In this document: one piece after another, positions 1 through 64,000 of the stretch
How the letters are laid out: the number at the start of each line of letters is the position of its first letter
How positions within the stretch are numbered: position 1 is the stretch's first letter
NCBI GenBank assembly: GCA_964563335.1
Contig: CAZLWL010000001.1
Coordinates: forward strand, 9,946 to 73,945
Direction: 5' to 3'
DNA length: 64,000 bases
Origin: an uncultured Pirellulales bacterium
Lineage (GTDB): Bacteria; Planctomycetota; Phycisphaerae; Sedimentisphaerales; Anaerohalosphaeraceae
The notes under the pieces: generated by a model
Seen by the model: the letters and a program-made list of their open reading frames with translations, nothing else
Databases searched by the model: none
What the model was told of the DNA's origin: nothing
Program-made: the position numbers and the translations under genes

Positions 1-2605
<2,605 letters not shown>

Positions 2606-2608
2606 TAA

Positions 2609-3712
2609 GTGCAGGTACCTTTGTTGGATTTGAAGGCGCAGTACGCGACTATTAAGGACGAGATTTTATCAGCAGTTTCTGAGGTGTTAGAGTCGCAGCG
2701 GTGTATAGGCGGGCCGAAGGTGGCCGAGCTTGAGGAAAAGATAGCCGCGCTGTGCGAATGCAAATTCGCCGTTGGCGCTTCGAGCGGGACGGACGCGATA
2801 ATGAACAGCCTGATGAGTCTGGACATTAGGCCGGATGATGAGATTATTACGACACCTTTTACTTTTATCTCGACAGTAGGGTGCATCGCAAGGGTGGGTG
2901 CGAAGATAGTCTTTGCAGATATTGACCCGAAAACATTCAACATTGACCCTGCTGGTGTAAAGGCGGCGGTAAGCGACAAGACCAAAGCAATAATGCCGGT
3001 GCATCTTTTCGGCCAGATGGCCGATATGGACCCGATAATGGCAGTTGCCACCGAGCACAATCTCGCTGTGATCGAGGATGCCGCTCAGTCGATCTCAAGC
3101 ACGTACAAGGGCAGAAAGGCGGGCGGCATCGGGACGGTCGGATGTTTTAGCTTCTTTCCGAGCAAGAACTTAGGCGGTATCGGCGACGGGGGGATGATAG
3201 TTACGAATGACCAGCAGCTTTATGATCGGCTGTTCATTATGCGCAATCACGGCAGCAAGCCGAAGTACTATCACAGGTGCGTGGGCGGTAATTTTCGGCT
3301 TGACCCGATACAGGCGGCGGCGCTTTTGGTGAAGCTTCCGCATCTTGACGAGTGGTCGGCAAAGCGGAGGGAAAATGCGGCGTATTACGATAAGAAGTTT
3401 GCGGGCACTGTCGCGTGGACACCTTATATCAGCCCGGACTGCGTTACGATTTATAATCAGTATGTGATTCGTGTGCCGAGGCGTGATGAAGTGGTGGCCC
3501 ATCTGAAGGCGAACGATATCGGGTGCGAGGTATATTATCCGGTGCCGATGCATTTGCAGGAGTGCTTTAGCTATCTGGGATACAGAGAGGGTGATTTTCC
3601 GGAGACCGAGAAGGCGGCCAAGGAAGTGATGGCGATACCGGTTTATCCGGAACTGACGGATGAAATGAAGGATGTTGTGGTTGATACGATATTGTCATTT
3701 TTGAGTAAATAG
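2609..3712 (+). CDS. DegT/DnrJ/EryC1/StrS-family sugar aminotransferase (WbpE-like)
   Basis: 367 aa with a GTG start. DEIITTPFTFIST, VIEDAAQS and FSFFPSKNLGGIGDGG (PLP-lysine region) are typical of this family. Confidence 0.85.
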   Translation: MQVPLLDLKAQYATIKDEILSAVSEVLESQRCIGGPKVAELEEKIAALCECKFAVGASSGTDAIMNSLMSLDIRPDDEIITTPFTFISTVGCIARVGAKIVFADIDPKTFNIDPAGVKAAVSDKTKAIMPVHLFGQMADMDPIMAVATEHNLAVIEDAAQSISSTYKGRKAGGIGTVGCFSFFPSKNLGGIGDGGMIVTNDQQLYDRLFIMRNHGSKPKYYHRCVGGNFRLDPIQAAALLVKLPHLDEWSAKRRENAAYYDKKFAGTVAWTPYISPDCVTIYNQYVIRVPRRDEVVAHLKANDIGCEVYYPVPMHLQECFSYLGYREGDFPETEKAAKEVMAIPVYPELTDEMKDVVVDTILSFLSK

Positions 3713-3729
3713 CGGGTAAACCAGAAGCT

Positions 3730-4488
3730 GTGGATAATTCTCAAACAAGTTCTTCGGCCTTGCAGATTCGCGATATTAGTCTTGGCATCGTATGTCCGAT
3801 GGCAAATGAGCGCGCAACTGCTGTGGAATTTGTGAATGCGGTGTTGGCCCAGTGCGAAGGATTCAGAAAAGTGATTTTCTTTGCGATCCTGGATAATACC
3901 TGTAAAGACAGCACGACTGAGCTTCTTAGGGACCTTGCCAAAGAACGGCAGCAGTTAAACGTTGTGTGGGCACCGGAGGATAGATGTGTAGTCGATGCTT
4001 ATATTCGCGGGTATCGGGAGGCGTTGTGTGCAGGCTGTGAGTGGATTTTGGAGATAGATGCGGGTTTCAGCCATCAGCCGTCGGATATACCTCGGTTTTT
4101 CGATAAAATGTTGGAAGGTTATGATTGTGTGTTTGGCAGCCGGTTCTGCAAAGACGGCAGTATGTCTGAGTGTCCTCTGGGGCGGCGCATTGTGAGTCAC
4201 GGCGGCACTATTTGCGCTAATATCCTGTTAGGGACGAAGTTCAAGGATATGACCAGTGGTTTTGAGATGTTTACACGTCCAGCACTTGAGATGGTGTTAG
4301 CCAGGGGGATTAAATCGCGGGCACATTTTTTCCAGACTGAGATAAAAGTGTATTGTCGTAAATTGAAGGTGGCCGAGGTGCCGATAAGTTATCGTGCGCC
4401 GAGCGTTAGTATTAACAAAGAGGTTTTGAAGGATGCCCTGGGTAATTTGTTTCGTCTCTTTATGTTGCGGTTTTCGGGAAAGTTATAA
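3730..4488 (+). CDS. family-2 glycosyltransferase, polyprenyl-phosphate sugar synthase-like
   Basis: 252 aa. LGIVCPMANE near the N-terminus, LDNTCKDST and EIDAGFSHQP resemble the DPM1/ArnC-type GT2 signature. The GTG start is inferred. Confidence 0.65.
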   Translation: MDNSQTSSSALQIRDISLGIVCPMANERATAVEFVNAVLAQCEGFRKVIFFAILDNTCKDSTTELLRDLAKERQQLNVVWAPEDRCVVDAYIRGYREALCAGCEWILEIDAGFSHQPSDIPRFFDKMLEGYDCVFGSRFCKDGSMSECPLGRRIVSHGGTICANILLGTKFKDMTSGFEMFTRPALEMVLARGIKSRAHFFQTEIKVYCRKLKVAEVPISYRAPSVSINKEVLKDALGNLFRLFMLRFSGKL

Positions 4489-4507
4489 ATTCTAAAGTTT
4501 TCGGGGA

Positions 4508-5524
4508 TTGCAAGTGAGTGAAAAGATAGCGGTTGTGGTTACATCAATTGCCGGCCCAAATAAAGTCCTGCGGGACCTGGCAGGAGGGTGTAAGGAGAGA
4601 GGGTATCGGTTCATTGTCATAGGCGACGAGGCCAGCCCGGCGGACTTTCACCTCGAGGGCTGCGACTTTTATAGCCTTGAAAGACAGGTTGAAACAGGCT
4701 TTAAGTTTGCGCGGCTGTGTCCTGCGAGGCACTATGCCAGGAAGAACATCGGCTATCTTATCGCCATTGCCGAGGGTGCATCGATTATAATCGAAACGGA
4801 TGATGACAATATTCCGTATGATGATTTCTGGTGGCAGCGGAGTGTGAATCAGTCCGTTAAGACGGTTGAAGAGGCAGGCTGGGTGAACGTTTACCGGTAT
4901 TTTACAGATGCGAATATCTGGCCCCGCGGGATGGCGCTGGAGCACATTAACGACGAGGTGCCGGCGTTTGAATCGCTCCAGAGGCGTGATGTTTATTGTC
5001 CCATCCAGCAGGGATTGGCGGATGACAACCCCGATGTCGATGCGATTTATCGCTTGATCGGGCCTTTGCCGCAGACATTTAGAAAAGACAGGCGCGTTGC
5101 GCTGATGGACGGGTCGTGGTGTCCTTTCAACAGTCAAAATACGACATGGTGGGCCGAGGCATTCGGTTTGTTGTATCTGCCTTCATACAGTTCTTTTCGC
5201 ATGACGGATATCTGGCGAAGTTTCATTGCTCAGCGGATTACGTGGGTCAACGGGTGGGCGGTTCTCTTTGGCGAACCTACGATGCGGCAGGAGCGTAACG
5301 TGCATAATTTGATGCGGGATTTTGCCGACGAGGTTCCGGGGTATTTAAACAACAGCAGACTCTGTGAAGCGATTGAGGCCCTTGCACTGGGCGGCGGTGC
5401 GGTCATGATTAGCGCTAACTTGCGTTTGTGTTACGAAAAACTTGTCGATATGTCATTGGTTGACTTGAAGGAGCTCGATTTGGTAGATGCCTGGAATGAT
5501 GACCTGGCCCAAATCAGAAAATAA
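4508..5524 (+). CDS. DUF288/STELLO-like putative glycosyltransferase
   Basis: 338 aa. The pattern IAVVVTSIAGPN...FIVIGDEASP...RKNIGYLIAIAEGASIIIETDDDNIP matches the STELLO-type family as I recall it (memory only). A GTG at 4514 is an alternative start. Confidence 0.45.
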   Translation: MQVSEKIAVVVTSIAGPNKVLRDLAGGCKERGYRFIVIGDEASPADFHLEGCDFYSLERQVETGFKFARLCPARHYARKNIGYLIAIAEGASIIIETDDDNIPYDDFWWQRSVNQSVKTVEEAGWVNVYRYFTDANIWPRGMALEHINDEVPAFESLQRRDVYCPIQQGLADDNPDVDAIYRLIGPLPQTFRKDRRVALMDGSWCPFNSQNTTWWAEAFGLLYLPSYSSFRMTDIWRSFIAQRITWVNGWAVLFGEPTMRQERNVHNLMRDFADEVPGYLNNSRLCEAIEALALGGGAVMISANLRLCYEKLVDMSLVDLKELDLVDAWNDDLAQIRK

Positions 5525-5540
5525 TATGAAAAGGTAAAGT

Positions 5541-6629
5541 ATGATAAAGATAATTTGCGTATGTGGTGCCCGGCCTAATTTTATGAAGGTTGCGCCCGTT
5601 ATGAGAGCATTCGAGGCAAAAGGGGGGTTCGAGGTCCTTTTAGTTCATACAGGCCAGCACTACGATGAGAATATGAGCAAGCTCTTTTTCGATGAGCTTG
5701 ATATCCCCCGGCCGGATATAAATCTGGAGGTCGGCTCGGCAAGCCATGCGGTTCAAACAGCTCAGATTATGAAGCGTTTCGAGCCGGTGGTGCTGGATTT
5801 TCGACCTGATTATGTCCTGGTTGTGGGGGATGTTAATAGCACGATTGCGTGTGGTTTAGTAGCGGTTAAGTTAGGCATTAAACTCATACACGTTGAAGCC
5901 GGCCTGCGAAGCTTCGACCGAACGATGCCGGAGGAGATTAATCGTGTGCTGACGGATGCGATAAGCGATTTGCTGTTTGTAACCGAGCAGTCCGGACTTG
6001 ACAATCTCAGCAATGAAGGGATCGACGCGGCCAAGGTGCATTTTGTCGGCAATGTTATGATTGATACGCTGATGGCACACAGGGCCAGGGCCGAGAAGTC
6101 AGATGTTTTGGAGCGGTTAGGGCTTTCGTCTAAAGAATACGCGGTGATCACATTGCACAGGCCGAGCAATGTTGATGACATGAGGACATTTGGGGAAATA
6201 ATCACGGCGTTTGAAGAAATGGGCAAAGAGATGAAGCTGGTTTTCCCGATTCATCCGCGGACGAGGGATAATGTTAAGGGCAGCGAGCTCGAGAGACGGA
6301 TGGAGAGGCTGGCGAATCTTATCTTACTCGAGCCGGCCGGATATGTGGACTTTTTGTGTCTGATGAGCAATGCTGCTCTGGTGCTGACGGACTCGGGCGG
6401 GATACAGGAGGAGACGACGATACTGGGTGTGCCGTGTATGACACTGCGTGAAAATACGGAGCGGCCGGTAACAATTACGGAGGGTACGAATCGACTTGTG
6501 CATGTAACAGCTAAGGATATTCTGAGAAATTATCGCCAAATCAGGAATGGGGGCGTAGATAGTGGCCACAGCATTCCGAGGTTATGGGACGGCAAGTCCG
6601 CCCAGAGGATTGCCGGAATTATAATCTAA
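5541..6629 (+). CDS. wecB: UDP-N-acetylglucosamine 2-epimerase (non-hydrolysing)
   Basis: 362 aa. CGARPNFMKVAPV, GDVNST, HVEAGLRSFDRTMPEEINR and LTDSGGIQEE are hallmark motifs. Confidence 0.85.
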   Translation: MIKIICVCGARPNFMKVAPVMRAFEAKGGFEVLLVHTGQHYDENMSKLFFDELDIPRPDINLEVGSASHAVQTAQIMKRFEPVVLDFRPDYVLVVGDVNSTIACGLVAVKLGIKLIHVEAGLRSFDRTMPEEINRVLTDAISDLLFVTEQSGLDNLSNEGIDAAKVHFVGNVMIDTLMAHRARAEKSDVLERLGLSSKEYAVITLHRPSNVDDMRTFGEIITAFEEMGKEMKLVFPIHPRTRDNVKGSELERRMERLANLILLEPAGYVDFLCLMSNAALVLTDSGGIQEETTILGVPCMTLRENTERPVTITEGTNRLVHVTAKDILRNYRQIRNGGVDSGHSIPRLWDGKSAQRIAGIII

Positions 6630-6898
6630 GCGTGAAGTGGGCCGAACAATCCGCCGATATACACGTAAATAAAGCTATACTTTACACTTATGGCAAATAA
6701 GTATGGTTCTGATTATCTCGGTGTAGTTCTCGAAATCTGCGTTTCATAACAGCGATAACATGTGCAAAATCAGCGCCTAATTGCACCCGACAGGGACGGA
6801 GTCCAAATAATCTTCGTGTCCCAAAATTTGTTTTTGCTTCATTTCCCACAAATAGCTTTAGATAAGTCCCAAAAACCTCGAAGATATTACGTGAAGTT

Positions 6899-8428
6899 AT
6901 GAAAAGCTCCATTCCAGAAGCGAAGAAACGGCTAATTGCAAACATTGGCACTAATATGTTGGCTGTGTTTGTAGGTGCCGCAATTGGCATCTGGCAAACT
7001 CCTTATTTGATACGACACTTTGGAATAGAAGTGTATGGGATGATTCCTCTGGTTATTTCATTTATCGCATACTTCAATTTGCTCACAGCATCTATCACAA
7101 ATGCCGTGACTCGTTTTGTGGCTATTCATTTGGGCAAAGGCGAAGAAGAACAGGGCAACACGTATTTCAACAGCGCCTTGTTTGCTTTGACAATATTGTG
7201 CGGGATACTCCTTATTCCTGTTATTATCCTTTCGGCTTTCTTTTCCAAAGTGTTTCAGGTGCCGGCGGGTTTTGAGACGGATACGAGTTGGCTGTTTTTT
7301 TATGTAATATTTTCCACTTTTATTATGGCGGTTAATAGTCCATTCTTGGTCAGTACATTTGTAAGACATCGCTTTGACCTAAGTAATTCAGTGAAAATGG
7401 TTGGCAGGTTATTACGGGTGATTTTTTACGTGGTGTGCTTTACATATTTGTCGGTATCATTGAAGTATTTTGGTTTGTCCTATATTGCAATGGCGTTGTT
7501 TGTTCTTGTTTGTTCCATAGTGTTGACCCGGCGTCTGACTCCTCAACTGCAGGTGAATTGGAGACGGTTCAACTGGCTGACGCTGCGCGAAATGGGACGG
7601 ATGAGCGCATGGATAGCAATTAATCAAGTTGGCGCACTATTATATCTTAGTGTCAGTTTCATTATTATAAATCTTTTTCTGGGGCCTGAGCAGTGTGGCC
7701 GTTATGCTCCGGTTGCTTTATGGGTCACGTTGCTGGGAGCGTTAGGCGGAGCTATCAGTGATATTTTTACACCGATAGCTTTTGAGTATATTGCCCGTGA
7801 CCGGTTGGATATTTTGGTCCTACAGATTCGGCGGTCAACGAAGTTTTTAGGCTTGATAATGGGATTGCCGGTAGGCTTGTTATGTGGTCTTGCAGCGCCT
7901 TTACTGACGAGATGGCTGGGTCCGGATTTTACTGACCTGTGGCCTCTGGTGTGGCTGCTAATAGCACCTTGGTTGGTAACCATTACAATCAGGCCAATGT
8001 TCGCAATCCGCAGAGGCCTGGATAGAGTGAAGGTGCCGTCAATAGTTACTCTTGTCGGTGGTGGCATAAATGTGATTCTGTCTATACTGCTTGTACGTTT
8101 TACTGGTATGGGAATCTACGGAATTGCATTTTCTCTGTCATTCTGTTTGACGGCACAGAATTTATTCTTCACTCCGATCTATACAGCTATGATAACCGGG
8201 AAGCCAAAGACTATGTTCATGGTGGAGATCATTCCAGGAGTGGTAATGGCAACACTTATAAGTGTTGCAACATTTGCACTGACCCAGATGTGCGATCTGG
8301 CCTCGGTCCCGCGCTTGTTAGGGGTAGGGGCTCTTGCAGCCCTGATTTATTGTCTATTGTGCTATGTGGTAGTTGTTAGCAAAGAGGATAGGATTTTGCT
8401 GCAGTCACTCGTTCTCAGGCGCAAATAG
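6899..8428 (+). CDS. Wzx-type oligosaccharide flippase (MOP superfamily)
   Basis: 509 aa and polytopic, with many hydrophobic segments through the whole length. It sits inside the sugar cluster in an AT-richer stretch. Confidence 0.65.
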   Translation: MKSSIPEAKKRLIANIGTNMLAVFVGAAIGIWQTPYLIRHFGIEVYGMIPLVISFIAYFNLLTASITNAVTRFVAIHLGKGEEEQGNTYFNSALFALTILCGILLIPVIILSAFFSKVFQVPAGFETDTSWLFFYVIFSTFIMAVNSPFLVSTFVRHRFDLSNSVKMVGRLLRVIFYVVCFTYLSVSLKYFGLSYIAMALFVLVCSIVLTRRLTPQLQVNWRRFNWLTLREMGRMSAWIAINQVGALLYLSVSFIIINLFLGPEQCGRYAPVALWVTLLGALGGAISDIFTPIAFEYIARDRLDILVLQIRRSTKFLGLIMGLPVGLLCGLAAPLLTRWLGPDFTDLWPLVWLLIAPWLVTITIRPMFAIRRGLDRVKVPSIVTLVGGGINVILSILLVRFTGMGIYGIAFSLSFCLTAQNLFFTPIYTAMITGKPKTMFMVEIIPGVVMATLISVATFALTQMCDLASVPRLLGVGALAALIYCLLCYVVVVSKEDRILLQSLVLRRK

Positions 8429-8460
8429 TCGTTGTAGGATTTTCTGTGTCGAAATTTCTA

Positions 8461-8475
8461 TGGACACATGATTGC
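8461..8475 (+). promoter_or_regulatory. candidate sigma-54 (-24/-12) promoter
   Basis: The sequence is tggacacatgattgc. The GG and GC dinucleotides have the canonical 12-nt register of TGGCAC-N5-TTGC. It lies 112 nt upstream of the 8587 ATG in a 158-nt intergenic gap. Confidence 0.25.
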
Positions 8476-8586
8476 GTGGATTTTTCATTATAGGTTGTTC
8501 TGTATGTCAAATCAGTGTTGCTGTCGGGCTTGTGCACATAAGCCTGTAAGACTACAAAAGTCGAGCTAAACAAGGAAAAAGCGAAA

Positions 8587-9834
8587 ATGAGAATAGAGGA
8601 TCTTGAGTTGACAGAACGCGGGAGCCGAGTACGAGTTACCGCGACGGTAAAATGGGAGGATTGTGAACGGCCTGTTCAGCAAATCTACTTTGAGACGGAA
8701 GATGCGTTTAAAGAGAACATGACATTCTGCAATCCTCACGCTTTCTTGGTGGGGTGTATACTGCCTGCGATGCGTTATGGGGAGAAAAGGATCGCCATAG
8801 ATGGAGAGATCTGTCCCCGGTTACTCTCGGGTCTCAAGGTTGCCATGGGCTTCATACGTAAATGGTCCAACGGGGAACGCGAGGTTCTTGAAATTGAAGC
8901 TAAACCGTTTTCAAATTTAAGGGAAACGAACAAGAACGCAACTGCAGGTCTATTTCTTTCCGGAGGAATAGACTCTGTTGCAACACTATATCTCAACAAA
9001 CAAAACTATCCCGAGCAACATCCCTTATCTGTTAAGAAGTGTTTGCTTGTCCATGGGTTTGATATTGGAGGGGACACAAAGAAAGGGCCTCAACACGATT
9101 TCTTTGATCTCGCGATGACTGCACTTTCGAAGATAGCAAAGGAAGCGCATGTTCCTCTAATTCCCGTTTATTCAAATATCAAGAGTCTGTGCAATGAAGG
9201 AGGGTTTTGGATTCACGAGTTCCATGGAATTGCTCTTGCAGCGGTTGCTCACGCGATGGCTTCAGGATTCAATATAGTGTATGTGGCTTCGACCTATGAC
9301 ATACCGAATTTGGCTCCATGGGGTTCTCATCCGCTCTTGGATCCACAGTACAGCAGCTACGACCTTAGGATCGAACACGAAGGTATTGCATTTTCACGGT
9401 TGGCAAAGGCCCGACTGATAGGTGATTGGGACGTGGCTCTTCAGAATATTCGGGTGTGTACAAAAAGTGAGGAAGGAACGTCAAGTTTGAATTGTGGGAA
9501 ATGCGAGAAATGCATTCGGACCATGACAGCACTCTTATCGATAGGAGCACTCGATAGAAGCAACGCTTTTCCTGCAGACGATGTTTCCGTGAAACTTCTG
9601 TCCAGTGTAGCCATTAAGAGTGGGTATCAGGCTTCATGTTACCGGGAATTAATCGAGCCACTACGACAATGTGGGCGACGTGACTTGGCCATGACCATCA
9701 AGTACCTGCTTGCAAAACACCCGGTCTATCGGTTGGGAGAGAGTTTGAAAAAAAGGATAAAGAGGTTCGACAGAAGATATCTCAATAACAATATCGTCCG
9801 GCTTAAGAGACGTATCTTACATCAAGAAATCTGA
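8587..9834 (+). CDS. PP-loop (adenine nucleotide alpha-hydrolase) superfamily protein, QueC/sugar-amidotransferase-like
   Basis: 415 aa. It has an FLSGGIDSVAT PP-loop motif (SGGxDS) around residue 125 and a C-terminal NCGKCEKCIRT cysteine cluster like QueC-type zinc sites. Confidence 0.5.
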   Translation: MRIEDLELTERGSRVRVTATVKWEDCERPVQQIYFETEDAFKENMTFCNPHAFLVGCILPAMRYGEKRIAIDGEICPRLLSGLKVAMGFIRKWSNGEREVLEIEAKPFSNLRETNKNATAGLFLSGGIDSVATLYLNKQNYPEQHPLSVKKCLLVHGFDIGGDTKKGPQHDFFDLAMTALSKIAKEAHVPLIPVYSNIKSLCNEGGFWIHEFHGIALAAVAHAMASGFNIVYVASTYDIPNLAPWGSHPLLDPQYSSYDLRIEHEGIAFSRLAKARLIGDWDVALQNIRVCTKSEEGTSSLNCGKCEKCIRTMTALLSIGALDRSNAFPADDVSVKLLSSVAIKSGYQASCYRELIEPLRQCGRRDLAMTIKYLLAKHPVYRLGESLKKRIKRFDRRYLNNNIVRLKRRILHQEI

Positions 9835-9952
9835 TCTCCTACTTATTGTAAGTCCTTACATGACAACAAGGATAATTACGCGACGGATTTGCTTGCCCAT
9901 GCTAATTGCAAAATCGAATCTATTTGCTGTCAGTTTTTGAAGTATAGGGGCT

Positions 9953-11203
9953 GTGGTGAAAATATTGATAATTGGCGAGATAAATAGTGACAATCTTGGT
10001 GACAGGGCGATATATCTCACCTTGGAGCATCTATTCAAATCAGAGGGGTATGAAGTTTGCGGATTAGATCTTACCAGAATGACCCGATTTGGCAGGATGG
10101 AAGGGTATATGCCGGAGGGCCCGCCAGATAGTTTTTACCTGGCCGGAGAAGAGCTGCTTTCGAATAGTGTAAAGGATAATGAGATTTCTCTTAAGTCCAT
10201 ACTGAAGTTTTTACAGCCGAATATTGTACGCAAGGTGCGCGTATTGTATTCGAAGAGCCGCAACTTCCTGAAACATGAGGAAGAATGGACACGGTCAATC
10301 AGAAACAGTGATGTGGTCGTTTTCGGAGGGGGAGCACTTCTTACGGACAACTTCTGGAGTTTTCCACTTGCTTTATTGTATGCGTCGAGATTGGCGAAAA
10401 AGTTTGGCGTACCGTATGGTTGCATCGGCTGCAGTGTTGGAGAAAGCTTCAGTTTTAACGGTGCACGATGGCTGAAGGAATTTCTGAGGGGAAGTTCCTT
10501 CATAATTGTACGTGATCCGGTGTCGGGGGCACGTTTGAAGGAATTTGGCGTGAGCCAATATAGAGTTTTCATTGACTCGGCGATATGTACTAAAGACGTA
10601 ATTAAGATTGAAAGAAAGCCGTTCACGGGGAACCTCGGCATAAACGTTTTGTCCTGTGTTCGCCACCCTCGAGTTACAAGGCGGGATTACTACAGATATA
10701 TTGAGGTTATGAAGAATTTAGTCATTAGAGTTGCTCAGACGCCCCAATTGGATTTTAAACGGGTAATACTGTTCAATACTGGTGGGTCTGCGGATACACA
10801 TGCCGGCAAATTCCTGCACTCTCAAGTGAAGCCGCGGCTAAGTAACGTTGATGTGAGAGTATGCAGAAAAATGGAAAGCCTCGGAGAATTGTGTCATGTA
10901 GTATCGCAGTGCGACGTGGTGATAGGTGCAAGGTTGCATTCCAGCATAATCGCAAAAAGCTATGGTGTTCCCATTATTGGCATCGATTGGGACAAGAAGG
11001 TGGCCGAGTTTTACGAAATGCTCAATTTGACGGATTTTTGTTTTGATTATAGAACTCTCGACGTCGAAATGATTATCAATGCTCTTGCGAAAATCAAGGC
11101 CCGCAATTTCCACCAGGACACAAATGTGGCGGGACACATAAGTGAGTTCAAAAGGCTTCCGAGCTATATATGTCAACAGGTCGGTATCAAGGAAAAGGTT
11201 TGA
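9953..11203 (+). CDS. polysaccharide pyruvyl transferase family protein
   Basis: 416 aa. The N-terminal KILIIGEINSDNLGDRAI and C-terminal VIGARLHSSIIAKSYGVPIIGIDWDKK fit the CsaB/WcaK-type signature. Confidence 0.7.
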   Translation: MVKILIIGEINSDNLGDRAIYLTLEHLFKSEGYEVCGLDLTRMTRFGRMEGYMPEGPPDSFYLAGEELLSNSVKDNEISLKSILKFLQPNIVRKVRVLYSKSRNFLKHEEEWTRSIRNSDVVVFGGGALLTDNFWSFPLALLYASRLAKKFGVPYGCIGCSVGESFSFNGARWLKEFLRGSSFIIVRDPVSGARLKEFGVSQYRVFIDSAICTKDVIKIERKPFTGNLGINVLSCVRHPRVTRRDYYRYIEVMKNLVIRVAQTPQLDFKRVILFNTGGSADTHAGKFLHSQVKPRLSNVDVRVCRKMESLGELCHVVSQCDVVIGARLHSSIIAKSYGVPIIGIDWDKKVAEFYEMLNLTDFCFDYRTLDVEMIINALAKIKARNFHQDTNVAGHISEFKRLPSYICQQVGIKEKV

Positions 11204-12382
11204 GTGGCTGTCCATTTCGAAATCTCCAACGCAAAAAGATTGCGTGTTCTCCAGATTTTTGGGAAACCAGTGATGGGCGGCATTGAAAACCAACTCCTAT
11301 TTTATCTGCAAAGGTATGATCGGGATGCATTTGAAGTTGATGTTGCTTGCGCTGGAGACACCACAGGTCCTTTACAGGGTCAGTATCTGGCGACTTCAAC
11401 GCGACTTATACTTTGCCGGTGGTCCAGGTATGTAATTCCTTTCATCTGGCGACTTCTCAAACTGCTTAGCCAAGAACGATACGACGTCGTGCACTGTCGA
11501 TTGGCGGAGGTGAGTGGATCTGCCATGCTGGCGGCCAAAATTGCTGGAGTTCCTGTGCGAATCGCCTCCTACGACCACACTGAAACGCCTTGGAGTAATC
11601 CGGGTGTCATTAACAGCCTTGCGGTTCGTACTCTTCAGTGGATGACACGCCGATGGGCTACCAGAATCTATGGTGTTTCGCGGGCCGTTTTGGATGCTCA
11701 TTACCCACATTGGAGACAACGCCCTGAACAGTATATGGTCTGCTACAACGGCGTTGACCTTGAGCAGTTTTCCAAGTCAGTGGATCCTAATGAGGTGCGC
11801 AGAGAATTGGGTTTGCCAACCGATTGTCTTGTTGTTGGCCACGTAGGTAGCATTAGACAAGTGAAAAACCATCAGACCTTCGTAGAAATGGCTGAAACTG
11901 TTTCAAAGCAATTTCAGCAAGTGTATTTTTTGCTGGTAGGCAACGGCGTTTTGCGCCCGCAAATTGAGTCGGAAGTAAGAAGACGAAATCTGAGCAGCAG
12001 GTTCGTTTTTACCGGTGTGCGTAAAGATGTACCACGAATGTTGGCGGCAATGGACGTGTTTGTAATGCCTTCGTTTAATGAAGGTTTTGGCATCGCTGCA
12101 GCTGAAGCTCAGCTGAGCGGTCTCCCAGTGGTGGCCAGTGATTTGCCGAGTATCCGTGAAGCTTTGTGTCCTGTGATGCACAAATTCTGCTGTAAACCAC
12201 GTGATTCAAAAGGCATAGCAGAAAAGGTTAAACTGCTCCTGGAAGATCCGCGATTGCGGAGTGAGCTTGGACGCGAAGGTCGAGAATATGTGATAAATAA
12301 GTTTTCGATAGAAAGAACCGTCAAACAATTGGAGTCTCTTTATGCCGGACAGCCTTGGAATGGGGAGCAAGAAAGGAGGTAA
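11204..12382 (+). CDS. family-4 (GT-B) glycosyltransferase
   Basis: 392 aa. It has VMPSFNEGFGIAAAEAQLSGLPVVASD (the EX7E region). The start abuts the preceding stop codon. Confidence 0.8.
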   Translation: MAVHFEISNAKRLRVLQIFGKPVMGGIENQLLFYLQRYDRDAFEVDVACAGDTTGPLQGQYLATSTRLILCRWSRYVIPFIWRLLKLLSQERYDVVHCRLAEVSGSAMLAAKIAGVPVRIASYDHTETPWSNPGVINSLAVRTLQWMTRRWATRIYGVSRAVLDAHYPHWRQRPEQYMVCYNGVDLEQFSKSVDPNEVRRELGLPTDCLVVGHVGSIRQVKNHQTFVEMAETVSKQFQQVYFLLVGNGVLRPQIESEVRRRNLSSRFVFTGVRKDVPRMLAAMDVFVMPSFNEGFGIAAAEAQLSGLPVVASDLPSIREALCPVMHKFCCKPRDSKGIAEKVKLLLEDPRLRSELGREGREYVINKFSIERTVKQLESLYAGQPWNGEQERR

Positions 12383-12449
12383 GCTTTTGGACCCTGATCT
12401 GCCAAAACATTGTAGACTGTACGTATCCAGAGGTTTGTGGGAGTTCTCT

Positions 12450-13790
12450 ATGACATGCTTAGTTAGCATTAGGGCAATAAGCCTTTTGCTGGTTGCTGCA
12501 CTTTTGGTTAGTCATAAGGAAGTATGCAGAGCAGAAGGTACAGTTTCATCGGGGAATTTCAAGAACCCTAACGCAGTGCGAAGGGTTTTGTCCGGCGAAG
12601 AAACAGTAGCCAACGTGGCCTGGTGGGGGTTTGACGAAAACGATTCGACTGACGCAATCCAGGAGGCAATAAACTCCGGAGCCGCCAAAGTCATCATACC
12701 TTATGTGGGTAAGGAATGGATTGTTCGGCCAATAAAGTTAGTCAGTAATCAAGAAGTATTCTTCGAGCCCGGAGTGGTGGTGATGGCAAAGAAGGGCGAA
12801 TTTAAAGGCAAGTTCGATTGTCTGTTTTCCGTGTCCAGTGCGAGCAACATTACCCTTCGGGGCTATGGAGCTACGTTGCGAATGCGAAGGAAAGACTATA
12901 AGAGTTCGGCATACACAAAGTCTGAGCATCGGCATACCGTTGAGTTTCGAGGCTGCGATAATATCAAGATTCTCGGTCTGCGGTTGGAGTATTCAGGGGG
13001 TGACGGGATTTTCATAGCAGCAGCAATAAAGAGGCCCTGGCAGCCTTGTAGAAATGTACTAATTAGGGATTGTATCTGTAACTGTAATTATCGCCAGGGT
13101 ATAAGTGTGATTTCTGTGGACAAGATGCTGGTCGAGAACTGCCTGCTAAAAATTACCAGAGGAACCCTACCTTCAGGAGGTATAGACCTTGAGCCCAGTC
13201 AGCCCGCACATATGCTGTCTAATGTTGTGATAAGTAATTGTGTCGCCGAAGGAAATAACGGTGGGGGTTTCATAGCAAGCATAAGCAATCTTAGGGCGGG
13301 CTCACGCGAAGTTTCCGTTCTTTTTGTCAATTGCTATGCCAGAAACTGTGTATCAGCGGGCTTTGATGTGTATGCCAAAGGCAAAACCGGACCGAAGGGA
13401 CTGATTGAGTTCAAAAACTGCATTAGTGAAAATATAACTTATGACGGTGCCCGTGTCCTTTGGGAAAAAGATTGCCCAACAAAGCTGCGGTTTAATGGTT
13501 GCAAGTTTCAAAACGTCGCAAAGAGGCCAAATGCGTATCCTATTAAACTTGTTTTGAGAAGGAAAGAGGCTGTGAGTCAAACAGGGGGTATCGAGTTTGT
13601 CAACTGTTACGTTTATGATAACGTTAAGCGTCCTTTCTTGAAAATTACTGACGCTGTAGTTAGCAAAGGTGTGTATGATGTGGTAGGTGATATCAACGTT
13701 TTCAATCCTTATGGGGCGAAGATGGATTTAGGAGTGCCCGATGAAAAGCTACACCTTAAAGTCAGAGTCTTAGGTGGCGAAAAACGTTGA
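12450..13790 (+). CDS. secreted right-handed beta-helix (pectate-lyase-fold) protein
   Basis: I prefer the ATG at 12450 because it yields a signal peptide (MTCLVSIRAISLLLVAALLV...AEG). NVAWWGFDENDSTDAIQEAINSGAAKVIIP is followed by repeated NITLRG/NIKILG/VLIRDC-type beta-helix rungs. Confidence 0.6.
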   Translation: MTCLVSIRAISLLLVAALLVSHKEVCRAEGTVSSGNFKNPNAVRRVLSGEETVANVAWWGFDENDSTDAIQEAINSGAAKVIIPYVGKEWIVRPIKLVSNQEVFFEPGVVVMAKKGEFKGKFDCLFSVSSASNITLRGYGATLRMRRKDYKSSAYTKSEHRHTVEFRGCDNIKILGLRLEYSGGDGIFIAAAIKRPWQPCRNVLIRDCICNCNYRQGISVISVDKMLVENCLLKITRGTLPSGGIDLEPSQPAHMLSNVVISNCVAEGNNGGGFIASISNLRAGSREVSVLFVNCYARNCVSAGFDVYAKGKTGPKGLIEFKNCISENITYDGARVLWEKDCPTKLRFNGCKFQNVAKRPNAYPIKLVLRRKEAVSQTGGIEFVNCYVYDNVKRPFLKITDAVVSKGVYDVVGDINVFNPYGAKMDLGVPDEKLHLKVRVLGGEKR

Positions 13791-13854
13791 TTATAACAAT
13801 AATCATTCCAGCGAACTGCGGCTCGGGTGTTGTCTTGGATATTGGAGTTGATAT

Positions 13855-15123
13855 ATGCTTGCTTTGATGCTACTAATTATCCTGTCATTTGTGATTCCAT
13901 ACAGAATACTGCGGCCGTTCAGTGGTTTGCAGAAGATGCTTGTTATGGCAATGGTTGCAGGGCACGTGATAGTGATGCTTGCATGGCACTGGCATCTTGT
14001 TGAAACAACGGGTTTCCCAATCATTATGGATGCTAAGATTGACACACAGAAGTATTACTGGTCCACGATGTACTTTGCTGACCGGCTACCCTTTGATGTC
14101 AGTATAGGAGACGTGAAGGCCAGCCTGGCGGCCGGGTACGGCGAGACAAGACATGTCGGATACCCTTATGTGCTGGCTCTGTTGTGGACTCTCACACCTT
14201 ATGGAATACTCGCTGTTCGTCTGTTTAAAACCATGTTGTTTTTCGTCAGCTTGAGTTTTCTCGCGCGCGTCTGGCGTACGGATTATGGAGATCGACTTGC
14301 TATGTGCGGATATGTATTCCTCGGTGCCATATTTACGCCTGCGATCCTCTATAATTTCCGAAATCTGAAAGATGGATTGATATTTGCTTTGTTTATATTC
14401 CTTATGGCGCTGTTAGACACGCTGCTCCGCCCTCGGGAAAGACGGCTGTATCCAATGAGTCGCCGTCAAGTAATTTGCTCCTGGGCCGCGGTTTTGTTTC
14501 TTCTTTATGCGATCTCAACAGTCAGGATCTATAGTACTGCCATAGTGATGGTTGCGGTTGCAATGCACCTTGTAACGGCAAGCAAAATGGGAATAAAAGC
14601 AAGAATATCACTGTTGCTGGCCTTGACGGTCATTGGATTAGCCGGGCTCCAAAGTGGCTTTTTTGGAAATATAGTGACCATAGCTTCCGGACGGATTAGT
14701 AAATTAACTTTGTTTACTGTGTATGGATTAGGTCAGGCATTTTTAAGCCCACTTCCATGGAATCCTGAACTTGAACGCTATCTTGCTTTCTTTTACTGGA
14801 TCTATTGGGCGCTGTTTCCTTATACAATATACGCTGTGGTACGACATTTGCGAAAGAATATGACGTGGCACTTATACCTATATTTTATGGTCTCATACAT
14901 AGCAAGTGGAGGTATAATAGGTGATTCACCGCGTAAGCGGCTTATCGTTCATCCCATTATGGTGGGATGGATACTAGCGCATCTGGCGTACGTAAAAGGG
15001 AAACAGCTTGTCTCTGCAAATCGAATGAGCGAATCAGAAGTATTGGAAGATTATGACTATAGTCATGATGAAGAGCATGTTCTCGTGGGGTCAGGTGAGG
15101 ATTATACGGTGTATGGTGACTGA
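13855..15123 (+). CDS. polytopic membrane protein, candidate Wzy-like polymerase, with an acidic C-terminal tail
   Basis: 422 aa with about 10 hydrophobic segments. I recognised no motif. The role is inferred from its position in a cluster that has Wzx but no other polymerase candidate. Confidence 0.35.
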   Translation: MLALMLLIILSFVIPYRILRPFSGLQKMLVMAMVAGHVIVMLAWHWHLVETTGFPIIMDAKIDTQKYYWSTMYFADRLPFDVSIGDVKASLAAGYGETRHVGYPYVLALLWTLTPYGILAVRLFKTMLFFVSLSFLARVWRTDYGDRLAMCGYVFLGAIFTPAILYNFRNLKDGLIFALFIFLMALLDTLLRPRERRLYPMSRRQVICSWAAVLFLLYAISTVRIYSTAIVMVAVAMHLVTASKMGIKARISLLLALTVIGLAGLQSGFFGNIVTIASGRISKLTLFTVYGLGQAFLSPLPWNPELERYLAFFYWIYWALFPYTIYAVVRHLRKNMTWHLYLYFMVSYIASGGIIGDSPRKRLIVHPIMVGWILAHLAYVKGKQLVSANRMSESEVLEDYDYSHDEEHVLVGSGEDYTVYGD

Positions 15124-15224
15124 TAGGATATCCTGTAACGCAAAACTTGGCTGTGCAGATGTCGCTGGCTTATGATATTTCTATTGTATGCAATGGCAAT
15201 GTGTCTTGCGGAGGGAAATGACAG

Positions 15225-16448
15225 ATGCGTGTGATGGTAGCTTTGCAAAATCGCTTCTTGCGTACACATAGCGGGAATATATATTCGACTACCGTTTGTG
15301 ATTATAGTTTTTGGTGTAGATACTTACAGGTATTTGATGAAGTTGTCGTCTTGGCCCGAGTCGGTGATATTGACCAGCAGGAGTTGGATAAACCGCCAGC
15401 CAGTGGTCCGAACGTGCGTTTTATAGCTATCCCTTATTATATCGGTCCTTGGCAGTATACGAGACGATATTTCCAGATAGCCGCTATAGTTAAGAAAGCT
15501 ATCGAAGAGGCTGATGTGTTTATACTCCGGATTCCCGGGGTAATAGGCGGTATGTTGGGACACGACTTGATAAAGGCAAAGATACCCTATGCTGTGGAGG
15601 TCGTTGGAGACCCATGGGAGGTAGGGGCGCCGGGTGGCATAAAGTGTTTCTTAAGACCGGTCATACGACGCAGGGCCAGAGTCCGCTTACGCCGATTGTG
15701 TCGCATGGCAAGGCTTGCTGCCTATGTAACGGCACATTGTCTTCAAGATCGTTACCCGCCAATAGGGTTTTCAACTTATTTTTCTGATGTAGCGATTGAT
15801 GGTGAGGTTATAATTGACAAATCGGTACTCGAGAAAAGAACTGAAAGGGCAAGAAGTAAGTTTGAAACGAGGGAACCCTGGCGACTTTGTTTTGTTGGAG
15901 GTATGGACCACTTAATCAAAGCTCCTGATATTCTCGTAGACTCAGTGGCACTTTGTGCTAAGCGAGGTCTGAATTTCCAGCTGATAATGGTCGGTGACGG
16001 TAAGTACCTCCCGGATATGGAGAACAGGGCTAAGATACTGGGTATCTCAGATTGCGTAAGATTTATTGGCAGAGTATCGCCGGGAAAGCCGGTCTTTGAG
16101 CAACTCGACGATGCCGACCTGTTTCTCTTGCCTTCGCGTACTGAGGGGCTTCCGCGAGCGATGGTGGAGGCCATGGCCAGAGCACTACCGTGCATTGGTG
16201 GTGCGGTCGGTGGAATCCCGGAGTTACTTGCACCCGAGGACTTGGTGCCACCTGGAGATGCCGTGGCACTTGCTTCTAAAATTATCTCCGTACTGAGTGA
16301 CCCCGACAGGCTCGCGCAAATGTCAGCCCGAAATCTGCAAACAGCCCGGGAATACGAAGCTGAGAAACTTAATCGGCGTCGCATCGAGTTCTATAGGAAG
16401 GTCGCTGAGTTAGGCAAAGAAACAGGAGATTTCAGCAGTGCGCAGTAA
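15225..16448 (+). CDS. family-4 (GT-B) glycosyltransferase
   Basis: 407 aa, with LLPSRTEGLPRAMVEAMARALPCIGGAVGGIPE (EX7E motif). Confidence 0.8.
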   Translation: MRVMVALQNRFLRTHSGNIYSTTVCDYSFWCRYLQVFDEVVVLARVGDIDQQELDKPPASGPNVRFIAIPYYIGPWQYTRRYFQIAAIVKKAIEEADVFILRIPGVIGGMLGHDLIKAKIPYAVEVVGDPWEVGAPGGIKCFLRPVIRRRARVRLRRLCRMARLAAYVTAHCLQDRYPPIGFSTYFSDVAIDGEVIIDKSVLEKRTERARSKFETREPWRLCFVGGMDHLIKAPDILVDSVALCAKRGLNFQLIMVGDGKYLPDMENRAKILGISDCVRFIGRVSPGKPVFEQLDDADLFLLPSRTEGLPRAMVEAMARALPCIGGAVGGIPELLAPEDLVPPGDAVALASKIISVLSDPDRLAQMSARNLQTAREYEAEKLNRRRIEFYRKVAELGKETGDFSSAQ

Positions 16449-16488
16449 GGTTCTATAATTGACTATCATTAAGAGTAAGTAGAACATT

Positions 16489-17535
16489 ATGGAAGCAAAA
16501 AATTACGTTGCATGTAAGGATATTTTGGGGATTCAGACTAATTGTAAAGAAAAAATTGGCTGGTCGTTTGGATATCCTCCGGAGCCTGTTTCTGATGAAG
16601 AAATTCACAAATGTCGGCTTGTCGTCAGATTTATTGTTGATCCACTTACAACTGAGGGCCGGGAAAAACAAGGCCTTCAAAAGTATCATTATTGGAGGGC
16701 GGAGCAAGGCAGAGATGCTTTGTTCTATGAGCGAAATTTTTTTGGTGGCACAAAGTTGCGGTTACTTGCAAAAGATTTATTGGCAAATAGGCCGGCGATA
16801 TATGCCAACAGGAGATACATCAGACACATACGTTGGCGTTTTAACAACTTACATTCACCTGGTTATATCTTAACGGATATGGTTTGCGTATTGCTATTAA
16901 GGAAGAGTCTTTGTGCATTACACTGTTCAGCATTCCGTACACAAGGCGCGACAGTAGTCGTAACGGCCCCACCTAATACAGGCAAAACTTTAGCCACTAT
17001 GCGGGCAGTATTCAACCACAATGCATCATTTATCTCGGAGGATCTGGCTGTAACTGACGGTGAAAGTATCTATGCATGCCCCTGGACTTCTACTTTTCGC
17101 TATTATGATGAGCTTAGCATGAGTCGAATAATGGCCTTAAGAATGAAACTCATGAAGTTCTTGCCGGTGATAGAGATACTTCCATTTCCCGGAACACACA
17201 AGACCATCGACACTTATATAGGAAAGGAACGTATTCTTGACCGCTCCAGGGTGACCCACATTGCGATTCTTGCTTGTTGTAGCGGGGGCGTTGAAGTTCT
17301 GGACAAGAAAACTGCGTTTGATATGGTTTACAATATGAATCGCTATGAATTTTTCTACCGGAAAAGCCCGATGCTGACGGCTTACTCATATTTCAACCCT
17401 GAGTTTGACCCGGAGGCTTTAGTCGAAAGAGAAAAAGAAATATTGGCAAGACTGGTGAATCAGTCTGAGTGCTTCTTGGTTCAGAGCAAAGACCCTACTG
17501 AATTTGCCGACCTAATTAAGGACAAGATTGGATAA
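16489..17535 (+). CDS. HPr-kinase-C-terminal-like P-loop protein
   Basis: 348 aa. LHCSAFRTQGATVVVTAPPNTGKTLATMRAV...FISEDLAV parallels the HprK pattern LHG..v...G.gvLi.G.SG.GKS......G..lv.DD. Confidence 0.4.
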   Translation: MEAKNYVACKDILGIQTNCKEKIGWSFGYPPEPVSDEEIHKCRLVVRFIVDPLTTEGREKQGLQKYHYWRAEQGRDALFYERNFFGGTKLRLLAKDLLANRPAIYANRRYIRHIRWRFNNLHSPGYILTDMVCVLLLRKSLCALHCSAFRTQGATVVVTAPPNTGKTLATMRAVFNHNASFISEDLAVTDGESIYACPWTSTFRYYDELSMSRIMALRMKLMKFLPVIEILPFPGTHKTIDTYIGKERILDRSRVTHIAILACCSGGVEVLDKKTAFDMVYNMNRYEFFYRKSPMLTAYSYFNPEFDPEALVEREKEILARLVNQSECFLVQSKDPTEFADLIKDKIG

Positions 17536-17594
17536 TCAGTCTAATCTGAGGATGTCGTAAGTGCTGGGAAAGATTCAATAGGTACGATGCAAGA

Positions 17595-18797
17595 ATGACA
17601 GAGCAAAGCGATAAAAGGAATTTTCCAAGAATCTGCCTTGTATCTTCGGTGCCGAGGACACTATGGCGTTTTTATGGTGGCCTGATAAGACAACTAATGA
17701 AAGATTCAGTGAAGGTAACGGTCGTAAGCTCAGACACACCGCGATTGTACGAGATGAGGGGTCAACTCGGCTGCGCCATTTTGCCGGTGGAGATCACCCG
17801 CAGAATGTCTCCGATGAAGGATTTGAGCGCAATTCTCAAGCTCACATGGCACCTCCGTCGGGAAAAGTATGACATAGTACATGCCCATATACCCAAAGGC
17901 GGCCTTGTAGGTATGGTATCAGCGTTCTTAGCCCGAGTCCCCACCCGAATATACACAATGCATGGATTATTGCTGGAAACTTTCACCGGCTCAAAACAAA
18001 AACTTCTTTGGTTGATTGAGTGGTTAACCTGTAAATCGGCGACGAATGTGCTGGTGGTTGGTCCCAGCCTGAAACAGCGGGTACTTGAGGAGAAACTGTG
18101 TCCTCTTTCTAAAATGCAGATTCTCGGTGATGGGACAGCATGTGGAATCGATCTGGAGAAATTCAATCGCACTGAAAGGACCGCTGCATTAGGCAGGCAG
18201 ACCAGACAGAAGTTGAATATCCCCGAGGATGCGATAGTTATTGGATACGTGGGCAGGATTATTCCTGATAAAGGAATTAAATGTTTGGTTTATGCATTTG
18301 AAATAGTTCAAAAGCAATTGGAAAATTCCTATTTACTGTTGGTAGGGGCTTTCGAGACCGTGCGTCAAACCTTCTGTCAGAAAACTATAGGCATAATCAA
18401 CAGCAATGATAATATTAAAAATACGAGATATGTCGAAGATCCCGTACCGTTTTATGCGGCCATGGATATAGTTGTATTGCCTTCCCGGCGTGAAGGTTTT
18501 GGTTTGACTCTAATTGAAGCAGCGGCGTTGGGATTGCCTACTATTGCCACCAAAGTCACCGGTTGTGTGGATGCTGTTGTGGATAATGTTACAGGGCTGC
18601 TCGTAGAAAAGGATAACAACAAGCAGTTTGCTGAAGCAATATTGAAACTGGCCCGGAGCGCCGAATTGCGAAACAAGTTGGGACACGAGGGCGGCAAACG
18701 AGCTAGAAAGCTTTTTGGTTCTGAAAGGCTAATTGAGGAACATATGGCGTTGTATGAGGAGCTTTTGGGTAAGGCAATCCAGCATAAGGCTGAATAA
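17595..18797 (+). CDS. family-4 (GT-B) glycosyltransferase
   Basis: 400 aa, with VLPSRREGFGLTLIEAAALGLPTIATKVTG (EX7E motif). Confidence 0.8.
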   Translation: MTEQSDKRNFPRICLVSSVPRTLWRFYGGLIRQLMKDSVKVTVVSSDTPRLYEMRGQLGCAILPVEITRRMSPMKDLSAILKLTWHLRREKYDIVHAHIPKGGLVGMVSAFLARVPTRIYTMHGLLLETFTGSKQKLLWLIEWLTCKSATNVLVVGPSLKQRVLEEKLCPLSKMQILGDGTACGIDLEKFNRTERTAALGRQTRQKLNIPEDAIVIGYVGRIIPDKGIKCLVYAFEIVQKQLENSYLLLVGAFETVRQTFCQKTIGIINSNDNIKNTRYVEDPVPFYAAMDIVVLPSRREGFGLTLIEAAALGLPTIATKVTGCVDAVVDNVTGLLVEKDNNKQFAEAILKLARSAELRNKLGHEGGKRARKLFGSERLIEEHMALYEELLGKAIQHKAE

Positions 18798-18870
18798 ATT
18801 GATTTACAGTAAATCGTCGAAGATGTTGCACGCATTCAACTTTTACTCATTTTGAGAAGAGGTCTGAAGA

Positions 18871-19524
18871 ATGAAATTAAGTGAGAAAGAAGTACAACAG
18901 TATTTTGATAAGGTGCCCAAACGATGGGACGCACTTTATTCACATGAAAATCGATTTAAGTACGTCATAAATAAATGGCTGCGTAAGGGTCTTTTCGAAA
19001 GGTACAGGCTTGTCTTCGAACACTGCGGAGACCTTGCCGGGGCAAGAGTGTTGGATATAGGCTGCGGTAGCGGCCGATACAGTATTGAATGTGTTAAAAG
19101 AGGAGCCGAGCGCGTAGTGGGAGTCGATTTTGCTCCATCAATGATTGAATATTCTCAAAAAGTGGCCCAACAGATGGGGGTGGCAGAGAAATGTGAATTC
19201 ATTTGCGATGACTTTCTGTCGCATCAGTTCGACCGTTCGTTTGATATTGTGCTGGCACTGGGATTTTTTGACTACATCCAAGAGCCAGAGCCAATATTCA
19301 AGAAGATTGCTCGGTTGACTCCTCGTAAATTCGTGGCATCGTTTCCCAAGTTCACGTTTTTTTGGGGCATTCAGCGCCATATCCGTTACAACTGGATTAG
19401 AAAATGTCCGATTTATTATTATTCCGCTGAACAATTAGAGCACTTATATAAGGAAGCACCTTTTGTGAGATTCAGGATAATCGAGGGCAAAAGGGGCTTT
19501 TTTGGCGTAGGAGAGGGTATTTAA
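18871..19524 (+). CDS. class I SAM-dependent methyltransferase
   Basis: 217 aa, with SAM motif I VLDIGCGSGRYS followed by VVGVDFAPSM. Confidence 0.8.
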   Translation: MKLSEKEVQQYFDKVPKRWDALYSHENRFKYVINKWLRKGLFERYRLVFEHCGDLAGARVLDIGCGSGRYSIECVKRGAERVVGVDFAPSMIEYSQKVAQQMGVAEKCEFICDDFLSHQFDRSFDIVLALGFFDYIQEPEPIFKKIARLTPRKFVASFPKFTFFWGIQRHIRYNWIRKCPIYYYSAEQLEHLYKEAPFVRFRIIEGKRGFFGVGEGI

Positions 19525-19616
19525 TCAGGTCAGAAGAGACTGCGTATGGCGAGTGTCAGCCTCTCGTTGTCTCGGTAGTGGGTTGTATTGAGTTTGTCAT
19601 GCGGAGATAGGATAAT

Positions 19617-20522
19617 ATGTTAAATGCTCTTTCTTTTGATGTTGAAGACGGCTGGAGCATTTTTTCCCGTGACTGGCTGTTCAGAGAGATAGAACTAACA
19701 GATACCATAGTGAGAGATACCGATTGGGTACTCAAAACTCTCGAAGGGCGAAATATCCGAGCAACCTTTTTTGTACTTGGGAATGTGGCACAGAAATTTC
19801 CATCGCTGATAAGGCAGATTGCTGATGATAAGCATGAAATCGGGGTGCATGGTTTCTCGCACAAACAGATTTTCAAGCTGACTAAGGAAGAGTTTCGCAG
19901 CGAGGTTGCTGATGTAAAAAAGTTGCTGGAAGATATTATCTCTGCACCCGTGCCTGGCTATCGGGCGCCGGCTTTTTCTGTAATACCAAAAACCAGTTGG
20001 GCTTTGGAAGTTTTAGCCGAAGAAGGTTTTGTTTATGATTCAAGCATTGTACCCTGCAAAAACAGTCGTTACGGGTGGCCGGGCTTTAGTAGGGATATTT
20101 GCAGAATTGATTTACACAGCGGGAGCAGTATCATTGAAGTGCCGATGACGGTAGTGAATTTTCCTGTCATTGGAAAAGGTTTTGTTACCGGCGGAGGGTA
20201 TATTCGACATTTCCCATATTGCCTCTCGAGCTTTATGATTAAACTTATTCAGAAACACCGCCCTGCTATCGTATATATGCACCCATACGAATTTGCGACA
20301 GGGATTTACCCTTTGTCATTTAGTCATCTTTCCAAAGAAAAGAAGAAACGGGTTTTCAGACACTTGAAATTTGCAGCGCGAAACCGGAAATCCATGCCTT
20401 GCAAGCTAAGAAAACTTTTGTCGGAATTCAAATTTTCTACTATCAGCCAGGTTATAGAATCAGCTAAATCTTGTCCCTGCGGCATCAATTCGGTTAAACT
20501 GGATGAAACTAAAGACAAATAA
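19617..20522 (+). CDS. polysaccharide deacetylase (CE4, DUF3473-type, EPS-locus subfamily)
   Basis: 301 aa. It has LSFDVEDGW, ATFFVLGNVA and HEIGVHGFSH (NodB metal-binding motifs), plus YRAPAFS. Confidence 0.75.
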   Translation: MLNALSFDVEDGWSIFSRDWLFREIELTDTIVRDTDWVLKTLEGRNIRATFFVLGNVAQKFPSLIRQIADDKHEIGVHGFSHKQIFKLTKEEFRSEVADVKKLLEDIISAPVPGYRAPAFSVIPKTSWALEVLAEEGFVYDSSIVPCKNSRYGWPGFSRDICRIDLHSGSSIIEVPMTVVNFPVIGKGFVTGGGYIRHFPYCLSSFMIKLIQKHRPAIVYMHPYEFATGIYPLSFSHLSKEKKKRVFRHLKFAARNRKSMPCKLRKLLSEFKFSTISQVIESAKSCPCGINSVKLDETKDK

Positions 20523-20563
20523 CCAATGTCTGCCGGTGTATAATTTACCGGATACCTTAACAG

Positions 20564-21643
20564 GTGGTTGTTATGGCTGATTCGCCAAATAAAAAGAAGT
20601 CTCCGGTACTTTTGTTTTTCGTGGGCTTTCTTGTGATTGTGGGCGTAATGTTTATTGCCAATTACAGGTCACCGCTTGTGCAGGAACTTGATGCTCCTGA
20701 CGATGGTATCCAAAAACTCTACACAGTTCGCGATTCGCTTGTAGCTGTTTCTAATCGAAGCGAAATTTACCTCTGGAATTGGAAAGAGTTGGAAGATAAA
20801 GCGAAAATTATCTCCGTGAAGGCGGCTAATGTGGCGGTTTTACCTGCTGATAAACTTGTCTTGGTTTCTGCTAATAATTCCAACACTATTATAATAAGCG
20901 ATTTTGAAAATAACAGTAAACAAAAACAATTGTCTATAGAGGACGGTTGGCTATGTAAGCACTTAAGCATTAATCGCGTAGGCCGAGCAGCTTTTGGTTT
21001 TGAACAAAAAGGCGAAACCAGCCAAAATTCCAGTCCGTATGGTCGTATTCGTCTCGAAACAATTCGACCTGATTTCGACAAACTTCTTCCGGTCGCGACA
21101 ATAGACAAAAAAGATAATAGTTTGTCACTGTATGGGTTGGCCATATCGAATGATGGTGCATTTATTGCAGTTGTCGGGCAGAAAAACGATGTCGGCTGGG
21201 TTGGAACAGTTGATGTCGCTCAGAAGAAATTGCTTTGGGAAAAATCGATAGAAACATCGGCAGATATTACGGAAATTGCCTTTTCGCCGGACGATAAGGT
21301 GCTCTATGCCGGTGGAGAGGGCAGGTATTTGTATTGTTTCGAAACGGATTCCGGAAAGACAGTAAGAAAGTTGCTCATAGATGAGGAGCAACTGACGGTT
21401 TCATTTAATGAGCAGCGAGTTACGTGTACTGAGGTTAGCCCCGATGGATTTGTGGTGGCAGCCGGTGTGAACCCCGGCAATAAAATCTATTTCTGGGATA
21501 CGAGAACGAGCAAGCGACTTGGTGTCATGGGAGGTTGCCGAGGGCTTAATAACTTGGCATTTGCACCGGACTCATCTACTTTTGTTGTAGCTGGTCGAAA
21601 TTATGGCGGTTCGCTAAAAGTGCGGCGTGTACCAGGCAAATAG
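20564..21643 (+). CDS. membrane-anchored beta-propeller (WD40/PQQ-like repeat) protein
   Basis: 359 aa. An N-terminal TM segment (VLLFFVGFLVIVGVMFIA) is followed by repeated ...S.DG..vA.gg......lWd-type blades (IAFSPDDKVLYAGGEGRYLYCFE, VSPDGFVVAAGVNPGNKIYFWD). An ATG at 20573 is an alternative start. Confidence 0.5.
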   Translation: MVVMADSPNKKKSPVLLFFVGFLVIVGVMFIANYRSPLVQELDAPDDGIQKLYTVRDSLVAVSNRSEIYLWNWKELEDKAKIISVKAANVAVLPADKLVLVSANNSNTIIISDFENNSKQKQLSIEDGWLCKHLSINRVGRAAFGFEQKGETSQNSSPYGRIRLETIRPDFDKLLPVATIDKKDNSLSLYGLAISNDGAFIAVVGQKNDVGWVGTVDVAQKKLLWEKSIETSADITEIAFSPDDKVLYAGGEGRYLYCFETDSGKTVRKLLIDEEQLTVSFNEQRVTCTEVSPDGFVVAAGVNPGNKIYFWDTRTSKRLGVMGGCRGLNNLAFAPDSSTFVVAGRNYGGSLKVRRVPGK

Positions 21644-21672
21644 GCGCGTCAGGAGTTCAAGGATTGCTTTGC

Positions 21673-22962
21673 ATGATTGAGAGCATAAATAATGTTGCTG
21701 TTCTCGGCTCTGGTGGCACCATAGGCAGTTTGGTGGGCGGTCTTGTTGCGCAGCATGGGATAAAGGTTTATTTTCTGAGCCGGACCGCTGAAGGTGCGAA
21801 ACGCGGCCTGCAGAGGGCGATTGCCCAGGCTCGCTCGGAAGTGATAAGCCGAAATATCGTATGTGGTGATTATGACCATTTGTTCGAAGATGCGCTAAAA
21901 GGGGCGGATTGGATTATTGAGTGTGTCAGTGAGGACCTTGCGATAAAGCAAAGAATGTATGAGATGATAGACGGATGCAAGAGGCCGGATACTATCGTGA
22001 GTTCCGTGACATCGAGCTTGCCTCTGGAAATTCTGCCGAAGGGCAGGTCTCGGAATTTCAGGAAAAACTTCCTCTCTACACATTTCTATAATCCTCCCGG
22101 TAAGATGTTGGCTTGTGAGATTACAGGCCAATCCGATACTGACCCCGAAATTGTTGGCTTTATGGAGGATTTCCTGAAGCACCGGTTTCGGCGGGTGGTC
22201 ATTCCTGTCAAGAACGTTGCAGGATTTGCAGGTAACCGGATAGCCTTTTTGCTTCTTAATCGGATTACGGCGTTGGCTGCCGTGTACGGCGTAGAGATGA
22301 TGGATTACCTGATTGGGCCTTATACGGGCAGGCAGATGCCGCCTTTGGCGACTATTGATTTGGTCGGATTGGACATTCACAAGGCCATTATCGAGAACTT
22401 GTACAATAACACCAGCGACGAGATGCGGCACAGCCTTGTTCCGCCTGGGTACGTCAACAAGATGATTCAAAATGGCTTCTTGGGTAACAAGACGCCTGAT
22501 AGAGGCGGTTTTTATAGGAAACTTGAAAGCGGCAGGAGCGAATTTATTGATCCGGCAAGTTGTGAGTATGTGCCGGCAATAGAGCCCCACATTGGTTTTG
22601 TTGAGAAAGCCAAGCATTTTGTCCACATGGGCAGATACCGAGACGCGTTTGAGATTATCAAAACGGTCTCCGGCAGAGAAGCTGAGATAGTCAAGGACAT
22701 TCTCTGCGTGTACATAGTATACTCTTATTCGCGCATCGGTGAAGTCACCGAGTCTGATTTTGGCATAGATGGAATTGACAGAGTGATGTCCTTTGGATTC
22801 AACTGGGCTCCGCCGAGTCTGATTGTGAGTATGCTCGGTGGCAAAGAATATGTCATTGAGCTACTGGAAAAGAAAGAGTTTGAGGTACCGGATGCGTTGA
22901 AGAATGCAGAGGATAGAAAAAGCCTGATGCTTGATGCGGGCAAGTACTTTCCGGCTCGATAA
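21673..22962 (+). CDS. 3-hydroxyacyl-CoA dehydrogenase family protein
   Basis: It has VAVLGSGGTIGS (GxGxxG), IECVSEDLAIKQRMYEMI and HFYNPPGKMLACEI motifs. The ATG at 21673 is preferred over the TTG at 21664. Confidence 0.75.
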   Translation: MIESINNVAVLGSGGTIGSLVGGLVAQHGIKVYFLSRTAEGAKRGLQRAIAQARSEVISRNIVCGDYDHLFEDALKGADWIIECVSEDLAIKQRMYEMIDGCKRPDTIVSSVTSSLPLEILPKGRSRNFRKNFLSTHFYNPPGKMLACEITGQSDTDPEIVGFMEDFLKHRFRRVVIPVKNVAGFAGNRIAFLLLNRITALAAVYGVEMMDYLIGPYTGRQMPPLATIDLVGLDIHKAIIENLYNNTSDEMRHSLVPPGYVNKMIQNGFLGNKTPDRGGFYRKLESGRSEFIDPASCEYVPAIEPHIGFVEKAKHFVHMGRYRDAFEIIKTVSGREAEIVKDILCVYIVYSYSRIGEVTESDFGIDGIDRVMSFGFNWAPPSLIVSMLGGKEYVIELLEKKEFEVPDALKNAEDRKSLMLDAGKYFPAR

Positions 22963-22989
22963 ATGATAAATGATGATAGAGGATAGTGA

Positions 22990-24222
22990 GTGGATAATAA
23001 GCAGGTATTTATATTAGGCGGCTATCAAACAGATTTTGCGAGGAACTGGAGTAGGGAGAACAAGCATATTGCCGCGATGATGCGCGAGGCTTATGAAGGC
23101 AGCTTGGCGGTGACGGGTATTGAGCCTGCCCAAATCGGCGCCGCGTTTATCGGTAATTTTGCGGCGGAGCTGTACTGTATGCAGGCACATCTTGGTGCAT
23201 TCTTTGTTGATTTTGATCCGTGCTTTCAGGGTCTGCCAACGATGCGTTTTGAAGCAGCGTGTGCTGCCAGCGCGGTAGCTGCCCTTTCGGCCATGGTCTA
23301 TATACAGGCTGGCATCTACGATTTAATATGCGTCGTTGGTGTTGAACAGATGAAAACCGTAAGCTCTGCCAAGGGGGGCCAATTTTTAGGTACTGCCGCC
23401 TGGTATGAAAAAGAATGTGAGGGAATAGAGCTACCCTTTCCTAAACTTTTTGGCAAACTTGGGGATGAGTACGACAAAAGATATGGACTCGATGACAAAT
23501 ATCTGGCAAGAATTTCTGACGTTAATTACAGCAACGCCAGGAACAATCCGAATGCCCAGACGCGCAACTGGTTCATGAATTTTGAACACGCAAGGAGACT
23601 GGGTCGGTACAATTCGGTAGTCAAAGGCAGGATTAAGGTTACCGATTGTTCTCAGGTAACAGACGGGGCGGTGTGTTTGTATCTTGCTTCGGCTGATTTT
23701 GCTCAGGAATATGCAACAAAAAGAAACCTTAATATCACCCGGATTCCGAGAATCTTAGGCTGGGGTCACACAACGGCCCCGATTGAATTTGCACAGAAAG
23801 TAGCTGACTCCGCCCAGGACGAGTACGTGTTACCTATTACTCGTCAAGCGATATTGGATGCTTACAGACGAGCTGGTATAGCGGATTGTTGGGAGCTTGA
23901 TGTCATAGAAACACACGATTGCTTTACAACCTCGGAGTACATGGCGATCGACCACTTTGGACTTACTGAAGCGGGGCAATCGTGGAGAGCAATAGAAGAG
24001 GGAACCATAGAGATGGGTGGCAAGCTCCCCGTCAATCCTTCGGGCGGGCTTATCGGTTGTGGACATCCTGTTGGAGTGACTGGAGCACGACAATTACTTG
24101 ACGCATATAAACAAGTTACTGAAACCGCCGGGGATTATCAAGTTGGCGGCGCAAAGAAGGTGGCCACGCTGAATATTGGTGGTACCGCAACAACAAACGT
24201 GTGTTTTGTCATAGGAAGGTAA
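22990..24222 (+). CDS. thiolase (acetyl-CoA C-acetyltransferase, SCP-x/archaeal-like type)
   Basis: 410 aa. It has the nucleophile region FEAACAASAVA and the C-terminal NPSGGLIGCGHPVGVTGARQ and NIGGT motifs. Confidence 0.8.
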   Translation: MDNKQVFILGGYQTDFARNWSRENKHIAAMMREAYEGSLAVTGIEPAQIGAAFIGNFAAELYCMQAHLGAFFVDFDPCFQGLPTMRFEAACAASAVAALSAMVYIQAGIYDLICVVGVEQMKTVSSAKGGQFLGTAAWYEKECEGIELPFPKLFGKLGDEYDKRYGLDDKYLARISDVNYSNARNNPNAQTRNWFMNFEHARRLGRYNSVVKGRIKVTDCSQVTDGAVCLYLASADFAQEYATKRNLNITRIPRILGWGHTTAPIEFAQKVADSAQDEYVLPITRQAILDAYRRAGIADCWELDVIETHDCFTTSEYMAIDHFGLTEAGQSWRAIEEGTIEMGGKLPVNPSGGLIGCGHPVGVTGARQLLDAYKQVTETAGDYQVGGAKKVATLNIGGTATTNVCFVIGR

Positions 24223-24232
24223 GATAAAAGAG

Positions 24233-24889
24233 GTGGCAGAACAGCCAAGAGTACGAGATATGACTCTTGAAGACGTGGATGGAGTTGTTGAGGTACACAG
24301 ACATTGCTTTCCGGCTTCGGTTTCTATTTTTTCTGTATTGAGCCGGGATGTCGTCAGGTCTTACTATGCCCAGTTTGTGCAAGAGCCCGAAAGCCTTGGA
24401 GCAGTCCTCGAGGAGCCTATGTCGGGGCGTATTGTGGGATTCGCTGTTGGCACTGTTAAGGCCGGATTCAATCGCAGATTTGTGCGGCGTCGTTTTTTCA
24501 AATTTGTCTGGCACATATTTAAAGGTCTTTTCGTAAGCACCACTATCAGAAGAGTGGTAGGATCGCATCTTCGCAAAATCGGCGGTATGTTTTTTGAAAA
24601 GCGTAACGGTGCTCCAGGTAATTTAGTTTTACCGCCGCCAACAGGCCCGGTGGCGATATTTATGCCTATTGCGGTTCACACGCAGTGGCGAAGTGGTGGC
24701 AACGCTGCCAAACTTGCAAACTATTTTGCCGACCGGCTTTTTGAAAAAGGCGCGTCGCAAGTGCGGGGGCGGATAGCTCCGGACAATCTGCCCTGCTTGA
24801 AGCTGTTCAGGAAGCTTGGCTGGAGTGAAAAAAAGGTGTCTGAGGAATGGATTGCTGTCTGGATTGATCGGGCTGAGGGTGATTCTTGA
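24233..24889 (+). CDS. GNAT-family N-acyltransferase
   Basis: 218 aa. IFMPIAVHTQWRSGGNAAKLANYF fits the GNAT acyl-CoA-binding motif A (Q/RxxGxG/A). An ATG at 24260 is an alternative start. Confidence 0.6.
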   Translation: MAEQPRVRDMTLEDVDGVVEVHRHCFPASVSIFSVLSRDVVRSYYAQFVQEPESLGAVLEEPMSGRIVGFAVGTVKAGFNRRFVRRRFFKFVWHIFKGLFVSTTIRRVVGSHLRKIGGMFFEKRNGAPGNLVLPPPTGPVAIFMPIAVHTQWRSGGNAAKLANYFADRLFEKGASQVRGRIAPDNLPCLKLFRKLGWSEKKVSEEWIAVWIDRAEGDS

Positions 24890-24963
24890 TCTTATTTAGC
24901 AAGAAGTTCATCTTGTATGGATTTTCTAAAGCTTTAATACGGCGTTAGCAGAGGAGTTAAAGG

Positions 24964-25935
24964 ATGGGAATAGGCTCAATACAAAAGAAAGTAGGGTATC
25001 TGTTCCAGAAAATGGACAGTGGCCTTTGTAGGGCTATTGAGTCATTACTCATTCGAAACGAGCCAGACGATACTAAAAGCAATATGCCTTTTATCGCAGT
25101 TTGCGGAATTCCGCGCAGCGGTACGACTCTTACCTTCCAACTCATAACACAAGCGATCGATGTGATGCTGATCAACAATCTTCATTATCTTTTTTACCGT
25201 TCTCCTTTGGTTGGATACTGGATATCAAAGTGGATTACTCGTGCATATATTTCAGATTATCGTTCAGACTTTGGTTTTATCGCAGGATTAAACGGTCCGG
25301 CACAGGCTTATTACTTCTGGCACTATTGGTGCGATCAGAATTTAAAAGAAATCAAACCCAAACCGGACAAAGTACGTTTACAAAGATTTATAAAGGTAAT
25401 GAATGCTATTTACAGGATAGATGGCCGGCCTTTTCTTGCGGGCTTTCAGGCACATGCCTTTTATTTGGATGAGCTTGTTTCAATTTTCGATAAGTGCCTC
25501 ATCGTTCTCGTTAAAAGGGATATGCTTGCTGCGGCTCGCTCAATGTTGATGGGGATGAGAAAAAGCGATGGCACCTTTGTTGAGATATTCTCCGCTACAC
25601 CAAAAGAATCCTTGTCAGAACCCGGACAAACACCTTATGAAAAGGTTGCTCGACAAGCGTTTTTCATCAACCGTAGGATTAATGAAATAAAGGAGCAGTA
25701 TTCAGATATAATCTTAGAAACCGATTACTACGAAACCTGCCGTTCCCCTCAACAATTTCTGGAAAAGCTTGTGAAGTGTTTCTCAGATCGAGGATTCTCG
25801 TTCAATTGCAGGACAGATGTAAAAATACCGGAATCGTTTCACGCTCGTCGTGTTATCCGCGATCAGGACGAAGACACGCATAGAATCGCCGTGGCATTGG
25901 ATGCTCTGGTTGAAAAATACGGACTGGTGGATTGA
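24964..25935 (+). CDS. sulfotransferase family protein
   Basis: 323 aa. It has a GIPRSGTTL 5'-phosphosulfate-binding loop and a VKRDMLAAARS 3'-phosphate-binding-like motif. Confidence 0.7.
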   Translation: MGIGSIQKKVGYLFQKMDSGLCRAIESLLIRNEPDDTKSNMPFIAVCGIPRSGTTLTFQLITQAIDVMLINNLHYLFYRSPLVGYWISKWITRAYISDYRSDFGFIAGLNGPAQAYYFWHYWCDQNLKEIKPKPDKVRLQRFIKVMNAIYRIDGRPFLAGFQAHAFYLDELVSIFDKCLIVLVKRDMLAAARSMLMGMRKSDGTFVEIFSATPKESLSEPGQTPYEKVARQAFFINRRINEIKEQYSDIILETDYYETCRSPQQFLEKLVKCFSDRGFSFNCRTDVKIPESFHARRVIRDQDEDTHRIAVALDALVEKYGLVD

Positions 25936-25940
25936 CGAAT

Positions 25941-27083
25941 ATGGACAATCGATGGCGAAGAGAATATGAAGAAGCATTCAGAAAGTTGGTAGGAGTTGTA
26001 GGCGCAAGAGCTTTTGGGCTTGGCCGCCACGCGTTGGTGATATTGTTAAAAGCACTTGAGGTAAATGAGGGTGACAAAGTAGGTGTCTGCGGTTTCACTT
26101 GCCTCAGTGTAATAGAAGCAGTTAAAGTCTGTGGTGCAATACCAGTCTATTTAGATGTGGATGAATATTTGTGTATAGAGCCACAAGAGGTTCTTCGTCA
26201 AGAAGTGGGTTCCCTCAAGGTGGTAATACTGCAGCATACGTTTGGAATTCCCGGCCGATTCGAGCAGCTTTTATCGGCTTGTAGCGAAATTGGGGCGGAA
26301 GTGGTTGAAGATTGCGCTCACTCTTTTGGTTGCTCGTGGAAAGGCCGGGCGTTAGGTAGCTTTGGAGAAGGGGCGATATATAGTTCGGAATGGGGCAAAC
26401 CCTACACAACCGGACAAGGTGGAATGTTGACCGTAAACTCCAAAGAATTGCTTGATGAGGTAGATCAACGAATAGAGTACCTTGCATTGCCTGTGCTTGC
26501 AAAGTCAGAACTTATCTTAGAGTGCCAACGGCGCGTATATTCATTTCTAAGCGGATCACAATTAGAAGGATACCTGCGATATACGTATAGGCAACTGCGG
26601 GATATCGGTATTATTAAAGAGGCGTTTGAGCTAAAAAGTGAGTTTTGCCTCTATCCTAGATATGTTAGATTTATTGGGAAGATGACAGCCAAAGCGGGCT
26701 TGAAACAGATGGAGAACTGGCCTAAGCTTCAACAACTGCGGCGACAAAATGCCGAAATTATTGAAGAGCATTTCAATAGAGTGGGACTGACTCTTTGGCC
26801 CAAGCCGGATGAGGCGGATGTTACAATGCTAAGATATCCGATACTGACAACTTACAAATCAAAGATAGTGCAGCAAGCTCGCAAACATAAACTTGATATA
26901 GCAGGGTGGTACATGGGCCCAGTACATCCATTACAGGAAGATGACCTGGTCAAAGTTGATTATCACCGAGGAAGCTGTCCAAGAGCAGAGAAAATGATCA
27001 GCCAACTGGTACATTTACCGACCGGGCCGGGATTGAATATGCACAACTTGGAAGAAATGGTGAAAATTATTTCTCAGAACTGA
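25941..27083 (+). CDS. second DegT/DnrJ/EryC1-family aminotransferase
   Basis: It has VVEDCAHSFG and AIYSSEWGKPYTTGQGGM (PLP-Lys region). The ATG at 25941 lies just after the stop of the sulfotransferase gene. Confidence 0.7.
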   Translation: MDNRWRREYEEAFRKLVGVVGARAFGLGRHALVILLKALEVNEGDKVGVCGFTCLSVIEAVKVCGAIPVYLDVDEYLCIEPQEVLRQEVGSLKVVILQHTFGIPGRFEQLLSACSEIGAEVVEDCAHSFGCSWKGRALGSFGEGAIYSSEWGKPYTTGQGGMLTVNSKELLDEVDQRIEYLALPVLAKSELILECQRRVYSFLSGSQLEGYLRYTYRQLRDIGIIKEAFELKSEFCLYPRYVRFIGKMTAKAGLKQMENWPKLQQLRRQNAEIIEEHFNRVGLTLWPKPDEADVTMLRYPILTTYKSKIVQQARKHKLDIAGWYMGPVHPLQEDDLVKVDYHRGSCPRAEKMISQLVHLPTGPGLNMHNLEEMVKIISQN

Positions 27084-27128
27084 TTAGGTACTTGAGAGTA
27101 GTACTATCGCTGCAGGGGATTTCTATAG

Positions 27129-28040
27129 ATGACGGCGGAAACTTGTGAAAATAAATATGCCCAGTTTTTGAAGAATTCGGGCAATTATGTGATTACGGTT
27201 GGATGTATTGATTGGTATGAATATCAAGGCTTTATGATACCGGCCTATTTGCCACACTGTATCCCCCAGATATCCACAGAAGTAGCAAAGGAGGTATTAA
27301 GGGTATCAGGCCGGCCTTTTGCCAGGTGGGACAGGGCATTTGGAAGAGAGCAAAACAGCGAATGGTGGTATGTTCTTAAAAGAGGCCCTTGGGATATTGG
27401 GCATATTAAGGATAAAAAGAAGCGCTGGATGATCAGACAAGGGAAGAAGTTTTATACAATACGCCCTTTAACCTCCGATGAAGTCGTCTCTGAATGTCCT
27501 AAAGTTGCTCAATTAGCAACTATCCGCTACAAAGGTAAAGTTTATGTGGAGTCGCAACAAGAATTAAAAAATCGGGCTGAGACCGCACATAAATTGCCGG
27601 GGGTATTGGAATATATCGGATGTTTTTATAAAGATATTCTTGTCAGTTATTCTGAGAACTATATTCAAAATAATGCGGTTTGGTTGTCTAACATCAGGCA
27701 TGTACCGGCCTTTCTGAAGAAGTATTCAAGCTATGGACTTCTCGATGGGATTTTGGATTATTATCTGAATAAAAAAAAGATGGATTACGTTTTGGACGGC
27801 TCTCGAAGTATTCATCATAAAACCAACATTCAAGAACATCTGATGAAGGTATTTGGCTTTTCGAAGGAATACGCGATTCTTTATGTGGCATATACAGGCA
27901 AGTTTAAGATAATGGTTAAAATGGCGTATCCTTTTAGAAATACGGTGGGGTTACTTTGCGATAAATGGGCCAATAGTTTCTTGGATAATGTTGGAGCCGT
28001 TTTAAAGCAAGAGGAGATAAGGAGAAGTTGCGAGAAGTGA
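27129..28040 (+). CDS. hypothetical protein, possibly FemAB/GNAT-fold acyl- or aminoacyl-transferase
   Basis: 303 aa. There is only weak pattern similarity (KKKRWMIRQGKK...IRPL; ...YVLDGSRSI). Coding status is supported by its length, its fit in the operon and its frame. Confidence 0.35.
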   Translation: MTAETCENKYAQFLKNSGNYVITVGCIDWYEYQGFMIPAYLPHCIPQISTEVAKEVLRVSGRPFARWDRAFGREQNSEWWYVLKRGPWDIGHIKDKKKRWMIRQGKKFYTIRPLTSDEVVSECPKVAQLATIRYKGKVYVESQQELKNRAETAHKLPGVLEYIGCFYKDILVSYSENYIQNNAVWLSNIRHVPAFLKKYSSYGLLDGILDYYLNKKKMDYVLDGSRSIHHKTNIQEHLMKVFGFSKEYAILYVAYTGKFKIMVKMAYPFRNTVGLLCDKWANSFLDNVGAVLKQEEIRRSCEK

Positions 28041-28117
28041 AGGGTGTTATCAGAATGTTCGAAGGTTGCCGTTTCATAGGTAGTTGTGCATGCTTCGCAA
28101 AGTCCAGAAGTTTATGA

Positions 28118-29344
28118 ATGATGATTTCGAAGATACCAAAAACAAAGAATGTCGATGATCTTTCCGCATTTGTGACATACGGGTGGTGCCGTAGCTCTTA
28201 TGCTGTGGTTTTGTCATTAGGACGGCGAGGTATAGATGTTCATGTTGGCGATGCTTCTCCGTTGGCTATGTCGCGGTTTTCGAGGTATTGCAAGTCGTTT
28301 ACCAGACTGCCCGACTTCTTTGTTGAGCCGAAAAGATATTTCGAGCTAACTTGTGAAGCTCTAAAAAGAACCGGGGCTAAAGTCTTGCTGCCTGGCCACG
28401 AAGATGTGGGGATATTCAGCAGGCACAGGGATGACCTGCCTTCAGGTGTACACATTGCCCTGCCTGAGTGGGATAGTTATAGCATAGCTGAAGACAAATT
28501 TACTGTTCTTGACATGGCCCAAAAAGCCGGATGTCCCGTGCCTGATACTACTGAAGTCGCATCGCTGGCGGAATTAAAAAAACTGGCAAGGACCACTACC
28601 TACCCCATAGTTATAAAAGCAAGAACAGGAAATAGTGCCAAGGGTGTTCGTATAGTGCACGATAAGCATGAACAGGCTGATATGTTTAAAGAGCTTGTTC
28701 AAACATTTGGTTTATTTCACGAAAGATGGCCCATCGTCCAGGAGTTTTTGCCTGGAGAGGCTGCGGGAGTATGCGTACTGTATGACCATGGGCGGTGTAT
28801 CGCATCTTTTTCTGAAAGGTATTTGCGGTGTAAAGAACAAGGCAAGTTCGGTACTTCTACACTGCGTGAGACTTATGATAACCACCAGCTAATATCTAAG
28901 GCCATCTCAATAATGGACAAGTTAGAGTGGCACGGAGTAGCGCATCTGGATTTCGTCGCAGATAAAAACGGCGAGTTCAGATTGATAGAAATCAATCCGA
29001 GACTCTGGGGCGCTTTAGCGCTGGCTATGTTTTCCGGGCTTGATTTCCCCTATCTCTGGTACCTTACCGCTCTGGGCAGAGGTAACGTTGACCCGGGCGT
29101 GATTCAAAATCGGAAGATAAAGTGCAGATGGCTAATCGGAGATTGCCTGGCATTTGTAGAACTGATTAAGCAAGACAAGTTCCAAGAAGCCCTGAGGCTT
29201 CTTATTCCCGAGAGAAAATGCTATCACGATGATTTTATAGTTCGGGACCCACTGCCTTTACTGCTGGAAGTCTCTGATTACTTTACCAAGTTCATCAAAG
29301 CCAAAGGTTCTATGAATCCGGTAGTAGGTAACATGATACGCTAA
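28118..29344 (+). CDS. ATP-grasp domain ligase
   Basis: 408 aa, with YPIVIKARTGNSAKGVRIV, QEFLPGE and HLDFVADKNGEFRLIEINPRLWG motifs. Confidence 0.8.
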   Translation: MMISKIPKTKNVDDLSAFVTYGWCRSSYAVVLSLGRRGIDVHVGDASPLAMSRFSRYCKSFTRLPDFFVEPKRYFELTCEALKRTGAKVLLPGHEDVGIFSRHRDDLPSGVHIALPEWDSYSIAEDKFTVLDMAQKAGCPVPDTTEVASLAELKKLARTTTYPIVIKARTGNSAKGVRIVHDKHEQADMFKELVQTFGLFHERWPIVQEFLPGEAAGVCVLYDHGRCIASFSERYLRCKEQGKFGTSTLRETYDNHQLISKAISIMDKLEWHGVAHLDFVADKNGEFRLIEINPRLWGALALAMFSGLDFPYLWYLTALGRGNVDPGVIQNRKIKCRWLIGDCLAFVELIKQDKFQEALRLLIPERKCYHDDFIVRDPLPLLLEVSDYFTKFIKAKGSMNPVVGNMIR

Positions 29345-29409
29345 TGCTAATCGCTACGGGAGGAACGTGGAGGATATAGCACTACCATGGGGGAGCCCAA
29401 CAAACAATC

Positions 29410-29433
29410 ACGCAGAAATGCGTTGCTTTTTTT
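29410..29433 (+). terminator. candidate intrinsic terminator closing the plus-strand cluster
   Basis: An acgca-gaaa-tgcgt hairpin is followed by tgcttttttt (7 T). The stem is short, and the site lies between convergent genes. Confidence 0.4.
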
Positions 29434-29445
29434 CACACCTCGTTT

Positions 29446-30795
29446 CTATTGACATGCCGCATACCAATAGACCAGTTCAGGTGTGTTAACATTGTTTCCG
29501 GCGTTATCTTTTAGGCCAACGGTTATATAGCCGTCATCTGTTGTCGTGACCGCAACAAGGTGATTGGCGTCCGAGGTGGTTAGATTCACTATGATGGGCA
29601 TAGAAACAAGTCCGTGAGCAATTGTATTGCCGTTTGCGACCAAAGCCCCACCTCCGTTTTCCGTAGCATATCCCGGATTATCTTTAACCTGTGGGTTCAC
29701 TATGTTACCGGAGAACATATCAGTTGCTGAGCCTTGAAAATTGCGGATACGATTGTTGTGGAAAGTAAATTCGGATAAGAGCTTGCCGCTTGCTACTTCG
29801 ACTATAGGTGTATCCGTATATGCGTTTAGTTCGCAATCATGAATATTCCAACGCCCGATACTTTCGGGCACTTCGATCATTGGATAGCTTTCATCAGCAT
29901 CATCATATCTGTAAACAAATGAATTGCTTACTACGCCCCAATCTGTGCTCAGCCGTAATACACTCCGGTCCGTATCATGGAAATCACACCCGCTTATCCA
30001 GTTCTCCCTGCCACTGCTGCTGAACCAGATACAGTTCTTGTTGTTACGGAAATGACAATTTACAATCCTGTTTCTTACACCTTTTGAGACATGTACTGCG
30101 TAACAATCATCGCTTGAATGCTTTATCTCCTCAAAGCAAGTATCGTAAATCCATACATTATGACATTGTGCCTCAACTGCATTTAGAAACTTCAGGTAAT
30201 AGAACCCGCTTCGTTCAATGTGGTAGTCCCCCCCGGTAGCCCGGATGAGCACTGCCGGATAGTTTGGTTCGTCGGTCATGAAATACCCGTCAAAACCAAT
30301 ATCAAATATTCCTCCGAGATAATAATTGCCCACAGAATCAATGATTGGGCCGTCGATTCCATCAACAGGATAGATTCTCGTCAGACCTCCACGATAATGC
30401 CAATTGACCCCTGCCCCTCTTAAGAAAACCGGTTTATCTACTGTTATAGTGTCTGAGATATAGTATTCACCTTCCGTAAGATAGATTGTCCCTCCAATTG
30501 AAGTCATAGAATCAATGGCTTGCTGTATCTGTATCTGGTCATCTGTCCCGTCACAAATAAAGTCTGCTCGTGCCTTCACGTGCTCAAGTGCACTGTTTGC
30601 GGCGATCACATAAGTAGCTAAAGACACGGGCTGTTGTGCCTCGGGCAGGGATTCGGGCCCTTGTAACCATTGATATGCAAATTCGGAGTAATCTTCCAAA
30701 TCGACAATCTCGTCTCTGTTGAAATCTGCTGTTGAATAACCAAAGCAAACGATTGGTAAAGCAGATAGTACCAGAAATATACTTGCATATTTCAT
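29446..30795 (-). CDS. secreted beta-helix (pectate-lyase-fold) protein with a dockerin-like N-terminal motif
   Basis: 449 aa. It has a signal peptide (MKYASIFLVLSALPIVCFG), DFNRDEIVDLEDY (an EF-hand/dockerin-like half site) and CDGTDDQIQIQQAIDS...GGTIYLTEGEYYIS, typical of pectate_lyase_3-type domains. Confidence 0.6.
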   Translation of the reverse strand: MKYASIFLVLSALPIVCFGYSTADFNRDEIVDLEDYSEFAYQWLQGPESLPEAQQPVSLATYVIAANSALEHVKARADFICDGTDDQIQIQQAIDSMTSIGGTIYLTEGEYYISDTITVDKPVFLRGAGVNWHYRGGLTRIYPVDGIDGPIIDSVGNYYLGGIFDIGFDGYFMTDEPNYPAVLIRATGGDYHIERSGFYYLKFLNAVEAQCHNVWIYDTCFEEIKHSSDDCYAVHVSKGVRNRIVNCHFRNNKNCIWFSSSGRENWISGCDFHDTDRSVLRLSTDWGVVSNSFVYRYDDADESYPMIEVPESIGRWNIHDCELNAYTDTPIVEVASGKLLSEFTFHNNRIRNFQGSATDMFSGNIVNPQVKDNPGYATENGGGALVANGNTIAHGLVSMPIIVNLTTSDANHLVAVTTTDDGYITVGLKDNAGNNVNTPELVYWYAACQ

Positions 30796-31173
30796 AGTGG
30801 CTCCTCCTAAAATCTTCAGTCGCCGAATTCTCCGTGAAAGAAGCTCGGCGGAGAAGGGCGAAGAGTTCTCTTGTTATCTTCCGTAAACGCCGCGTGAGAA
30901 CGCACAAGACTCACATAACTTTACCCGATCTGGAATGAAATGTCAAGAAAATTCACGTTTTTTCCTGATTCTTGATGCATCTGGAGGTTATAAGTGGATT
31001 TTTGATGCCTCTGCGGGCTTTTGTGATCATGGTTGTTTCCGTCTGTCAGCACCACGCCAGATATGCTGTTTGTCGAGCATTTTACAGCAACCCAAGATGC
31101 TCAAGCCATCTTTGGTACCAGTCGGACAATTGCACATACTTCACATCAGTAATAAGAAGTGGCGATGATATAC

Positions 31174-31765
31174 TAGGAGTCTGTCCGAGTAATTGATTCA
31201 AGCAACGCCTTTTTTTCTATTTCCGACTTTCGACTGAAATTTTCAAGGTTCAAAATCTCTCCATGCCCAAAGTTACACATTTACCGGCCAAAACGACCTT
31301 GATGTTTTCTCTGTGCCTGTTGTGCAGCCGCCTTGGCTTCGGCTTCCAATGCCTTTTTCGCTTCTTGAATGTGTTTGAGACGACTTTGACGGCGAGCCAA
31401 TTCTTCTGGTAATTCATCGCCACGCCTGTCAACACCGTACTTCTGGTCCTCCCGTTCATCAGTTGCCTGAGCTTTGCTGAGTAACTGATGAATCTCTTCT
31501 TTGAGTCGGTTTTCCTGCTCATATTTGTTCGTAATGGCAGATATGTCCAGCTCGTTGACGGTATCGAGTACAAAATAAACCAAGTCGTTCTCCGGCAGCC
31601 GGTCCTGGACAGATGGCGGAAGAAGATATTGCTGATTAGGGTTCCATGGCCGATATGTTTTGGTCATCCTTGAGTCTCCCAAAAACCTTGATTCATTTAT
31701 TGATGTTCGGAGGCATTATATCATCGATGTAAAACGCTTTCAATTATTACTCGGACAGACTCCTA
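31174..31765. mobile_element. internally deleted IS1182-like element (MITE-like remnant)
   Basis: There are perfect 20-bp terminal inverted repeats: taggagtctgtccgagtaat at 31174-31193 and its reverse complement at 31746-31765. They enclose a truncated transposase ORF. Confidence 0.6.
31281..31682 (-). pseudogene. IS1182-family transposase fragment (N-terminus plus coiled-coil linker; DDE domain missing)
   Basis: YRPWNPNQQYLLPPSVQDRLPENDLVYFVLDTVNELDISAI is the typical IS1182 N-terminus. It is followed directly by the ...DEREDQKYGVDRRGDELPEELARRQSRLKHIQEAKKALE linker. No catalytic domain follows. Confidence 0.65.
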
Positions 31766-31851
31766 TGGTAAGCGAAACGCCACCCTGGGTAATATGTGAC
31801 CCACAAAAACAAAAAGCCCTGAAAGGGCGAAAGAAAATCTATCTTGTCTGC

Positions 31852-31879
31852 GAACCATGAACTAAGAACTACGAACTGT
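31852..31879. repeat. four tandem heptamers GAACNNN
   Basis: The sequence is gaaccat gaactaa gaactac gaactgt, with GAAC at 31852, 31859, 31866 and 31873. Confidence 0.6.
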
Positions 31880-32087
31880 GCGGCCCCCCCGACCGTAGCA
31901 AAGAATCAACCTCAATATACAATATCAAATCTACAATTTTTAATCGTAACACGTGGCAATATCAACCACTTCGTTATTTGAAGTTCGATGTTAAGCAACG
32001 CGAAATCCCGACCTTCGGGGTTCGACGTTTCTTTCCGTCCTTTGGCCGGGATTCTCGCCGACGCGGAAACCTTCCCCATTTACCCTT

Positions 32088-32150
32088 CAAGCCACGACTT
32101 GGGTTTTTATTCAAGCCACGACTTGCCGGTTTTATCTAAGCCACGACTTG
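32088..32150. repeat. three direct copies of (c)aagccacgacttg spaced 24-26 nt apart
   Basis: The copies are at 32088-32101, 32112-32125 and 32138-32150. The last one ends 5 nt before the stop codon of the minus-strand PilZ gene. Confidence 0.7.
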
Positions 32151-32154
32151 AAGG

Positions 32155-32508
32155 TTACACCCGCAATTTTGGCGACTCGCAAAACTCCAGCGCCACTGCC
32201 TGCGTTATCGAGCGAGATTGGGTCGTTGCTAACGAGTGCGGCTGGTCAACCCTGATGACTCTGGCGTAGCTGGATAATCTGCCGCCATATTCCAGCAGTC
32301 CTTCGGTGGGTGGAACCGTCATGTCAACGCTCACCAATTCCCCGTCTTCCAGATTACAATCGCCGAACTCGGCCAACACGCCGCCTGGGCTTACATTAAC
32401 GGTATTACCCGCATAAACCGTGCCGCCGAGTTGGCCGACCTTCTGGCACAGCACGGTAAGCCTGAGCGGCTGGCGCTGATATCTTCTTCTGTCCTTATCT
32501 TCCTTCAT
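32155..32508 (-). CDS. stand-alone PilZ-domain c-di-GMP receptor
   Basis: 117 aa, with RRYQR (RxxxR) and NVSPGG (D/NxSxxG) motifs at the correct spacing. Confidence 0.8.
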   Translation of the reverse strand: MKEDKDRRRYQRQPLRLTVLCQKVGQLGGTVYAGNTVNVSPGGVLAEFGDCNLEDGELVSVDMTVPPTEGLLEYGGRLSSYARVIRVDQPHSLATTQSRSITQAVALEFCESPKLRV

Positions 32509-32572
32509 AAGCGTCCCTGCCTAAATGGAGGTCATTAAATATATCCTCTATCTTACCTAATCAAAAATCATT

Positions 32573-32588
32573 AGCAAGCCCCATACCA
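32573..32588 (-). promoter_or_regulatory. weak candidate sigma-54 promoter for the PilZ gene
   Basis: The minus strand reads tggtatggggcttgct, with GG and GC in the canonical register. It lies about 65-80 nt upstream of the PilZ start. The -24 box is degenerate. Confidence 0.2.
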
Positions 32589-32927
32589 AAACGACCTGCG
32601 GCAAAATGCCCTAAATTAACATTCCCAAGCTCTTGTAGATAATCAGGTTAAGTGGCCCCTGTTCAGTTCAGGCATAAAATCTTCCCGCCTGAGTGTCAGA
32701 AACGTTGACAAACAGCAACATGGAGCCAGGTACTGCAGCTTTTGTACAAAATTATTCACAATGTTGCCGTTTTGCCACCATATCGGTGCTTACCTATTTA
32801 TCGGATGAGCAAGGCGTTATGTTTGTTTAAGTGCGTCCCCCTTTATTCCGAAAAGGAAACAGAAATGTTGTTTTTTTGCAACACAGGCACTTAACAGAAC
32901 CTGGCTATCAGAGTTAAATGACTGCAA

Positions 32928-34082
32928 ATGAGCGCACAAAACCAAAAACAACCTGATAAATCGACAAAAGCTGAGCATGAGCGACAGCAACACTCTGCAT
33001 CTGAGGCGTTCAGTTCCCCAAACTTGGCCGAGTCGATAATCGAATCGGTTTGCACCGGAGTCGTGGCCTTTGACCGAAAGCTCAGGATAATCCGGGCCAA
33101 CAGCCGGGCTGACCAGCTTGTTGACCTCGGCGAATACATTGACCGGTCCCTCGCCGCCGGCACCGATGCCAAAGTCTGGGGCAACTGGACGAAGTTGCTC
33201 AAATCGACCATCACGACCGGCTGCAACGGTGATTTTAAGGCGGTAAGGTACAACTTTGACGGGCGAAAGAGGCTTCTGCACATAGTCTGCACACCGCTAA
33301 AGGAAATATCAACCCAACAGGTCATCGGCGCAGTGGTGGTTATCGAGGATGTGACCGAAAAAGCTGATATCGAGGGTCAACTGGCCCAGGCCGAGCGGTT
33401 CGCGGCTGTAGGCAAGGTCGCCAGCAAAGTGGCACACGAGCTGAACAATCCCATGGACGGGATTCTCAGATACCTTAATCTTGCAATACGCGTTATTGAC
33501 AAGCAGGACCTCGAAAAGGCCACCCAGTACCTCCATCAGTGCCGCGCAGGCCTGACACGCATGGTTCAGATTATCAGCGAGCTGCTGGAATTTTCCCGCT
33601 GTACGTATCCGGCCTTTGAGCGCGGGCCGGTCGATCGGATTGTTGAAGCGGCCGTCAAGGCCATGGAATCGCAGGCCAAGGGCATAGACGTTCAGGTCAT
33701 TCGAGACTTTGCCGGCGATATGCCGAGGTTCAGAGGCTCGAACCTGTTTCAGGTGTTCAGCAATCTGATTAAGAACGCCGCTGATGCCATGGAAGGTGCG
33801 GGCCAATTGAGAATTACGATATCCGATAGCGATGACATGCTGACGATAGAGTTTCGTGATACGGGCCCCGGCTTTGCCCCCGAAAACGCCGAAGTTATAT
33901 TTGAACCTTTCTTTACAACAAAACGCCGCGGCCGAGGCGCAGGGCTGGGCCTCGGGCTGGCAATATGCAAAGATATTGTTGAAAAGTACGATGGCCGGAT
34001 AACAGCCCGAAACGTCCCCGAGGGCGGCAGCGTATTCACTGTTCGTCTGCCACTCGCGCAGGAAAATTCACCGAGAGGCTAA
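32928..34082 (+). CDS. cytoplasmic PAS sensor histidine kinase (NtrB-like)
   Basis: 384 aa with no TM segment. It has a PAS-like N-terminus, an H-box VAHELNNP, an N-box [10 protein letters not shown] and G-boxes DTGPGF and [12 protein letters not shown]. Confidence 0.85.
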
Positions 34083-34095
34083 TAGGGCAAATATA

Positions 34096-35481
34096 ATGGC
34101 AAAAGCGAAAATTCTTGTTGTTGACGATGACCGGATAATCCTTGATTCCTTATGTGAGTTTCTGAGTCTTGAAGGCTACGCCGCTACCGCAGCCGAGTCT
34201 TTCAAGGAAGCCGCCGCCGCTCTGCAAAGGCAGTCTTTCTCACTCGTTATCGCGGATGTGAACATACCCGACGGCTCCGGCTTCGAACTGTTATCGGTCG
34301 TCAGGAAGAACTATCCCCAAACGGTCGTCATCATCATCACCGGCTACGGGACTATTGAAAGCGCTGTTGAAGCAATCAAGATGGGCGCCTATGACTACCT
34401 CACCAAGCCGATCGTTGACGATGATCTGCTCTTAGGTGTTGAGCGGGCGCTGCGGCAGCAAACCCTTCTGAGCGAGAACCGCCAGTTGCGAGGGCAACTC
34501 GAACAGAAGTACACCTTGGATAATATTATCAGCCAGGACTACAAGATGGCCAAAATCTTCGACCTTATAGAAGCCGTGGCCGACACCACGACAACGATAT
34601 TGATGACGGGAGCCTCCGGCACCGGCAAGAGCATGTTGGCAAGAGCTATTCACTACCATTCATCCCGAAGTGATAAGGCCTTTGTTGAGGTTAGCTGCGG
34701 AGCCCTGCCGGAGACATTGTTAGAGAGCGAGTTGTTTGGCCACGTAAGAGGTGCCTTCACCGGAGCTGTAAGGGACAAAGACGGCAAATTCTTAGCTGCC
34801 GACGGCGGCACCGTCTTTCTTGATGAGATTTCGGTCGCATCGCCTGCCATGCAGGTAAAGCTGCTGCGCGTTCTTCAGGACCGGCAGTTTGAGGCGGTGG
34901 GCAGCAATAAGACCATCACAGTTGACACCCGCATTGTTCTGGCGTCAAACAGCAACCTTGTCGAGGAGGTCAAGGCCGGCCGGTTCAGAGAAGACCTTTA
35001 CTATCGAATCAATGTAGTTACGATTCATCTGCCGCCGTTAGCCGACAGAATCGGCGACATACCGCTGCTTACCGAGCATTTCCTTAGCCAATTCTGCCGG
35101 ACCCACGGCAAGGAAAAACGCGAAATAGTCCCCGAGGCGATGGAATGCCTGCAGCGTTATGCATGGCCCGGCAATGTGCGCGAGTTGGAAAACGTCATGG
35201 AAAGGGCGGTCCTGCTGTGCAAGGGTGCGCGGATCGGTATAGATGACCTGCCGCCGGCACTGGTGATGCAAAGTCGTGTTGCCACCGGGCCCGGCTTTAA
35301 GCAGATGGGATTGAAAGAGGTCCTTGCCGAGCCGGAAAAGACCGCTATCCGCGCCGCGCTCGACGCCAACAACTGGAACAGGCAAAACACCGCCAGGGCC
35401 CTGCAGATTAACCGGACCACACTGTACAAGAAGATGAAACGTTACGGTCTCGAAGACGAAGCGGCAAGATTAGGACTGTAA
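34096..35481 (+). CDS. sigma-54-dependent response regulator (NtrC family)
   Basis: 461 aa. It has a REC domain (DD...D at VIADVN), an AAA+ Walker A GASGTGKS, the GAFTGA loop ([13 protein letters not shown]) and a C-terminal Fis-type HTH ([20 protein letters not shown]). Confidence 0.9.
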
Positions 35482-36008
35482 TTTCGTGATGTGGCCACAG
35501 CAACGCCAATAACTTTTCCTTGTTCGTCCAGCACAGGTCCACCGCTACTGCCTGGAGATATTGGAGCTGTTATCTGCAAAATAGAGTTTTGACCGACCGT
35601 TCTGATAGCGCTAACAATTCCCTTTGAAAAAGTGCCTTCTAACCCTTTAGGATTACCAACAACAAATAATTCATCTCCTATTGCAACTTTGTTGCCATCG
35701 CCAAGAGACAAGGTTGGAGCCTTAACATCTTTTATCTTCAGAAGCACTAAATCACTTCGTTTGTCAATGGCTACATACCCTACTATATCATACTTCGGTT
35801 TTGCTCCAACGATCTTAGCGTAACCTCCTGCTGCCACCTCCACAACGTGAAGATTTGTAGCAACTACGTTTTCTTTTACAAAAAACCCGCTACCTAACGA
35901 AAGCGGCTGACCATTATCGTCATGCATCACAAGCATTACAACCGAGGGGAATGCATTTTTTGCAATATCTCGAGCGTTTTGTGCCCTTGCTACGGGAATG
36001 AAGCACAA
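35442..36008 (-). CDS. trypsin-like (S1C, DegP-type protease domain, no PDZ) serine protease
   Basis: Catalytic residues: TNLHVV (His), DLVLLK (Asp), GSSGGPV (Ser). The track start is a TTG at 36008. An SD-preceded ATG at 36062 is in frame but separated by a TGA at 36045-36047 (see findings). The 3' end overlaps the ntrC-like gene convergently by 40 nt. Confidence 0.75.
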
Positions 36009-36231
36009 GGCTAAAATAGGCAGAGTTGTAAAAGCCCTCCAAAATCAATTTCTGAATCCCATTTCTGGTCCTTTCTCAAAAAAGCACTGAATAATTAAGT
36101 TTTACAATGACAACATTGTACAAGTTACTGGTGAGAGAGACAAGCATGAACGTTCTTTCGCATGATTTTTTCAGATAGATTACCGGTTTCGTTGGCTACT
36201 CTGGCATAGGCCTGCCTTGCCACAAACCCAA

Positions 36232-36573
36232 TCAGGACTCAAGGTCTTCGAGGATTTGGGATAGCAGCGGTTTTATTACGGGTATTCTGTTTTTTATTGT
36301 TTCCCACACAAGCTGGTAATCCACGCCAAAGTAGAAATGGATCAACCTGTCTCTCATCCCTGCCATATCTTTCCATGGTATCGAAGGGTATTGTTCTTTG
36401 ATCCGGTCAGGAACATTCTTAGACGCCTCCCCAATGATCTCGAACTTGCGAATTACGGCACTGGTGGTTTTGTCGTCATCCTTGAAACTGTTGAAATCTA
36501 TGTCTTCGACGAAAGCTTCAATCGCCTCAATAGCCGCCAGAATATCCCTTAGATACAGACTGCCATCCCTCAT
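36232..36573 (-). CDS. hepT: HepT-type HEPN toxin (DUF86)
   Basis: 113 aa. It has the RDRLIH (Rx4H) HEPN motif within MRDRLIHFYFGVDYQLVW, and overlaps the upstream gene by 4 nt. Confidence 0.8.
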   Translation of the reverse strand: MRDGSLYLRDILAAIEAIEAFVEDIDFNSFKDDDKTTSAVIRKFEIIGEASKNVPDRIKEQYPSIPWKDMAGMRDRLIHFYFGVDYQLVWETIKNRIPVIKPLLSQILEDLES

Positions 36574-36860
36574 ATATAAATTGCCTCCCCGAGAACTTGC
36601 GCTTTTATCTCCTCTCTTATCGAGCGAATCGGAACTACGTCAACTGAACAGTTCAGCCTCTCCTCGAGAAAATCAGACAGTCCTACAAAGTCAAACAAGT
36701 CGGCACCGGCATCGAAATCAACCAGCATATCGATATCACTGCCAGCGTCTTGTTCGCCGCGAGCATATGAGCCGAAGATACCTTTTATGTCCGCACGGAA
36801 TCTATTGCGAACTACCGGCCGGAGGTCCTTGAGATTTTCAAGAATCGATTGTTTTGTCAT
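36570..36860 (-). CDS. mntA: MntA-type minimal nucleotidyltransferase antitoxin
   Basis: 96 aa, with the GSYARGEQDAGSDIDMLVDF motif (GSxxRGx...SDxDl). Confidence 0.8.
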   Translation of the reverse strand: MTKQSILENLKDLRPVVRNRFRADIKGIFGSYARGEQDAGSDIDMLVDFDAGADLFDFVGLSDFLEERLNCSVDVVPIRSIREEIKAQVLGEAIYI

Positions 36861-36881
36861 AAATATAGTTCCTGAAAAACA

Positions 36882-38459
36882 TCATTCTATCCGGTTTTCC
36901 TTTGAAAGACAACTAAGAATGGTTTTTCGCATGGTTTTTTCGGGGGGGTCGGCGGTGTCTGTGCCGATGAACAGTTTGTACTGTGCCATTGCCTGGCGGA
37001 TGAACATCTCTACACCGCTTATAGTTTTTGCACCGGCCTTTGCGGCCTGCTTCAAGAGAAGCGTCTCGGCGGGATTATAGACTGTGTCAAAGACGGTCAT
37101 GTCGGCATTAAGGCGCTCGGCGGGTACGGGCGTTGCATCCACGTCGGGGTACATTCCGATACTTGTGCAATTTATGACTACCTGTGCTTCCATTTGGCTC
37201 AGGGCGTCAAGCGGGGCGTATTTGCATCTGAACTCCTTGCTTAAGGCCCGGGCCTTTGCGACCGTGCGATTGTAGATTGTAACCTCGGCCCCCACATCGG
37301 TAAGGCCTGCCACTACCGCCCGTGCTGCTCCGCCGGCTCCCACGACGGCAACGGTCATATCGTGCAGGCCGTGTTTGTCAATTTTAAGGGCAGCGCAGAG
37401 AGCGTCCATCGCGCCGGCGTAATCGGTGTTGGAGCCGCTGACCCTGGGACCGATGCCGATCTTGAGCGTGTTGACCGCACCGATATCCTCGGCCAGAGGC
37501 CCGACAAATTCGCCGGCGGCATTTACATAGTCAAGGGCGTGGGCCTTGTGCGGAATCGTTACGCTAAAGCCACCAAAGCCGAGCCAGCTTCTGGCCAGGA
37601 TGTTCTCCAGAAAATCGTTGAATCCGCTCCTTTCGCCTTCAACGAGCAACGGAACATACAATCCGTTTACACCCCGCTCACTAAAGCAGGCGTTGAAAAT
37701 CGCGGGGCTCAGCGAATGGGCGACGGGACTTCCGATTACGCCGAAAAGTTCGGTATCGGCGTCAATAGAATCCCAGCGGTAAAGCATCTTCAACTGCTCA
37801 ATCGTAATTTGCCCCGGCGCGGTAGCGTGTTCTTCATCAACCGAGGCAAATGTAAGAAACCCGCCGAGCTTTTTCGCTAATATTCGACTGATAAGACCTG
37901 CCTCACCCATGCAAAGTACAATCACATCGCCGGTTTTGTTGTGCAGTAAATCAAAGGCTTCGAAACAATCGTTTATGTGGCCCGCTGTATAAACTAACTT
38001 GGGTATAGCTTGTGGACAGGCGGCCGGCATCTCCTCATATAGCGCTTCCAAATCGTCAAAAGGGCAGGTGAAGTTGTGGGCCGAAAGAATCAGCCGGCCC
38101 TGTTTATTTTCCGATAGTGCCTCTTTGAGCCTGGCCTGTGCATCGCCTGCAAGGAAATTATCGTATTCGCAATCGACAAAGTCTGCACCATGATTCAGCG
38201 CTTCGACCAAAATCTCGGTTCGCAGTTGGAGCGACCAGTCGCCGACACCGCCCTGAGCCTTGTCCCTGCATGTGACAATCACCGGCAGTTTCGTTGCCTT
38301 TGCCTGGGCCAATAACGATTTGAGTGCGTCGGCATTGAGTTCATTTAGATAATCAGTGCGAAGTTCAAGCATCTCGGCACCGGCAGCGCGGGCGGATTCG
38401 ATCTGTTCGCCGGCAACAACAATGTCACTACACGATATTGGAACCGCAAGATATGTCAT
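36882..38459 (-). CDS. aroDE: bifunctional 3-dehydroquinate dehydratase (type I) / shikimate 5-dehydrogenase
   Basis: The N-terminal half (LELRTDYL, PVIVTCR) is AroD-like. The C-terminal half (GVIGSPVAHSLSPAIFNA, VVGAGGAARAV, NCTSIGM) is AroE-like. The start at 38459 (MTYLAVPI) is preferred over the longer track ORF that runs to 38540. Confidence 0.85.
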   Translation of the reverse strand: MTYLAVPISCSDIVVAGEQIESARAAGAEMLELRTDYLNELNADALKSLLAQAKATKLPVIVTCRDKAQGGVGDWSLQLRTEILVEALNHGADFVDCEYDNFLAGDAQARLKEALSENKQGRLILSAHNFTCPFDDLEALYEEMPAACPQAIPKLVYTAGHINDCFEAFDLLHNKTGDVIVLCMGEAGLISRILAKKLGGFLTFASVDEEHATAPGQITIEQLKMLYRWDSIDADTELFGVIGSPVAHSLSPAIFNACFSERGVNGLYVPLLVEGERSGFNDFLENILARSWLGFGGFSVTIPHKAHALDYVNAAGEFVGPLAEDIGAVNTLKIGIGPRVSGSNTDYAGAMDALCAALKIDKHGLHDMTVAVVGAGGAARAVVAGLTDVGAEVTIYNRTVAKARALSKEFRCKYAPLDALSQMEAQVVINCTSIGMYPDVDATPVPAERLNADMTVFDTVYNPAETLLLKQAAKAGAKTISGVEMFIRQAMAQYKLFIGTDTADPPEKTMRKTILSCLSKENRIE

Positions 38460-38688
38460 AATGCAAGCAGATATAGCTTTGGAGAGGCGTGAATGCAAGG
38501 ACAAAACCATGGCCCCCCAACTGCTGGGATACGCCTGCAAATCCGATTTTTGGTGTCATTTTTCTTTACGCAGCTTCGGCAGTTTGCTAAAATATCCTGC
38601 GTCCGGCCTGAAACAGATTTGACTGCTCTGTTCACCGGCGGAATATGGAGTGTCCAACAAAGAACGAAGTTGTCTTGACTGAGGAGTT

Positions 38689-38922
38689 ATGATGTCAGAA
38701 GGATATTATTTACACCTGCAACCGAGCGAAACCGCTGTTTTCGGCGCGGCAGCCAATATTTTTGCAAGCTACATAGCGACGAATCAGGTTACCGAAGACA
38801 ATGAGGCCGAGATGATGAAGAAGGCAATCCGCGCTGCCATCTCAATCGCACGCTATGTGGAAAAAGTCGTCCAGAGCGACGACGAATTGGCCGCTGAGCA
38901 CAAAATAGAACCCAAGATATAA
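38689..38922 (+). CDS. small hypothetical protein (77 aa)
   Basis: A good SD (gaggag) sits 5-6 nt upstream of the ATG. I recognised no motif. Confidence 0.4.
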   Translation: MMSEGYYLHLQPSETAVFGAAANIFASYIATNQVTEDNEAEMMKKAIRAAISIARYVEKVVQSDDELAAEHKIEPKI

Positions 38923-38929
38923 AATATAT

Positions 38930-39214
38930 CTCCCATCTTGCGCAAACGTACCAGCCTCGTAGTGCGGCTTCACAAACGGGCAATCGTAATTAAGCCACTC
39001 CAATACGACAATTTGCCCTGAATAGTCGGCCAGCTTCACCTGCTTGCCATTGTGGTCTGTCAGCGCAAAATCCGGTGCCTTCTTAACTGCCGTTTCGCCA
39101 CCATCCTTATGCCGGGACAGGGGACTTGGGTAATGGTTTTTTACCTTTGCAGCCAGCCAAAACGATCCCCAAGCCGGCCAGAAGCAAAACCGTCAACAAT
39201 CTCGTTTTGGACAT
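38930..39214 (-). pseudogene. thioredoxin-fold (redoxin/AhpC-TSA-like) lipoprotein gene, frameshifted and 3'-truncated
   Basis: The ATG at 39214 gives a lipoprotein signal, MSKTRLLTVLLLAGLGIVLAGC, then a stop after 35 codons. The +1 frame continues KKAPDFALTDHNGKQVKLADYSGQIVVLEWLNYDCPFVKPHY. Similarity to redoxins ends near 38940. Confidence 0.55.
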
Positions 39215-39373
39215 TTTCAGCACCTTTCAGCAAAATTATCATCAGCCTTTCGCAAACCGTATCCATATAACATACGAACTGACTTGCATCTGTATAACTT
39301 ATTGCTAAAATACTACACAATCCTGACTTTCGTGTACAATACTCTTTAATGTAAAAACCACGGTGCCAGAAAC

Positions 39374-40069
39374 ATGAACAGTGCGTCGGAAAATACGGTG
39401 CCTCTTACGAGGATTCAGAAGCTCATCGGCAAATATATGCTTCAATCCAAGCGGGAAGGGCCATGTTGTTACCTCGAAGCCCGCGCGGATATGACCGACC
39501 TTGTGGCCATGCGAAGGCCGTATTGCAAGCAGGCGGGCGTTCGCGTAACGACAAACGATTTCTTCTTTTGTGCGATAGGCCGGGCGGTAAAGAAATTTCC
39601 ACTGATGGCGGGGCACCTCGACGCTGGCGGTGCCAGCGTTCGTATCCCCGACAATGTGGGCGTCGGCTTTGCGGTGGAGGCTCCGCAGGGACTTGTTGTT
39701 CCGGTGATAAAGAATGTTTTGGAAAAATCCCTCCCACAAATTGCAGTCCAAAGCAGTTCGCTCGTTGAGAAAGCACGGGCGAATAAGCTCACTCTTGATG
39801 ATTTCGAAGGCGCCGATATTGTCTTTAGCAGTCTTGGCATGTACGGCATAACTTCTTTTTTCGCAATCAAACCCCCCGGCGCCGTCGGCATCGTTTCAGT
39901 TGGAAAGTTTGAAGACACCCTCGTTCCGGCAAATGGCAGGTTGACGGTTCGCAAAACAATGTCGGTTGGCCTGGCAGCCGACCGTAGAATAGTAAGCGAA
40001 TTCTATGCCGCGCAATTCCTCAGTTGCGTAGTTGAACTGCTTGAAGCCCCTGAAATGTTAATCGCGTAG
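39374..40069 (+). CDS. 2-oxoacid dehydrogenase E2-type acyltransferase catalytic domain only, with a degenerate active site
   Basis: 231 aa with the E2 catalytic-domain pattern (VPLTRIQKLIGKYM...GVGFAVEAPQGLVVPVI...KARANKLTLDDFEGADIVFSSLGMYG). The DHRxxDG motif reads DRRIVSE. There is no lipoyl or E3-binding domain. Confidence 0.65.
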   Translation: MNSASENTVPLTRIQKLIGKYMLQSKREGPCCYLEARADMTDLVAMRRPYCKQAGVRVTTNDFFFCAIGRAVKKFPLMAGHLDAGGASVRIPDNVGVGFAVEAPQGLVVPVIKNVLEKSLPQIAVQSSSLVEKARANKLTLDDFEGADIVFSSLGMYGITSFFAIKPPGAVGIVSVGKFEDTLVPANGRLTVRKTMSVGLAADRRIVSEFYAAQFLSCVVELLEAPEMLIA

Positions 40070-40173
40070 AGCTATGTCGGCTGGCGACTGTTGACAACCG
40101 TGAACTTATTGATATATTGGAACGTCAAGTGTGGTAGTTGTGCCGAGTGATTATTATGGAAGGAACAATAAAG

Positions 40174-40560
40174 ATGAAGACCATAGCGTCGTCCGTACTG
40201 TTCTTGGCCGTTTTAGCTGTTTCAATCCTCTTTTTGGGCTGTGAAGAAGGAAACCACCTTTCCCAAAGAAGGACCAGGTTGGTCGGTGATGAGAACCTCA
40301 AACTGAAGGAGCGGCTTGAACTGTGCAATCAGGAAAATCGAAAACTCGAAGAAGCCGTCGCTTACTACGAAGAGGAGGAACAAAAGCGGGCCGATACCGA
40401 GAAGGAAATGGGAGACATGGTTCTCAAGTTGCTAAAAGATAAAGATGCTGCCGGGAAAGAAATTGAGAAGCTCACCGATGAGAATCTACGGCTTAAAACC
40501 AGAATCGCCGAGCTCGAATCTGCCCTTGCCCGAAGTGGCGACCAGCCGGACGCGCAGTAG
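40174..40560 (+). CDS. coiled-coil lipoprotein
   Basis: It has a signal peptide with a lipobox (LAVLAVSILFLGC) followed by about 100 aa of heptad-like charged sequence. The ATG at 40174 is preferred over the track start at 40138. Confidence 0.55.
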   Translation: MKTIASSVLFLAVLAVSILFLGCEEGNHLSQRRTRLVGDENLKLKERLELCNQENRKLEEAVAYYEEEEQKRADTEKEMGDMVLKLLKDKDAAGKEIEKLTDENLRLKTRIAELESALARSGDQPDAQ

Positions 40561-40563
40561 GCC

Positions 40564-42330
40564 TTAGACACATATTTTCTGTGACGCTTCGACGCAGTTG
40601 CTCAGATCTTCATTCGGATAGCGTCTTTGCATCGCCGCGGCAACCAGGCCGACAAACATCGGGTGGGGCCGAAGCGGACGCGAGGTAAAACACGGATGTG
40701 CCTGGGTCCCCATGAAAAACAGATGTGACGGTATCTCTAAAATCTGCATAATCGGCTGATTCGACGCCTTGCCCGAAAAGACAAGGCCGCCCGCTTCAAG
40801 CCGCTCGATATAGCGAGGGTCAACTTCATACCTGTGCCGGAACCGCATCCGGACAGAGTCGGCCTTGCCGAACAACTCCCACGCCAGGGTAACTCGCTTA
40901 AGCTCTACATCCCTGCCGCCCAGCCGCATGTTGCCGCCAAGCCCTTCTATCTTCTTTTGCTCGGGCAGAATGTCTATCACACGCTCGGTGCATTGTGAGT
41001 CAAGCTCGCCGCTGCCTGCATCTTCGAGTCCGCAAACATTGCGGGCAAATTCTATCACCGCCATCTGAAAGCCAAAGCAAAGCCCCAGATAGGGGACGTT
41101 ATTCTCTCTTGCGTACTTTATGCACGCAATCTTGCCCTCAGTACCCCGCGTTCCAAACCCGCCGGGCACGATTATGCCGTCGATACCGTCCAGATGGGCG
41201 GCGACATTGTTGTCCGTCACCTGTGTTGTTTCAATCCATTTGATATTTATTCTGCAGCCGAGCGCAATGCCGGAATGCTCAATGGCCTTGATTATCGATG
41301 CGTAGCTGTCGCGAACAGATGTGTACTTGCCCGTTATTCCAACCGTTACCTCGTGGGTCTCGGCTCCAATTTTGTCAACAAAATCACACCACCTCGCCCA
41401 TGCCCTGCGCTCATAACGCAGGTTGATTCTGTTCTCAATCTTTAACATCCGAAGCACCTCAAAGTCCAGTCCGCAATCCCGCAGCATCGACGGTATCATA
41501 TAGACGCTTGCCGAGTCATGCATACTGAAGACCCGCTCCAAAGGCACATTGCTGAAGACGCTTATCTTCTGCCTGACCTTATCACCGACGGGGCTCTCGG
41601 CCCTGCACGCGATAATATCCGGCTGAATACCCATCTGCATCATTTGCTTGATACCTAACTGGGCCGCCTTGGATTTCTGCTCGCCGAGGGTCTTGGGCTC
41701 CAGTATGTAAGTAAGCCCCACGAAACAACAGCTTGTAGGCCCTTCCTCGTATGCCAGCTCGCGCATCGCCTCGATATAGAACGCGTTTTCCAGGTCACCG
41801 ACCGTGCCGCCCAACTCGACAAAGACGATATCGGCATCGGTTTCCATGGCCAGGTGCCGAAGTTTCAGCTTGACCTCGCCGGTAACATGCGGAATCATCT
41901 GAACATCCCGGCCGAGGTAATCACCGTGACGCTCCTTGTCCAAAATGGACCGGTATATCTGCCCGCTCGTCGTAAAATTCGCTGTTGTTAAGTTCTGGTC
42001 CAGCATCCGCTCATACGTGCCAAGGTCCATGTCGCACTCCATGCCGTCGTCTAACACGAATACCTCGCCGTGGCGGAATGGATTCAGCGTCCCCGAATCG
42101 ATGTTCAGGTAACCCTCAAGTTTGATGGGCGTAACCTTCAGACCCTTATCCTGCATGAGCTTGGCCAGACACGAAGAAAATATCCCCTTGCCCAATCCGC
42201 TCATCACGGTACCCATCACCACGACGTACTTGGTCTTGCCTTTTTTGTATCCATCAGGTATCGGCGAAAAGTACTCCGTATCCGTCGAAACGTCGCTGAC
42301 GCTGGCCAACAAATCTTTGCTATTGCTCAT
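40564..42330 (-). CDS. pyrG: CTP synthase
   Basis: 588 aa. It has KYVVVMGTVMSGLGKG, the GATase region GLCFGFQMAVIEFARN and HRYEV. It carries an N-terminal extension of about 30 aa. Confidence 0.95.
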   Translation of the reverse strand: MSNSKDLLASVSDVSTDTEYFSPIPDGYKKGKTKYVVVMGTVMSGLGKGIFSSCLAKLMQDKGLKVTPIKLEGYLNIDSGTLNPFRHGEVFVLDDGMECDMDLGTYERMLDQNLTTANFTTSGQIYRSILDKERHGDYLGRDVQMIPHVTGEVKLKLRHLAMETDADIVFVELGGTVGDLENAFYIEAMRELAYEEGPTSCCFVGLTYILEPKTLGEQKSKAAQLGIKQMMQMGIQPDIIACRAESPVGDKVRQKISVFSNVPLERVFSMHDSASVYMIPSMLRDCGLDFEVLRMLKIENRINLRYERRAWARWCDFVDKIGAETHEVTVGITGKYTSVRDSYASIIKAIEHSGIALGCRINIKWIETTQVTDNNVAAHLDGIDGIIVPGGFGTRGTEGKIACIKYARENNVPYLGLCFGFQMAVIEFARNVCGLEDAGSGELDSQCTERVIDILPEQKKIEGLGGNMRLGGRDVELKRVTLAWELFGKADSVRMRFRHRYEVDPRYIERLEAGGLVFSGKASNQPIMQILEIPSHLFFMGTQAHPCFTSRPLRPHPMFVGLVAAAMQRRYPNEDLSNCVEASQKICV

Positions 42331-42377
42331 TTACTCTCCTGTTATTTCCTGCCATAGAAATTATTCATTTTTTATTT

Positions 42378-42408
42378 TAGCCACAGAGGGCACAGAGAAC
42401 ACAGAGAA
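42378..42408. repeat. 31-nt (NNCTCTGTG)x3-GCTA element, copy A (inverted relative to B and C)
   Basis: The plus strand reads tagccacagagggcacagagaacacagagaa. Its reverse complement is ttctctgtgttctctgtgccctctgtggcta. Confidence 0.85.
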
Positions 42409-42439
42409 TATTTCCTTATTCATGCTTAAAGAGCAAGAA

Positions 42440-43228
42440 TCAATTCTCCATATTAAAAACGACTTCGCGCAAAGCCAATGTTTCCATAAGACTCGGTTCC
42501 GAACCGAATAGCGAGTACGCCGTAATATTCATTGAATCCAATTCTTTAAGCACCTTCTGCCGCTCTGAGATGGGGATGTCATATCTAATCAGAACCCCCT
42601 GGCCTTCAACATCCTCTTTGACTTCTTCATGATTAGCAAAATAAATCTCATCCTCTTCTTTTCTAAAACAAATTGTATACTCGCTTTGCTGTAGATAGTG
42701 TGTCCGGAAAGTTTTTATTGAAGAACCCAGTCGCCAAATAGACGGGCTCCCTTCGCACATAACATCTCCCCTATGTACAAAAATCGAAGCATGTTCTGCT
42801 TTAGAATACACATCTCCAAAAGCGAAAAAAGCGGCTATGTATGGGGATTTAGTCCAGTCTATTAAAGGACTTGGGAATCCATTGTGTCTTAAATACACCA
42901 TAAACTCGTAAACCGACAACGGCAAATCAAACCCTCCGAGGAATATCTTTGGCTCCTTTGTTTCCAGATCCCATTTCCTGCCGGTGCAGGTTGCAATGTG
43001 GTCGCGAACAATTTTTACTTTTGTGATATAGTCCGAACGCTTCATTTCCTTCTTTATCCTATCGAGGGTTGATTCAAGATGATATTCGGCATTTTTTACT
43101 CCTCTAAAAATGGGATATTCCACACGGCTTAGCTTTCCTTCCTGTTGCAGCACCGTGGTCTGATCACTTATCGTGACCAATTCTCTTTCAAAGTCTTCCC
43201 AAGTATTAAGTTGTATTGGTTCTTTCAT
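42440..43228 (-). CDS. FRG-domain protein
   Basis: 262 aa. It has the YPIFRGVKNAEYHLESTLDR (FRG motif), then LRHNGFPSPLIDWT, typical of the family. Confidence 0.7.
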   Translation of the reverse strand: MKEPIQLNTWEDFERELVTISDQTTVLQQEGKLSRVEYPIFRGVKNAEYHLESTLDRIKKEMKRSDYITKVKIVRDHIATCTGRKWDLETKEPKIFLGGFDLPLSVYEFMVYLRHNGFPSPLIDWTKSPYIAAFFAFGDVYSKAEHASIFVHRGDVMCEGSPSIWRLGSSIKTFRTHYLQQSEYTICFRKEEDEIYFANHEEVKEDVEGQGVLIRYDIPISERQKVLKELDSMNITAYSLFGSEPSLMETLALREVVFNMEN

Positions 43229-43259
43229 CGTATCGACCGCTTAACAACTAAAATCTTTT

Positions 43260-43290
43260 TTCTCTGTGACCTCTGTGCCCTCTGTGGCTA
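43260..43290. repeat. 31-nt (NNCTCTGTG)x3-GCTA element, copy B
   Basis: The sequence is ttctctgtgacctctgtgccctctgtggcta. It lies between the FRG and GxxExxY genes and ends exactly at the stop codon of the GxxExxY gene. Confidence 0.85.
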
Positions 43291-43656
43291 TCAAAGAGCA
43301 ACACGTTTAATGCCGTCGACCAGTCGCTTTTCACCGAAGTTCACTATCAGCCCTCGTCTGAGGTTTGTCGCCTTGAGATAGGAAAGAGTCTGGGCCAGGG
43401 CGACTTCAGGAAGCTTGGACAACGATTTAATTTCCACAACTACCTCATTCTCGACAAGAATATCTATCTTCTGGCCTTTGATAACTTTGCCTTTGTAGAT
43501 AATATCAGCAGGCGCTTGCCTTTTGTACTTTATTCCCTGCAGGTCAAATTCATAGCGCAGGGCTTCCTCATAAATCGACTCAAGGAGTCCGGGGCCAAGC
43601 TCTCGATGAACCTCGATAGCCGCACCAATTATTTTTTCTGTCAACTCGTCAGACAT
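43291..43656 (-). CDS. GxxExxY protein (PD-(D/E)XK-fold family)
   Basis: 121 aa, with IIGAAIEVHRELGPGLLESIYEEAL, then DILVENEVVVEIKS and RRGLIVNFG. Confidence 0.85.
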   Translation of the reverse strand: MSDELTEKIIGAAIEVHRELGPGLLESIYEEALRYEFDLQGIKYKRQAPADIIYKGKVIKGQKIDILVENEVVVEIKSLSKLPEVALAQTLSYLKATNLRRGLIVNFGEKRLVDGIKRVAL

Positions 43657-43666
43657 TTTCTTTTTT

Positions 43667-43697
43667 TTCTCTGTGACCTCTGTGTTCTCTGTGGCTA
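43667..43697. repeat. 31-nt (NNCTCTGTG)x3-GCTA element, copy C
   Basis: The sequence is ttctctgtgacctctgtgttctctgtggcta. An extra partial unit, ctctgtggct, at 43714-43723 encodes the last residues of KdsB. Confidence 0.85.
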
Positions 43698-43702
43698 AAA
43701 AA

Positions 43703-44452
43703 TCACTTGTTTACTCTGTGGCTGTTTTTATATCTTTTCACAAACTCCGCGTATTGCTCGGGAGTATCTATTCCCTCCCAGGCATGTTCTACTTTGCCGG
43801 TTATAATTGTAAAGCCATGCTCAATCGCACGCAGTTGCTCAAGCTTCTCACATTTTTCGAGCTCGCCCTGCGGCAGCGATGTAAACTTGAGCAGGAAATC
43901 TTTACGGTATGCATATATCCCAAGATGCCTCAGATACCTTGCCGTTTGTCCGACGCCGCCGGCCTGTCGGTCATACGGTATCACCGACCGCGAAAAGTAA
44001 ATCGCCCTGCCGTTCTTATCTACTATCACCTTGACGATATTCGGGTCGCTTATCTGTTCGCGGTTCTCAAACCGGGCCACTAACGTTGCCATATCCGCAT
44101 CACTTTTCCTCAGAAGTTCTACAAGTTCGTCGATATTGGCCGGGTCAATCTCCGGCTCGTCAGCCTGCAGATTTACGATTATTTTACAGTCAATATCACG
44201 CGCAGCCTCGGCGATACGGTCTGTCCCGCTCTGGTGAGCCGCCGAGGTCATAACGCAAGCCGCCCCGAAACTCGCGCAGGCCCCCATCACAAGCTCGCTG
44301 TCGGCCGCTATGAGCACCTTTTCGACGCTCTTGGCGCACAAGGCCCGCTCGTACGTATGTTGGACGAGGAATTTGCCGGTATCTTTGGCGAGAACTTTCC
44401 CCTCGAATCGACTTGACCCGTATCGAGCAGGTATTACAGCCAATACTTCCAC
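43703..44452 (-). CDS. kdsB: 3-deoxy-manno-octulosonate cytidylyltransferase (CMP-Kdo synthetase)
   Basis: 249 aa, with VIPARYGSSRFEGKVL, HQSGTDRIAEA and NLQADEPEI motifs. Confidence 0.9.
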   Translation of the reverse strand: MEVLAVIPARYGSSRFEGKVLAKDTGKFLVQHTYERALCAKSVEKVLIAADSELVMGACASFGAACVMTSAAHQSGTDRIAEAARDIDCKIIVNLQADEPEIDPANIDELVELLRKSDADMATLVARFENREQISDPNIVKVIVDKNGRAIYFSRSVIPYDRQAGGVGQTARYLRHLGIYAYRKDFLLKFTSLPQGELEKCEKLEQLRAIEHGFTIITGKVEHAWEGIDTPEQYAEFVKRYKNSHRVNK

Positions 44453-44693
44453 AAAACCTTCCCGGCAGCAGTTTTCAATAAATTCAGTCTCAAAACCACT
44501 GCCCGATTATATTAAATCAAATCCCTTCGGCTGTCAACCCCTGCTGAAATAAATTCTCCGTCCCTGTCCTGGGCCTGTTTATGCTGAGCAAAGCCGAAGT
44601 CGCCGAAGGGCCTTCATCATGTCCTCCGTTTATCTTCCGCGTCGCAGTTGCACACGCTGCCTGTGAGGCTGGACAATCCTGACAGTATCAGAG

Positions 44694-44858
44694 CTATATA
44701 TATTGGCCGGATTCGAGTCTGCCGACAACGGTTAGTTCGACTCTACCATTATGCTCCACGGCGTTCATGACCTCATCCTTATCGAACAAAGTAAACACGC
44801 TCGTCTTTCTGCCCCCGCCGATGACCCGCCGCCAGCTCGCCTCAATTGGCCCGCTCAT
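44694..44858 (-). CDS. possible small ORF (54 aa) translationally coupled to the upstream nucleotidyltransferase gene
   Basis: The ATG at 44858 lies 2 nt after the stop of the preceding gene. I recognised no motif, and it could be spurious. Confidence 0.2.
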   Translation of the reverse strand: MSGPIEASWRRVIGGGRKTSVFTLFDKDEVMNAVEHNGRVELTVVGRLESGQYI

Positions 44859-44860
44859 TC

Positions 44861-46081
44861 TCAGCGGTTCAATCGCTCGTGCTGCCGCAGCCACTGCACA
44901 ACCCACCGCCTGGCCTGGTTGGGGGTGCTGAGCTCTTCGGCAAGCTGGGCAATATACATCTCCTCAGCCACAAGTCCTACCATAGGCCCCGGCTGGACTC
45001 CGAGCCCAATAAGCTCATGCCCATCCAGCAGTGGCCTGGGGCTGAGCTTGCACCCCTTAAGTGCCCGGGCACGTTTTTTAATCGCCAAAAGCGGTCCGAT
45101 ACTTTCACCACGCGACTTTTGAATCGCACGCTGCAATTCATACAAATCCGAAAAGTAAGGCTGGGCCAGTAACAATTTTAATTGGGCAAGCCCCATCTGA
45201 GCTTCCAGCAGTTTTGCCCTGTTGTCTAACAAGAACCGCAAATGCCTGTTGTGGGCCCTGCTGGGCTTCAGGCGGCGCCCCTGGGCCATCGCTGACTTAG
45301 TGTCGCACGCTGAAAAAAATGACGACAGTGCCAACGGAAAATCAACCTTCTTGCGCAAATAGCCAAAGACCTCAATTCCAAAGCGAGCATCCTTAAGGCC
45401 AATGCCCGGGAAAATCGCCTCGGTCAATCCACTGTCGAGCAGCATGGATGCTCCATCTCGACGATTTGGGTGCGTAAGTATCATCTCGAGCTCCATCGCA
45501 ATCCGCTCGGCGCTGATTTTTGTGATATTGTGCGCCTTGCTGCAAACGGCCGACCACGTCTGCGGTTCAATTGCAAAACCTAATTGGGTGGAGAACCGCA
45601 CTGCCCGCAGCAGCCTTAGATAATCTTCACCGAAACGTTTTTGTGCATCGCCAATCGTCCGGATGACCCCCTTGCGCAAATCGGCCTGACCGTTAACATA
45701 GTCTATTACCTTCCGACCAATCGGGTCGTAGAACATCCCGTTTATGGTGAAGTCTCTTCTGCTTGCGTCTTTCTGCGGGCTGGAAAATACTACGCGGCCC
45801 GGATGTCTGCCGTCGGTATATCCGCTTTCCGTTCTGAATGTCGCAACTTCGGTCTGCACACCGTCTGCAATCACCATAACAACGCCGAACTTGGCGCCCA
45901 CTTTCAGCGTCCGCTTGAACAACTTCATAACTTCATCAGGCCGAGCGTCGGTCGCCACATCATAATCTTTGGCCTGGCGCTTCAGCAGCATATCGCGCAC
46001 ACATCCCCCCGCCAGCAGCGCCTGGTAATCGGCCTTACGCAGCCGTTTGATTATCTTTATCGCCGCTTCCCTGTTCGTCAT
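44861..46081 (-). CDS. tRNA nucleotidyltransferase (CCA-adding) / poly(A) polymerase family protein
   Basis: 406 aa, with the LLAGGCVRDMLL...DYDVAT head-domain motif and ERI..EL-type body. Confidence 0.8.
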   Translation of the reverse strand: MTNREAAIKIIKRLRKADYQALLAGGCVRDMLLKRQAKDYDVATDARPDEVMKLFKRTLKVGAKFGVVMVIADGVQTEVATFRTESGYTDGRHPGRVVFSSPQKDASRRDFTINGMFYDPIGRKVIDYVNGQADLRKGVIRTIGDAQKRFGEDYLRLLRAVRFSTQLGFAIEPQTWSAVCSKAHNITKISAERIAMELEMILTHPNRRDGASMLLDSGLTEAIFPGIGLKDARFGIEVFGYLRKKVDFPLALSSFFSACDTKSAMAQGRRLKPSRAHNRHLRFLLDNRAKLLEAQMGLAQLKLLLAQPYFSDLYELQRAIQKSRGESIGPLLAIKKRARALKGCKLSPRPLLDGHELIGLGVQPGPMVGLVAEEMYIAQLAEELSTPNQARRWVVQWLRQHERLNR

Positions 46082-46097
46082 CTGTACAAAACTTTCA

Positions 46098-46685
46098 TCA
46101 GTAACCAGCCAACTGTAAAAGCGTTATCGCCATGGTCCCCCACTCGCGTCTGTCTATTACCCTCAACCGGCTGTATGCATCCGGCAGACTTGTTCGGCGG
46201 TGTGTTCTGGCCACGATGATTGCCTCGTCAGCCGCCTGCTCGCATACAAGCTCGAAAAGGCCGGCCACCGGTGAATCCGTCCCCATATCTTCCGTCATTT
46301 TATAGGGCGGGTCAACAAAAACGAGTTCACACTTCTCGCCGCCCGAACTTTGGGCCGCCCCAATCTTAAGCGCATTGGCCCTGATTACCTTTGACTGAGC
46401 TATGAAACCCGCCTTTGCTATATTTCGATTCAATACTTCAACCGCACTCGCATCTTTTTCAACAAATGTAACTTCACTCGCACCCCGGCTTAGCGCCTCA
46501 AGTCCCAACGAGCCCATCCCACAAAATAAATCCGCCACAACTTTGTCCTGCGGAAAACCGTAATTGTAAAGCACATTAAACAGCGACTCCTTGACCCTGT
46601 CCGTAATGGGTCTGGTATCGTAGCCCTTCGGGCTAAGCAGCTTCATCCCGCGTTTTGTACCCGCTATTATCCGCATCCATGCCAC
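46098..46685 (-). CDS. rsmD: 16S rRNA (guanine966-N2)-methyltransferase
   Basis: 195 aa, with RIIAGTKRGMKL.....TRPITDRVKESLFN, DLFCGMGSLGLEALSRGA and FVDPPY. Confidence 0.85.
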   Translation of the reverse strand: MAWMRIIAGTKRGMKLLSPKGYDTRPITDRVKESLFNVLYNYGFPQDKVVADLFCGMGSLGLEALSRGASEVTFVEKDASAVEVLNRNIAKAGFIAQSKVIRANALKIGAAQSSGGEKCELVFVDPPYKMTEDMGTDSPVAGLFELVCEQAADEAIIVARTHRRTSLPDAYSRLRVIDRREWGTMAITLLQLAGY

Positions 46686-46697
46686 TCCTTCGCGATT

Positions 46698-47810
46698 TCA
46701 AGCCTGCGATTCAAATGTATCCGTTCCTAACTCTTGTTCACTCTTGAATCTTTCAATTGCAAGCTCGATGAGCTTGTCTATAAGCTCTGAATAAGATATT
46801 CCGCTTGCGGCACACAATTTCGGATACATGCTGATTTTCGTAAAACCCGGAATTGTATTAATCTCATTTACGATAATCTCGTCGTTGTCCTTCAAAAAGA
46901 AGTCTATGCGCGCCATACCCTCACAGCAAATCGCTCTAAACGTCTTGATTGCGTAATCCTGTACCTTCTTCGTTGTCTTATCGCTAAGCCTGGCCGGGAT
47001 ATCAAAAACAGCCCCATTTTCATCAATATATTTTGCCTCATACGAATAAAATTCGTGTTGCGGTATAATCTCACCCGGCACCGACGCGATCGGATTATCA
47101 TTGCCCAACACGGAGCACTCAATCTCCCGGCCCTCGATATACTCTTCGACAAGTATCTTGTTGTCGTATTCAAAAGCCATATCAACCGCTTTGCGGAACT
47201 GGCCGGCGGATTTAACCTTGCTGATGCCGACCGAGGAGCCGAGATTCGCCGGCTTCACAAACACCGGCAGCCCCAGACAATCTTTCACTGCATCAAAATC
47301 AATCTCATCCGCCCCTGACCGCTTAAAGACAAGAAAGTCAGCGATCCGAATCCCGGCGTCTCTGAGCAGTCTTTTCATAACGTCTTTATCCATGCCCGCG
47401 GCCGAACCTAAGACGCCCGCCCCCACAAAAGGGACGTTTACCAGTTTCAACAATCCCTGAATCGTACCATCTTCGCCGAACGGCCCATGAAGAACCGGAA
47501 AAACAACGTCAATCGGCCCAACAGTCCTATTATCGGAAAGACTAATAAGTTGCCTGCTCTGGTCGCCGGGAACCAGGGCCAGACTCTCACCGGCTACTTG
47601 CAGCTTTATCAGCTTCGAATCATCTGCATGTAAGAGAAACTCAGACGACTCATCCAGATGCCATCTGCCCTTTTTATCAATGCCCACCAAGACCACGTCA
47701 TACTTTTGCCTGTCGATAGCCGCCACGACGTTCCTGGCCGACTGGAGCGAAACCTCGTGCTCGGCTGATTGCCCGCCAAATAAAATTGCCACCCTTATCT
47801 TTCTGCTCAT
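46698..47810 (-). CDS. ddl: D-alanine--D-alanine ligase
   Basis: 370 aa, with RVAILFGGQSAEHEVSLQSA, VFPVLHGPFGEDGTIQGLL and VNEINTIPGFT. Confidence 0.9.
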   Translation of the reverse strand: MSRKIRVAILFGGQSAEHEVSLQSARNVVAAIDRQKYDVVLVGIDKKGRWHLDESSEFLLHADDSKLIKLQVAGESLALVPGDQSRQLISLSDNRTVGPIDVVFPVLHGPFGEDGTIQGLLKLVNVPFVGAGVLGSAAGMDKDVMKRLLRDAGIRIADFLVFKRSGADEIDFDAVKDCLGLPVFVKPANLGSSVGISKVKSAGQFRKAVDMAFEYDNKILVEEYIEGREIECSVLGNDNPIASVPGEIIPQHEFYSYEAKYIDENGAVFDIPARLSDKTTKKVQDYAIKTFRAICCEGMARIDFFLKDNDEIIVNEINTIPGFTKISMYPKLCAASGISYSELIDKLIELAIERFKSEQELGTDTFESQA

Positions 47811-47820
47811 TACAGTGCCT

Positions 47821-48837
47821 TCATACTTTTATGCTATGCGTTTGACGATCAACTTCTAAACCTAGATCCGCCAACATCTGCATATCTTCGGCTACGGCCC
47901 TGCCGGTGGTCGTCAGATAGTTGCCGCTCAGTATCGAAGTCGCTCCTGCATAGAACATCCAGCTTTGCAAATCCCGCAGATTCAGGACCCTGCCCCCTGC
48001 GATCTTTAGATTTGTCTTGGGCAGTATAAACCGGAAAATCGCTATAATCCTCAAAATCTGCATAGGCCTAAGCGTCTCTGCCCCGCCAAGAGGTGTTCCT
48101 TCTATTGGGTGAAGAAAATTCATCGGCACGGTATCTGCGACCAATCTTCGCAACTCAAGGGCCATATCAACACGGTCGGCTTCGGTTTCACCGATTCCGA
48201 AAATCCCCCCCGCGCATATCCACAACCCCGCTCCTTTTGCCGCCTCAATCGTCCTAATCCTGTCGGCATACTTGTGCGTGGTAACAATATTGGGAAAATG
48301 TCTCTTGGATGTCTCTAAGTTATGGTTATAGCGACTAACACCGGCGCCGGCCAAACGTTTGGCCTGCTCGGCCGTTATCATCCCCAACGAGACACACACA
48401 CCCAAGCCGTATTCATCTTTTATACGCCGAACGAGTTTTTCAATCCGTGCCAGTTCGACTTCGCTAATCGCCCGCCCGGAATACACAATCCCAAAATTCC
48501 CCACGCCGTTGCCGGAGGCCTGTGCCGCCCCAGCTAAAATTTCCTCATCACTTAAAAGTCTCGCCTTCTTTCCCACCGCCGTATCATATCGAACTGATTG
48601 CGCACAGAACGCGCAATCCTGGTCACACCCGCCGAGCCTGCCAGGCACAATCGAGCACACCTTTATCTTATCCACGAAATACTTTCGGCGTATCTTATTG
48701 GCCCAGTAAAGCAGGTCATCGTAATCACCCTCGCTTTCTTCGAGCAGACTATCAATCTCGGCCCTGTCAAGCAGCCCGCCACCCAATACACGGTTTGCAA
48801 GTAACGCTATGGTCTCATTCATATTTCTTCTTTTCAC
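47821..48837 (-). CDS. bioB: biotin synthase (radical SAM)
   Basis: It has a CDQDCAFCAQS CxxxCxxC cluster, YNHNLETS and GGIFGIGET. The start could be the internal Met at 48822. Confidence 0.9.
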   Translation of the reverse strand: MKRRNMNETIALLANRVLGGGLLDRAEIDSLLEESEGDYDDLLYWANKIRRKYFVDKIKVCSIVPGRLGGCDQDCAFCAQSVRYDTAVGKKARLLSDEEILAGAAQASGNGVGNFGIVYSGRAISEVELARIEKLVRRIKDEYGLGVCVSLGMITAEQAKRLAGAGVSRYNHNLETSKRHFPNIVTTHKYADRIRTIEAAKGAGLWICAGGIFGIGETEADRVDMALELRRLVADTVPMNFLHPIEGTPLGGAETLRPMQILRIIAIFRFILPKTNLKIAGGRVLNLRDLQSWMFYAGATSILSGNYLTTTGRAVAEDMQMLADLGLEVDRQTHSIKV

Positions 48838-50074
48838 TTACCACCTTTGCAGGGTTCATGACTCGGCCCATAAAGAGTATGCTGCCAGAACGATTGTCCC
48901 TGACCAAAAATATGAAAGGCCGGTCCGCACGAAATACCACCGGCGGGGAAGGGATGCTTGTTAACTGCATTCCCACCCCCGTAGCCGCCGCGGCCTCGGT
49001 TCCCTCCTCATCTACCGCGACAAAGGCCTTGTGAATCACATTTGAAATAAAAAGACTTTTATCGCCCGTGATACCTGAGAAATCCGCCGGAGGCAAACTG
49101 AAAGCATCGGGCATCCCCATCGCCTTAAGATGACCGGCCAATTCAAATTTTGTGCTCACTTCAAATTTCGGCAAAGCCACCACAACTTCTTGCTTGCGCA
49201 GTCCTCTCAGCCATTTTTTCAGTGTAAGCGATTTTTCCAGCTCAGCCAGTCCGCCTACTTGACGAGGCAACAGCACTACCATACTCAATTCCTGCCCTTC
49301 ATAAGGTAGGTCGAGTACCTGTAATTCGGCGCCGGCCCAGTATCCGAATCTTTCCTTTATATGCATCATTGGCACTGTAACTTGTTTGCCCCTCGTTAGC
49401 TCGAAAGGTTCATCTTCCGTCCTTTTCTTGTCAAATTGGTTGGCCCAGTTGCCTTTGAAGTATATAGCGTTGGTCAGGACCAGGCGCGTGAGTGTGCTCA
49501 GGACCCCGGGCTGAATGAGGTCCTTGATTTTGTCGCGGGTCTTTTCTTCCACCCAGGCATTGATAGTCCGGCGAGCCTTTTCAGTCCGCCCGGCAAAGTC
49601 AACTTCTTTCAGCCCCGCGCCGTAACTTTCCTCCGTCAGCCCTGAGAACTCTTTAAGGAAATTGTAGCCGGCCTGTCCCCACAACGCATTAGCGACACTA
49701 AGTTCGTATCCACCCCTTTCACCACCCTCATTCAGTTGCTTTTCCAACTCGCCGAACGACTTATGCAGCTCGGCCTGTGGCAACGTAAAATGCAGCACCT
49801 CGGCCATCTGCTTTTCGGTCAGGCCGCGGGCTCCCGCCCAGGTCATCGCCAAAGCAGTCGAAATACTGTAAGGGGAAAAGAACAGATTGCCGCCGTCCTT
49901 TTTAATCTTGGGGTCATCCTTAAGTTTCGCATAAAGGTCGAACGCAAACTCGCTATTGCCCCCGACAACGGTCTTCATGTCGTCCTGCGGCCCTTTCGTC
50001 AGGGCTTGTACCAATGGAGTCGCGCTTGAAAATATCCCAAATACAACCACGCAAAATGTAAGATATCTAATCAT
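48815..50074 (-). CDS. secreted serpin-family protease inhibitor
   Basis: 419 aa. It has a signal peptide, NLFFSPYSISTALAM, a hinge/RCL region VDEEGTEAAAATG and the C-terminal FRADRPFIFLVRD...ILFMGRV. Confidence 0.85.
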   Translation of the reverse strand: MIRYLTFCVVVFGIFSSATPLVQALTKGPQDDMKTVVGGNSEFAFDLYAKLKDDPKIKKDGGNLFFSPYSISTALAMTWAGARGLTEKQMAEVLHFTLPQAELHKSFGELEKQLNEGGERGGYELSVANALWGQAGYNFLKEFSGLTEESYGAGLKEVDFAGRTEKARRTINAWVEEKTRDKIKDLIQPGVLSTLTRLVLTNAIYFKGNWANQFDKKRTEDEPFELTRGKQVTVPMMHIKERFGYWAGAELQVLDLPYEGQELSMVVLLPRQVGGLAELEKSLTLKKWLRGLRKQEVVVALPKFEVSTKFELAGHLKAMGMPDAFSLPPADFSGITGDKSLFISNVIHKAFVAVDEEGTEAAAATGVGMQLTSIPSPPVVFRADRPFIFLVRDNRSGSILFMGRVMNPAKVVSEKKKYE

Positions 50075-50103
50075 ATACTACTTCTCCTTTCCGGCTGCCA
50101 ATT

Positions 50104-50664
50104 TTACGCCAATAACAGTTCTCTTGCCGGTATCGCAAACTCCCTGAACTTCGCCGCGGGCAGCGTAACGGTCTGCCACTTCGGGCTGCGGACCTTCATG
50201 AACTCCCTGTAGTCGTCGAGCTTGACGGCATAGAACATATACCGGTCTTGGTCGAAATCGTAAACCTCCCTGCCGTCGGCCTCAACATCAACATTCTCGA
50301 ATTCGTACGCGAAGATAAACACCGCCTCAAAACCATCCGCAAAAACCTGCTCCCACCTTATAAGCCCTCGGACATCCTCCATCGTAACCCAGCATTCCAG
50401 CCCGGCTAATGCCGCGAGACTTTTGCCCTTGAACTTTCTGCCCTTGACCTCCGCTATCACCGGACTCGAACCAGCCGGATACAACAAAAAGTCAAAGCTC
50501 TTAATCCTGCTGCGGGCGAAAATCCTCCGCTTTTGCTGGTCAACCACTACATACTGAACACGATTCTCGATAAGCCAGTTCTCGAACACCTGCTCATAAT
50601 TGGTCAGCCGGACAGCCATACGCCTAAGCCTATTGATTTTCCACCCGCTGTCAAGCCATATCAC
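50104..50664 (-). CDS. PD-(D/E)XK-fold protein, HYExAFE-family-like
   Basis: 186 aa. NYEQVFENWL resembles the family name motif, and SFDFLLY...IAEVKGRK fits a D...ExK nuclease-fold motif. Confidence 0.4.
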   Translation of the reverse strand: MIWLDSGWKINRLRRMAVRLTNYEQVFENWLIENRVQYVVVDQQKRRIFARSRIKSFDFLLYPAGSSPVIAEVKGRKFKGKSLAALAGLECWVTMEDVRGLIRWEQVFADGFEAVFIFAYEFENVDVEADGREVYDFDQDRYMFYAVKLDDYREFMKVRSPKWQTVTLPAAKFREFAIPARELLLA

Positions 50665-50860
50665 AACACACGCAATGCGAACCGATGGCCGTTATAAGCC
50701 GCATTTTACCCGGCATTTGGCCCGTTTGCTCACCCGCCAAAGAGCGGCGTATTTGTACAGGAAAACGGTCCGAATGGCCGATAAACAATAAAAGCTGCCA
50801 AAAGCTAAGAGGCACAATCAAAGTGATAGGCCAATAATAAATAAAACAGGAAACAAGCGA

Positions 50861-53299
50861 GTGGTCAAGCAGACGAATCTGTACAAAACGGCATTTGGGG
50901 TGATTGGGCTGGTAGTGTGTATGTTTGTGCTGTGCAGTTGTCTGTCGTTCAATATCGCCGACGCCCCAAGTCAATACGCCTGGCCGCACAACGAGCCGGC
51001 GGCGAACTGGTGCGGCTCAATTGGTGCATTTCTGGCATACTACTTCATGTACTACTTCGGGCCGGGTTTGTTTGTGCTGCTGATAGTTGCAGCGGCCGCG
51101 ATGGCAACTGTGCTTGCCGGTGCAAGGGTAAGTCAGCCGATACTTCGGGCGGCCGGTCTGGTGATGTTGGTTACTGCGGCTTCGAGCACCTGGAATCTAT
51201 TGTGGCCGACCCAGCCGATCTGGCCCTACACGGCGGGTAGCTTCCCTCTGGGTAACGGAGGTGTGCTTGGCATCGCCGTGGCAAACTTCCTCATGAGCCA
51301 TGTAGCCGTTCTGGGCACTTCCATAATTATCGGCTGCGGATGGACTGTCGGAGCGATACTCCTGGCGGACAGCATTGTGCTTGCTTTGGCCCGCTGGTTC
51401 GGAGCGGGCATATTAAAAACTGTGGGCCTGGCCGTACCGGCATGGTCCGCAGCCCGGCAGCATTCCAGGGCAATGGCCGAGATTTGGAAAAAGCTCAGCG
51501 AAAGACAAAAGCAGCACAAACGAAAAATTCCGCTCGTTTCACGCAGGCCGGATGCGAAATTGGAAAGGCTCGTCGAGCCTTACGAAACTATTACTCAGTA
51601 CGGCGAACACCTCCCCGACGACGAGTACACTGAACCTGGGCCTCAGACCGACCGTGCAAAGGAGGCAGAACCCGTTAAGGCGCCCCCACCCCAACCGGCA
51701 AAGGCCGCCCCTTATGTGCCGGCCAATTACGAGGATTATGAACTGCCTCCGCTGGATTTGCTCAGAGTACCGGAGTACGGCTTCGCGGCGATCCAGGAAA
51801 AGATGGTGGAGCGAAAGGCCAAGGCCCTGGAGAACCTCTTGGCGGAGTTCGGTGTGAACGCCAACGTCGTCAACGCGGAACCCGGCCCCGCAATTACAAT
51901 GTATGAACTCGAGTTGGCCCCGGGCATTAAGGTCAGCCAGATATCGAATCTTGCCAATGATATGGCCAGGGCATTGGGAGCAATATCCGTGCGGGTGGTT
52001 GCTCCCCTTGCAGGCAGACATACAATAGGTATTGAGGTCCCGAACAATCAGCGCGAGATAGTGCGGATAAAAGACCTCATCCAGCGCGCCGGCTCAAAAC
52101 CACAGCGAATGCAGATTCCGCTGTTTTTAGGCAAGAGTTCATCGGGCGAGGTCTTGACCACGAATCTTGGCTCGATGCCACATCTGCTTATCGCCGGAAC
52201 CACAGGCTCCGGCAAGAGCGTATGTATCAACAGTATCATCACAAGTGTACTTTTGACAAAGCGTCCCAACGAGGTGAAGCTGATCCTGGTCGACCCGAAG
52301 ATGGTCGAGATGACCGTGTTCGAGACTATTCCACATCTGATGTGCCCGATAGTAACCGATATCAGCCGGGCTGAGCAGATACTAAAATGGGCTACGACAA
52401 AGATGGATGAGCGTTATGAGCTGCTGGCTGAGGCTGGAGTCAGGAATATTGACTCCTACAATAAACTCGGCCCGGAAGAGATTATCCGGCGGTTCCAGCC
52501 GTCAACGCCCGAAGAAGAAGCCAAAATTCCGAAAAAAATGCCGCACATCATCATCATTATTGACGAGCTTGCAGACCTGATGATGACCGCCGCCAAGGAG
52601 ATTGAGGCCTACATCGTGCGGCTCGCACAGAAAAGCAGGGCCATTGGTATTCACCTTGTAGTGGCCACCCAAAGACCTCAGGCGACAGTTGTTACGGGGC
52701 TTATAAAGAGCAACATGCCCGCCAGGATAAGTTTCAGGGTCGCTTCGAAAATGGACAGCAGAATTATCCTGGACCAGAACGGCGGCGAGACGCTGCTGGG
52801 CGAGGGTGACATGCTGTTTCTAAGACCCGGCACCAGCGACCTTGTCCGCGCACAGGGGGCGTTTGTTGATGACGGCGAGGTGCGAAAAATAGCAAAGCAT
52901 TTGAAAACCGTTGCTCTGCCGCAGTTCCACCCTGAACTGATGCAGCTTAACAGGGTTGACACCTCCGATGCAGCTAAGGATGAATTGTTTGACGACGCGG
53001 TTCGGATGGTCCTGGAGACAAAACGCGGAAGTGTTTCGCTGCTTCAGCGCCGCCTCAGCGTAGGTTACGCCCGTGCATCGCGAATGATTGAGATGATGGC
53101 CGTGTCGGGAATTCTCGGTGAATATAAGGGCAGCCAGGCCCGCGAGGTAACGATGACATTCAAAGAATATGAGCGGATGAAAGAGCAGATGGCGGCCGAC
53201 GCTGCGGCCCATTACGCCGACCTGACAGATGAGGATATCGACGAAGAATACGCCGGCGTCACTGACTCGGCCGATGACGAAAGTGAAGAAGATTTTTAG
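50861..53299 (+). CDS. ftsK: DNA translocase FtsK
   Basis: 812 aa. It has N-terminal TM segments, a Pro-rich linker, Walker A GTTGSGKS, IIIDELADLM, the RISF region and a C-terminal gamma winged helix (SVSLLQRRLSVGYARASRMIEMM). Confidence 0.92.
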   Translation: MVKQTNLYKTAFGVIGLVVCMFVLCSCLSFNIADAPSQYAWPHNEPAANWCGSIGAFLAYYFMYYFGPGLFVLLIVAAAAMATVLAGARVSQPILRAAGLVMLVTAASSTWNLLWPTQPIWPYTAGSFPLGNGGVLGIAVANFLMSHVAVLGTSIIIGCGWTVGAILLADSIVLALARWFGAGILKTVGLAVPAWSAARQHSRAMAEIWKKLSERQKQHKRKIPLVSRRPDAKLERLVEPYETITQYGEHLPDDEYTEPGPQTDRAKEAEPVKAPPPQPAKAAPYVPANYEDYELPPLDLLRVPEYGFAAIQEKMVERKAKALENLLAEFGVNANVVNAEPGPAITMYELELAPGIKVSQISNLANDMARALGAISVRVVAPLAGRHTIGIEVPNNQREIVRIKDLIQRAGSKPQRMQIPLFLGKSSSGEVLTTNLGSMPHLLIAGTTGSGKSVCINSIITSVLLTKRPNEVKLILVDPKMVEMTVFETIPHLMCPIVTDISRAEQILKWATTKMDERYELLAEAGVRNIDSYNKLGPEEIIRRFQPSTPEEEAKIPKKMPHIIIIIDELADLMMTAAKEIEAYIVRLAQKSRAIGIHLVVATQRPQATVVTGLIKSNMPARISFRVASKMDSRIILDQNGGETLLGEGDMLFLRPGTSDLVRAQGAFVDDGEVRKIAKHLKTVALPQFHPELMQLNRVDTSDAAKDELFDDAVRMVLETKRGSVSLLQRRLSVGYARASRMIEMMAVSGILGEYKGSQAREVTMTFKEYERMKEQMAADAAAHYADLTDEDIDEEYAGVTDSADDESEEDF

Positions 53300-53413
53300 C
53301 TCCCCTCCTCCCACATTCTCCCTGACAGCAGGGCGGACACATTTCCCGCGGGTACGGTAGTTTTTTTATGGCAGCCTTTTAAACTTTCACTGGCTTGGTC
53401 TTAGTATGTAATT

Positions 53414-53558
53414 GTCATTCTGAACAACGTGCACACAAACGTTATTCTGAGTCCCGATACATCGGGACACACAAATGTCATTCTGAGCGGAACGAAGTGA
53501 AGCGAAGAATCTCCGGCTTGCAAATGGGTGAGATTCTTCGGCTACGCCTCAGAATGAC
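53414..53558. repeat. composite 'gtcattctgag' repeat / long imperfect palindrome
   Basis: Copies of gt(c/t)attctga(g) are at 53414, 53441 and 53477, with an inverted copy at 53548-53558. There is an internal hairpin tcccgat-ac-atcggga at 53452-53467. An inner inverted pair is cgaagaatctc (53503-53513) / gagattcttcg (53530-53540). Confidence 0.75.
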
Positions 53559-53756
53559 AAATGCAGCCTCAAATCCTTCCTCTGGACAGATTGCATACCC
53601 GCTGGTAATATAGCCCGTGCCGTCGAACCCACTCTAAAATCACAGGCACCGGCAGTATGGTTTTTCGGGCAATACGGTCGAAAACCGCTAAGTAATCGGA
53701 GTTTAGAGGCAAAAAAAGGATGTGAAAAGTAATACTACTCTTAGGAGAAACCGAAG

Positions 53757-54722
53757 ATGACTTTGAAAAAAAGCGTATTGATGAGTTTAGTGATTGTCTT
53801 AACACTGGGGGCAATTGTCTCGGATGTTTATTCAGCCGGGGAGAAGTTTGACTTAAAACTAAAGCTCAAAAAGGGGCAGAAGTTTGGTCTGAAGATAGTT
53901 ACCGACCAGAAGATGTCGCAGACCATGATGGACCAGCAGCAGAAAATGAATCAGATGACCGCTATTGGAATGAGCTTTGAGGTGTTGGATGTCGATGACA
54001 ACGGAAATATGTCGATAAAGACCACCTACCAGAACATTCATACCAGGATGGAAGGACCGATGGGTGTGATGGAATATGATTCCACAAAGCCTCAGCAGCC
54101 CGGAGCGGACAATCCGATGTCGGCAATGTACAAGGCTATGTTAGGCCAGAGCTTTGTAATGAAGCTCTCACCGAAGGGCCAAATACTCGAGATCAAAGGC
54201 ATGGATGAGATGATCGAAAAGATGATTGATAAAATGGCCACCGACGAGGCCATGAAGCAACAAATGAAAGAAATGATGAAGAACTTTATCAACGAAGACA
54301 AGATGAAGGAAACCAGCGGCGCCATGGTGGCGGCACTTCCCCAAAAGCCTGTAGGTATCGGCGATTCGTGGACAAACAAGATTAGTGTAGCGATAGGATT
54401 TCCAATGGAGATAGATACTACCAACACACTGACCCATCATAAAGAGGGAATTATTACCATTCAGACAAATGCCAATATCGAGACGGGTGATGATGCAAAA
54501 ACAACCGCGATGGGACCCATGAAGATGACCATGAAGATGAAGGGCGCCCAGAAAGGAACTATCCAGATAGATGCGGCAACCGGCTGGATAGTTCGCAGTA
54601 AGACGGATGTCAACTTTACCGGCGAGTTCAAAACGGAGCCTAACGAGCAGATGCCGCAGCCCATGACAATACCCATAGCACTTGAAGGTGTCACTACTGT
54701 TGAGCCGATGGCGGTAAAGTGA
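53757..54722 (+). CDS. secreted methionine-rich protein of unknown function
   Basis: 321 aa with a signal peptide (LMSLVIVLTLGAIVSDVYSA). I counted 35 Met (about 11 percent), clustered as MxxM/MxM runs (EMIEKMIDKM, QQMKEMMKNF, GPMKMTMKMKG). Confidence 0.6.
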   Translation: MTLKKSVLMSLVIVLTLGAIVSDVYSAGEKFDLKLKLKKGQKFGLKIVTDQKMSQTMMDQQQKMNQMTAIGMSFEVLDVDDNGNMSIKTTYQNIHTRMEGPMGVMEYDSTKPQQPGADNPMSAMYKAMLGQSFVMKLSPKGQILEIKGMDEMIEKMIDKMATDEAMKQQMKEMMKNFINEDKMKETSGAMVAALPQKPVGIGDSWTNKISVAIGFPMEIDTTNTLTHHKEGIITIQTNANIETGDDAKTTAMGPMKMTMKMKGAQKGTIQIDAATGWIVRSKTDVNFTGEFKTEPNEQMPQPMTIPIALEGVTTVEPMAVK

Positions 54723-54765
54723 TCGCTCGCTCTGCGAAGACGCGGTTTGAGTTTGTGGAGCCGGC

Positions 54766-55578
54766 GTGATAACTTTCATCAGACAATTGATAGCGGCGCC
54801 CTTGCGGGTTCTGCTGTGGATATGCGGCTTTGTGCCTGTGTTCGACCGCCTGCGACTGATGGAACTGATATGGGCACTTAGCACTGACCCCGCAGATGCG
54901 GTAGCCGTTTTGACCCTGACAGCGGCCGCAAAAGGTATGGACGCCGCGCGCTCTCGCGCTGAAAAGATGTTCACCGCTCGTCCTGATGCACAAATAGCGG
55001 CGACGATGGGATGGCTCCAGATTCAGCACGCCCGGAACCTCCAGGCAGCGAGCCAATGGCTGAAAAGAGCACGTCAGGCCGATTGTGAGGACGCCCCGCT
55101 GCTGGGCCTGGAATTGTTCTTAAGTGAGCACCTCCCCGAGTATGACACTGAAGAAGTCGCGGCACGGATTTTGGCACGCAACGATTTACCGATGCAGACC
55201 ACGAGGGATGCCTTGCTTACCGAGGGACGCAAGTTTCTCAAGCAGCAGCAGTGGACCGAGGCTGAGGCCGTTGCAGACAGGATTTTGGCCGTAGAGGAAA
55301 ACACCCAGGCCCGATGGATTAGATGGGTAACTGCCATTGTAAGCGGTGACGATGCTCGCGCCCAGACACAATTATCGATTGCCGGACGTAAGATGACCGA
55401 TGCCGCAATGCGCGGCTTTGTAGCGCTGGGATGGCTGTACATGGGCGACACCGAGCGCGCTACCCAGGTCCTGCAGGAAGCTCGCAGCCAGGGTGCCGGC
55501 GTCGGGCTTATCAATAAGGATTTGGACCGGTTCCTGCGAGGCAACATTCAAAAAACAGAAATTACAGAGGTTGATTAG
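54766..55578 (+). CDS. hypothetical helical-repeat (TPR-like) protein
   Basis: 270 aa with a GTG start. The N-terminus is hydrophobic, followed by Ala/Leu/Arg-rich helical repeats. The stop abuts the next start. Confidence 0.4.
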   Translation: MITFIRQLIAAPLRVLLWICGFVPVFDRLRLMELIWALSTDPADAVAVLTLTAAAKGMDAARSRAEKMFTARPDAQIAATMGWLQIQHARNLQAASQWLKRARQADCEDAPLLGLELFLSEHLPEYDTEEVAARILARNDLPMQTTRDALLTEGRKFLKQQQWTEAEAVADRILAVEENTQARWIRWVTAIVSGDDARAQTQLSIAGRKMTDAAMRGFVALGWLYMGDTERATQVLQEARSQGAGVGLINKDLDRFLRGNIQKTEITEVD

Positions 55579-56163
55579 ATGAACTTGATGACGGCTCTAT
55601 TCTTGCTTCCGGGATTGATCGTCGGCCTCACCGTTCACGAGGCCGCACATGCCCTGACCGCAAAATGGCTCGGCGACCGAACCAGCGAACGAATGGGCCG
55701 GATTAGCTTAAATCCCCTCCGGCATCTTTCACCCTTGGGAACACTTGCCCTGTTTATTATTGGCTTCGGCTGGGGAAAGCCGGTTATTGTCAACCTGTAT
55801 AACTTCAAAAGGCCCAAGCTCTATTATCTGCTCAGTTCCCTGGCGGGGCCGGCGGCTAACCTTGTCCTTTGCGGCGTCTCGCTTGGCCTGCTGTACCTGC
55901 ACCCGCACTGGTTGATACAATGGATATGCACGTCGGTCTTTTTCATTAACGCCATCTTGGCGTGCGTGAACCTTTTGCCCATACCACCGCTGGACGGCAG
56001 TAAGATTTGGCCTTGTATCATACCGCGCGCAAAGCCCGTGATTTCGGGAAAATGGACGATGGTCTGGATGGCTGTATTAGTAGTCGCCCTTTATACAGGG
56101 GCAATAGGCAAAATCCTCGGCCCCGTCCTGGGCTTCTTAACTTCCCTCCTGCCGAAAACATAA
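55579..56163 (+). CDS. site-2 protease (M50) family membrane metalloprotease
   Basis: 194 aa. It has HEAAHALTAKWLGD (HExxH) in a TM segment and NLLPIPPLDG (the second metal-ligand motif). Confidence 0.8.
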   Translation: MNLMTALFLLPGLIVGLTVHEAAHALTAKWLGDRTSERMGRISLNPLRHLSPLGTLALFIIGFGWGKPVIVNLYNFKRPKLYYLLSSLAGPAANLVLCGVSLGLLYLHPHWLIQWICTSVFFINAILACVNLLPIPPLDGSKIWPCIIPRAKPVISGKWTMVWMAVLVVALYTGAIGKILGPVLGFLTSLLPKT

Positions 56164-56193
56164 CCGCTCAACGAACAACGGATTCCAGAGGGA

Positions 56194-57999
56194 TTACCTG
56201 TGCCGTGTGATGTCCTTTAGGCGCTGGTCGAAGCCGGGCATATCCCATTGAGCAAAATTGCCGGCCAGTTGTCTTTCCTGCACTTCCGGGTCCAACACAG
56301 GCCGCTGGGCTTCGACGAGATGCAGCGGGCTAATGTCAAAAAGAATCAGCGCCGATGATATATCCTGCCATGGAAGGTTAAACTCCTTTTTTTTGCCAAG
56401 GCATCTGGTCGCAAGTGCCCGGAACAGTTCATTCTTCGTATAATCGCCTTTGCCATAAAAAACGAGGTAGCGAATCGGCCAGTCTTCGGGCACACACCCC
56501 TGCAACACTCTCAAAAAGTCGGGGCCGGGCAGCGTATTATTCGGCCAGCCACTCACGCGAGGCCCATCCTGTGGAACGCCGATAACAGAAACCGCGGGAA
56601 GGGACGAGCCAAAAGTCGCGTACCATGTGGGACGCCGGGTAAAATAGCTGAAATGAGGCCCAACCTTAAAATCCCTGTTGAATAAAAACCCCGCCTTTTG
56701 AGGAAGGCCGTTTGGGCCGATTGCTTTTAACAGAGTCTTGTCCGTGAAGCGACTTCTTTCCTTAAACTTTGGCTTTATTATGTACAACTGGTTAAGGACA
56801 AGCGCTAACAAGACCGCACCCGCTAAAACCCGTCCCCAAACGGCTGTGTCTTTTTTCAGCAGAACCGTCAAGATTATTGATGCCGCGGAGCCTATAACCA
56901 CGACGACCAGCGGCAAAAGTTGATTCATTATGTGCGGGTGCCTTACTGTGTGTGACGGCATAATCAAATACCAGGCCGCCGGAGACACCAAAACGGCCAG
57001 AAGTAACGCACCTATATAACGCGACATCTTCGGGCAAATCTTCTGTCGCAGGGCAAATATGACGACGGCCAACGCTGAAATAGCGGGCCACGAAAAATAA
57101 AAGTACGTCGAGCTGCGTTCCAACACGGTCTTAGGCACTTTCCTCATAACGTCAAGTCGCTGGACTAAGCCGCCGACATCGCGCTTGGTGAAGCCAAGAT
57201 TGTCCGCCACCGCAGCGGACAACCCAACAGCCCAGCAGTTTTGCAAAAAGTGCAGGCCGACCCCCACCAGAGGGGCCGTACCCAACAGCACCAGCAGCCG
57301 CCAGCGCCGGCGAATCTGACCCGTCGCCAGGACATAAATCAATGCAAATACCTGCGGATAAAGAATAAATTCAAAACTTGTCAGTGAGCTGAAAAACAGT
57401 ATAAGCCAGCAGCCGAGCCATGTCCCTTTCATCCCACCTTCACCATGAATTCCCCTAAAGAAAAGCAGGAAAAACATCCCCAGGAAAAACATGTTATAGG
57501 CATGTGTATGAAGGCTTATTGCAAACCTGAAAAAAAACAATGTAGTCGCCAAAAAAGCCAGACCGCATACGGCGCCGAAAGGCCCTGTCACACGCCCAAG
57601 ACCGCGGTACATACAAACCGAACCTATAATGAAAAACGTACCGCAGAAAATCCGCATCCATACCAAACTGTGAACGCCGGCTTTTTGCAGCAATCCGTTA
57701 ATAATGTTGGGCAAGGGAGGATAGTGAAGATAATACCACGGGCTGTCACTTAACGGGCCGACGTGCTGGACCGGCAGAAAATGCAACCGCATGAAACCAT
57801 ATTTGACAAAGTTCTCACCGGACATAAGGACGTTTACGTTGCTTGCGCTGTCCGCCGGCCATAATGTATCGGTCGTGCTCATCACGCATATCGCAATAAA
57901 CATAACGCCGACAACCACAGCCATTCCTGCGTTGCAACGATACCGGAGTTTGTGCTCTTGGGCCGGGAGGCAATCGTTTTGATCAGCAAAATCCCGCAT
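56194..57999 (-). CDS. large polytopic membrane protein, GT-C-like (ArnT/PMT-type) candidate
   Basis: 601 aa. About 12 TM segments are followed by a soluble C-terminal region of about 170 aa. The role is inferred only from topology and neighbouring genes. Confidence 0.35.
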   Translation of the reverse strand: MRDFADQNDCLPAQEHKLRYRCNAGMAVVVGVMFIAICVMSTTDTLWPADSASNVNVLMSGENFVKYGFMRLHFLPVQHVGPLSDSPWYYLHYPPLPNIINGLLQKAGVHSLVWMRIFCGTFFIIGSVCMYRGLGRVTGPFGAVCGLAFLATTLFFFRFAISLHTHAYNMFFLGMFFLLFFRGIHGEGGMKGTWLGCWLILFFSSLTSFEFILYPQVFALIYVLATGQIRRRWRLLVLLGTAPLVGVGLHFLQNCWAVGLSAAVADNLGFTKRDVGGLVQRLDVMRKVPKTVLERSSTYFYFSWPAISALAVVIFALRQKICPKMSRYIGALLLAVLVSPAAWYLIMPSHTVRHPHIMNQLLPLVVVVIGSAASIILTVLLKKDTAVWGRVLAGAVLLALVLNQLYIIKPKFKERSRFTDKTLLKAIGPNGLPQKAGFLFNRDFKVGPHFSYFTRRPTWYATFGSSLPAVSVIGVPQDGPRVSGWPNNTLPGPDFLRVLQGCVPEDWPIRYLVFYGKGDYTKNELFRALATRCLGKKKEFNLPWQDISSALILFDISPLHLVEAQRPVLDPEVQERQLAGNFAQWDMPGFDQRLKDITRHR

Positions 58000-58021
58000 T
58001 ACCTTTCCTTTTTAACATCGA

Positions 58022-58939
58022 TCAACTCCACGCTTCGCGCATTAATCGAGCCGTTACGAGCATCTCTCCGCAGCGATACCCAATAGGCCTGCACCGCAAA
58101 CAGTGCGGCAGAAGGCGCCCTGCAAATGAGACTATCGGCGTCAGGAGCCAATGCCGATACGTTTGCAATTGTCTCCTAACGTAGTCGTATGTCAGGTACT
58201 TGCGGTGTCCGGAAACCGCCGTATCTGAGAACCCCGATTCACGCAACGAACCTTCCACACCACAGCGCGAAAAATACTGTATATGCTCCTGCTTGAAATG
58301 CAGCCAATGCGAGCCCATCAACACCCTCGACAGCGTATCGATGCGTGGTGTCGTTATACACAAAACGCCGCCGGTCCGCAGCAAATCGGCCGACTTGCGC
58401 AGCGTTGCCGGAACATCCAAAACATGTTCAATTACATCCGTCATCGTGATTACATCAAAGAATTTCCCACTAAAGCCGCACCGGGTTAGTTCACCTTCAA
58501 AAACCCGGTCCGCTCCGTATCGCTTTTGCAGAATCTCGGCCGAGTAATGGTTCACCTCCGTTGCATATACTTCCCAGCCAAGTTCCTGAGCCGTTCTCAG
58601 GAGCATTCCCGTGGCGGCACCTACGTCCAACAGACACGTTTTGCCCGCATTGCCAGTGTCCCCGGTAGCCAACAATTCTTTAACACGACGTAACAGGGGC
58701 CCAAACGTAGCCCTTTTCGATATCCAGGCCGCATCTTCATCTTCATCCAGTCCCCATGAGTCGTAATAATCTTTGTCATATATTCTCGCCAGGTCCTGCG
58801 CTGTCGGCCGAGGCACGCGATACCACGAACCACACGCCCCGCACATCGCCACCGGTCCTGCCCGCACAACACGACGGCTCCTGGCTGCCGCGCCACCGCA
58901 TACCGGACATAGGTCAGAGATTGGCCGATCGTTTTCCAT
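58022..58939 (-). CDS. class I SAM-dependent methyltransferase with an N-terminal zinc ribbon
   Basis: 305 aa, with CPVCGG...CGACGSWY and SAM motif I LLDVGAATGMLL. Confidence 0.75.
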   Translation of the reverse strand: MENDRPISDLCPVCGGAAARSRRVVRAGPVAMCGACGSWYRVPRPTAQDLARIYDKDYYDSWGLDEDEDAAWISKRATFGPLLRRVKELLATGDTGNAGKTCLLDVGAATGMLLRTAQELGWEVYATEVNHYSAEILQKRYGADRVFEGELTRCGFSGKFFDVITMTDVIEHVLDVPATLRKSADLLRTGGVLCITTPRIDTLSRVLMGSHWLHFKQEHIQYFSRCGVEGSLRESGFSDTAVSGHRKYLTYDYVRRQLQTYRHWLLTPIVSFAGRLLPHCLRCRPIGYRCGEMLVTARLMREAWS

Positions 58940-58953
58940 AGCTCGCTTCAGCT

Positions 58954-60249
58954 CTAATCAGCTTGGTGTTTATTATCCCCCTCCGCCAGCATCGCTTCAA
59001 CTGCATCCAGAACAATTGGTGGTTCAATGGCCTGCATACACCACGCCTCGTGCTTACACCACATACCCTCGAACGTGGTAAACATGCACACGCACGGACT
59101 GCAATGATAATCTTTGAAGATGCACCGGATATTATCTCTGCGAGGGCAGTAAAAGCCCGGCCGACTCGGCCCCCACACCGAAACTATCGGCACATCGTGC
59201 GCCGCCGCCAGGTGAAGCGGCCCCGAATCACCGGTAACAAAGCCCGCAAACAGAGACAGGCCCGCCACAAACTCCATCAGCGACAAGGACCCTGCCGCGA
59301 CTATTATCCGCCCGCGGTGTTTTTCATCAACCAAAGCGCCGAGTGACTCAACGTACTGCTTTTCGTCCGGCGAACCGGTCGCAACGACGTATATCTCGTC
59401 ATGTCGCCAAAGAAGGGCCGATATCAAAGTGCCCCATTTCTCTTTCGGCCACCGCCGCTCCAGGCTCAATTGGCCAGAGTTCACGTTCACTCCCAAAAGA
59501 ACCTTGCCTTCCGACCAGCCGTGTCTGCTCAGGAATTGGCGCACCGATTCGGCCTCCGCCTCGGTCGGCTCGATCCGGCTGAGGCTGCGATCGCTTACCG
59601 TTACATCCAACTGTCGCCCGGCCTCCTCATATACATCCGCAATGTGACGAAAGTAATTAAAATATATCGGGTGCGTTACAAGGCTGTACCGCCAGAAATC
59701 ATTAAGATGAAACCCAACCCGGATGGCCGCCCTGCTGAGAAAGCTCAGCAGCGTTGAGAACTTGCTGAAAAACTCCAAATCTATTACCGCCTCAACCCGC
59801 TGACACCTCAGCCACACTATCGTCCGTAACACGTCGAATACGAAGTGCAGCGGCGAGTCGGTCCGAATTACCCGTAACTCGTCACAAACATTCAATCGAC
59901 TTATTATAAGCTCATTCGAGCCGAATGTGACAAATATCAAACGTGCCTGCCGATACCGCCCGCGTATGGCCCGCAAGAGCGGTGTCGCCTCCATTATACT
60001 GCCTAACCCGAAGAACTTGAAAACCGCCAAAGGGCGCTGCCCTGTAATTGCCCGCTTGCGCCGGCCTAAAACTTTTCGCCCAAGCGTGGCAAATATTCCC
60101 AGCGTAAAGCACGCAGGCATGCCAACCCAGTGGTCCACCCATCGCATCTTACTCAGCTTCATATCATGGTCCTTCGTCTGCACATAAGAGTATGCACCGC
60201 TAAATTTCTGATTATCTCCTCTTGATGTCTTCTCGCGCGAATTTGACAC
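58954..60249 (-). CDS. family-9 glycosyltransferase (heptosyltransferase-like)
   Basis: It has VFKFFGLGSIMEATPLLRAI at the N-terminus and FVTGDSGPLHLAAAHDVPIVSVWGPS at the C-terminus. The true start may be an internal Met around 60165. Confidence 0.7.
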   Translation of the reverse strand: MSNSREKTSRGDNQKFSGAYSYVQTKDHDMKLSKMRWVDHWVGMPACFTLGIFATLGRKVLGRRKRAITGQRPLAVFKFFGLGSIMEATPLLRAIRGRYRQARLIFVTFGSNELIISRLNVCDELRVIRTDSPLHFVFDVLRTIVWLRCQRVEAVIDLEFFSKFSTLLSFLSRAAIRVGFHLNDFWRYSLVTHPIYFNYFRHIADVYEEAGRQLDVTVSDRSLSRIEPTEAEAESVRQFLSRHGWSEGKVLLGVNVNSGQLSLERRWPKEKWGTLISALLWRHDEIYVVATGSPDEKQYVESLGALVDEKHRGRIIVAAGSLSLMEFVAGLSLFAGFVTGDSGPLHLAAAHDVPIVSVWGPSRPGFYCPRRDNIRCIFKDYHCSPCVCMFTTFEGMWCKHEAWCMQAIEPPIVLDAVEAMLAEGDNKHQAD

Positions 60250-60443
60250 TTTGGGCTTTTTCCTATAGTCCTTATACTCGATAGTTTTGTAGTATGACAG
60301 TTCATTATATCAGCAACGCAGCCCCTATACAAGCATGGTTTTGCCATATCAAGGCTGCCGAAAGAGGTCTCAGTCGCAAAAAAAGGTGGCTGAAATATTC
60401 TATGCTCCCACCTTTCGCTTTACGTCTTGCGCTTCAAAGCCTA

Positions 60444-60463
60444 TAGTTATGTAAGTTGGTACT
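60444..60463. repeat. 20-bp direct repeat, copy 1 (tagttatgtaagttggtact)
   Basis: It is identical to 62192-62211. The match extends to 23 bp with one mismatch (60441-60463 vs 62189-62211). Confidence 0.85.
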
Positions 60464-60584
60464 ATATTCTTGCTAACACAGAAGTTGGAATTATGGGACA
60501 GTGAGATATAAGCGAATGAAGTGAAATGGGCGGAAAATGGTAAACTCCTGATATTTCACTAGGCCTTATCAATGGGCATCTGCG

Positions 60585-62057
60585 ATGAGAGTACTCTTTA
60601 TCTATGGTGGTGCAGAAAACCTTGGAATTGAATACATGTCAAGTTTTCTGCAGTCAAAAAGACATCAAGTAGAACTGTTGTTTGATCCGGCAGCTTTTTC
60701 AGGTGACATTCTGTTCAATAACCGGTTTTTGGCAAGTATTTTCAGTGTGGACAAGACTATTGTCAAAAAAGCCGTAGATATGAAGCCGGACCTCATCGGT
60801 TTCTCAGCCTATACGGGAAATTATCGCTGGTGTCTGAGGATCGCCCGAGGCATCAAAGAACACTCCGATGTTCCGATAGTGTTTGGCGGTGTTCATACAA
60901 CGGCTGTGCCGCAACGAGTACTGCAGAATGGCTTTATTGACTATGCAATAGTCGGCGAAGGTGAATACGCTCTGCTGGATTTGATGGAAAACCTTCATAA
61001 GGGGCCTGAAGGTTTGGTAAACATTCCAAATCTCTGCTTCAATTATAAAGGCAGTGCACATATAAACAGTCCGAGACCGTATATTACAGACCTCAACGTG
61101 CTGCCTTTTCCTGACAAGGCGATCTTTTATGACAAAGTCCCATTGCTGGAAGACAATTATCTCATTACGACTTCTCGTGGATGTTCGTACAATTGCACAT
61201 ATTGCAGCAACAATATGTATCATAGCCTGTACGACAACGAAAAAAAACATATTAGAAGGCGTTCTCCCGACAACGTGATTGAAGAACTCAAGGGTGTGAA
61301 GAAACGCGCAAGAGCAAAGCTGATCAATTTTGGGGATGATGTTTTTACTTCTTCGAAATCGTGGCTGGAAGAATTCATAGAAAAATACAGCGCTGCTATT
61401 GATATGCCGTTCTTTTGCTCCGTGCACCACTTAACGATCAATAGAGATATTGCGCATCTCCTGAAGCAAGGTCACTGCTGGCTCGTTACAATGGGCGTAC
61501 AATCCGGTTCAGAAAGGATAAGATCGGAAATATTCAACCGAAAAGGCAGCAATCAGCAGATTATTGATGCCGTTGCGTCCATCAAGGAGATGGGAATAAA
61601 GATATCCGTTGATAATATATTTGGGGCGCCGACGGAGACTGAAAGCGACTTGGAACAAGGCTTGGCTTTATATAAACAAATTAAGGCCGACCGCATATTG
61701 ACCTTCTGGTTGACCTATTATCCAAGAACAAGAATCATTGATACAGCATGTCAACAGGGCATGTTGGAAAAAAATGACGTTCAAAGAATAGAAGAAGGTT
61801 ACTCTGGGTTTACACATGGGGGAGGGTCTGTGGACAGTAATCAGAAGTCGATGTATTTGAAGTATCAATTGTTATTTCACTTGCGAAGTCTTATTCACAA
61901 TGAGAAGTTATATTCTGCATTATCAAAATTTGTAGTACATCTTCCTTGCAAAGGGCTCCTTGCCATGTTCCTGGTGTTCCTGAATGCAGTTAAGAACAAG
62001 GACGTCAAATTCTTCTTCTTCATCAGGTATTACTTCTGTGCAAAAAATACTCCATGA
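60585..62057 (+). CDS. B12-binding-domain radical SAM protein
   Basis: 490 aa. It has an N-terminal cobalamin-binding-like domain (VLFIYGGAE...IGFSAYTGN...PIVFGGVH) followed by the TTSRGCSYNCTYCSN CxxxCxxC cluster. Confidence 0.8.
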   Translation: MRVLFIYGGAENLGIEYMSSFLQSKRHQVELLFDPAAFSGDILFNNRFLASIFSVDKTIVKKAVDMKPDLIGFSAYTGNYRWCLRIARGIKEHSDVPIVFGGVHTTAVPQRVLQNGFIDYAIVGEGEYALLDLMENLHKGPEGLVNIPNLCFNYKGSAHINSPRPYITDLNVLPFPDKAIFYDKVPLLEDNYLITTSRGCSYNCTYCSNNMYHSLYDNEKKHIRRRSPDNVIEELKGVKKRARAKLINFGDDVFTSSKSWLEEFIEKYSAAIDMPFFCSVHHLTINRDIAHLLKQGHCWLVTMGVQSGSERIRSEIFNRKGSNQQIIDAVASIKEMGIKISVDNIFGAPTETESDLEQGLALYKQIKADRILTFWLTYYPRTRIIDTACQQGMLEKNDVQRIEEGYSGFTHGGGSVDSNQKSMYLKYQLLFHLRSLIHNEKLYSALSKFVVHLPCKGLLAMFLVFLNAVKNKDVKFFFFIRYYFCAKNTP

Positions 62058-62191
62058 TTTGAATTTTAGTCAAGACAAAACTGACTTATTAGATATAACA
62101 GGTATGCCATTCAGGAAAATAACCATATCGATGGAGGTTTCATTACGATTGCTGTATTTGAGTTGCCGAACAACAGTAAATCGGTTAACTG

Positions 62192-62211
62192 TAGTTATGT
62201 AAGTTGGTACT
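62192..62211. repeat. 20-bp direct repeat, copy 2
   Basis: It is identical to 60444-60463. Confidence 0.85.
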
Positions 62212-62440
62212 GAAAATAGGATTGAAAATGTACCTCTTTCACATAGGCATCTGGAGGTTGAGCAAAGTATTATGGCGAAGCAGAGATTGAAGAAGCTTTT
62301 AGCTGCTGCGGGGGTTGCCTCACGGCAGCGCTCTTGCGCTTCGCTAACACTGCACCTCCATCAGGTTGTGTGGAGGACTTGACTTCGGCTGAACTCAGTC
62401 GTAGCCTCACCTCCAAGTTGCCAAACATGCTCGGCACACC

Positions 62441-62475
62441 AAAAAATGGCTGATAACCTTTTAAGGTTATCAGCC
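62441..62475 (-). terminator. intrinsic terminator of the minus-strand PilZ gene
   Basis: A perfect 13-bp inverted repeat, ggctgataacctt/aaggttatcagcc (62448-62475), is followed on the minus strand by a T6 run (62441-46). It lies about 60 nt downstream of the PilZ stop codon. Confidence 0.65.
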
Positions 62476-62536
62476 TATATGTGATAAGCCCACTCCACAA
62501 GGGCGTAGGATCTTTTCCGCTTGCTCTTACAGGGCT

Positions 62537-62896
62537 CTACTGTGCAAACTGCACCGCCATCCCGATGCCCCCGCCTCTGAGCATCTTCTGACGCTCAACC
62601 CGCAGCACCTTACCAGACTTTATCCGTGCGTACTGGCCTTTCTCCTTCGCTAATGTAGTCGTACGCGGAAAGTTAATCTCCACCTCATGCCCGGGCCTGA
62701 TAGGTATTATCATTGGCATTGAGAGAAACGCGCCACCCTTGCTGACATTTATGCTTCTGCCGTTGAAGAATCTGTTGGCCTCCGGCACCCACACACTTAC
62801 CGGCCAGGCCAACTCCGAACGGGCTTCCTTACGCTGCTCAACCGCCACTGTCTCCATGTTTCCATTCTCCGTTAATTTAGTGAATCTTATGGCCAT
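62537..62896 (-). CDS. stand-alone PilZ-domain protein
   Basis: 119 aa, with RKEAR (RxxxR) and NVSKGG (NxSxxG) motifs. Confidence 0.75.
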   Translation of the reverse strand: MAIRFTKLTENGNMETVAVEQRKEARSELAWPVSVWVPEANRFFNGRSINVSKGGAFLSMPMIIPIRPGHEVEINFPRTTTLAKEKGQYARIKSGKVLRVERQKMLRGGGIGMAVQFAQ

Positions 62897-63262
62897 GAGA
62901 ACAGTATCGGCAATGTTAAGCTGGGGAGATTAGTATAAATGGACAATCTTGGCGGCTTTTTCGCAAAAATTTTCCCCCTACTCTCATCCTTGCCTGTTTT
63001 CACATATCTTATCGGGCAAACTACCGAGAACTCACCCCGAATGTTAAAGTGGGCGATTATCAGTCCAATCGAATTGCCTACGTGGGTTAACAGAGCCGGG
63101 AGCGTCAGCGACCGGGTAAGAATCATAGAAGCTGCGAAACCTGAGCCTCCAGATTAGTTCTAGCGGTTAACATCGAGCGCAGCGAAAGCCCGGCCTCGGC
63201 AGATACCCGACCCTGCGGGAATTCTCTGTCAAACTCAATGGCAAGCTCTATAATAATCCATT

Positions 63263-64000
63263 ATGGAACGGGCAATTTTCAGGATAATCGACGCCAATTT
63301 TAATCGGGCCCGCGAAGCAGCCCGGCTGATGGAGGAGTATTGCAGGTTCGCCCTGAATTCCAGCGAGCTGGTCACAAGGGCCAAAAAACTCCGCCACCAG
63401 ATCTGCGATGCCGTCGGAAGGCTCGATGCGAACATGCTCATTGCCGGCCGAGACGTCCACACCGATGTGGGCCGCGGAATGACAGTCGAGGGCCAGCTCA
63501 GCCGGCTGAATCTACGGGATTGCTTCACAGCAGCAGCCAAACGCCTCACTGAAGCACTGCGAGTCCTCGCCGAGACAACACAAACCCTCGAACCAACCGT
63601 CGCACAGGTATTTGAGCAACTGCGCTTTGATGCATACAGCCTCGAAAAGGACACCCTCATTCAAAGCAGCGCCGCCGAAAAGTTTGACTCTGTCAGGCTT
63701 TACGTGATTCTTAATGCCGCCGATGATAGCAGTGATTCGTCAATACTTGACTTGGCAAAAGCCTGCACAGCAGGCGGCGCCGACTGCATTCAGCTTCGGG
63801 CCAAAGGCATAAGCGACAGACGCACCTTTGAACTTGCCGGCCAAGTCATTAAGGTATGCAAAGACGCAGGCGTGATATGCATCATAAATGACAGGGTCGA
63901 TATTGCCACGGCCGCGGGCGCAGATGGAGTGCATCTTGGCCAGGACGATTTGCCACTCGGCCGGGGGCGAAGAATGCAACTTACGCCGATGGTTTTCGGC
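63263..64000 (+). CDS. thiE: thiamine-phosphate synthase with an N-terminal extension of about 145 aa (3' end outside the window; not in the supplied ORF track)
   Basis: My own translation from the ATG at 63263 is MERAIFRIIDANFNRAREAARL...RLYVILNA...GGADCIQLRAKG...IINDRVDIATAAGADGVHLGQDDLP. The frame stays open to the window end. Confidence 0.8.
   Translation, partial: MERAIFRIIDANFNRAREAARLMEEYCRFALNSSELVTRAKKLRHQICDAVGRLDANMLIAGRDVHTDVGRGMTVEGQLSRLNLRDCFTAAAKRLTEALRVLAETTQTLEPTVAQVFEQLRFDAYSLEKDTLIQSSAAEKFDSVRLYVILNAADDSSDSSILDLAKACTAGGADCIQLRAKGISDRRTFELAGQVIKVCKDAGVICIINDRVDIATAAGADGVHLGQDDLPLGRGRRMQLTPMVFG

Follow-up and report, generated by a model that had tools for sequence, protein, structure and literature searches.

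A GxxExxY gene, heptamer arrays and exchangeable cargo in planctomycete housekeeping operons: a possible recombinase-free cassette platform

Between kdsB and pyrG, the window (the whole 64-kb stretch of DNA that we analysed) carries a mirror-symmetric module, laid out from 42350 to 43723 as [unit-array+] GxxExxY [array+] FRG [array- -unit]. This architecture is found again in ~70 metagenomic relatives, at eight or more housekeeping junctions, including argD–argF, AsxRS–ftsX-like, LeuRS–CYTH and kdsB–pyrG itself. The sequence-only reading had seen two equivalent captured cassettes here; across ~70 loci GxxExxY instead stays the same, and the cargo that varies is the second gene alone. With about even confidence, we favour the reading that these modules form a cassette platform that needs no recombinase, whose arrays would be the cognate sites of the GxxExxY protein, a putative nuclease, with a mechanism that we infer below.

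The module and its site in the window

Re-reading the sequence placed the three 31-nt (NNCTCTGTG)x3-GCTA arrays exactly where they had been reported (Table 1), all of them confined to the module interval. The 16-mer CTCTGTGNNCTCTGTG has six overlapping matches in the 64 kb, all in the same interval, against 0.25 expected, a count reached in 0 of 100 shuffles; 10 of the 12 CTCTGTG heptamers in the window fall within 42382–43720. Arrays A and B are, as claimed, an inverted pair (31 nt, 94% complementary, 851 nt between them) and arrays B and C a direct pair (40 nt, 90% identical). Also borne out were the contact of array B with the GxxExxY stop codon (TGA is followed at once by TAGCC), the 10 nt between array C and the GxxExxY ATG, and a fourth unit within the final kdsB codons, which read NSHRVNK before the stop. 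A T-run precedes array C, and the 10 nt after it are A-rich. A degenerate fifth unit, missed by the sequence-only reading, mirrors the kdsB-side unit and forms the module's right end, ~20 nt before the Shine-Dalgarno sequence and ATG of pyrG. The cargo cassette is bounded on its left by the end of array B, where homology breaks, and on its right by array A, at the homologous position of which relative L128 carries one unit. Array B consists of an outer unit fused straight to the triple array, the spacer present in relative L155 being absent here. Scans for sigma-70 promoters and intrinsic terminators gave counts at or below shuffle expectation and nothing at the arrays, where T-run and A-run have a polarity opposite to that of a terminator.

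Table 1. Features of the kdsB–pyrG interval, in coding-strand order
Feature	Position	Strand	Remarks
kdsB, upstream housekeeping gene (junction partner X)	43703..44452	-	3' end rewritten by module
Left outer unit, AGCCACAGAG on coding strand	43714..43723	-	inside last kdsB codons (SHRV)
Array C, TAGC-CACAGAG-AA-CACAGAG-GT-CACAGAG-AA on coding strand	43667..43697	-	reads CTCTGTG on + strand
GxxExxY / PDDEXK_3 protein, 121 aa, constant module gene	43291..43656	-	profile matches
Array B	43260..43290	-	reads CTCTGTG on + strand; directly after GxxExxY stop codon
Cargo: FRG-domain protein, 262 aa	42440..43228	-	PF08867 E=2.8e-16
Array A, inverted copy, CTCTGTG on coding strand, ending GGCTAAAA	42378..42408	+	CACAGAG on + strand
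Right outer unit, degenerate, TTCTATGGCA on coding strand	about 42350..42359	+	L128 homolog is CTCTGTGGCA
pyrG, downstream housekeeping gene (junction partner Z)	40564..42330	-	identity confirmed

The identities of kdsB and pyrG held up, and so did the proposal that the interval is an insertion: in two close relatives (L122 and L123; KdsB 90% identical by BLASTP and 91% over ungapped columns, PyrG 96%) kdsB overlaps pyrG and the arrays are absent. The site is also the turnover hotspot that it had been taken for, since relatives are either empty or carry GH127, FRG plus GH127, or GxxExxY plus DUF5677; occupancy is patchy on the KdsB tree, the nearest relative being empty. None of the other known junctions is present in the window in its empty state. 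The suggestion that the repeat arose from the 3' end of kdsB has to be abandoned: relatives that lack the module end kdsB earlier, at KKG, KNR or KNG before the stop, and about 70 relatives have a composite of single unit, spacer and triple array upstream of GxxExxY. The outer unit of the module has overwritten the end of kdsB. An FRG gene at this site is common to L155 and L128 (60% identical, with homologous degenerate arrays) and is old there.

Boundaries, junctions and cargo in relatives

All long loci share the layout X [+] Gxx [+] Y [-] Z with mirror-symmetric outer units, as delimited by gene calls that were longest-ORF heuristics. In ~70 of 74 close GxxExxY relatives the gene is preceded by an array, an A-rich stretch and the ATG, and its stop codon is followed by TAGCCACAGAG, a spacer and an array. 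The consensus of 197 arrays is TTTTAGC(CACAGAGNN)x3, or TTTTAGC-CACAGAG-RR-CACAGAG-RN-CACAGAG when written out, with a 9-nt period; heptamer positions agree with it at 99.5%, versus 52% for the linkers, despite saturated silent sites. Array density is 2.40/kb within modules versus 0.042/kb in their flanks (57-fold), and all 3 arrays of the window belong to the module, so that in the window's clade arrays are essentially confined to modules.

The claim that the repeats lie exactly at cassette boundaries is upheld by comparisons among relatives, in which homology breaks within a few nucleotides of the arrays. Between L164 and L165 it ends 6 nt past the + array and restarts 3 nt ahead of the - array, and for L165 and L132 homology starts 8 nt ahead of the first array, ends 37 nt beyond the last and is confined to that span. 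The two genes also occur independently of each other, in other arrangements: [+]cargo[-] without GxxExxY in L128, [+]Gxx[-] in L205, L200 and a Bacteroides radA site, [+]cargo[-]Gxx[-] in L206, L207 and L345, and, in L065, a GxxExxY gene with an internal deletion between the arms.

Cargo and junction are reshuffled combinatorially. At least 20 cargo families occur in relatives, including FRG/PDC-S15, SIR2-like, TIR-like, T5orf172/HNH-repeat and DUF5677 proteins; at argD–argF alone there are at least 12, and four families (c2, c3, c7 and c12) each occur at several junctions. The FRG identity of the window's cargo, proposed earlier, was confirmed by profile (Table 1), and the protein matches the PADLOC candidate single-gene defence system PDC-S15 (PDLC04937, E=5.9e-30). 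The FRG domain is described as a putative NADase effector of the ART superfamily (PMC9503650), which makes this cargo a candidate anti-phage-type effector and putative NADase. Annotation is absent for most cargo families; the gene between the inverted arms is usually of a candidate anti-phage-effector type.

In line with the earlier remark that the window has no integrase, no recombinase is linked in any locus examined: there is no integrase-family gene among called genes within 3–6 kb at 25 or more loci, and no integrase-family Pfam match (IntI included) among called genes within 3–6 kb of L121–L128 and the module neighbours tested. No transposase domain was found in or beside the modules, and no target-site duplication other than the array itself. 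Nor was a recent transposition event caught among the relatives, because synonymous sites are saturated.

These results bear on the integron analogy drawn by the sequence-only reading, under which the arrays would be attC-like sites for a tyrosine or serine recombinase whose gene lies elsewhere in the genome. Integrase-less attC clusters exist, and modules and integrons share several features: a repeat-gene-repeat layout of single-gene cassettes exchanged at a conserved repeat, cassettes that recur on different platforms and platforms that carry different cassettes (a functional resemblance only), cargo rich in accessory and defence functions, and expression from an upstream promoter. However, both defining features of an integron, the IntI-type recombinase and attC, are lacking. 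A single array consists of direct tandem 9-nt units without a local inverted partner, whereas attC is an imperfect palindrome with R and L boxes (R''-L''...L'-R', GTTRRRY core); inverted arrays bracket the cassette on both sides in place of one 3' attC; a site usually has a single cargo; the platforms are spread inside housekeeping operons and not gathered at one attI; and the constantly linked gene encodes a PD-(D/E)XK protein. We consider this reading very improbable and largely refuted already. Chromosomal defence hotspots and islands likewise combine a fixed core-gene junction with defence-type content that varies between close relatives, but they are usually integrase-bearing mobile elements or multi-gene islands, whereas here a ~1–2-kb two-gene module with its own repeat borders lies inside operons.

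The GxxExxY protein and the array family across phyla

The GxxExxY identity rests on full-length profile matches above curated cut-offs, to TIGR04256 (136.8 bits, cut-off 35, E=3.9e-40) and PF13366 (131.2 bits, cut-off 22, E=2.9e-38), and confirms the earlier assignment. E26, E75 and K77 are invariant, and D65 is conserved at 90% or more. An AF2 model of moderate quality (pLDDT 76, TM about 0.5) has a PD-(D/E)XK fold whose top Foldseek matches are Cas4 SSO0001, lambda exonuclease, RecU, Hjc and a splicing endonuclease; a sequence search of the PDB returned no homolog. As modelled, the protein has a minimal PD-(D/E)XK nuclease fold with an acidic/lysine catalytic constellation and is a putative nuclease. 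The family comprises 19,667 representative clusters at E<=1e-3 (about 20,000 clusters at 50% identity), and no close relatives were found in viral contigs. Recent horizontal spread, considered as the source of the many near-identical relatives, was rejected because four-fold sites show the same saturation as those of neighbouring genes: identity at these sites is 0.46 in GxxExxY and ArgD alike, with amino-acid identities of 0.90 versus 0.83. In the closest pairs GxxExxY has diverged more than its neighbour (0.52 versus 0.79 for L140/L170). By these comparisons the gene is old and under strong purifying selection, stronger than that on its housekeeping neighbours.

The repeat family is cross-phylum and so not private to the window's genome. 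GxxExxY loci with the same or variant heptamers occur in Bacteroides and further Bacteroidota, Bernardetia, Gemmatirosa, Sphingomonas and Pirellulales; the variants at distant loci are CGCAGAG, CACGAAG, CACAGAT and CGCGAAG, with the 9-nt period in most and similar tails. Among distant GxxExxY genes, those of Bacteroidota and Gemmatimonadota carry heptamer arrays, with a weaker case in Alphaproteobacteria; four of eight plasmid-borne distant genes have other repeats, not heptamer arrays. When loci were selected across phyla by their arrays, GxxExxY lay nearby in only 2 of 120 (L110 and L065, by tblastn and profile), so the notion that arrays always accompany the gene was rejected for these loci, as was the notion that the elements bracket accessory genes everywhere, since the genes that they bracket in other phyla are housekeeping genes (E1-beta, ADH, an OmpR-type regulator and UvrD). 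Nor are the short hairpin spacers GxxExxY remnants: only L065 qualifies, and the remaining spacers are mutually unrelated.

Gene-less hairpins of the array family are instead REP-like and intergenic in many phyla, and occur also in phages. Among ~100 neighbouring array pairs across phyla, 71 are inverted, share the same polarity and are <250 nt apart. The hairpins are biased towards 3' ends, multi-copy (2–3 loci in several MAGs), and in L257 fill most intergenic gaps; surrounding genes are convergent in 29 cases, co-directional in 42 and divergent in only 5 of 76. Such divergent-depleted, REP-type inverted doublets are true of the cross-phylum loci and untrue of the window's clade. The sequence-only reading had set a generic intergenic REP against its cassettes, and that alternative half stands: in other lineages REP-like hairpins flank housekeeping genes, but in the window's clade the arrays keep to the modules.

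It is in this light that passive repeats have to be weighed: the hairpins would be mRNA stabilisers or host-protein sites that offer 25–75 nt of homology, GxxExxY an unrelated selfish or defence gene lodging there, and cargo turnover RecA-mediated through GxxExxY and the arrays. The placement, 3' bias and copy number of the hairpins in other phyla fit this account, as does the lack of a linked recombinase, and GxxExxY (366 bp, 80–94% amino-acid identity) with the arrays would serve as homology arms. The account sits poorly with the 57-fold concentration of arrays in the modules of the window's clade, with purifying selection on GxxExxY beyond that on its neighbours, and with heptamers conserved through saturated silent-site divergence. 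The gene-repeat link is, moreover, kept across phyla, and lineage-specific heptamer variants keep period and tail, which looks like co-evolution and not chance lodging. We regard passive repeats as a doubtful explanation.

A close parallel is REP/BIME with RAYT (REPtrons, REPIN doublets). Both have a short intergenic repeat in inverted doublets with long hairpins, a bias towards 3' ends and operon gaps, multiple copies in some genomes, and one dedicated, vertically inherited, strongly conserved nuclease-type gene flanked by repeats. The arrays, however, are tandem 7-mers with a 9-nt period, whereas a REP unit, as defined in PMC3733652, is a 20–40-nt imperfect palindrome with a GTAG or CGTC tag. 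The partner here is a 121-aa PD-(D/E)XK fold and not a Y1 HUH (IS200/IS605-like) transposase, and whole protein-coding genes can lie between the arms and be exchanged there, with repeats in the window's clade found only in modules. MITEs and their parent transposons resemble the elements in terminal inverted repeats and in having gene-bearing and gene-less versions, L065 being an internal deletion that leads to a short hairpin. They differ in that here there is no recognisable transposase or classical target-site duplication (the T-run on the left and A-run on the right of the module extend the inverted repeat and are not a direct duplication), the ends are sub-repeat arrays plus an outer unit, and most short hairpins have no gene remnant.

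Arm pairing and a proposed mechanism

The arms covary. Linkers of opposite arms, 0.3–1.3 kb apart, match at 0.57 versus 0.42 +/- 0.03 in shuffles (0 of 2000 reach the observed value), and double-sided linker changes number 29 versus 9.9 +/- 4.2 (0 of 500), with about a third of linker cells unpaired; L175 adds one compensated heptamer variant. This covariation would be explained most simply by single-strand pairing, that is, in RNA, and arm-to-arm conversion would give the same signal. In the minimum-free-energy RNA fold array C pairs with array A and the left outer unit with the right, and in the centroid array B pairs with array A, a pairing that follows trivially from complementarity.

On these grounds the modules might be RNA devices, in which sense CACAGAG and downstream antisense CUCUGUG arrays would form a ~30-bp interrupted stem looping out the cargo, or GxxExxY and the cargo. 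RNase III or GxxExxY would process the stem or tag, which would insulate the operon and control expression of an effector that could be toxic, much as in a type-V toxin-antitoxin system or an intervening sequence of rRNA, and cargo exchange would be a by-product of homologous recombination. Covariation and predicted folds speak for this, as do the ~90% of modules that are co-directional with both neighbours, the A-rich leader that joins arrays to start codons, the scarcity of cross-phylum hairpins between divergent genes, and the tight control that NADase- or nuclease-type effectors would need. Against it, GxxExxY lies in either orientation relative to the arrays around it, a point against a signal read purely from sense-strand RNA: polarity is typically ++, yet -- in L206, L207, L344 and L345 and +- in Bacteroides, so the transcribed sequence beside the start codon is not constant. 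An Rfam scan of 42200–43900 matched no family (two chance-level matches only, E of 1 or more), and there is no terminator-like signal. By itself, an RNA device would also leave unexplained why homology breaks exactly at the arrays and why a duplicated array always flanks GxxExxY. We think it unlikely, if less so than passive repeats.

The 23S rRNA intervening sequences of Leptospira and Coxiella, which carry an ORF for the S23p four-helix bundle and are excised by RNase III, offer a related comparison. In both, long complementary arms enclose a small, selfish-looking ORF within a unit that is essential and highly transcribed, and the long-range stem predicted here would be an RNase III substrate, but the host here is a protein-coding operon, the protein family is a different one, and excision is only putative.

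The module is one instance of an insertion that recurs in Phycisphaerae-type Planctomycetota, co-directional with the housekeeping operon that it interrupts and laid out as [outer unit - array(+)] GxxExxY [outer unit - array(+)] cargo [array(-) - outer unit]; its arrays mark precisely where the gene within the inverted arms is swapped. Under the cassette-platform reading, the arrays would be recognition and recombination sites at the level of DNA, and GxxExxY, which we infer to be the acting enzyme, would bind or cut the arrays or the paired arms. It may promote its own integration at an array, so that a copy of the array remains on either side, and the swapping of content between inverted arrays, with host recombination finishing the event; the gene-less hairpins of other phyla would then be derivatives that are non-autonomous or have decayed. 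A broader proposal, which we put forward tentatively and with less than even confidence, is that GxxExxY/PDDEXK_3 proteins are the dedicated nucleases of an unrecognised cross-phylum class of heptamer-array elements, a PD-(D/E)XK counterpart of REP-RAYT, that in Phycisphaerae would have become a recombinase-free platform exchanging anti-phage effectors.

In the literature searched we found no description of the repeat, in line with the earlier impression that it is not a described element, nor of GxxExxY-array pairing or of cassettes in Phycisphaerae. The modules provide a first genomic context for a very large family without an assigned function, and account for a 25–31-nt motif conserved from Planctomycetota to Bacteroidota, Chloroflexota, Proteobacteria, Cyanobacteria and phages. 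They also offer a rule for harvesting candidate anti-phage genes, namely a gene between inverted CACAGAG arrays beside GxxExxY. Should the arrays prove to be cognate sites of the nuclease, this would be a new enzyme-repeat partnership that moves genes into operons without a classical recombinase, and a small nuclease of this kind, specific for a modular 7-mer site, could interest biotechnology.

Heptamer arrays around GxxExxY and its cargo gene

The three 31-nt elements that the sequence-only reading had placed between pyrG and kdsB, here called arrays A, B and C, lie exactly where it put them. The 16-mer CTCTGTGNNCTCTGTG occurs as six overlapping matches, all within 42382-43693, compared with 0.25 expected in the 64-kb window, a count reached by no shuffle, and 10 of the window's 12 CTCTGTG heptamers fall in 42382-43720. 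Arrays A and B form an inverted pair (31 nt, 94% complementary, spacing 851 nt), and B and C a direct pair (40 nt, 90% identical). The interval's four genes, pyrG, those for the FRG-domain and GxxExxY/PDDEXK_3 proteins, and kdsB, are all on the minus strand, and, read along the coding strand, they alternate with the arrays as kdsB, array C (TAGCCACAGAG..), GxxExxY, array B, FRG, array A (..CTCTGTGGCTA), pyrG. Array B shares the polarity of C and begins directly after the GxxExxY stop codon; on the coding strand the polarity of A is opposite to both.

The relatives of this GxxExxY comprise well over 100 distinct 90%-clusters (79-94% identity, all ~121 aa), and we fetched 80 loci of close relatives from metagenomes, calling genes by longest-ORF heuristics. 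Essentially all share the same boundaries. On the 5′ side, an outer unit (a single heptamer unit outside an array, TTAGCCACAGAG), a short spacer, TTTTAGC-(CACAGAG-NN)x3 and an A-rich stretch of 10-13 nt precede the GxxExxY ATG; the stop codon is followed by TAGCCACAGAG, a spacer and a second triple array; and the right end is a mirror image of the left one, array(-)-GGCTAAAA-spacer-CTCTGTGGC. Every long locus has the map X(+) [array+] GxxExxY [array+] Y(+) [array-] Z(+), in which the flanks X and Z are core genes and Y is a cargo gene. The window matches this layout exactly, outer units included; its right outer unit is degenerate (TTCTATGGCA), and in its array B an outer unit and an array are fused. 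Array density is 2.40 per kb in modules versus 0.042 per kb in flanks (192 kb).

Occupied junctions include argD-argF (21 loci), Asp/Asn/Lys-type tRNA synthetase-ftsX-like (8 loci), kdsB-pyrG, LeuRS-CYTH and at least four others. The cargo belongs to at least 20 unrelated families, of which argD-argF alone accommodates at least 12, and four families (c2, c3, c7 and c12) each occur at several junctions. When two loci share a junction and carry unlike cargo (L164 and L165), homology stops 6 nt past the + array and restarts 3 nt before the - array; when they share cargo at unlike junctions (L165 and L132), it covers no more than the arrays and what lies between them, plus 8 nt ahead of the first array and 37 nt beyond the last. 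The module is a modular insertion with defined borders, and the gene between its inverted arrays is exchanged. We also observed cargo without GxxExxY (L128), GxxExxY alone between a pair of inverted arrays (L205, L200), a right-arm GxxExxY with two - arrays around it (L206, L207), a whole hairpin present twice, once on either side of GxxExxY (L110, Pirellulales), and a GxxExxY with an internal deletion forming a 135-nt hairpin spacer (L065). Taken together, cargo lies between inverted arrays, and GxxExxY is always either in such a position or within an array that is duplicated; GxxExxY is placed independently, in a duplicated array. No recent mobilisation event was seen among the loci compared.

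The window FRG protein matches the PADLOC candidate system PDC-S15 (E=6e-30), and the FRG domain has been described as a putative NADase effector of the ART superfamily (PMC9503650). Another FRG/PDC-S15 cargo family occupies argD-argF, and other cargo includes SIR2-like, TIR-effector-like, T5orf172/MUG113 with HNH-repeat, HNH-repeat and DUF5677 proteins and a weak OGG-like match; for many of the cargo genes there was no match at all.

Coordinates of features in the window and in related loci
Locus	Feature	Position
Window	array A	42378-42408
Window	array B	43260-43290
Window	array C	43667-43697
Window	left outer unit, in kdsB end	43714-43723
Window	right outer unit	~42350-42359
Window	first pyrG codons	42316-42330
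L124	GH127-family glycosidase gene	6811-9150
L125	GH127-family glycosidase gene	6749-9151
L128	GH127-family glycosidase gene	6815-9211
L127	GH127-family glycosidase gene, remnant	1378-1511
L122	7-nt units, kdsB 3′ end	~6722-6757
L121	deletion, kdsB to GxxExxY	6540-6545
L121	deletion inside pyrG	~7920
L213 (Sphingomonas parapaucimobilis, NZ_CP155749.1)	GxxExxY	1471-1899
L212 (Treponema saccharophilum pTS1)	inverted repeat, GxxExxY, Fic-family gene	1906-2982
L345	variant heptamers	~1270-1500 and 1873-1935
L342, L211, L213, L106, L117, L024, L041	variant heptamers	
L184	amplified arrays	3396-3545
L088	amplified arrays	703-1131
L007	amplified arrays	5621-5699
L116	amplified arrays	345-414
L240 (IMG/VR viral contig)	arrays	9556-13341
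L257 (IMG/VR viral contig)	hairpins	453-13750

The kdsB-pyrG site in relatives

Judged by its KdsB homologs, the window's source is a Phycisphaerae-like planctomycete. The pyrG-kdsB interval had been proposed as an insertion hotspot, and comparison across relatives recovered both empty and differently occupied states. In L122/L123 (KdsB 90% identical to the window, 91% over ungapped columns; PyrG 96%) the site is empty, with an 11-nt overlap of kdsB with pyrG and without arrays. A GH127 gene lies between kdsB and pyrG in two relatives (L124 and L125), and just its final ~100 nt is left in L127. In L128 the order is kdsB-FRG-GH127-pyrG; its FRG is 60% identical to that of the window, preceded by a degenerate homolog of the array (TTTTTTAGCCACAAAGGGCACAGATAACAGAGAAAAAG) and followed by one unit (CTCTGTGGCGTAA) versus three in the window. 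The first codons of the L128 GH127 gene (MSNSKNL) match those of the window pyrG (MSNSKDL), so the 5′ leader and start were duplicated at this junction. The kdsB-GxxExxY pairing recurs in L155, L181 and L187, the last with a DUF5677 gene in place of FRG. Because on the KdsB tree the window's nearest neighbour is an empty-site genome nested among occupied ones, the site has changed several times.

The repeat had also been proposed to have arisen from the kdsB 3′ end, where a fourth unit is found. In module-free relatives KdsB ends ..KKG*, ..KNR* or ..KNG*, which rules out this unit as the origin of the repeat and shows that the kdsB end was overwritten by it. At its kdsB 3′ end L122 carries five tandem 7-nt units (CAGAAGT CAGAGGA CAGAAGT CAGAAAA CAGAGGT), encoding a 10-aa KdsB extension that overlaps the pyrG ATG; they look like CACAGAGNN units without 'CA' and could be a scar from module loss. 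A 99%-identical strain (L121, JGI 3300028837) is missing the 3′ portion of kdsB, array C and the 5′ portion of GxxExxY, with the deletion junction at a TGC microhomology, and has a second deletion inside pyrG; these differences reflect either variation in the population or an artefact of assembly.

Selection on gene and repeat, and how the module may work

Among 91 argD-site pairs, median identity at four-fold degenerate sites was 0.46 both for GxxExxY and for the adjacent housekeeping gene, and protein identity was 0.90 versus 0.83. Because its silent divergence equals the neighbour's while its protein identity is higher, GxxExxY is old and under strong purifying selection; the neighbour-like divergence rules out a recent arrival. 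Within the closest genome pairs, GxxExxY silent sites are more diverged than the neighbour's (in L140/L170, four-fold identity of 0.79 for ArgD, n=173, versus 0.52 for GxxExxY, n=46), which points to replacement by recombination.

Across 197 distinct arrays, heptamer positions were 99.5% consensus versus 52% for linkers, and 550 of 591 heptamers were exact in arrays that had been defined with one mismatch allowed; the 7-mer itself is under selection. Linkers in the + array that precedes the cargo and in the - array that follows it show more complementarity than expected by chance (0.57 versus 0.42 ± 0.03, with 0 of 2000 shuffles as high, a statistic inflated by sequence relatedness), and double-sided linker changes numbered 29 versus 9.9 ± 4.2 (0 of 500 shuffles as high, a test that relatedness also inflates); one third of linker cells are unpaired. 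This covariation is the best support for the main rival to action on DNA, in which the arms would pair in the operon transcript and the stem would be processed, insulating the operon and gating a toxic effector; the predicted fold likewise pairs C with A or B with A, plus the outer units. However, array polarity around GxxExxY varies, which fits recognition that is symmetric or double-stranded better than it fits an RNA signal on the sense strand, and we regard such an RNA device as rather unlikely.

No sequence homolog of GxxExxY was found in the PDB. Its AlphaFold model (pLDDT 76) shows a minimal PD-(D/E)XK core, to which Cas4 SSO0001, lambda-exonuclease-like enzymes, RecU/Hjc resolvases and tRNA-splicing endonucleases come nearest, every match being weak; E26, E75 and K77 are invariant and D65 almost so. 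The family numbers 19,667 representative clusters at E<=1e-3, and a 2012 survey listed its function as unknown and noted 'multiple transfers' (PMC3424549). Some members (P0361-P0363, P0366, P0367 and others) are tandem two-domain fusions of 250-295 aa with two matched stretches, which would fit GxxExxY acting as a dimer on repeated sites. We consider it an evenly balanced proposition that the arrays serve at the DNA level as recognition and recombination sites of GxxExxY, a putative nuclease that would promote its own insertion and the replacement of cargo, with host recombination completing the event. The DNA-level and RNA models are mutually compatible.

Gene and repeat in other phyla

Distant plasmid-borne homologs (32-45% identity) lie within a repeat element in eight of eight cases, with co-directional annotated neighbours. 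In Bacteroides finegoldii, GxxExxY sits between radA and a FAD protein gene, with TTCACCACAGAG-GA-CGCAGAG-GA-CACGGAG upstream and CTCTGTG-AC-CTCTGTG-TC-CTCTGTGGTGAA downstream; more Bacteroidota contexts show the same pattern, and the radA site is kept from 90% to 63% identity. Bernardetia has CACAGAG units upstream and CTCTGTG units downstream, CGCAGAG/CTCTGCG x3 hairpins flank GxxExxY on both sides in Gemmatirosa, and Sphingomonas has a CGCGARG array with a 9-nt period at the GxxExxY ATG. This Sphingomonas gene, between fabD and fabG, interrupts the otherwise universally conserved fabD-fabG-acpP-fabF operon, its stop codon 2 nt before the fabG start. A V-ATPase operon (between subunits B and D) has CTTCGTG x3-GTGAA on either side of GxxExxY, one Bacteroidota locus has CACAGAT/ATCTGTG arrays, and CTCTGTG..GTGAA arrays are numerous in a polysaccharide locus. 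Treponema, Fusobacteria, Prevotella and Persicobacter have other repeats, inverted or direct; on Treponema saccharophilum pTS1, an unrelated 11-nt inverted repeat surrounds GxxExxY and a Fic-family gene follows, which may represent a further 'GxxExxY plus effector' pair, here outside Planctomycetota.

The heptamer is lineage-variable and the tail persistent, with a 9-nt period in most loci (Bernardetia is irregular). Variant heptamers with similar tails include CTTCGTG/CACGAAG, CACAGAT (L342, 10-11-nt period) and CGCAGAG, and others are CGCGAAG, ATCTGCG (10-nt period), CACCAAG and CTCCGTG, which suggests lineage-specific co-evolution of repeat and protein.

The triple heptamer alone (21 specified bases; ~0.3 chance matches expected in 596 Gb by our arithmetic) had at least 120 matches in a species-representative genome collection. 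Those listed come from Planctomycetota, Chloroflexota, Acidobacteriota, Pseudomonadota, Thermodesulfobacteriota, Bacteroidota, Cyanobacteriota, Bacillota, Verrucomicrobiota, Chlamydiota and others, with 2-3 loci each from several MAGs and a conserved tail, G(C/T)(T/G/A)AA, after the motif. Among these listed matches, the commonest layout (71 of ~100 neighbouring pairs) is a CACAGAG-array, a 4-250-nt spacer and a CTCTGTG-array with tails outside, a long interrupted palindrome. The hairpins listed are intergenic (neighbours 29 convergent, 42 co-directional, 5 divergent), and genes between two of them are ordinary housekeeping genes. GxxExxY is near only 2 of the 120 listed loci (L110 and the remnant in L065), and in these lineages the array family acts like REP/BIME. 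A passive-repeat model of the module is less consistent with the data, and we judge it improbable.

Arrays also occur in at least 120 IMG/VR stretches, one a bona fide phage contig, and no close GxxExxY relatives were found in IMG/VR. Arrays with family tails accompany a phage metallopeptidase gene on L240, and family hairpins fill nearly every intergenic gap of L257, none of whose proteins has a Pfam match. Arrays can be amplified, as in four geneless tandem copies of a ~41-nt array unit (L184) and eight alternating arrays in a Chitinophaga MAG; single arrays with 8-9 identical units point to slippage.

The module most resembles a REP-RAYT partnership joined with integron-like cassette exchange, but the definition of neither holds: it is without the HUH transposase and GTAG-tagged palindromic REP unit of the former and without the IntI and attC of the latter. 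The sequence-only reading had likened the layout to integron cassettes; an integron-like model, in which the recombinase would be unlinked, is less consistent with the data and very improbable. As in MITEs, the ends are inverted and a deletion derivative is documented (one case), but the module has neither a transposase nor a target-site duplication. We found no description of it in the literature searched. The partnership of gene and repeat is long-lived, selected and cross-phylum; we rate the module as a nuclease-associated repeat element or cassette platform, and the chance that it constitutes a new class in itself is substantial.
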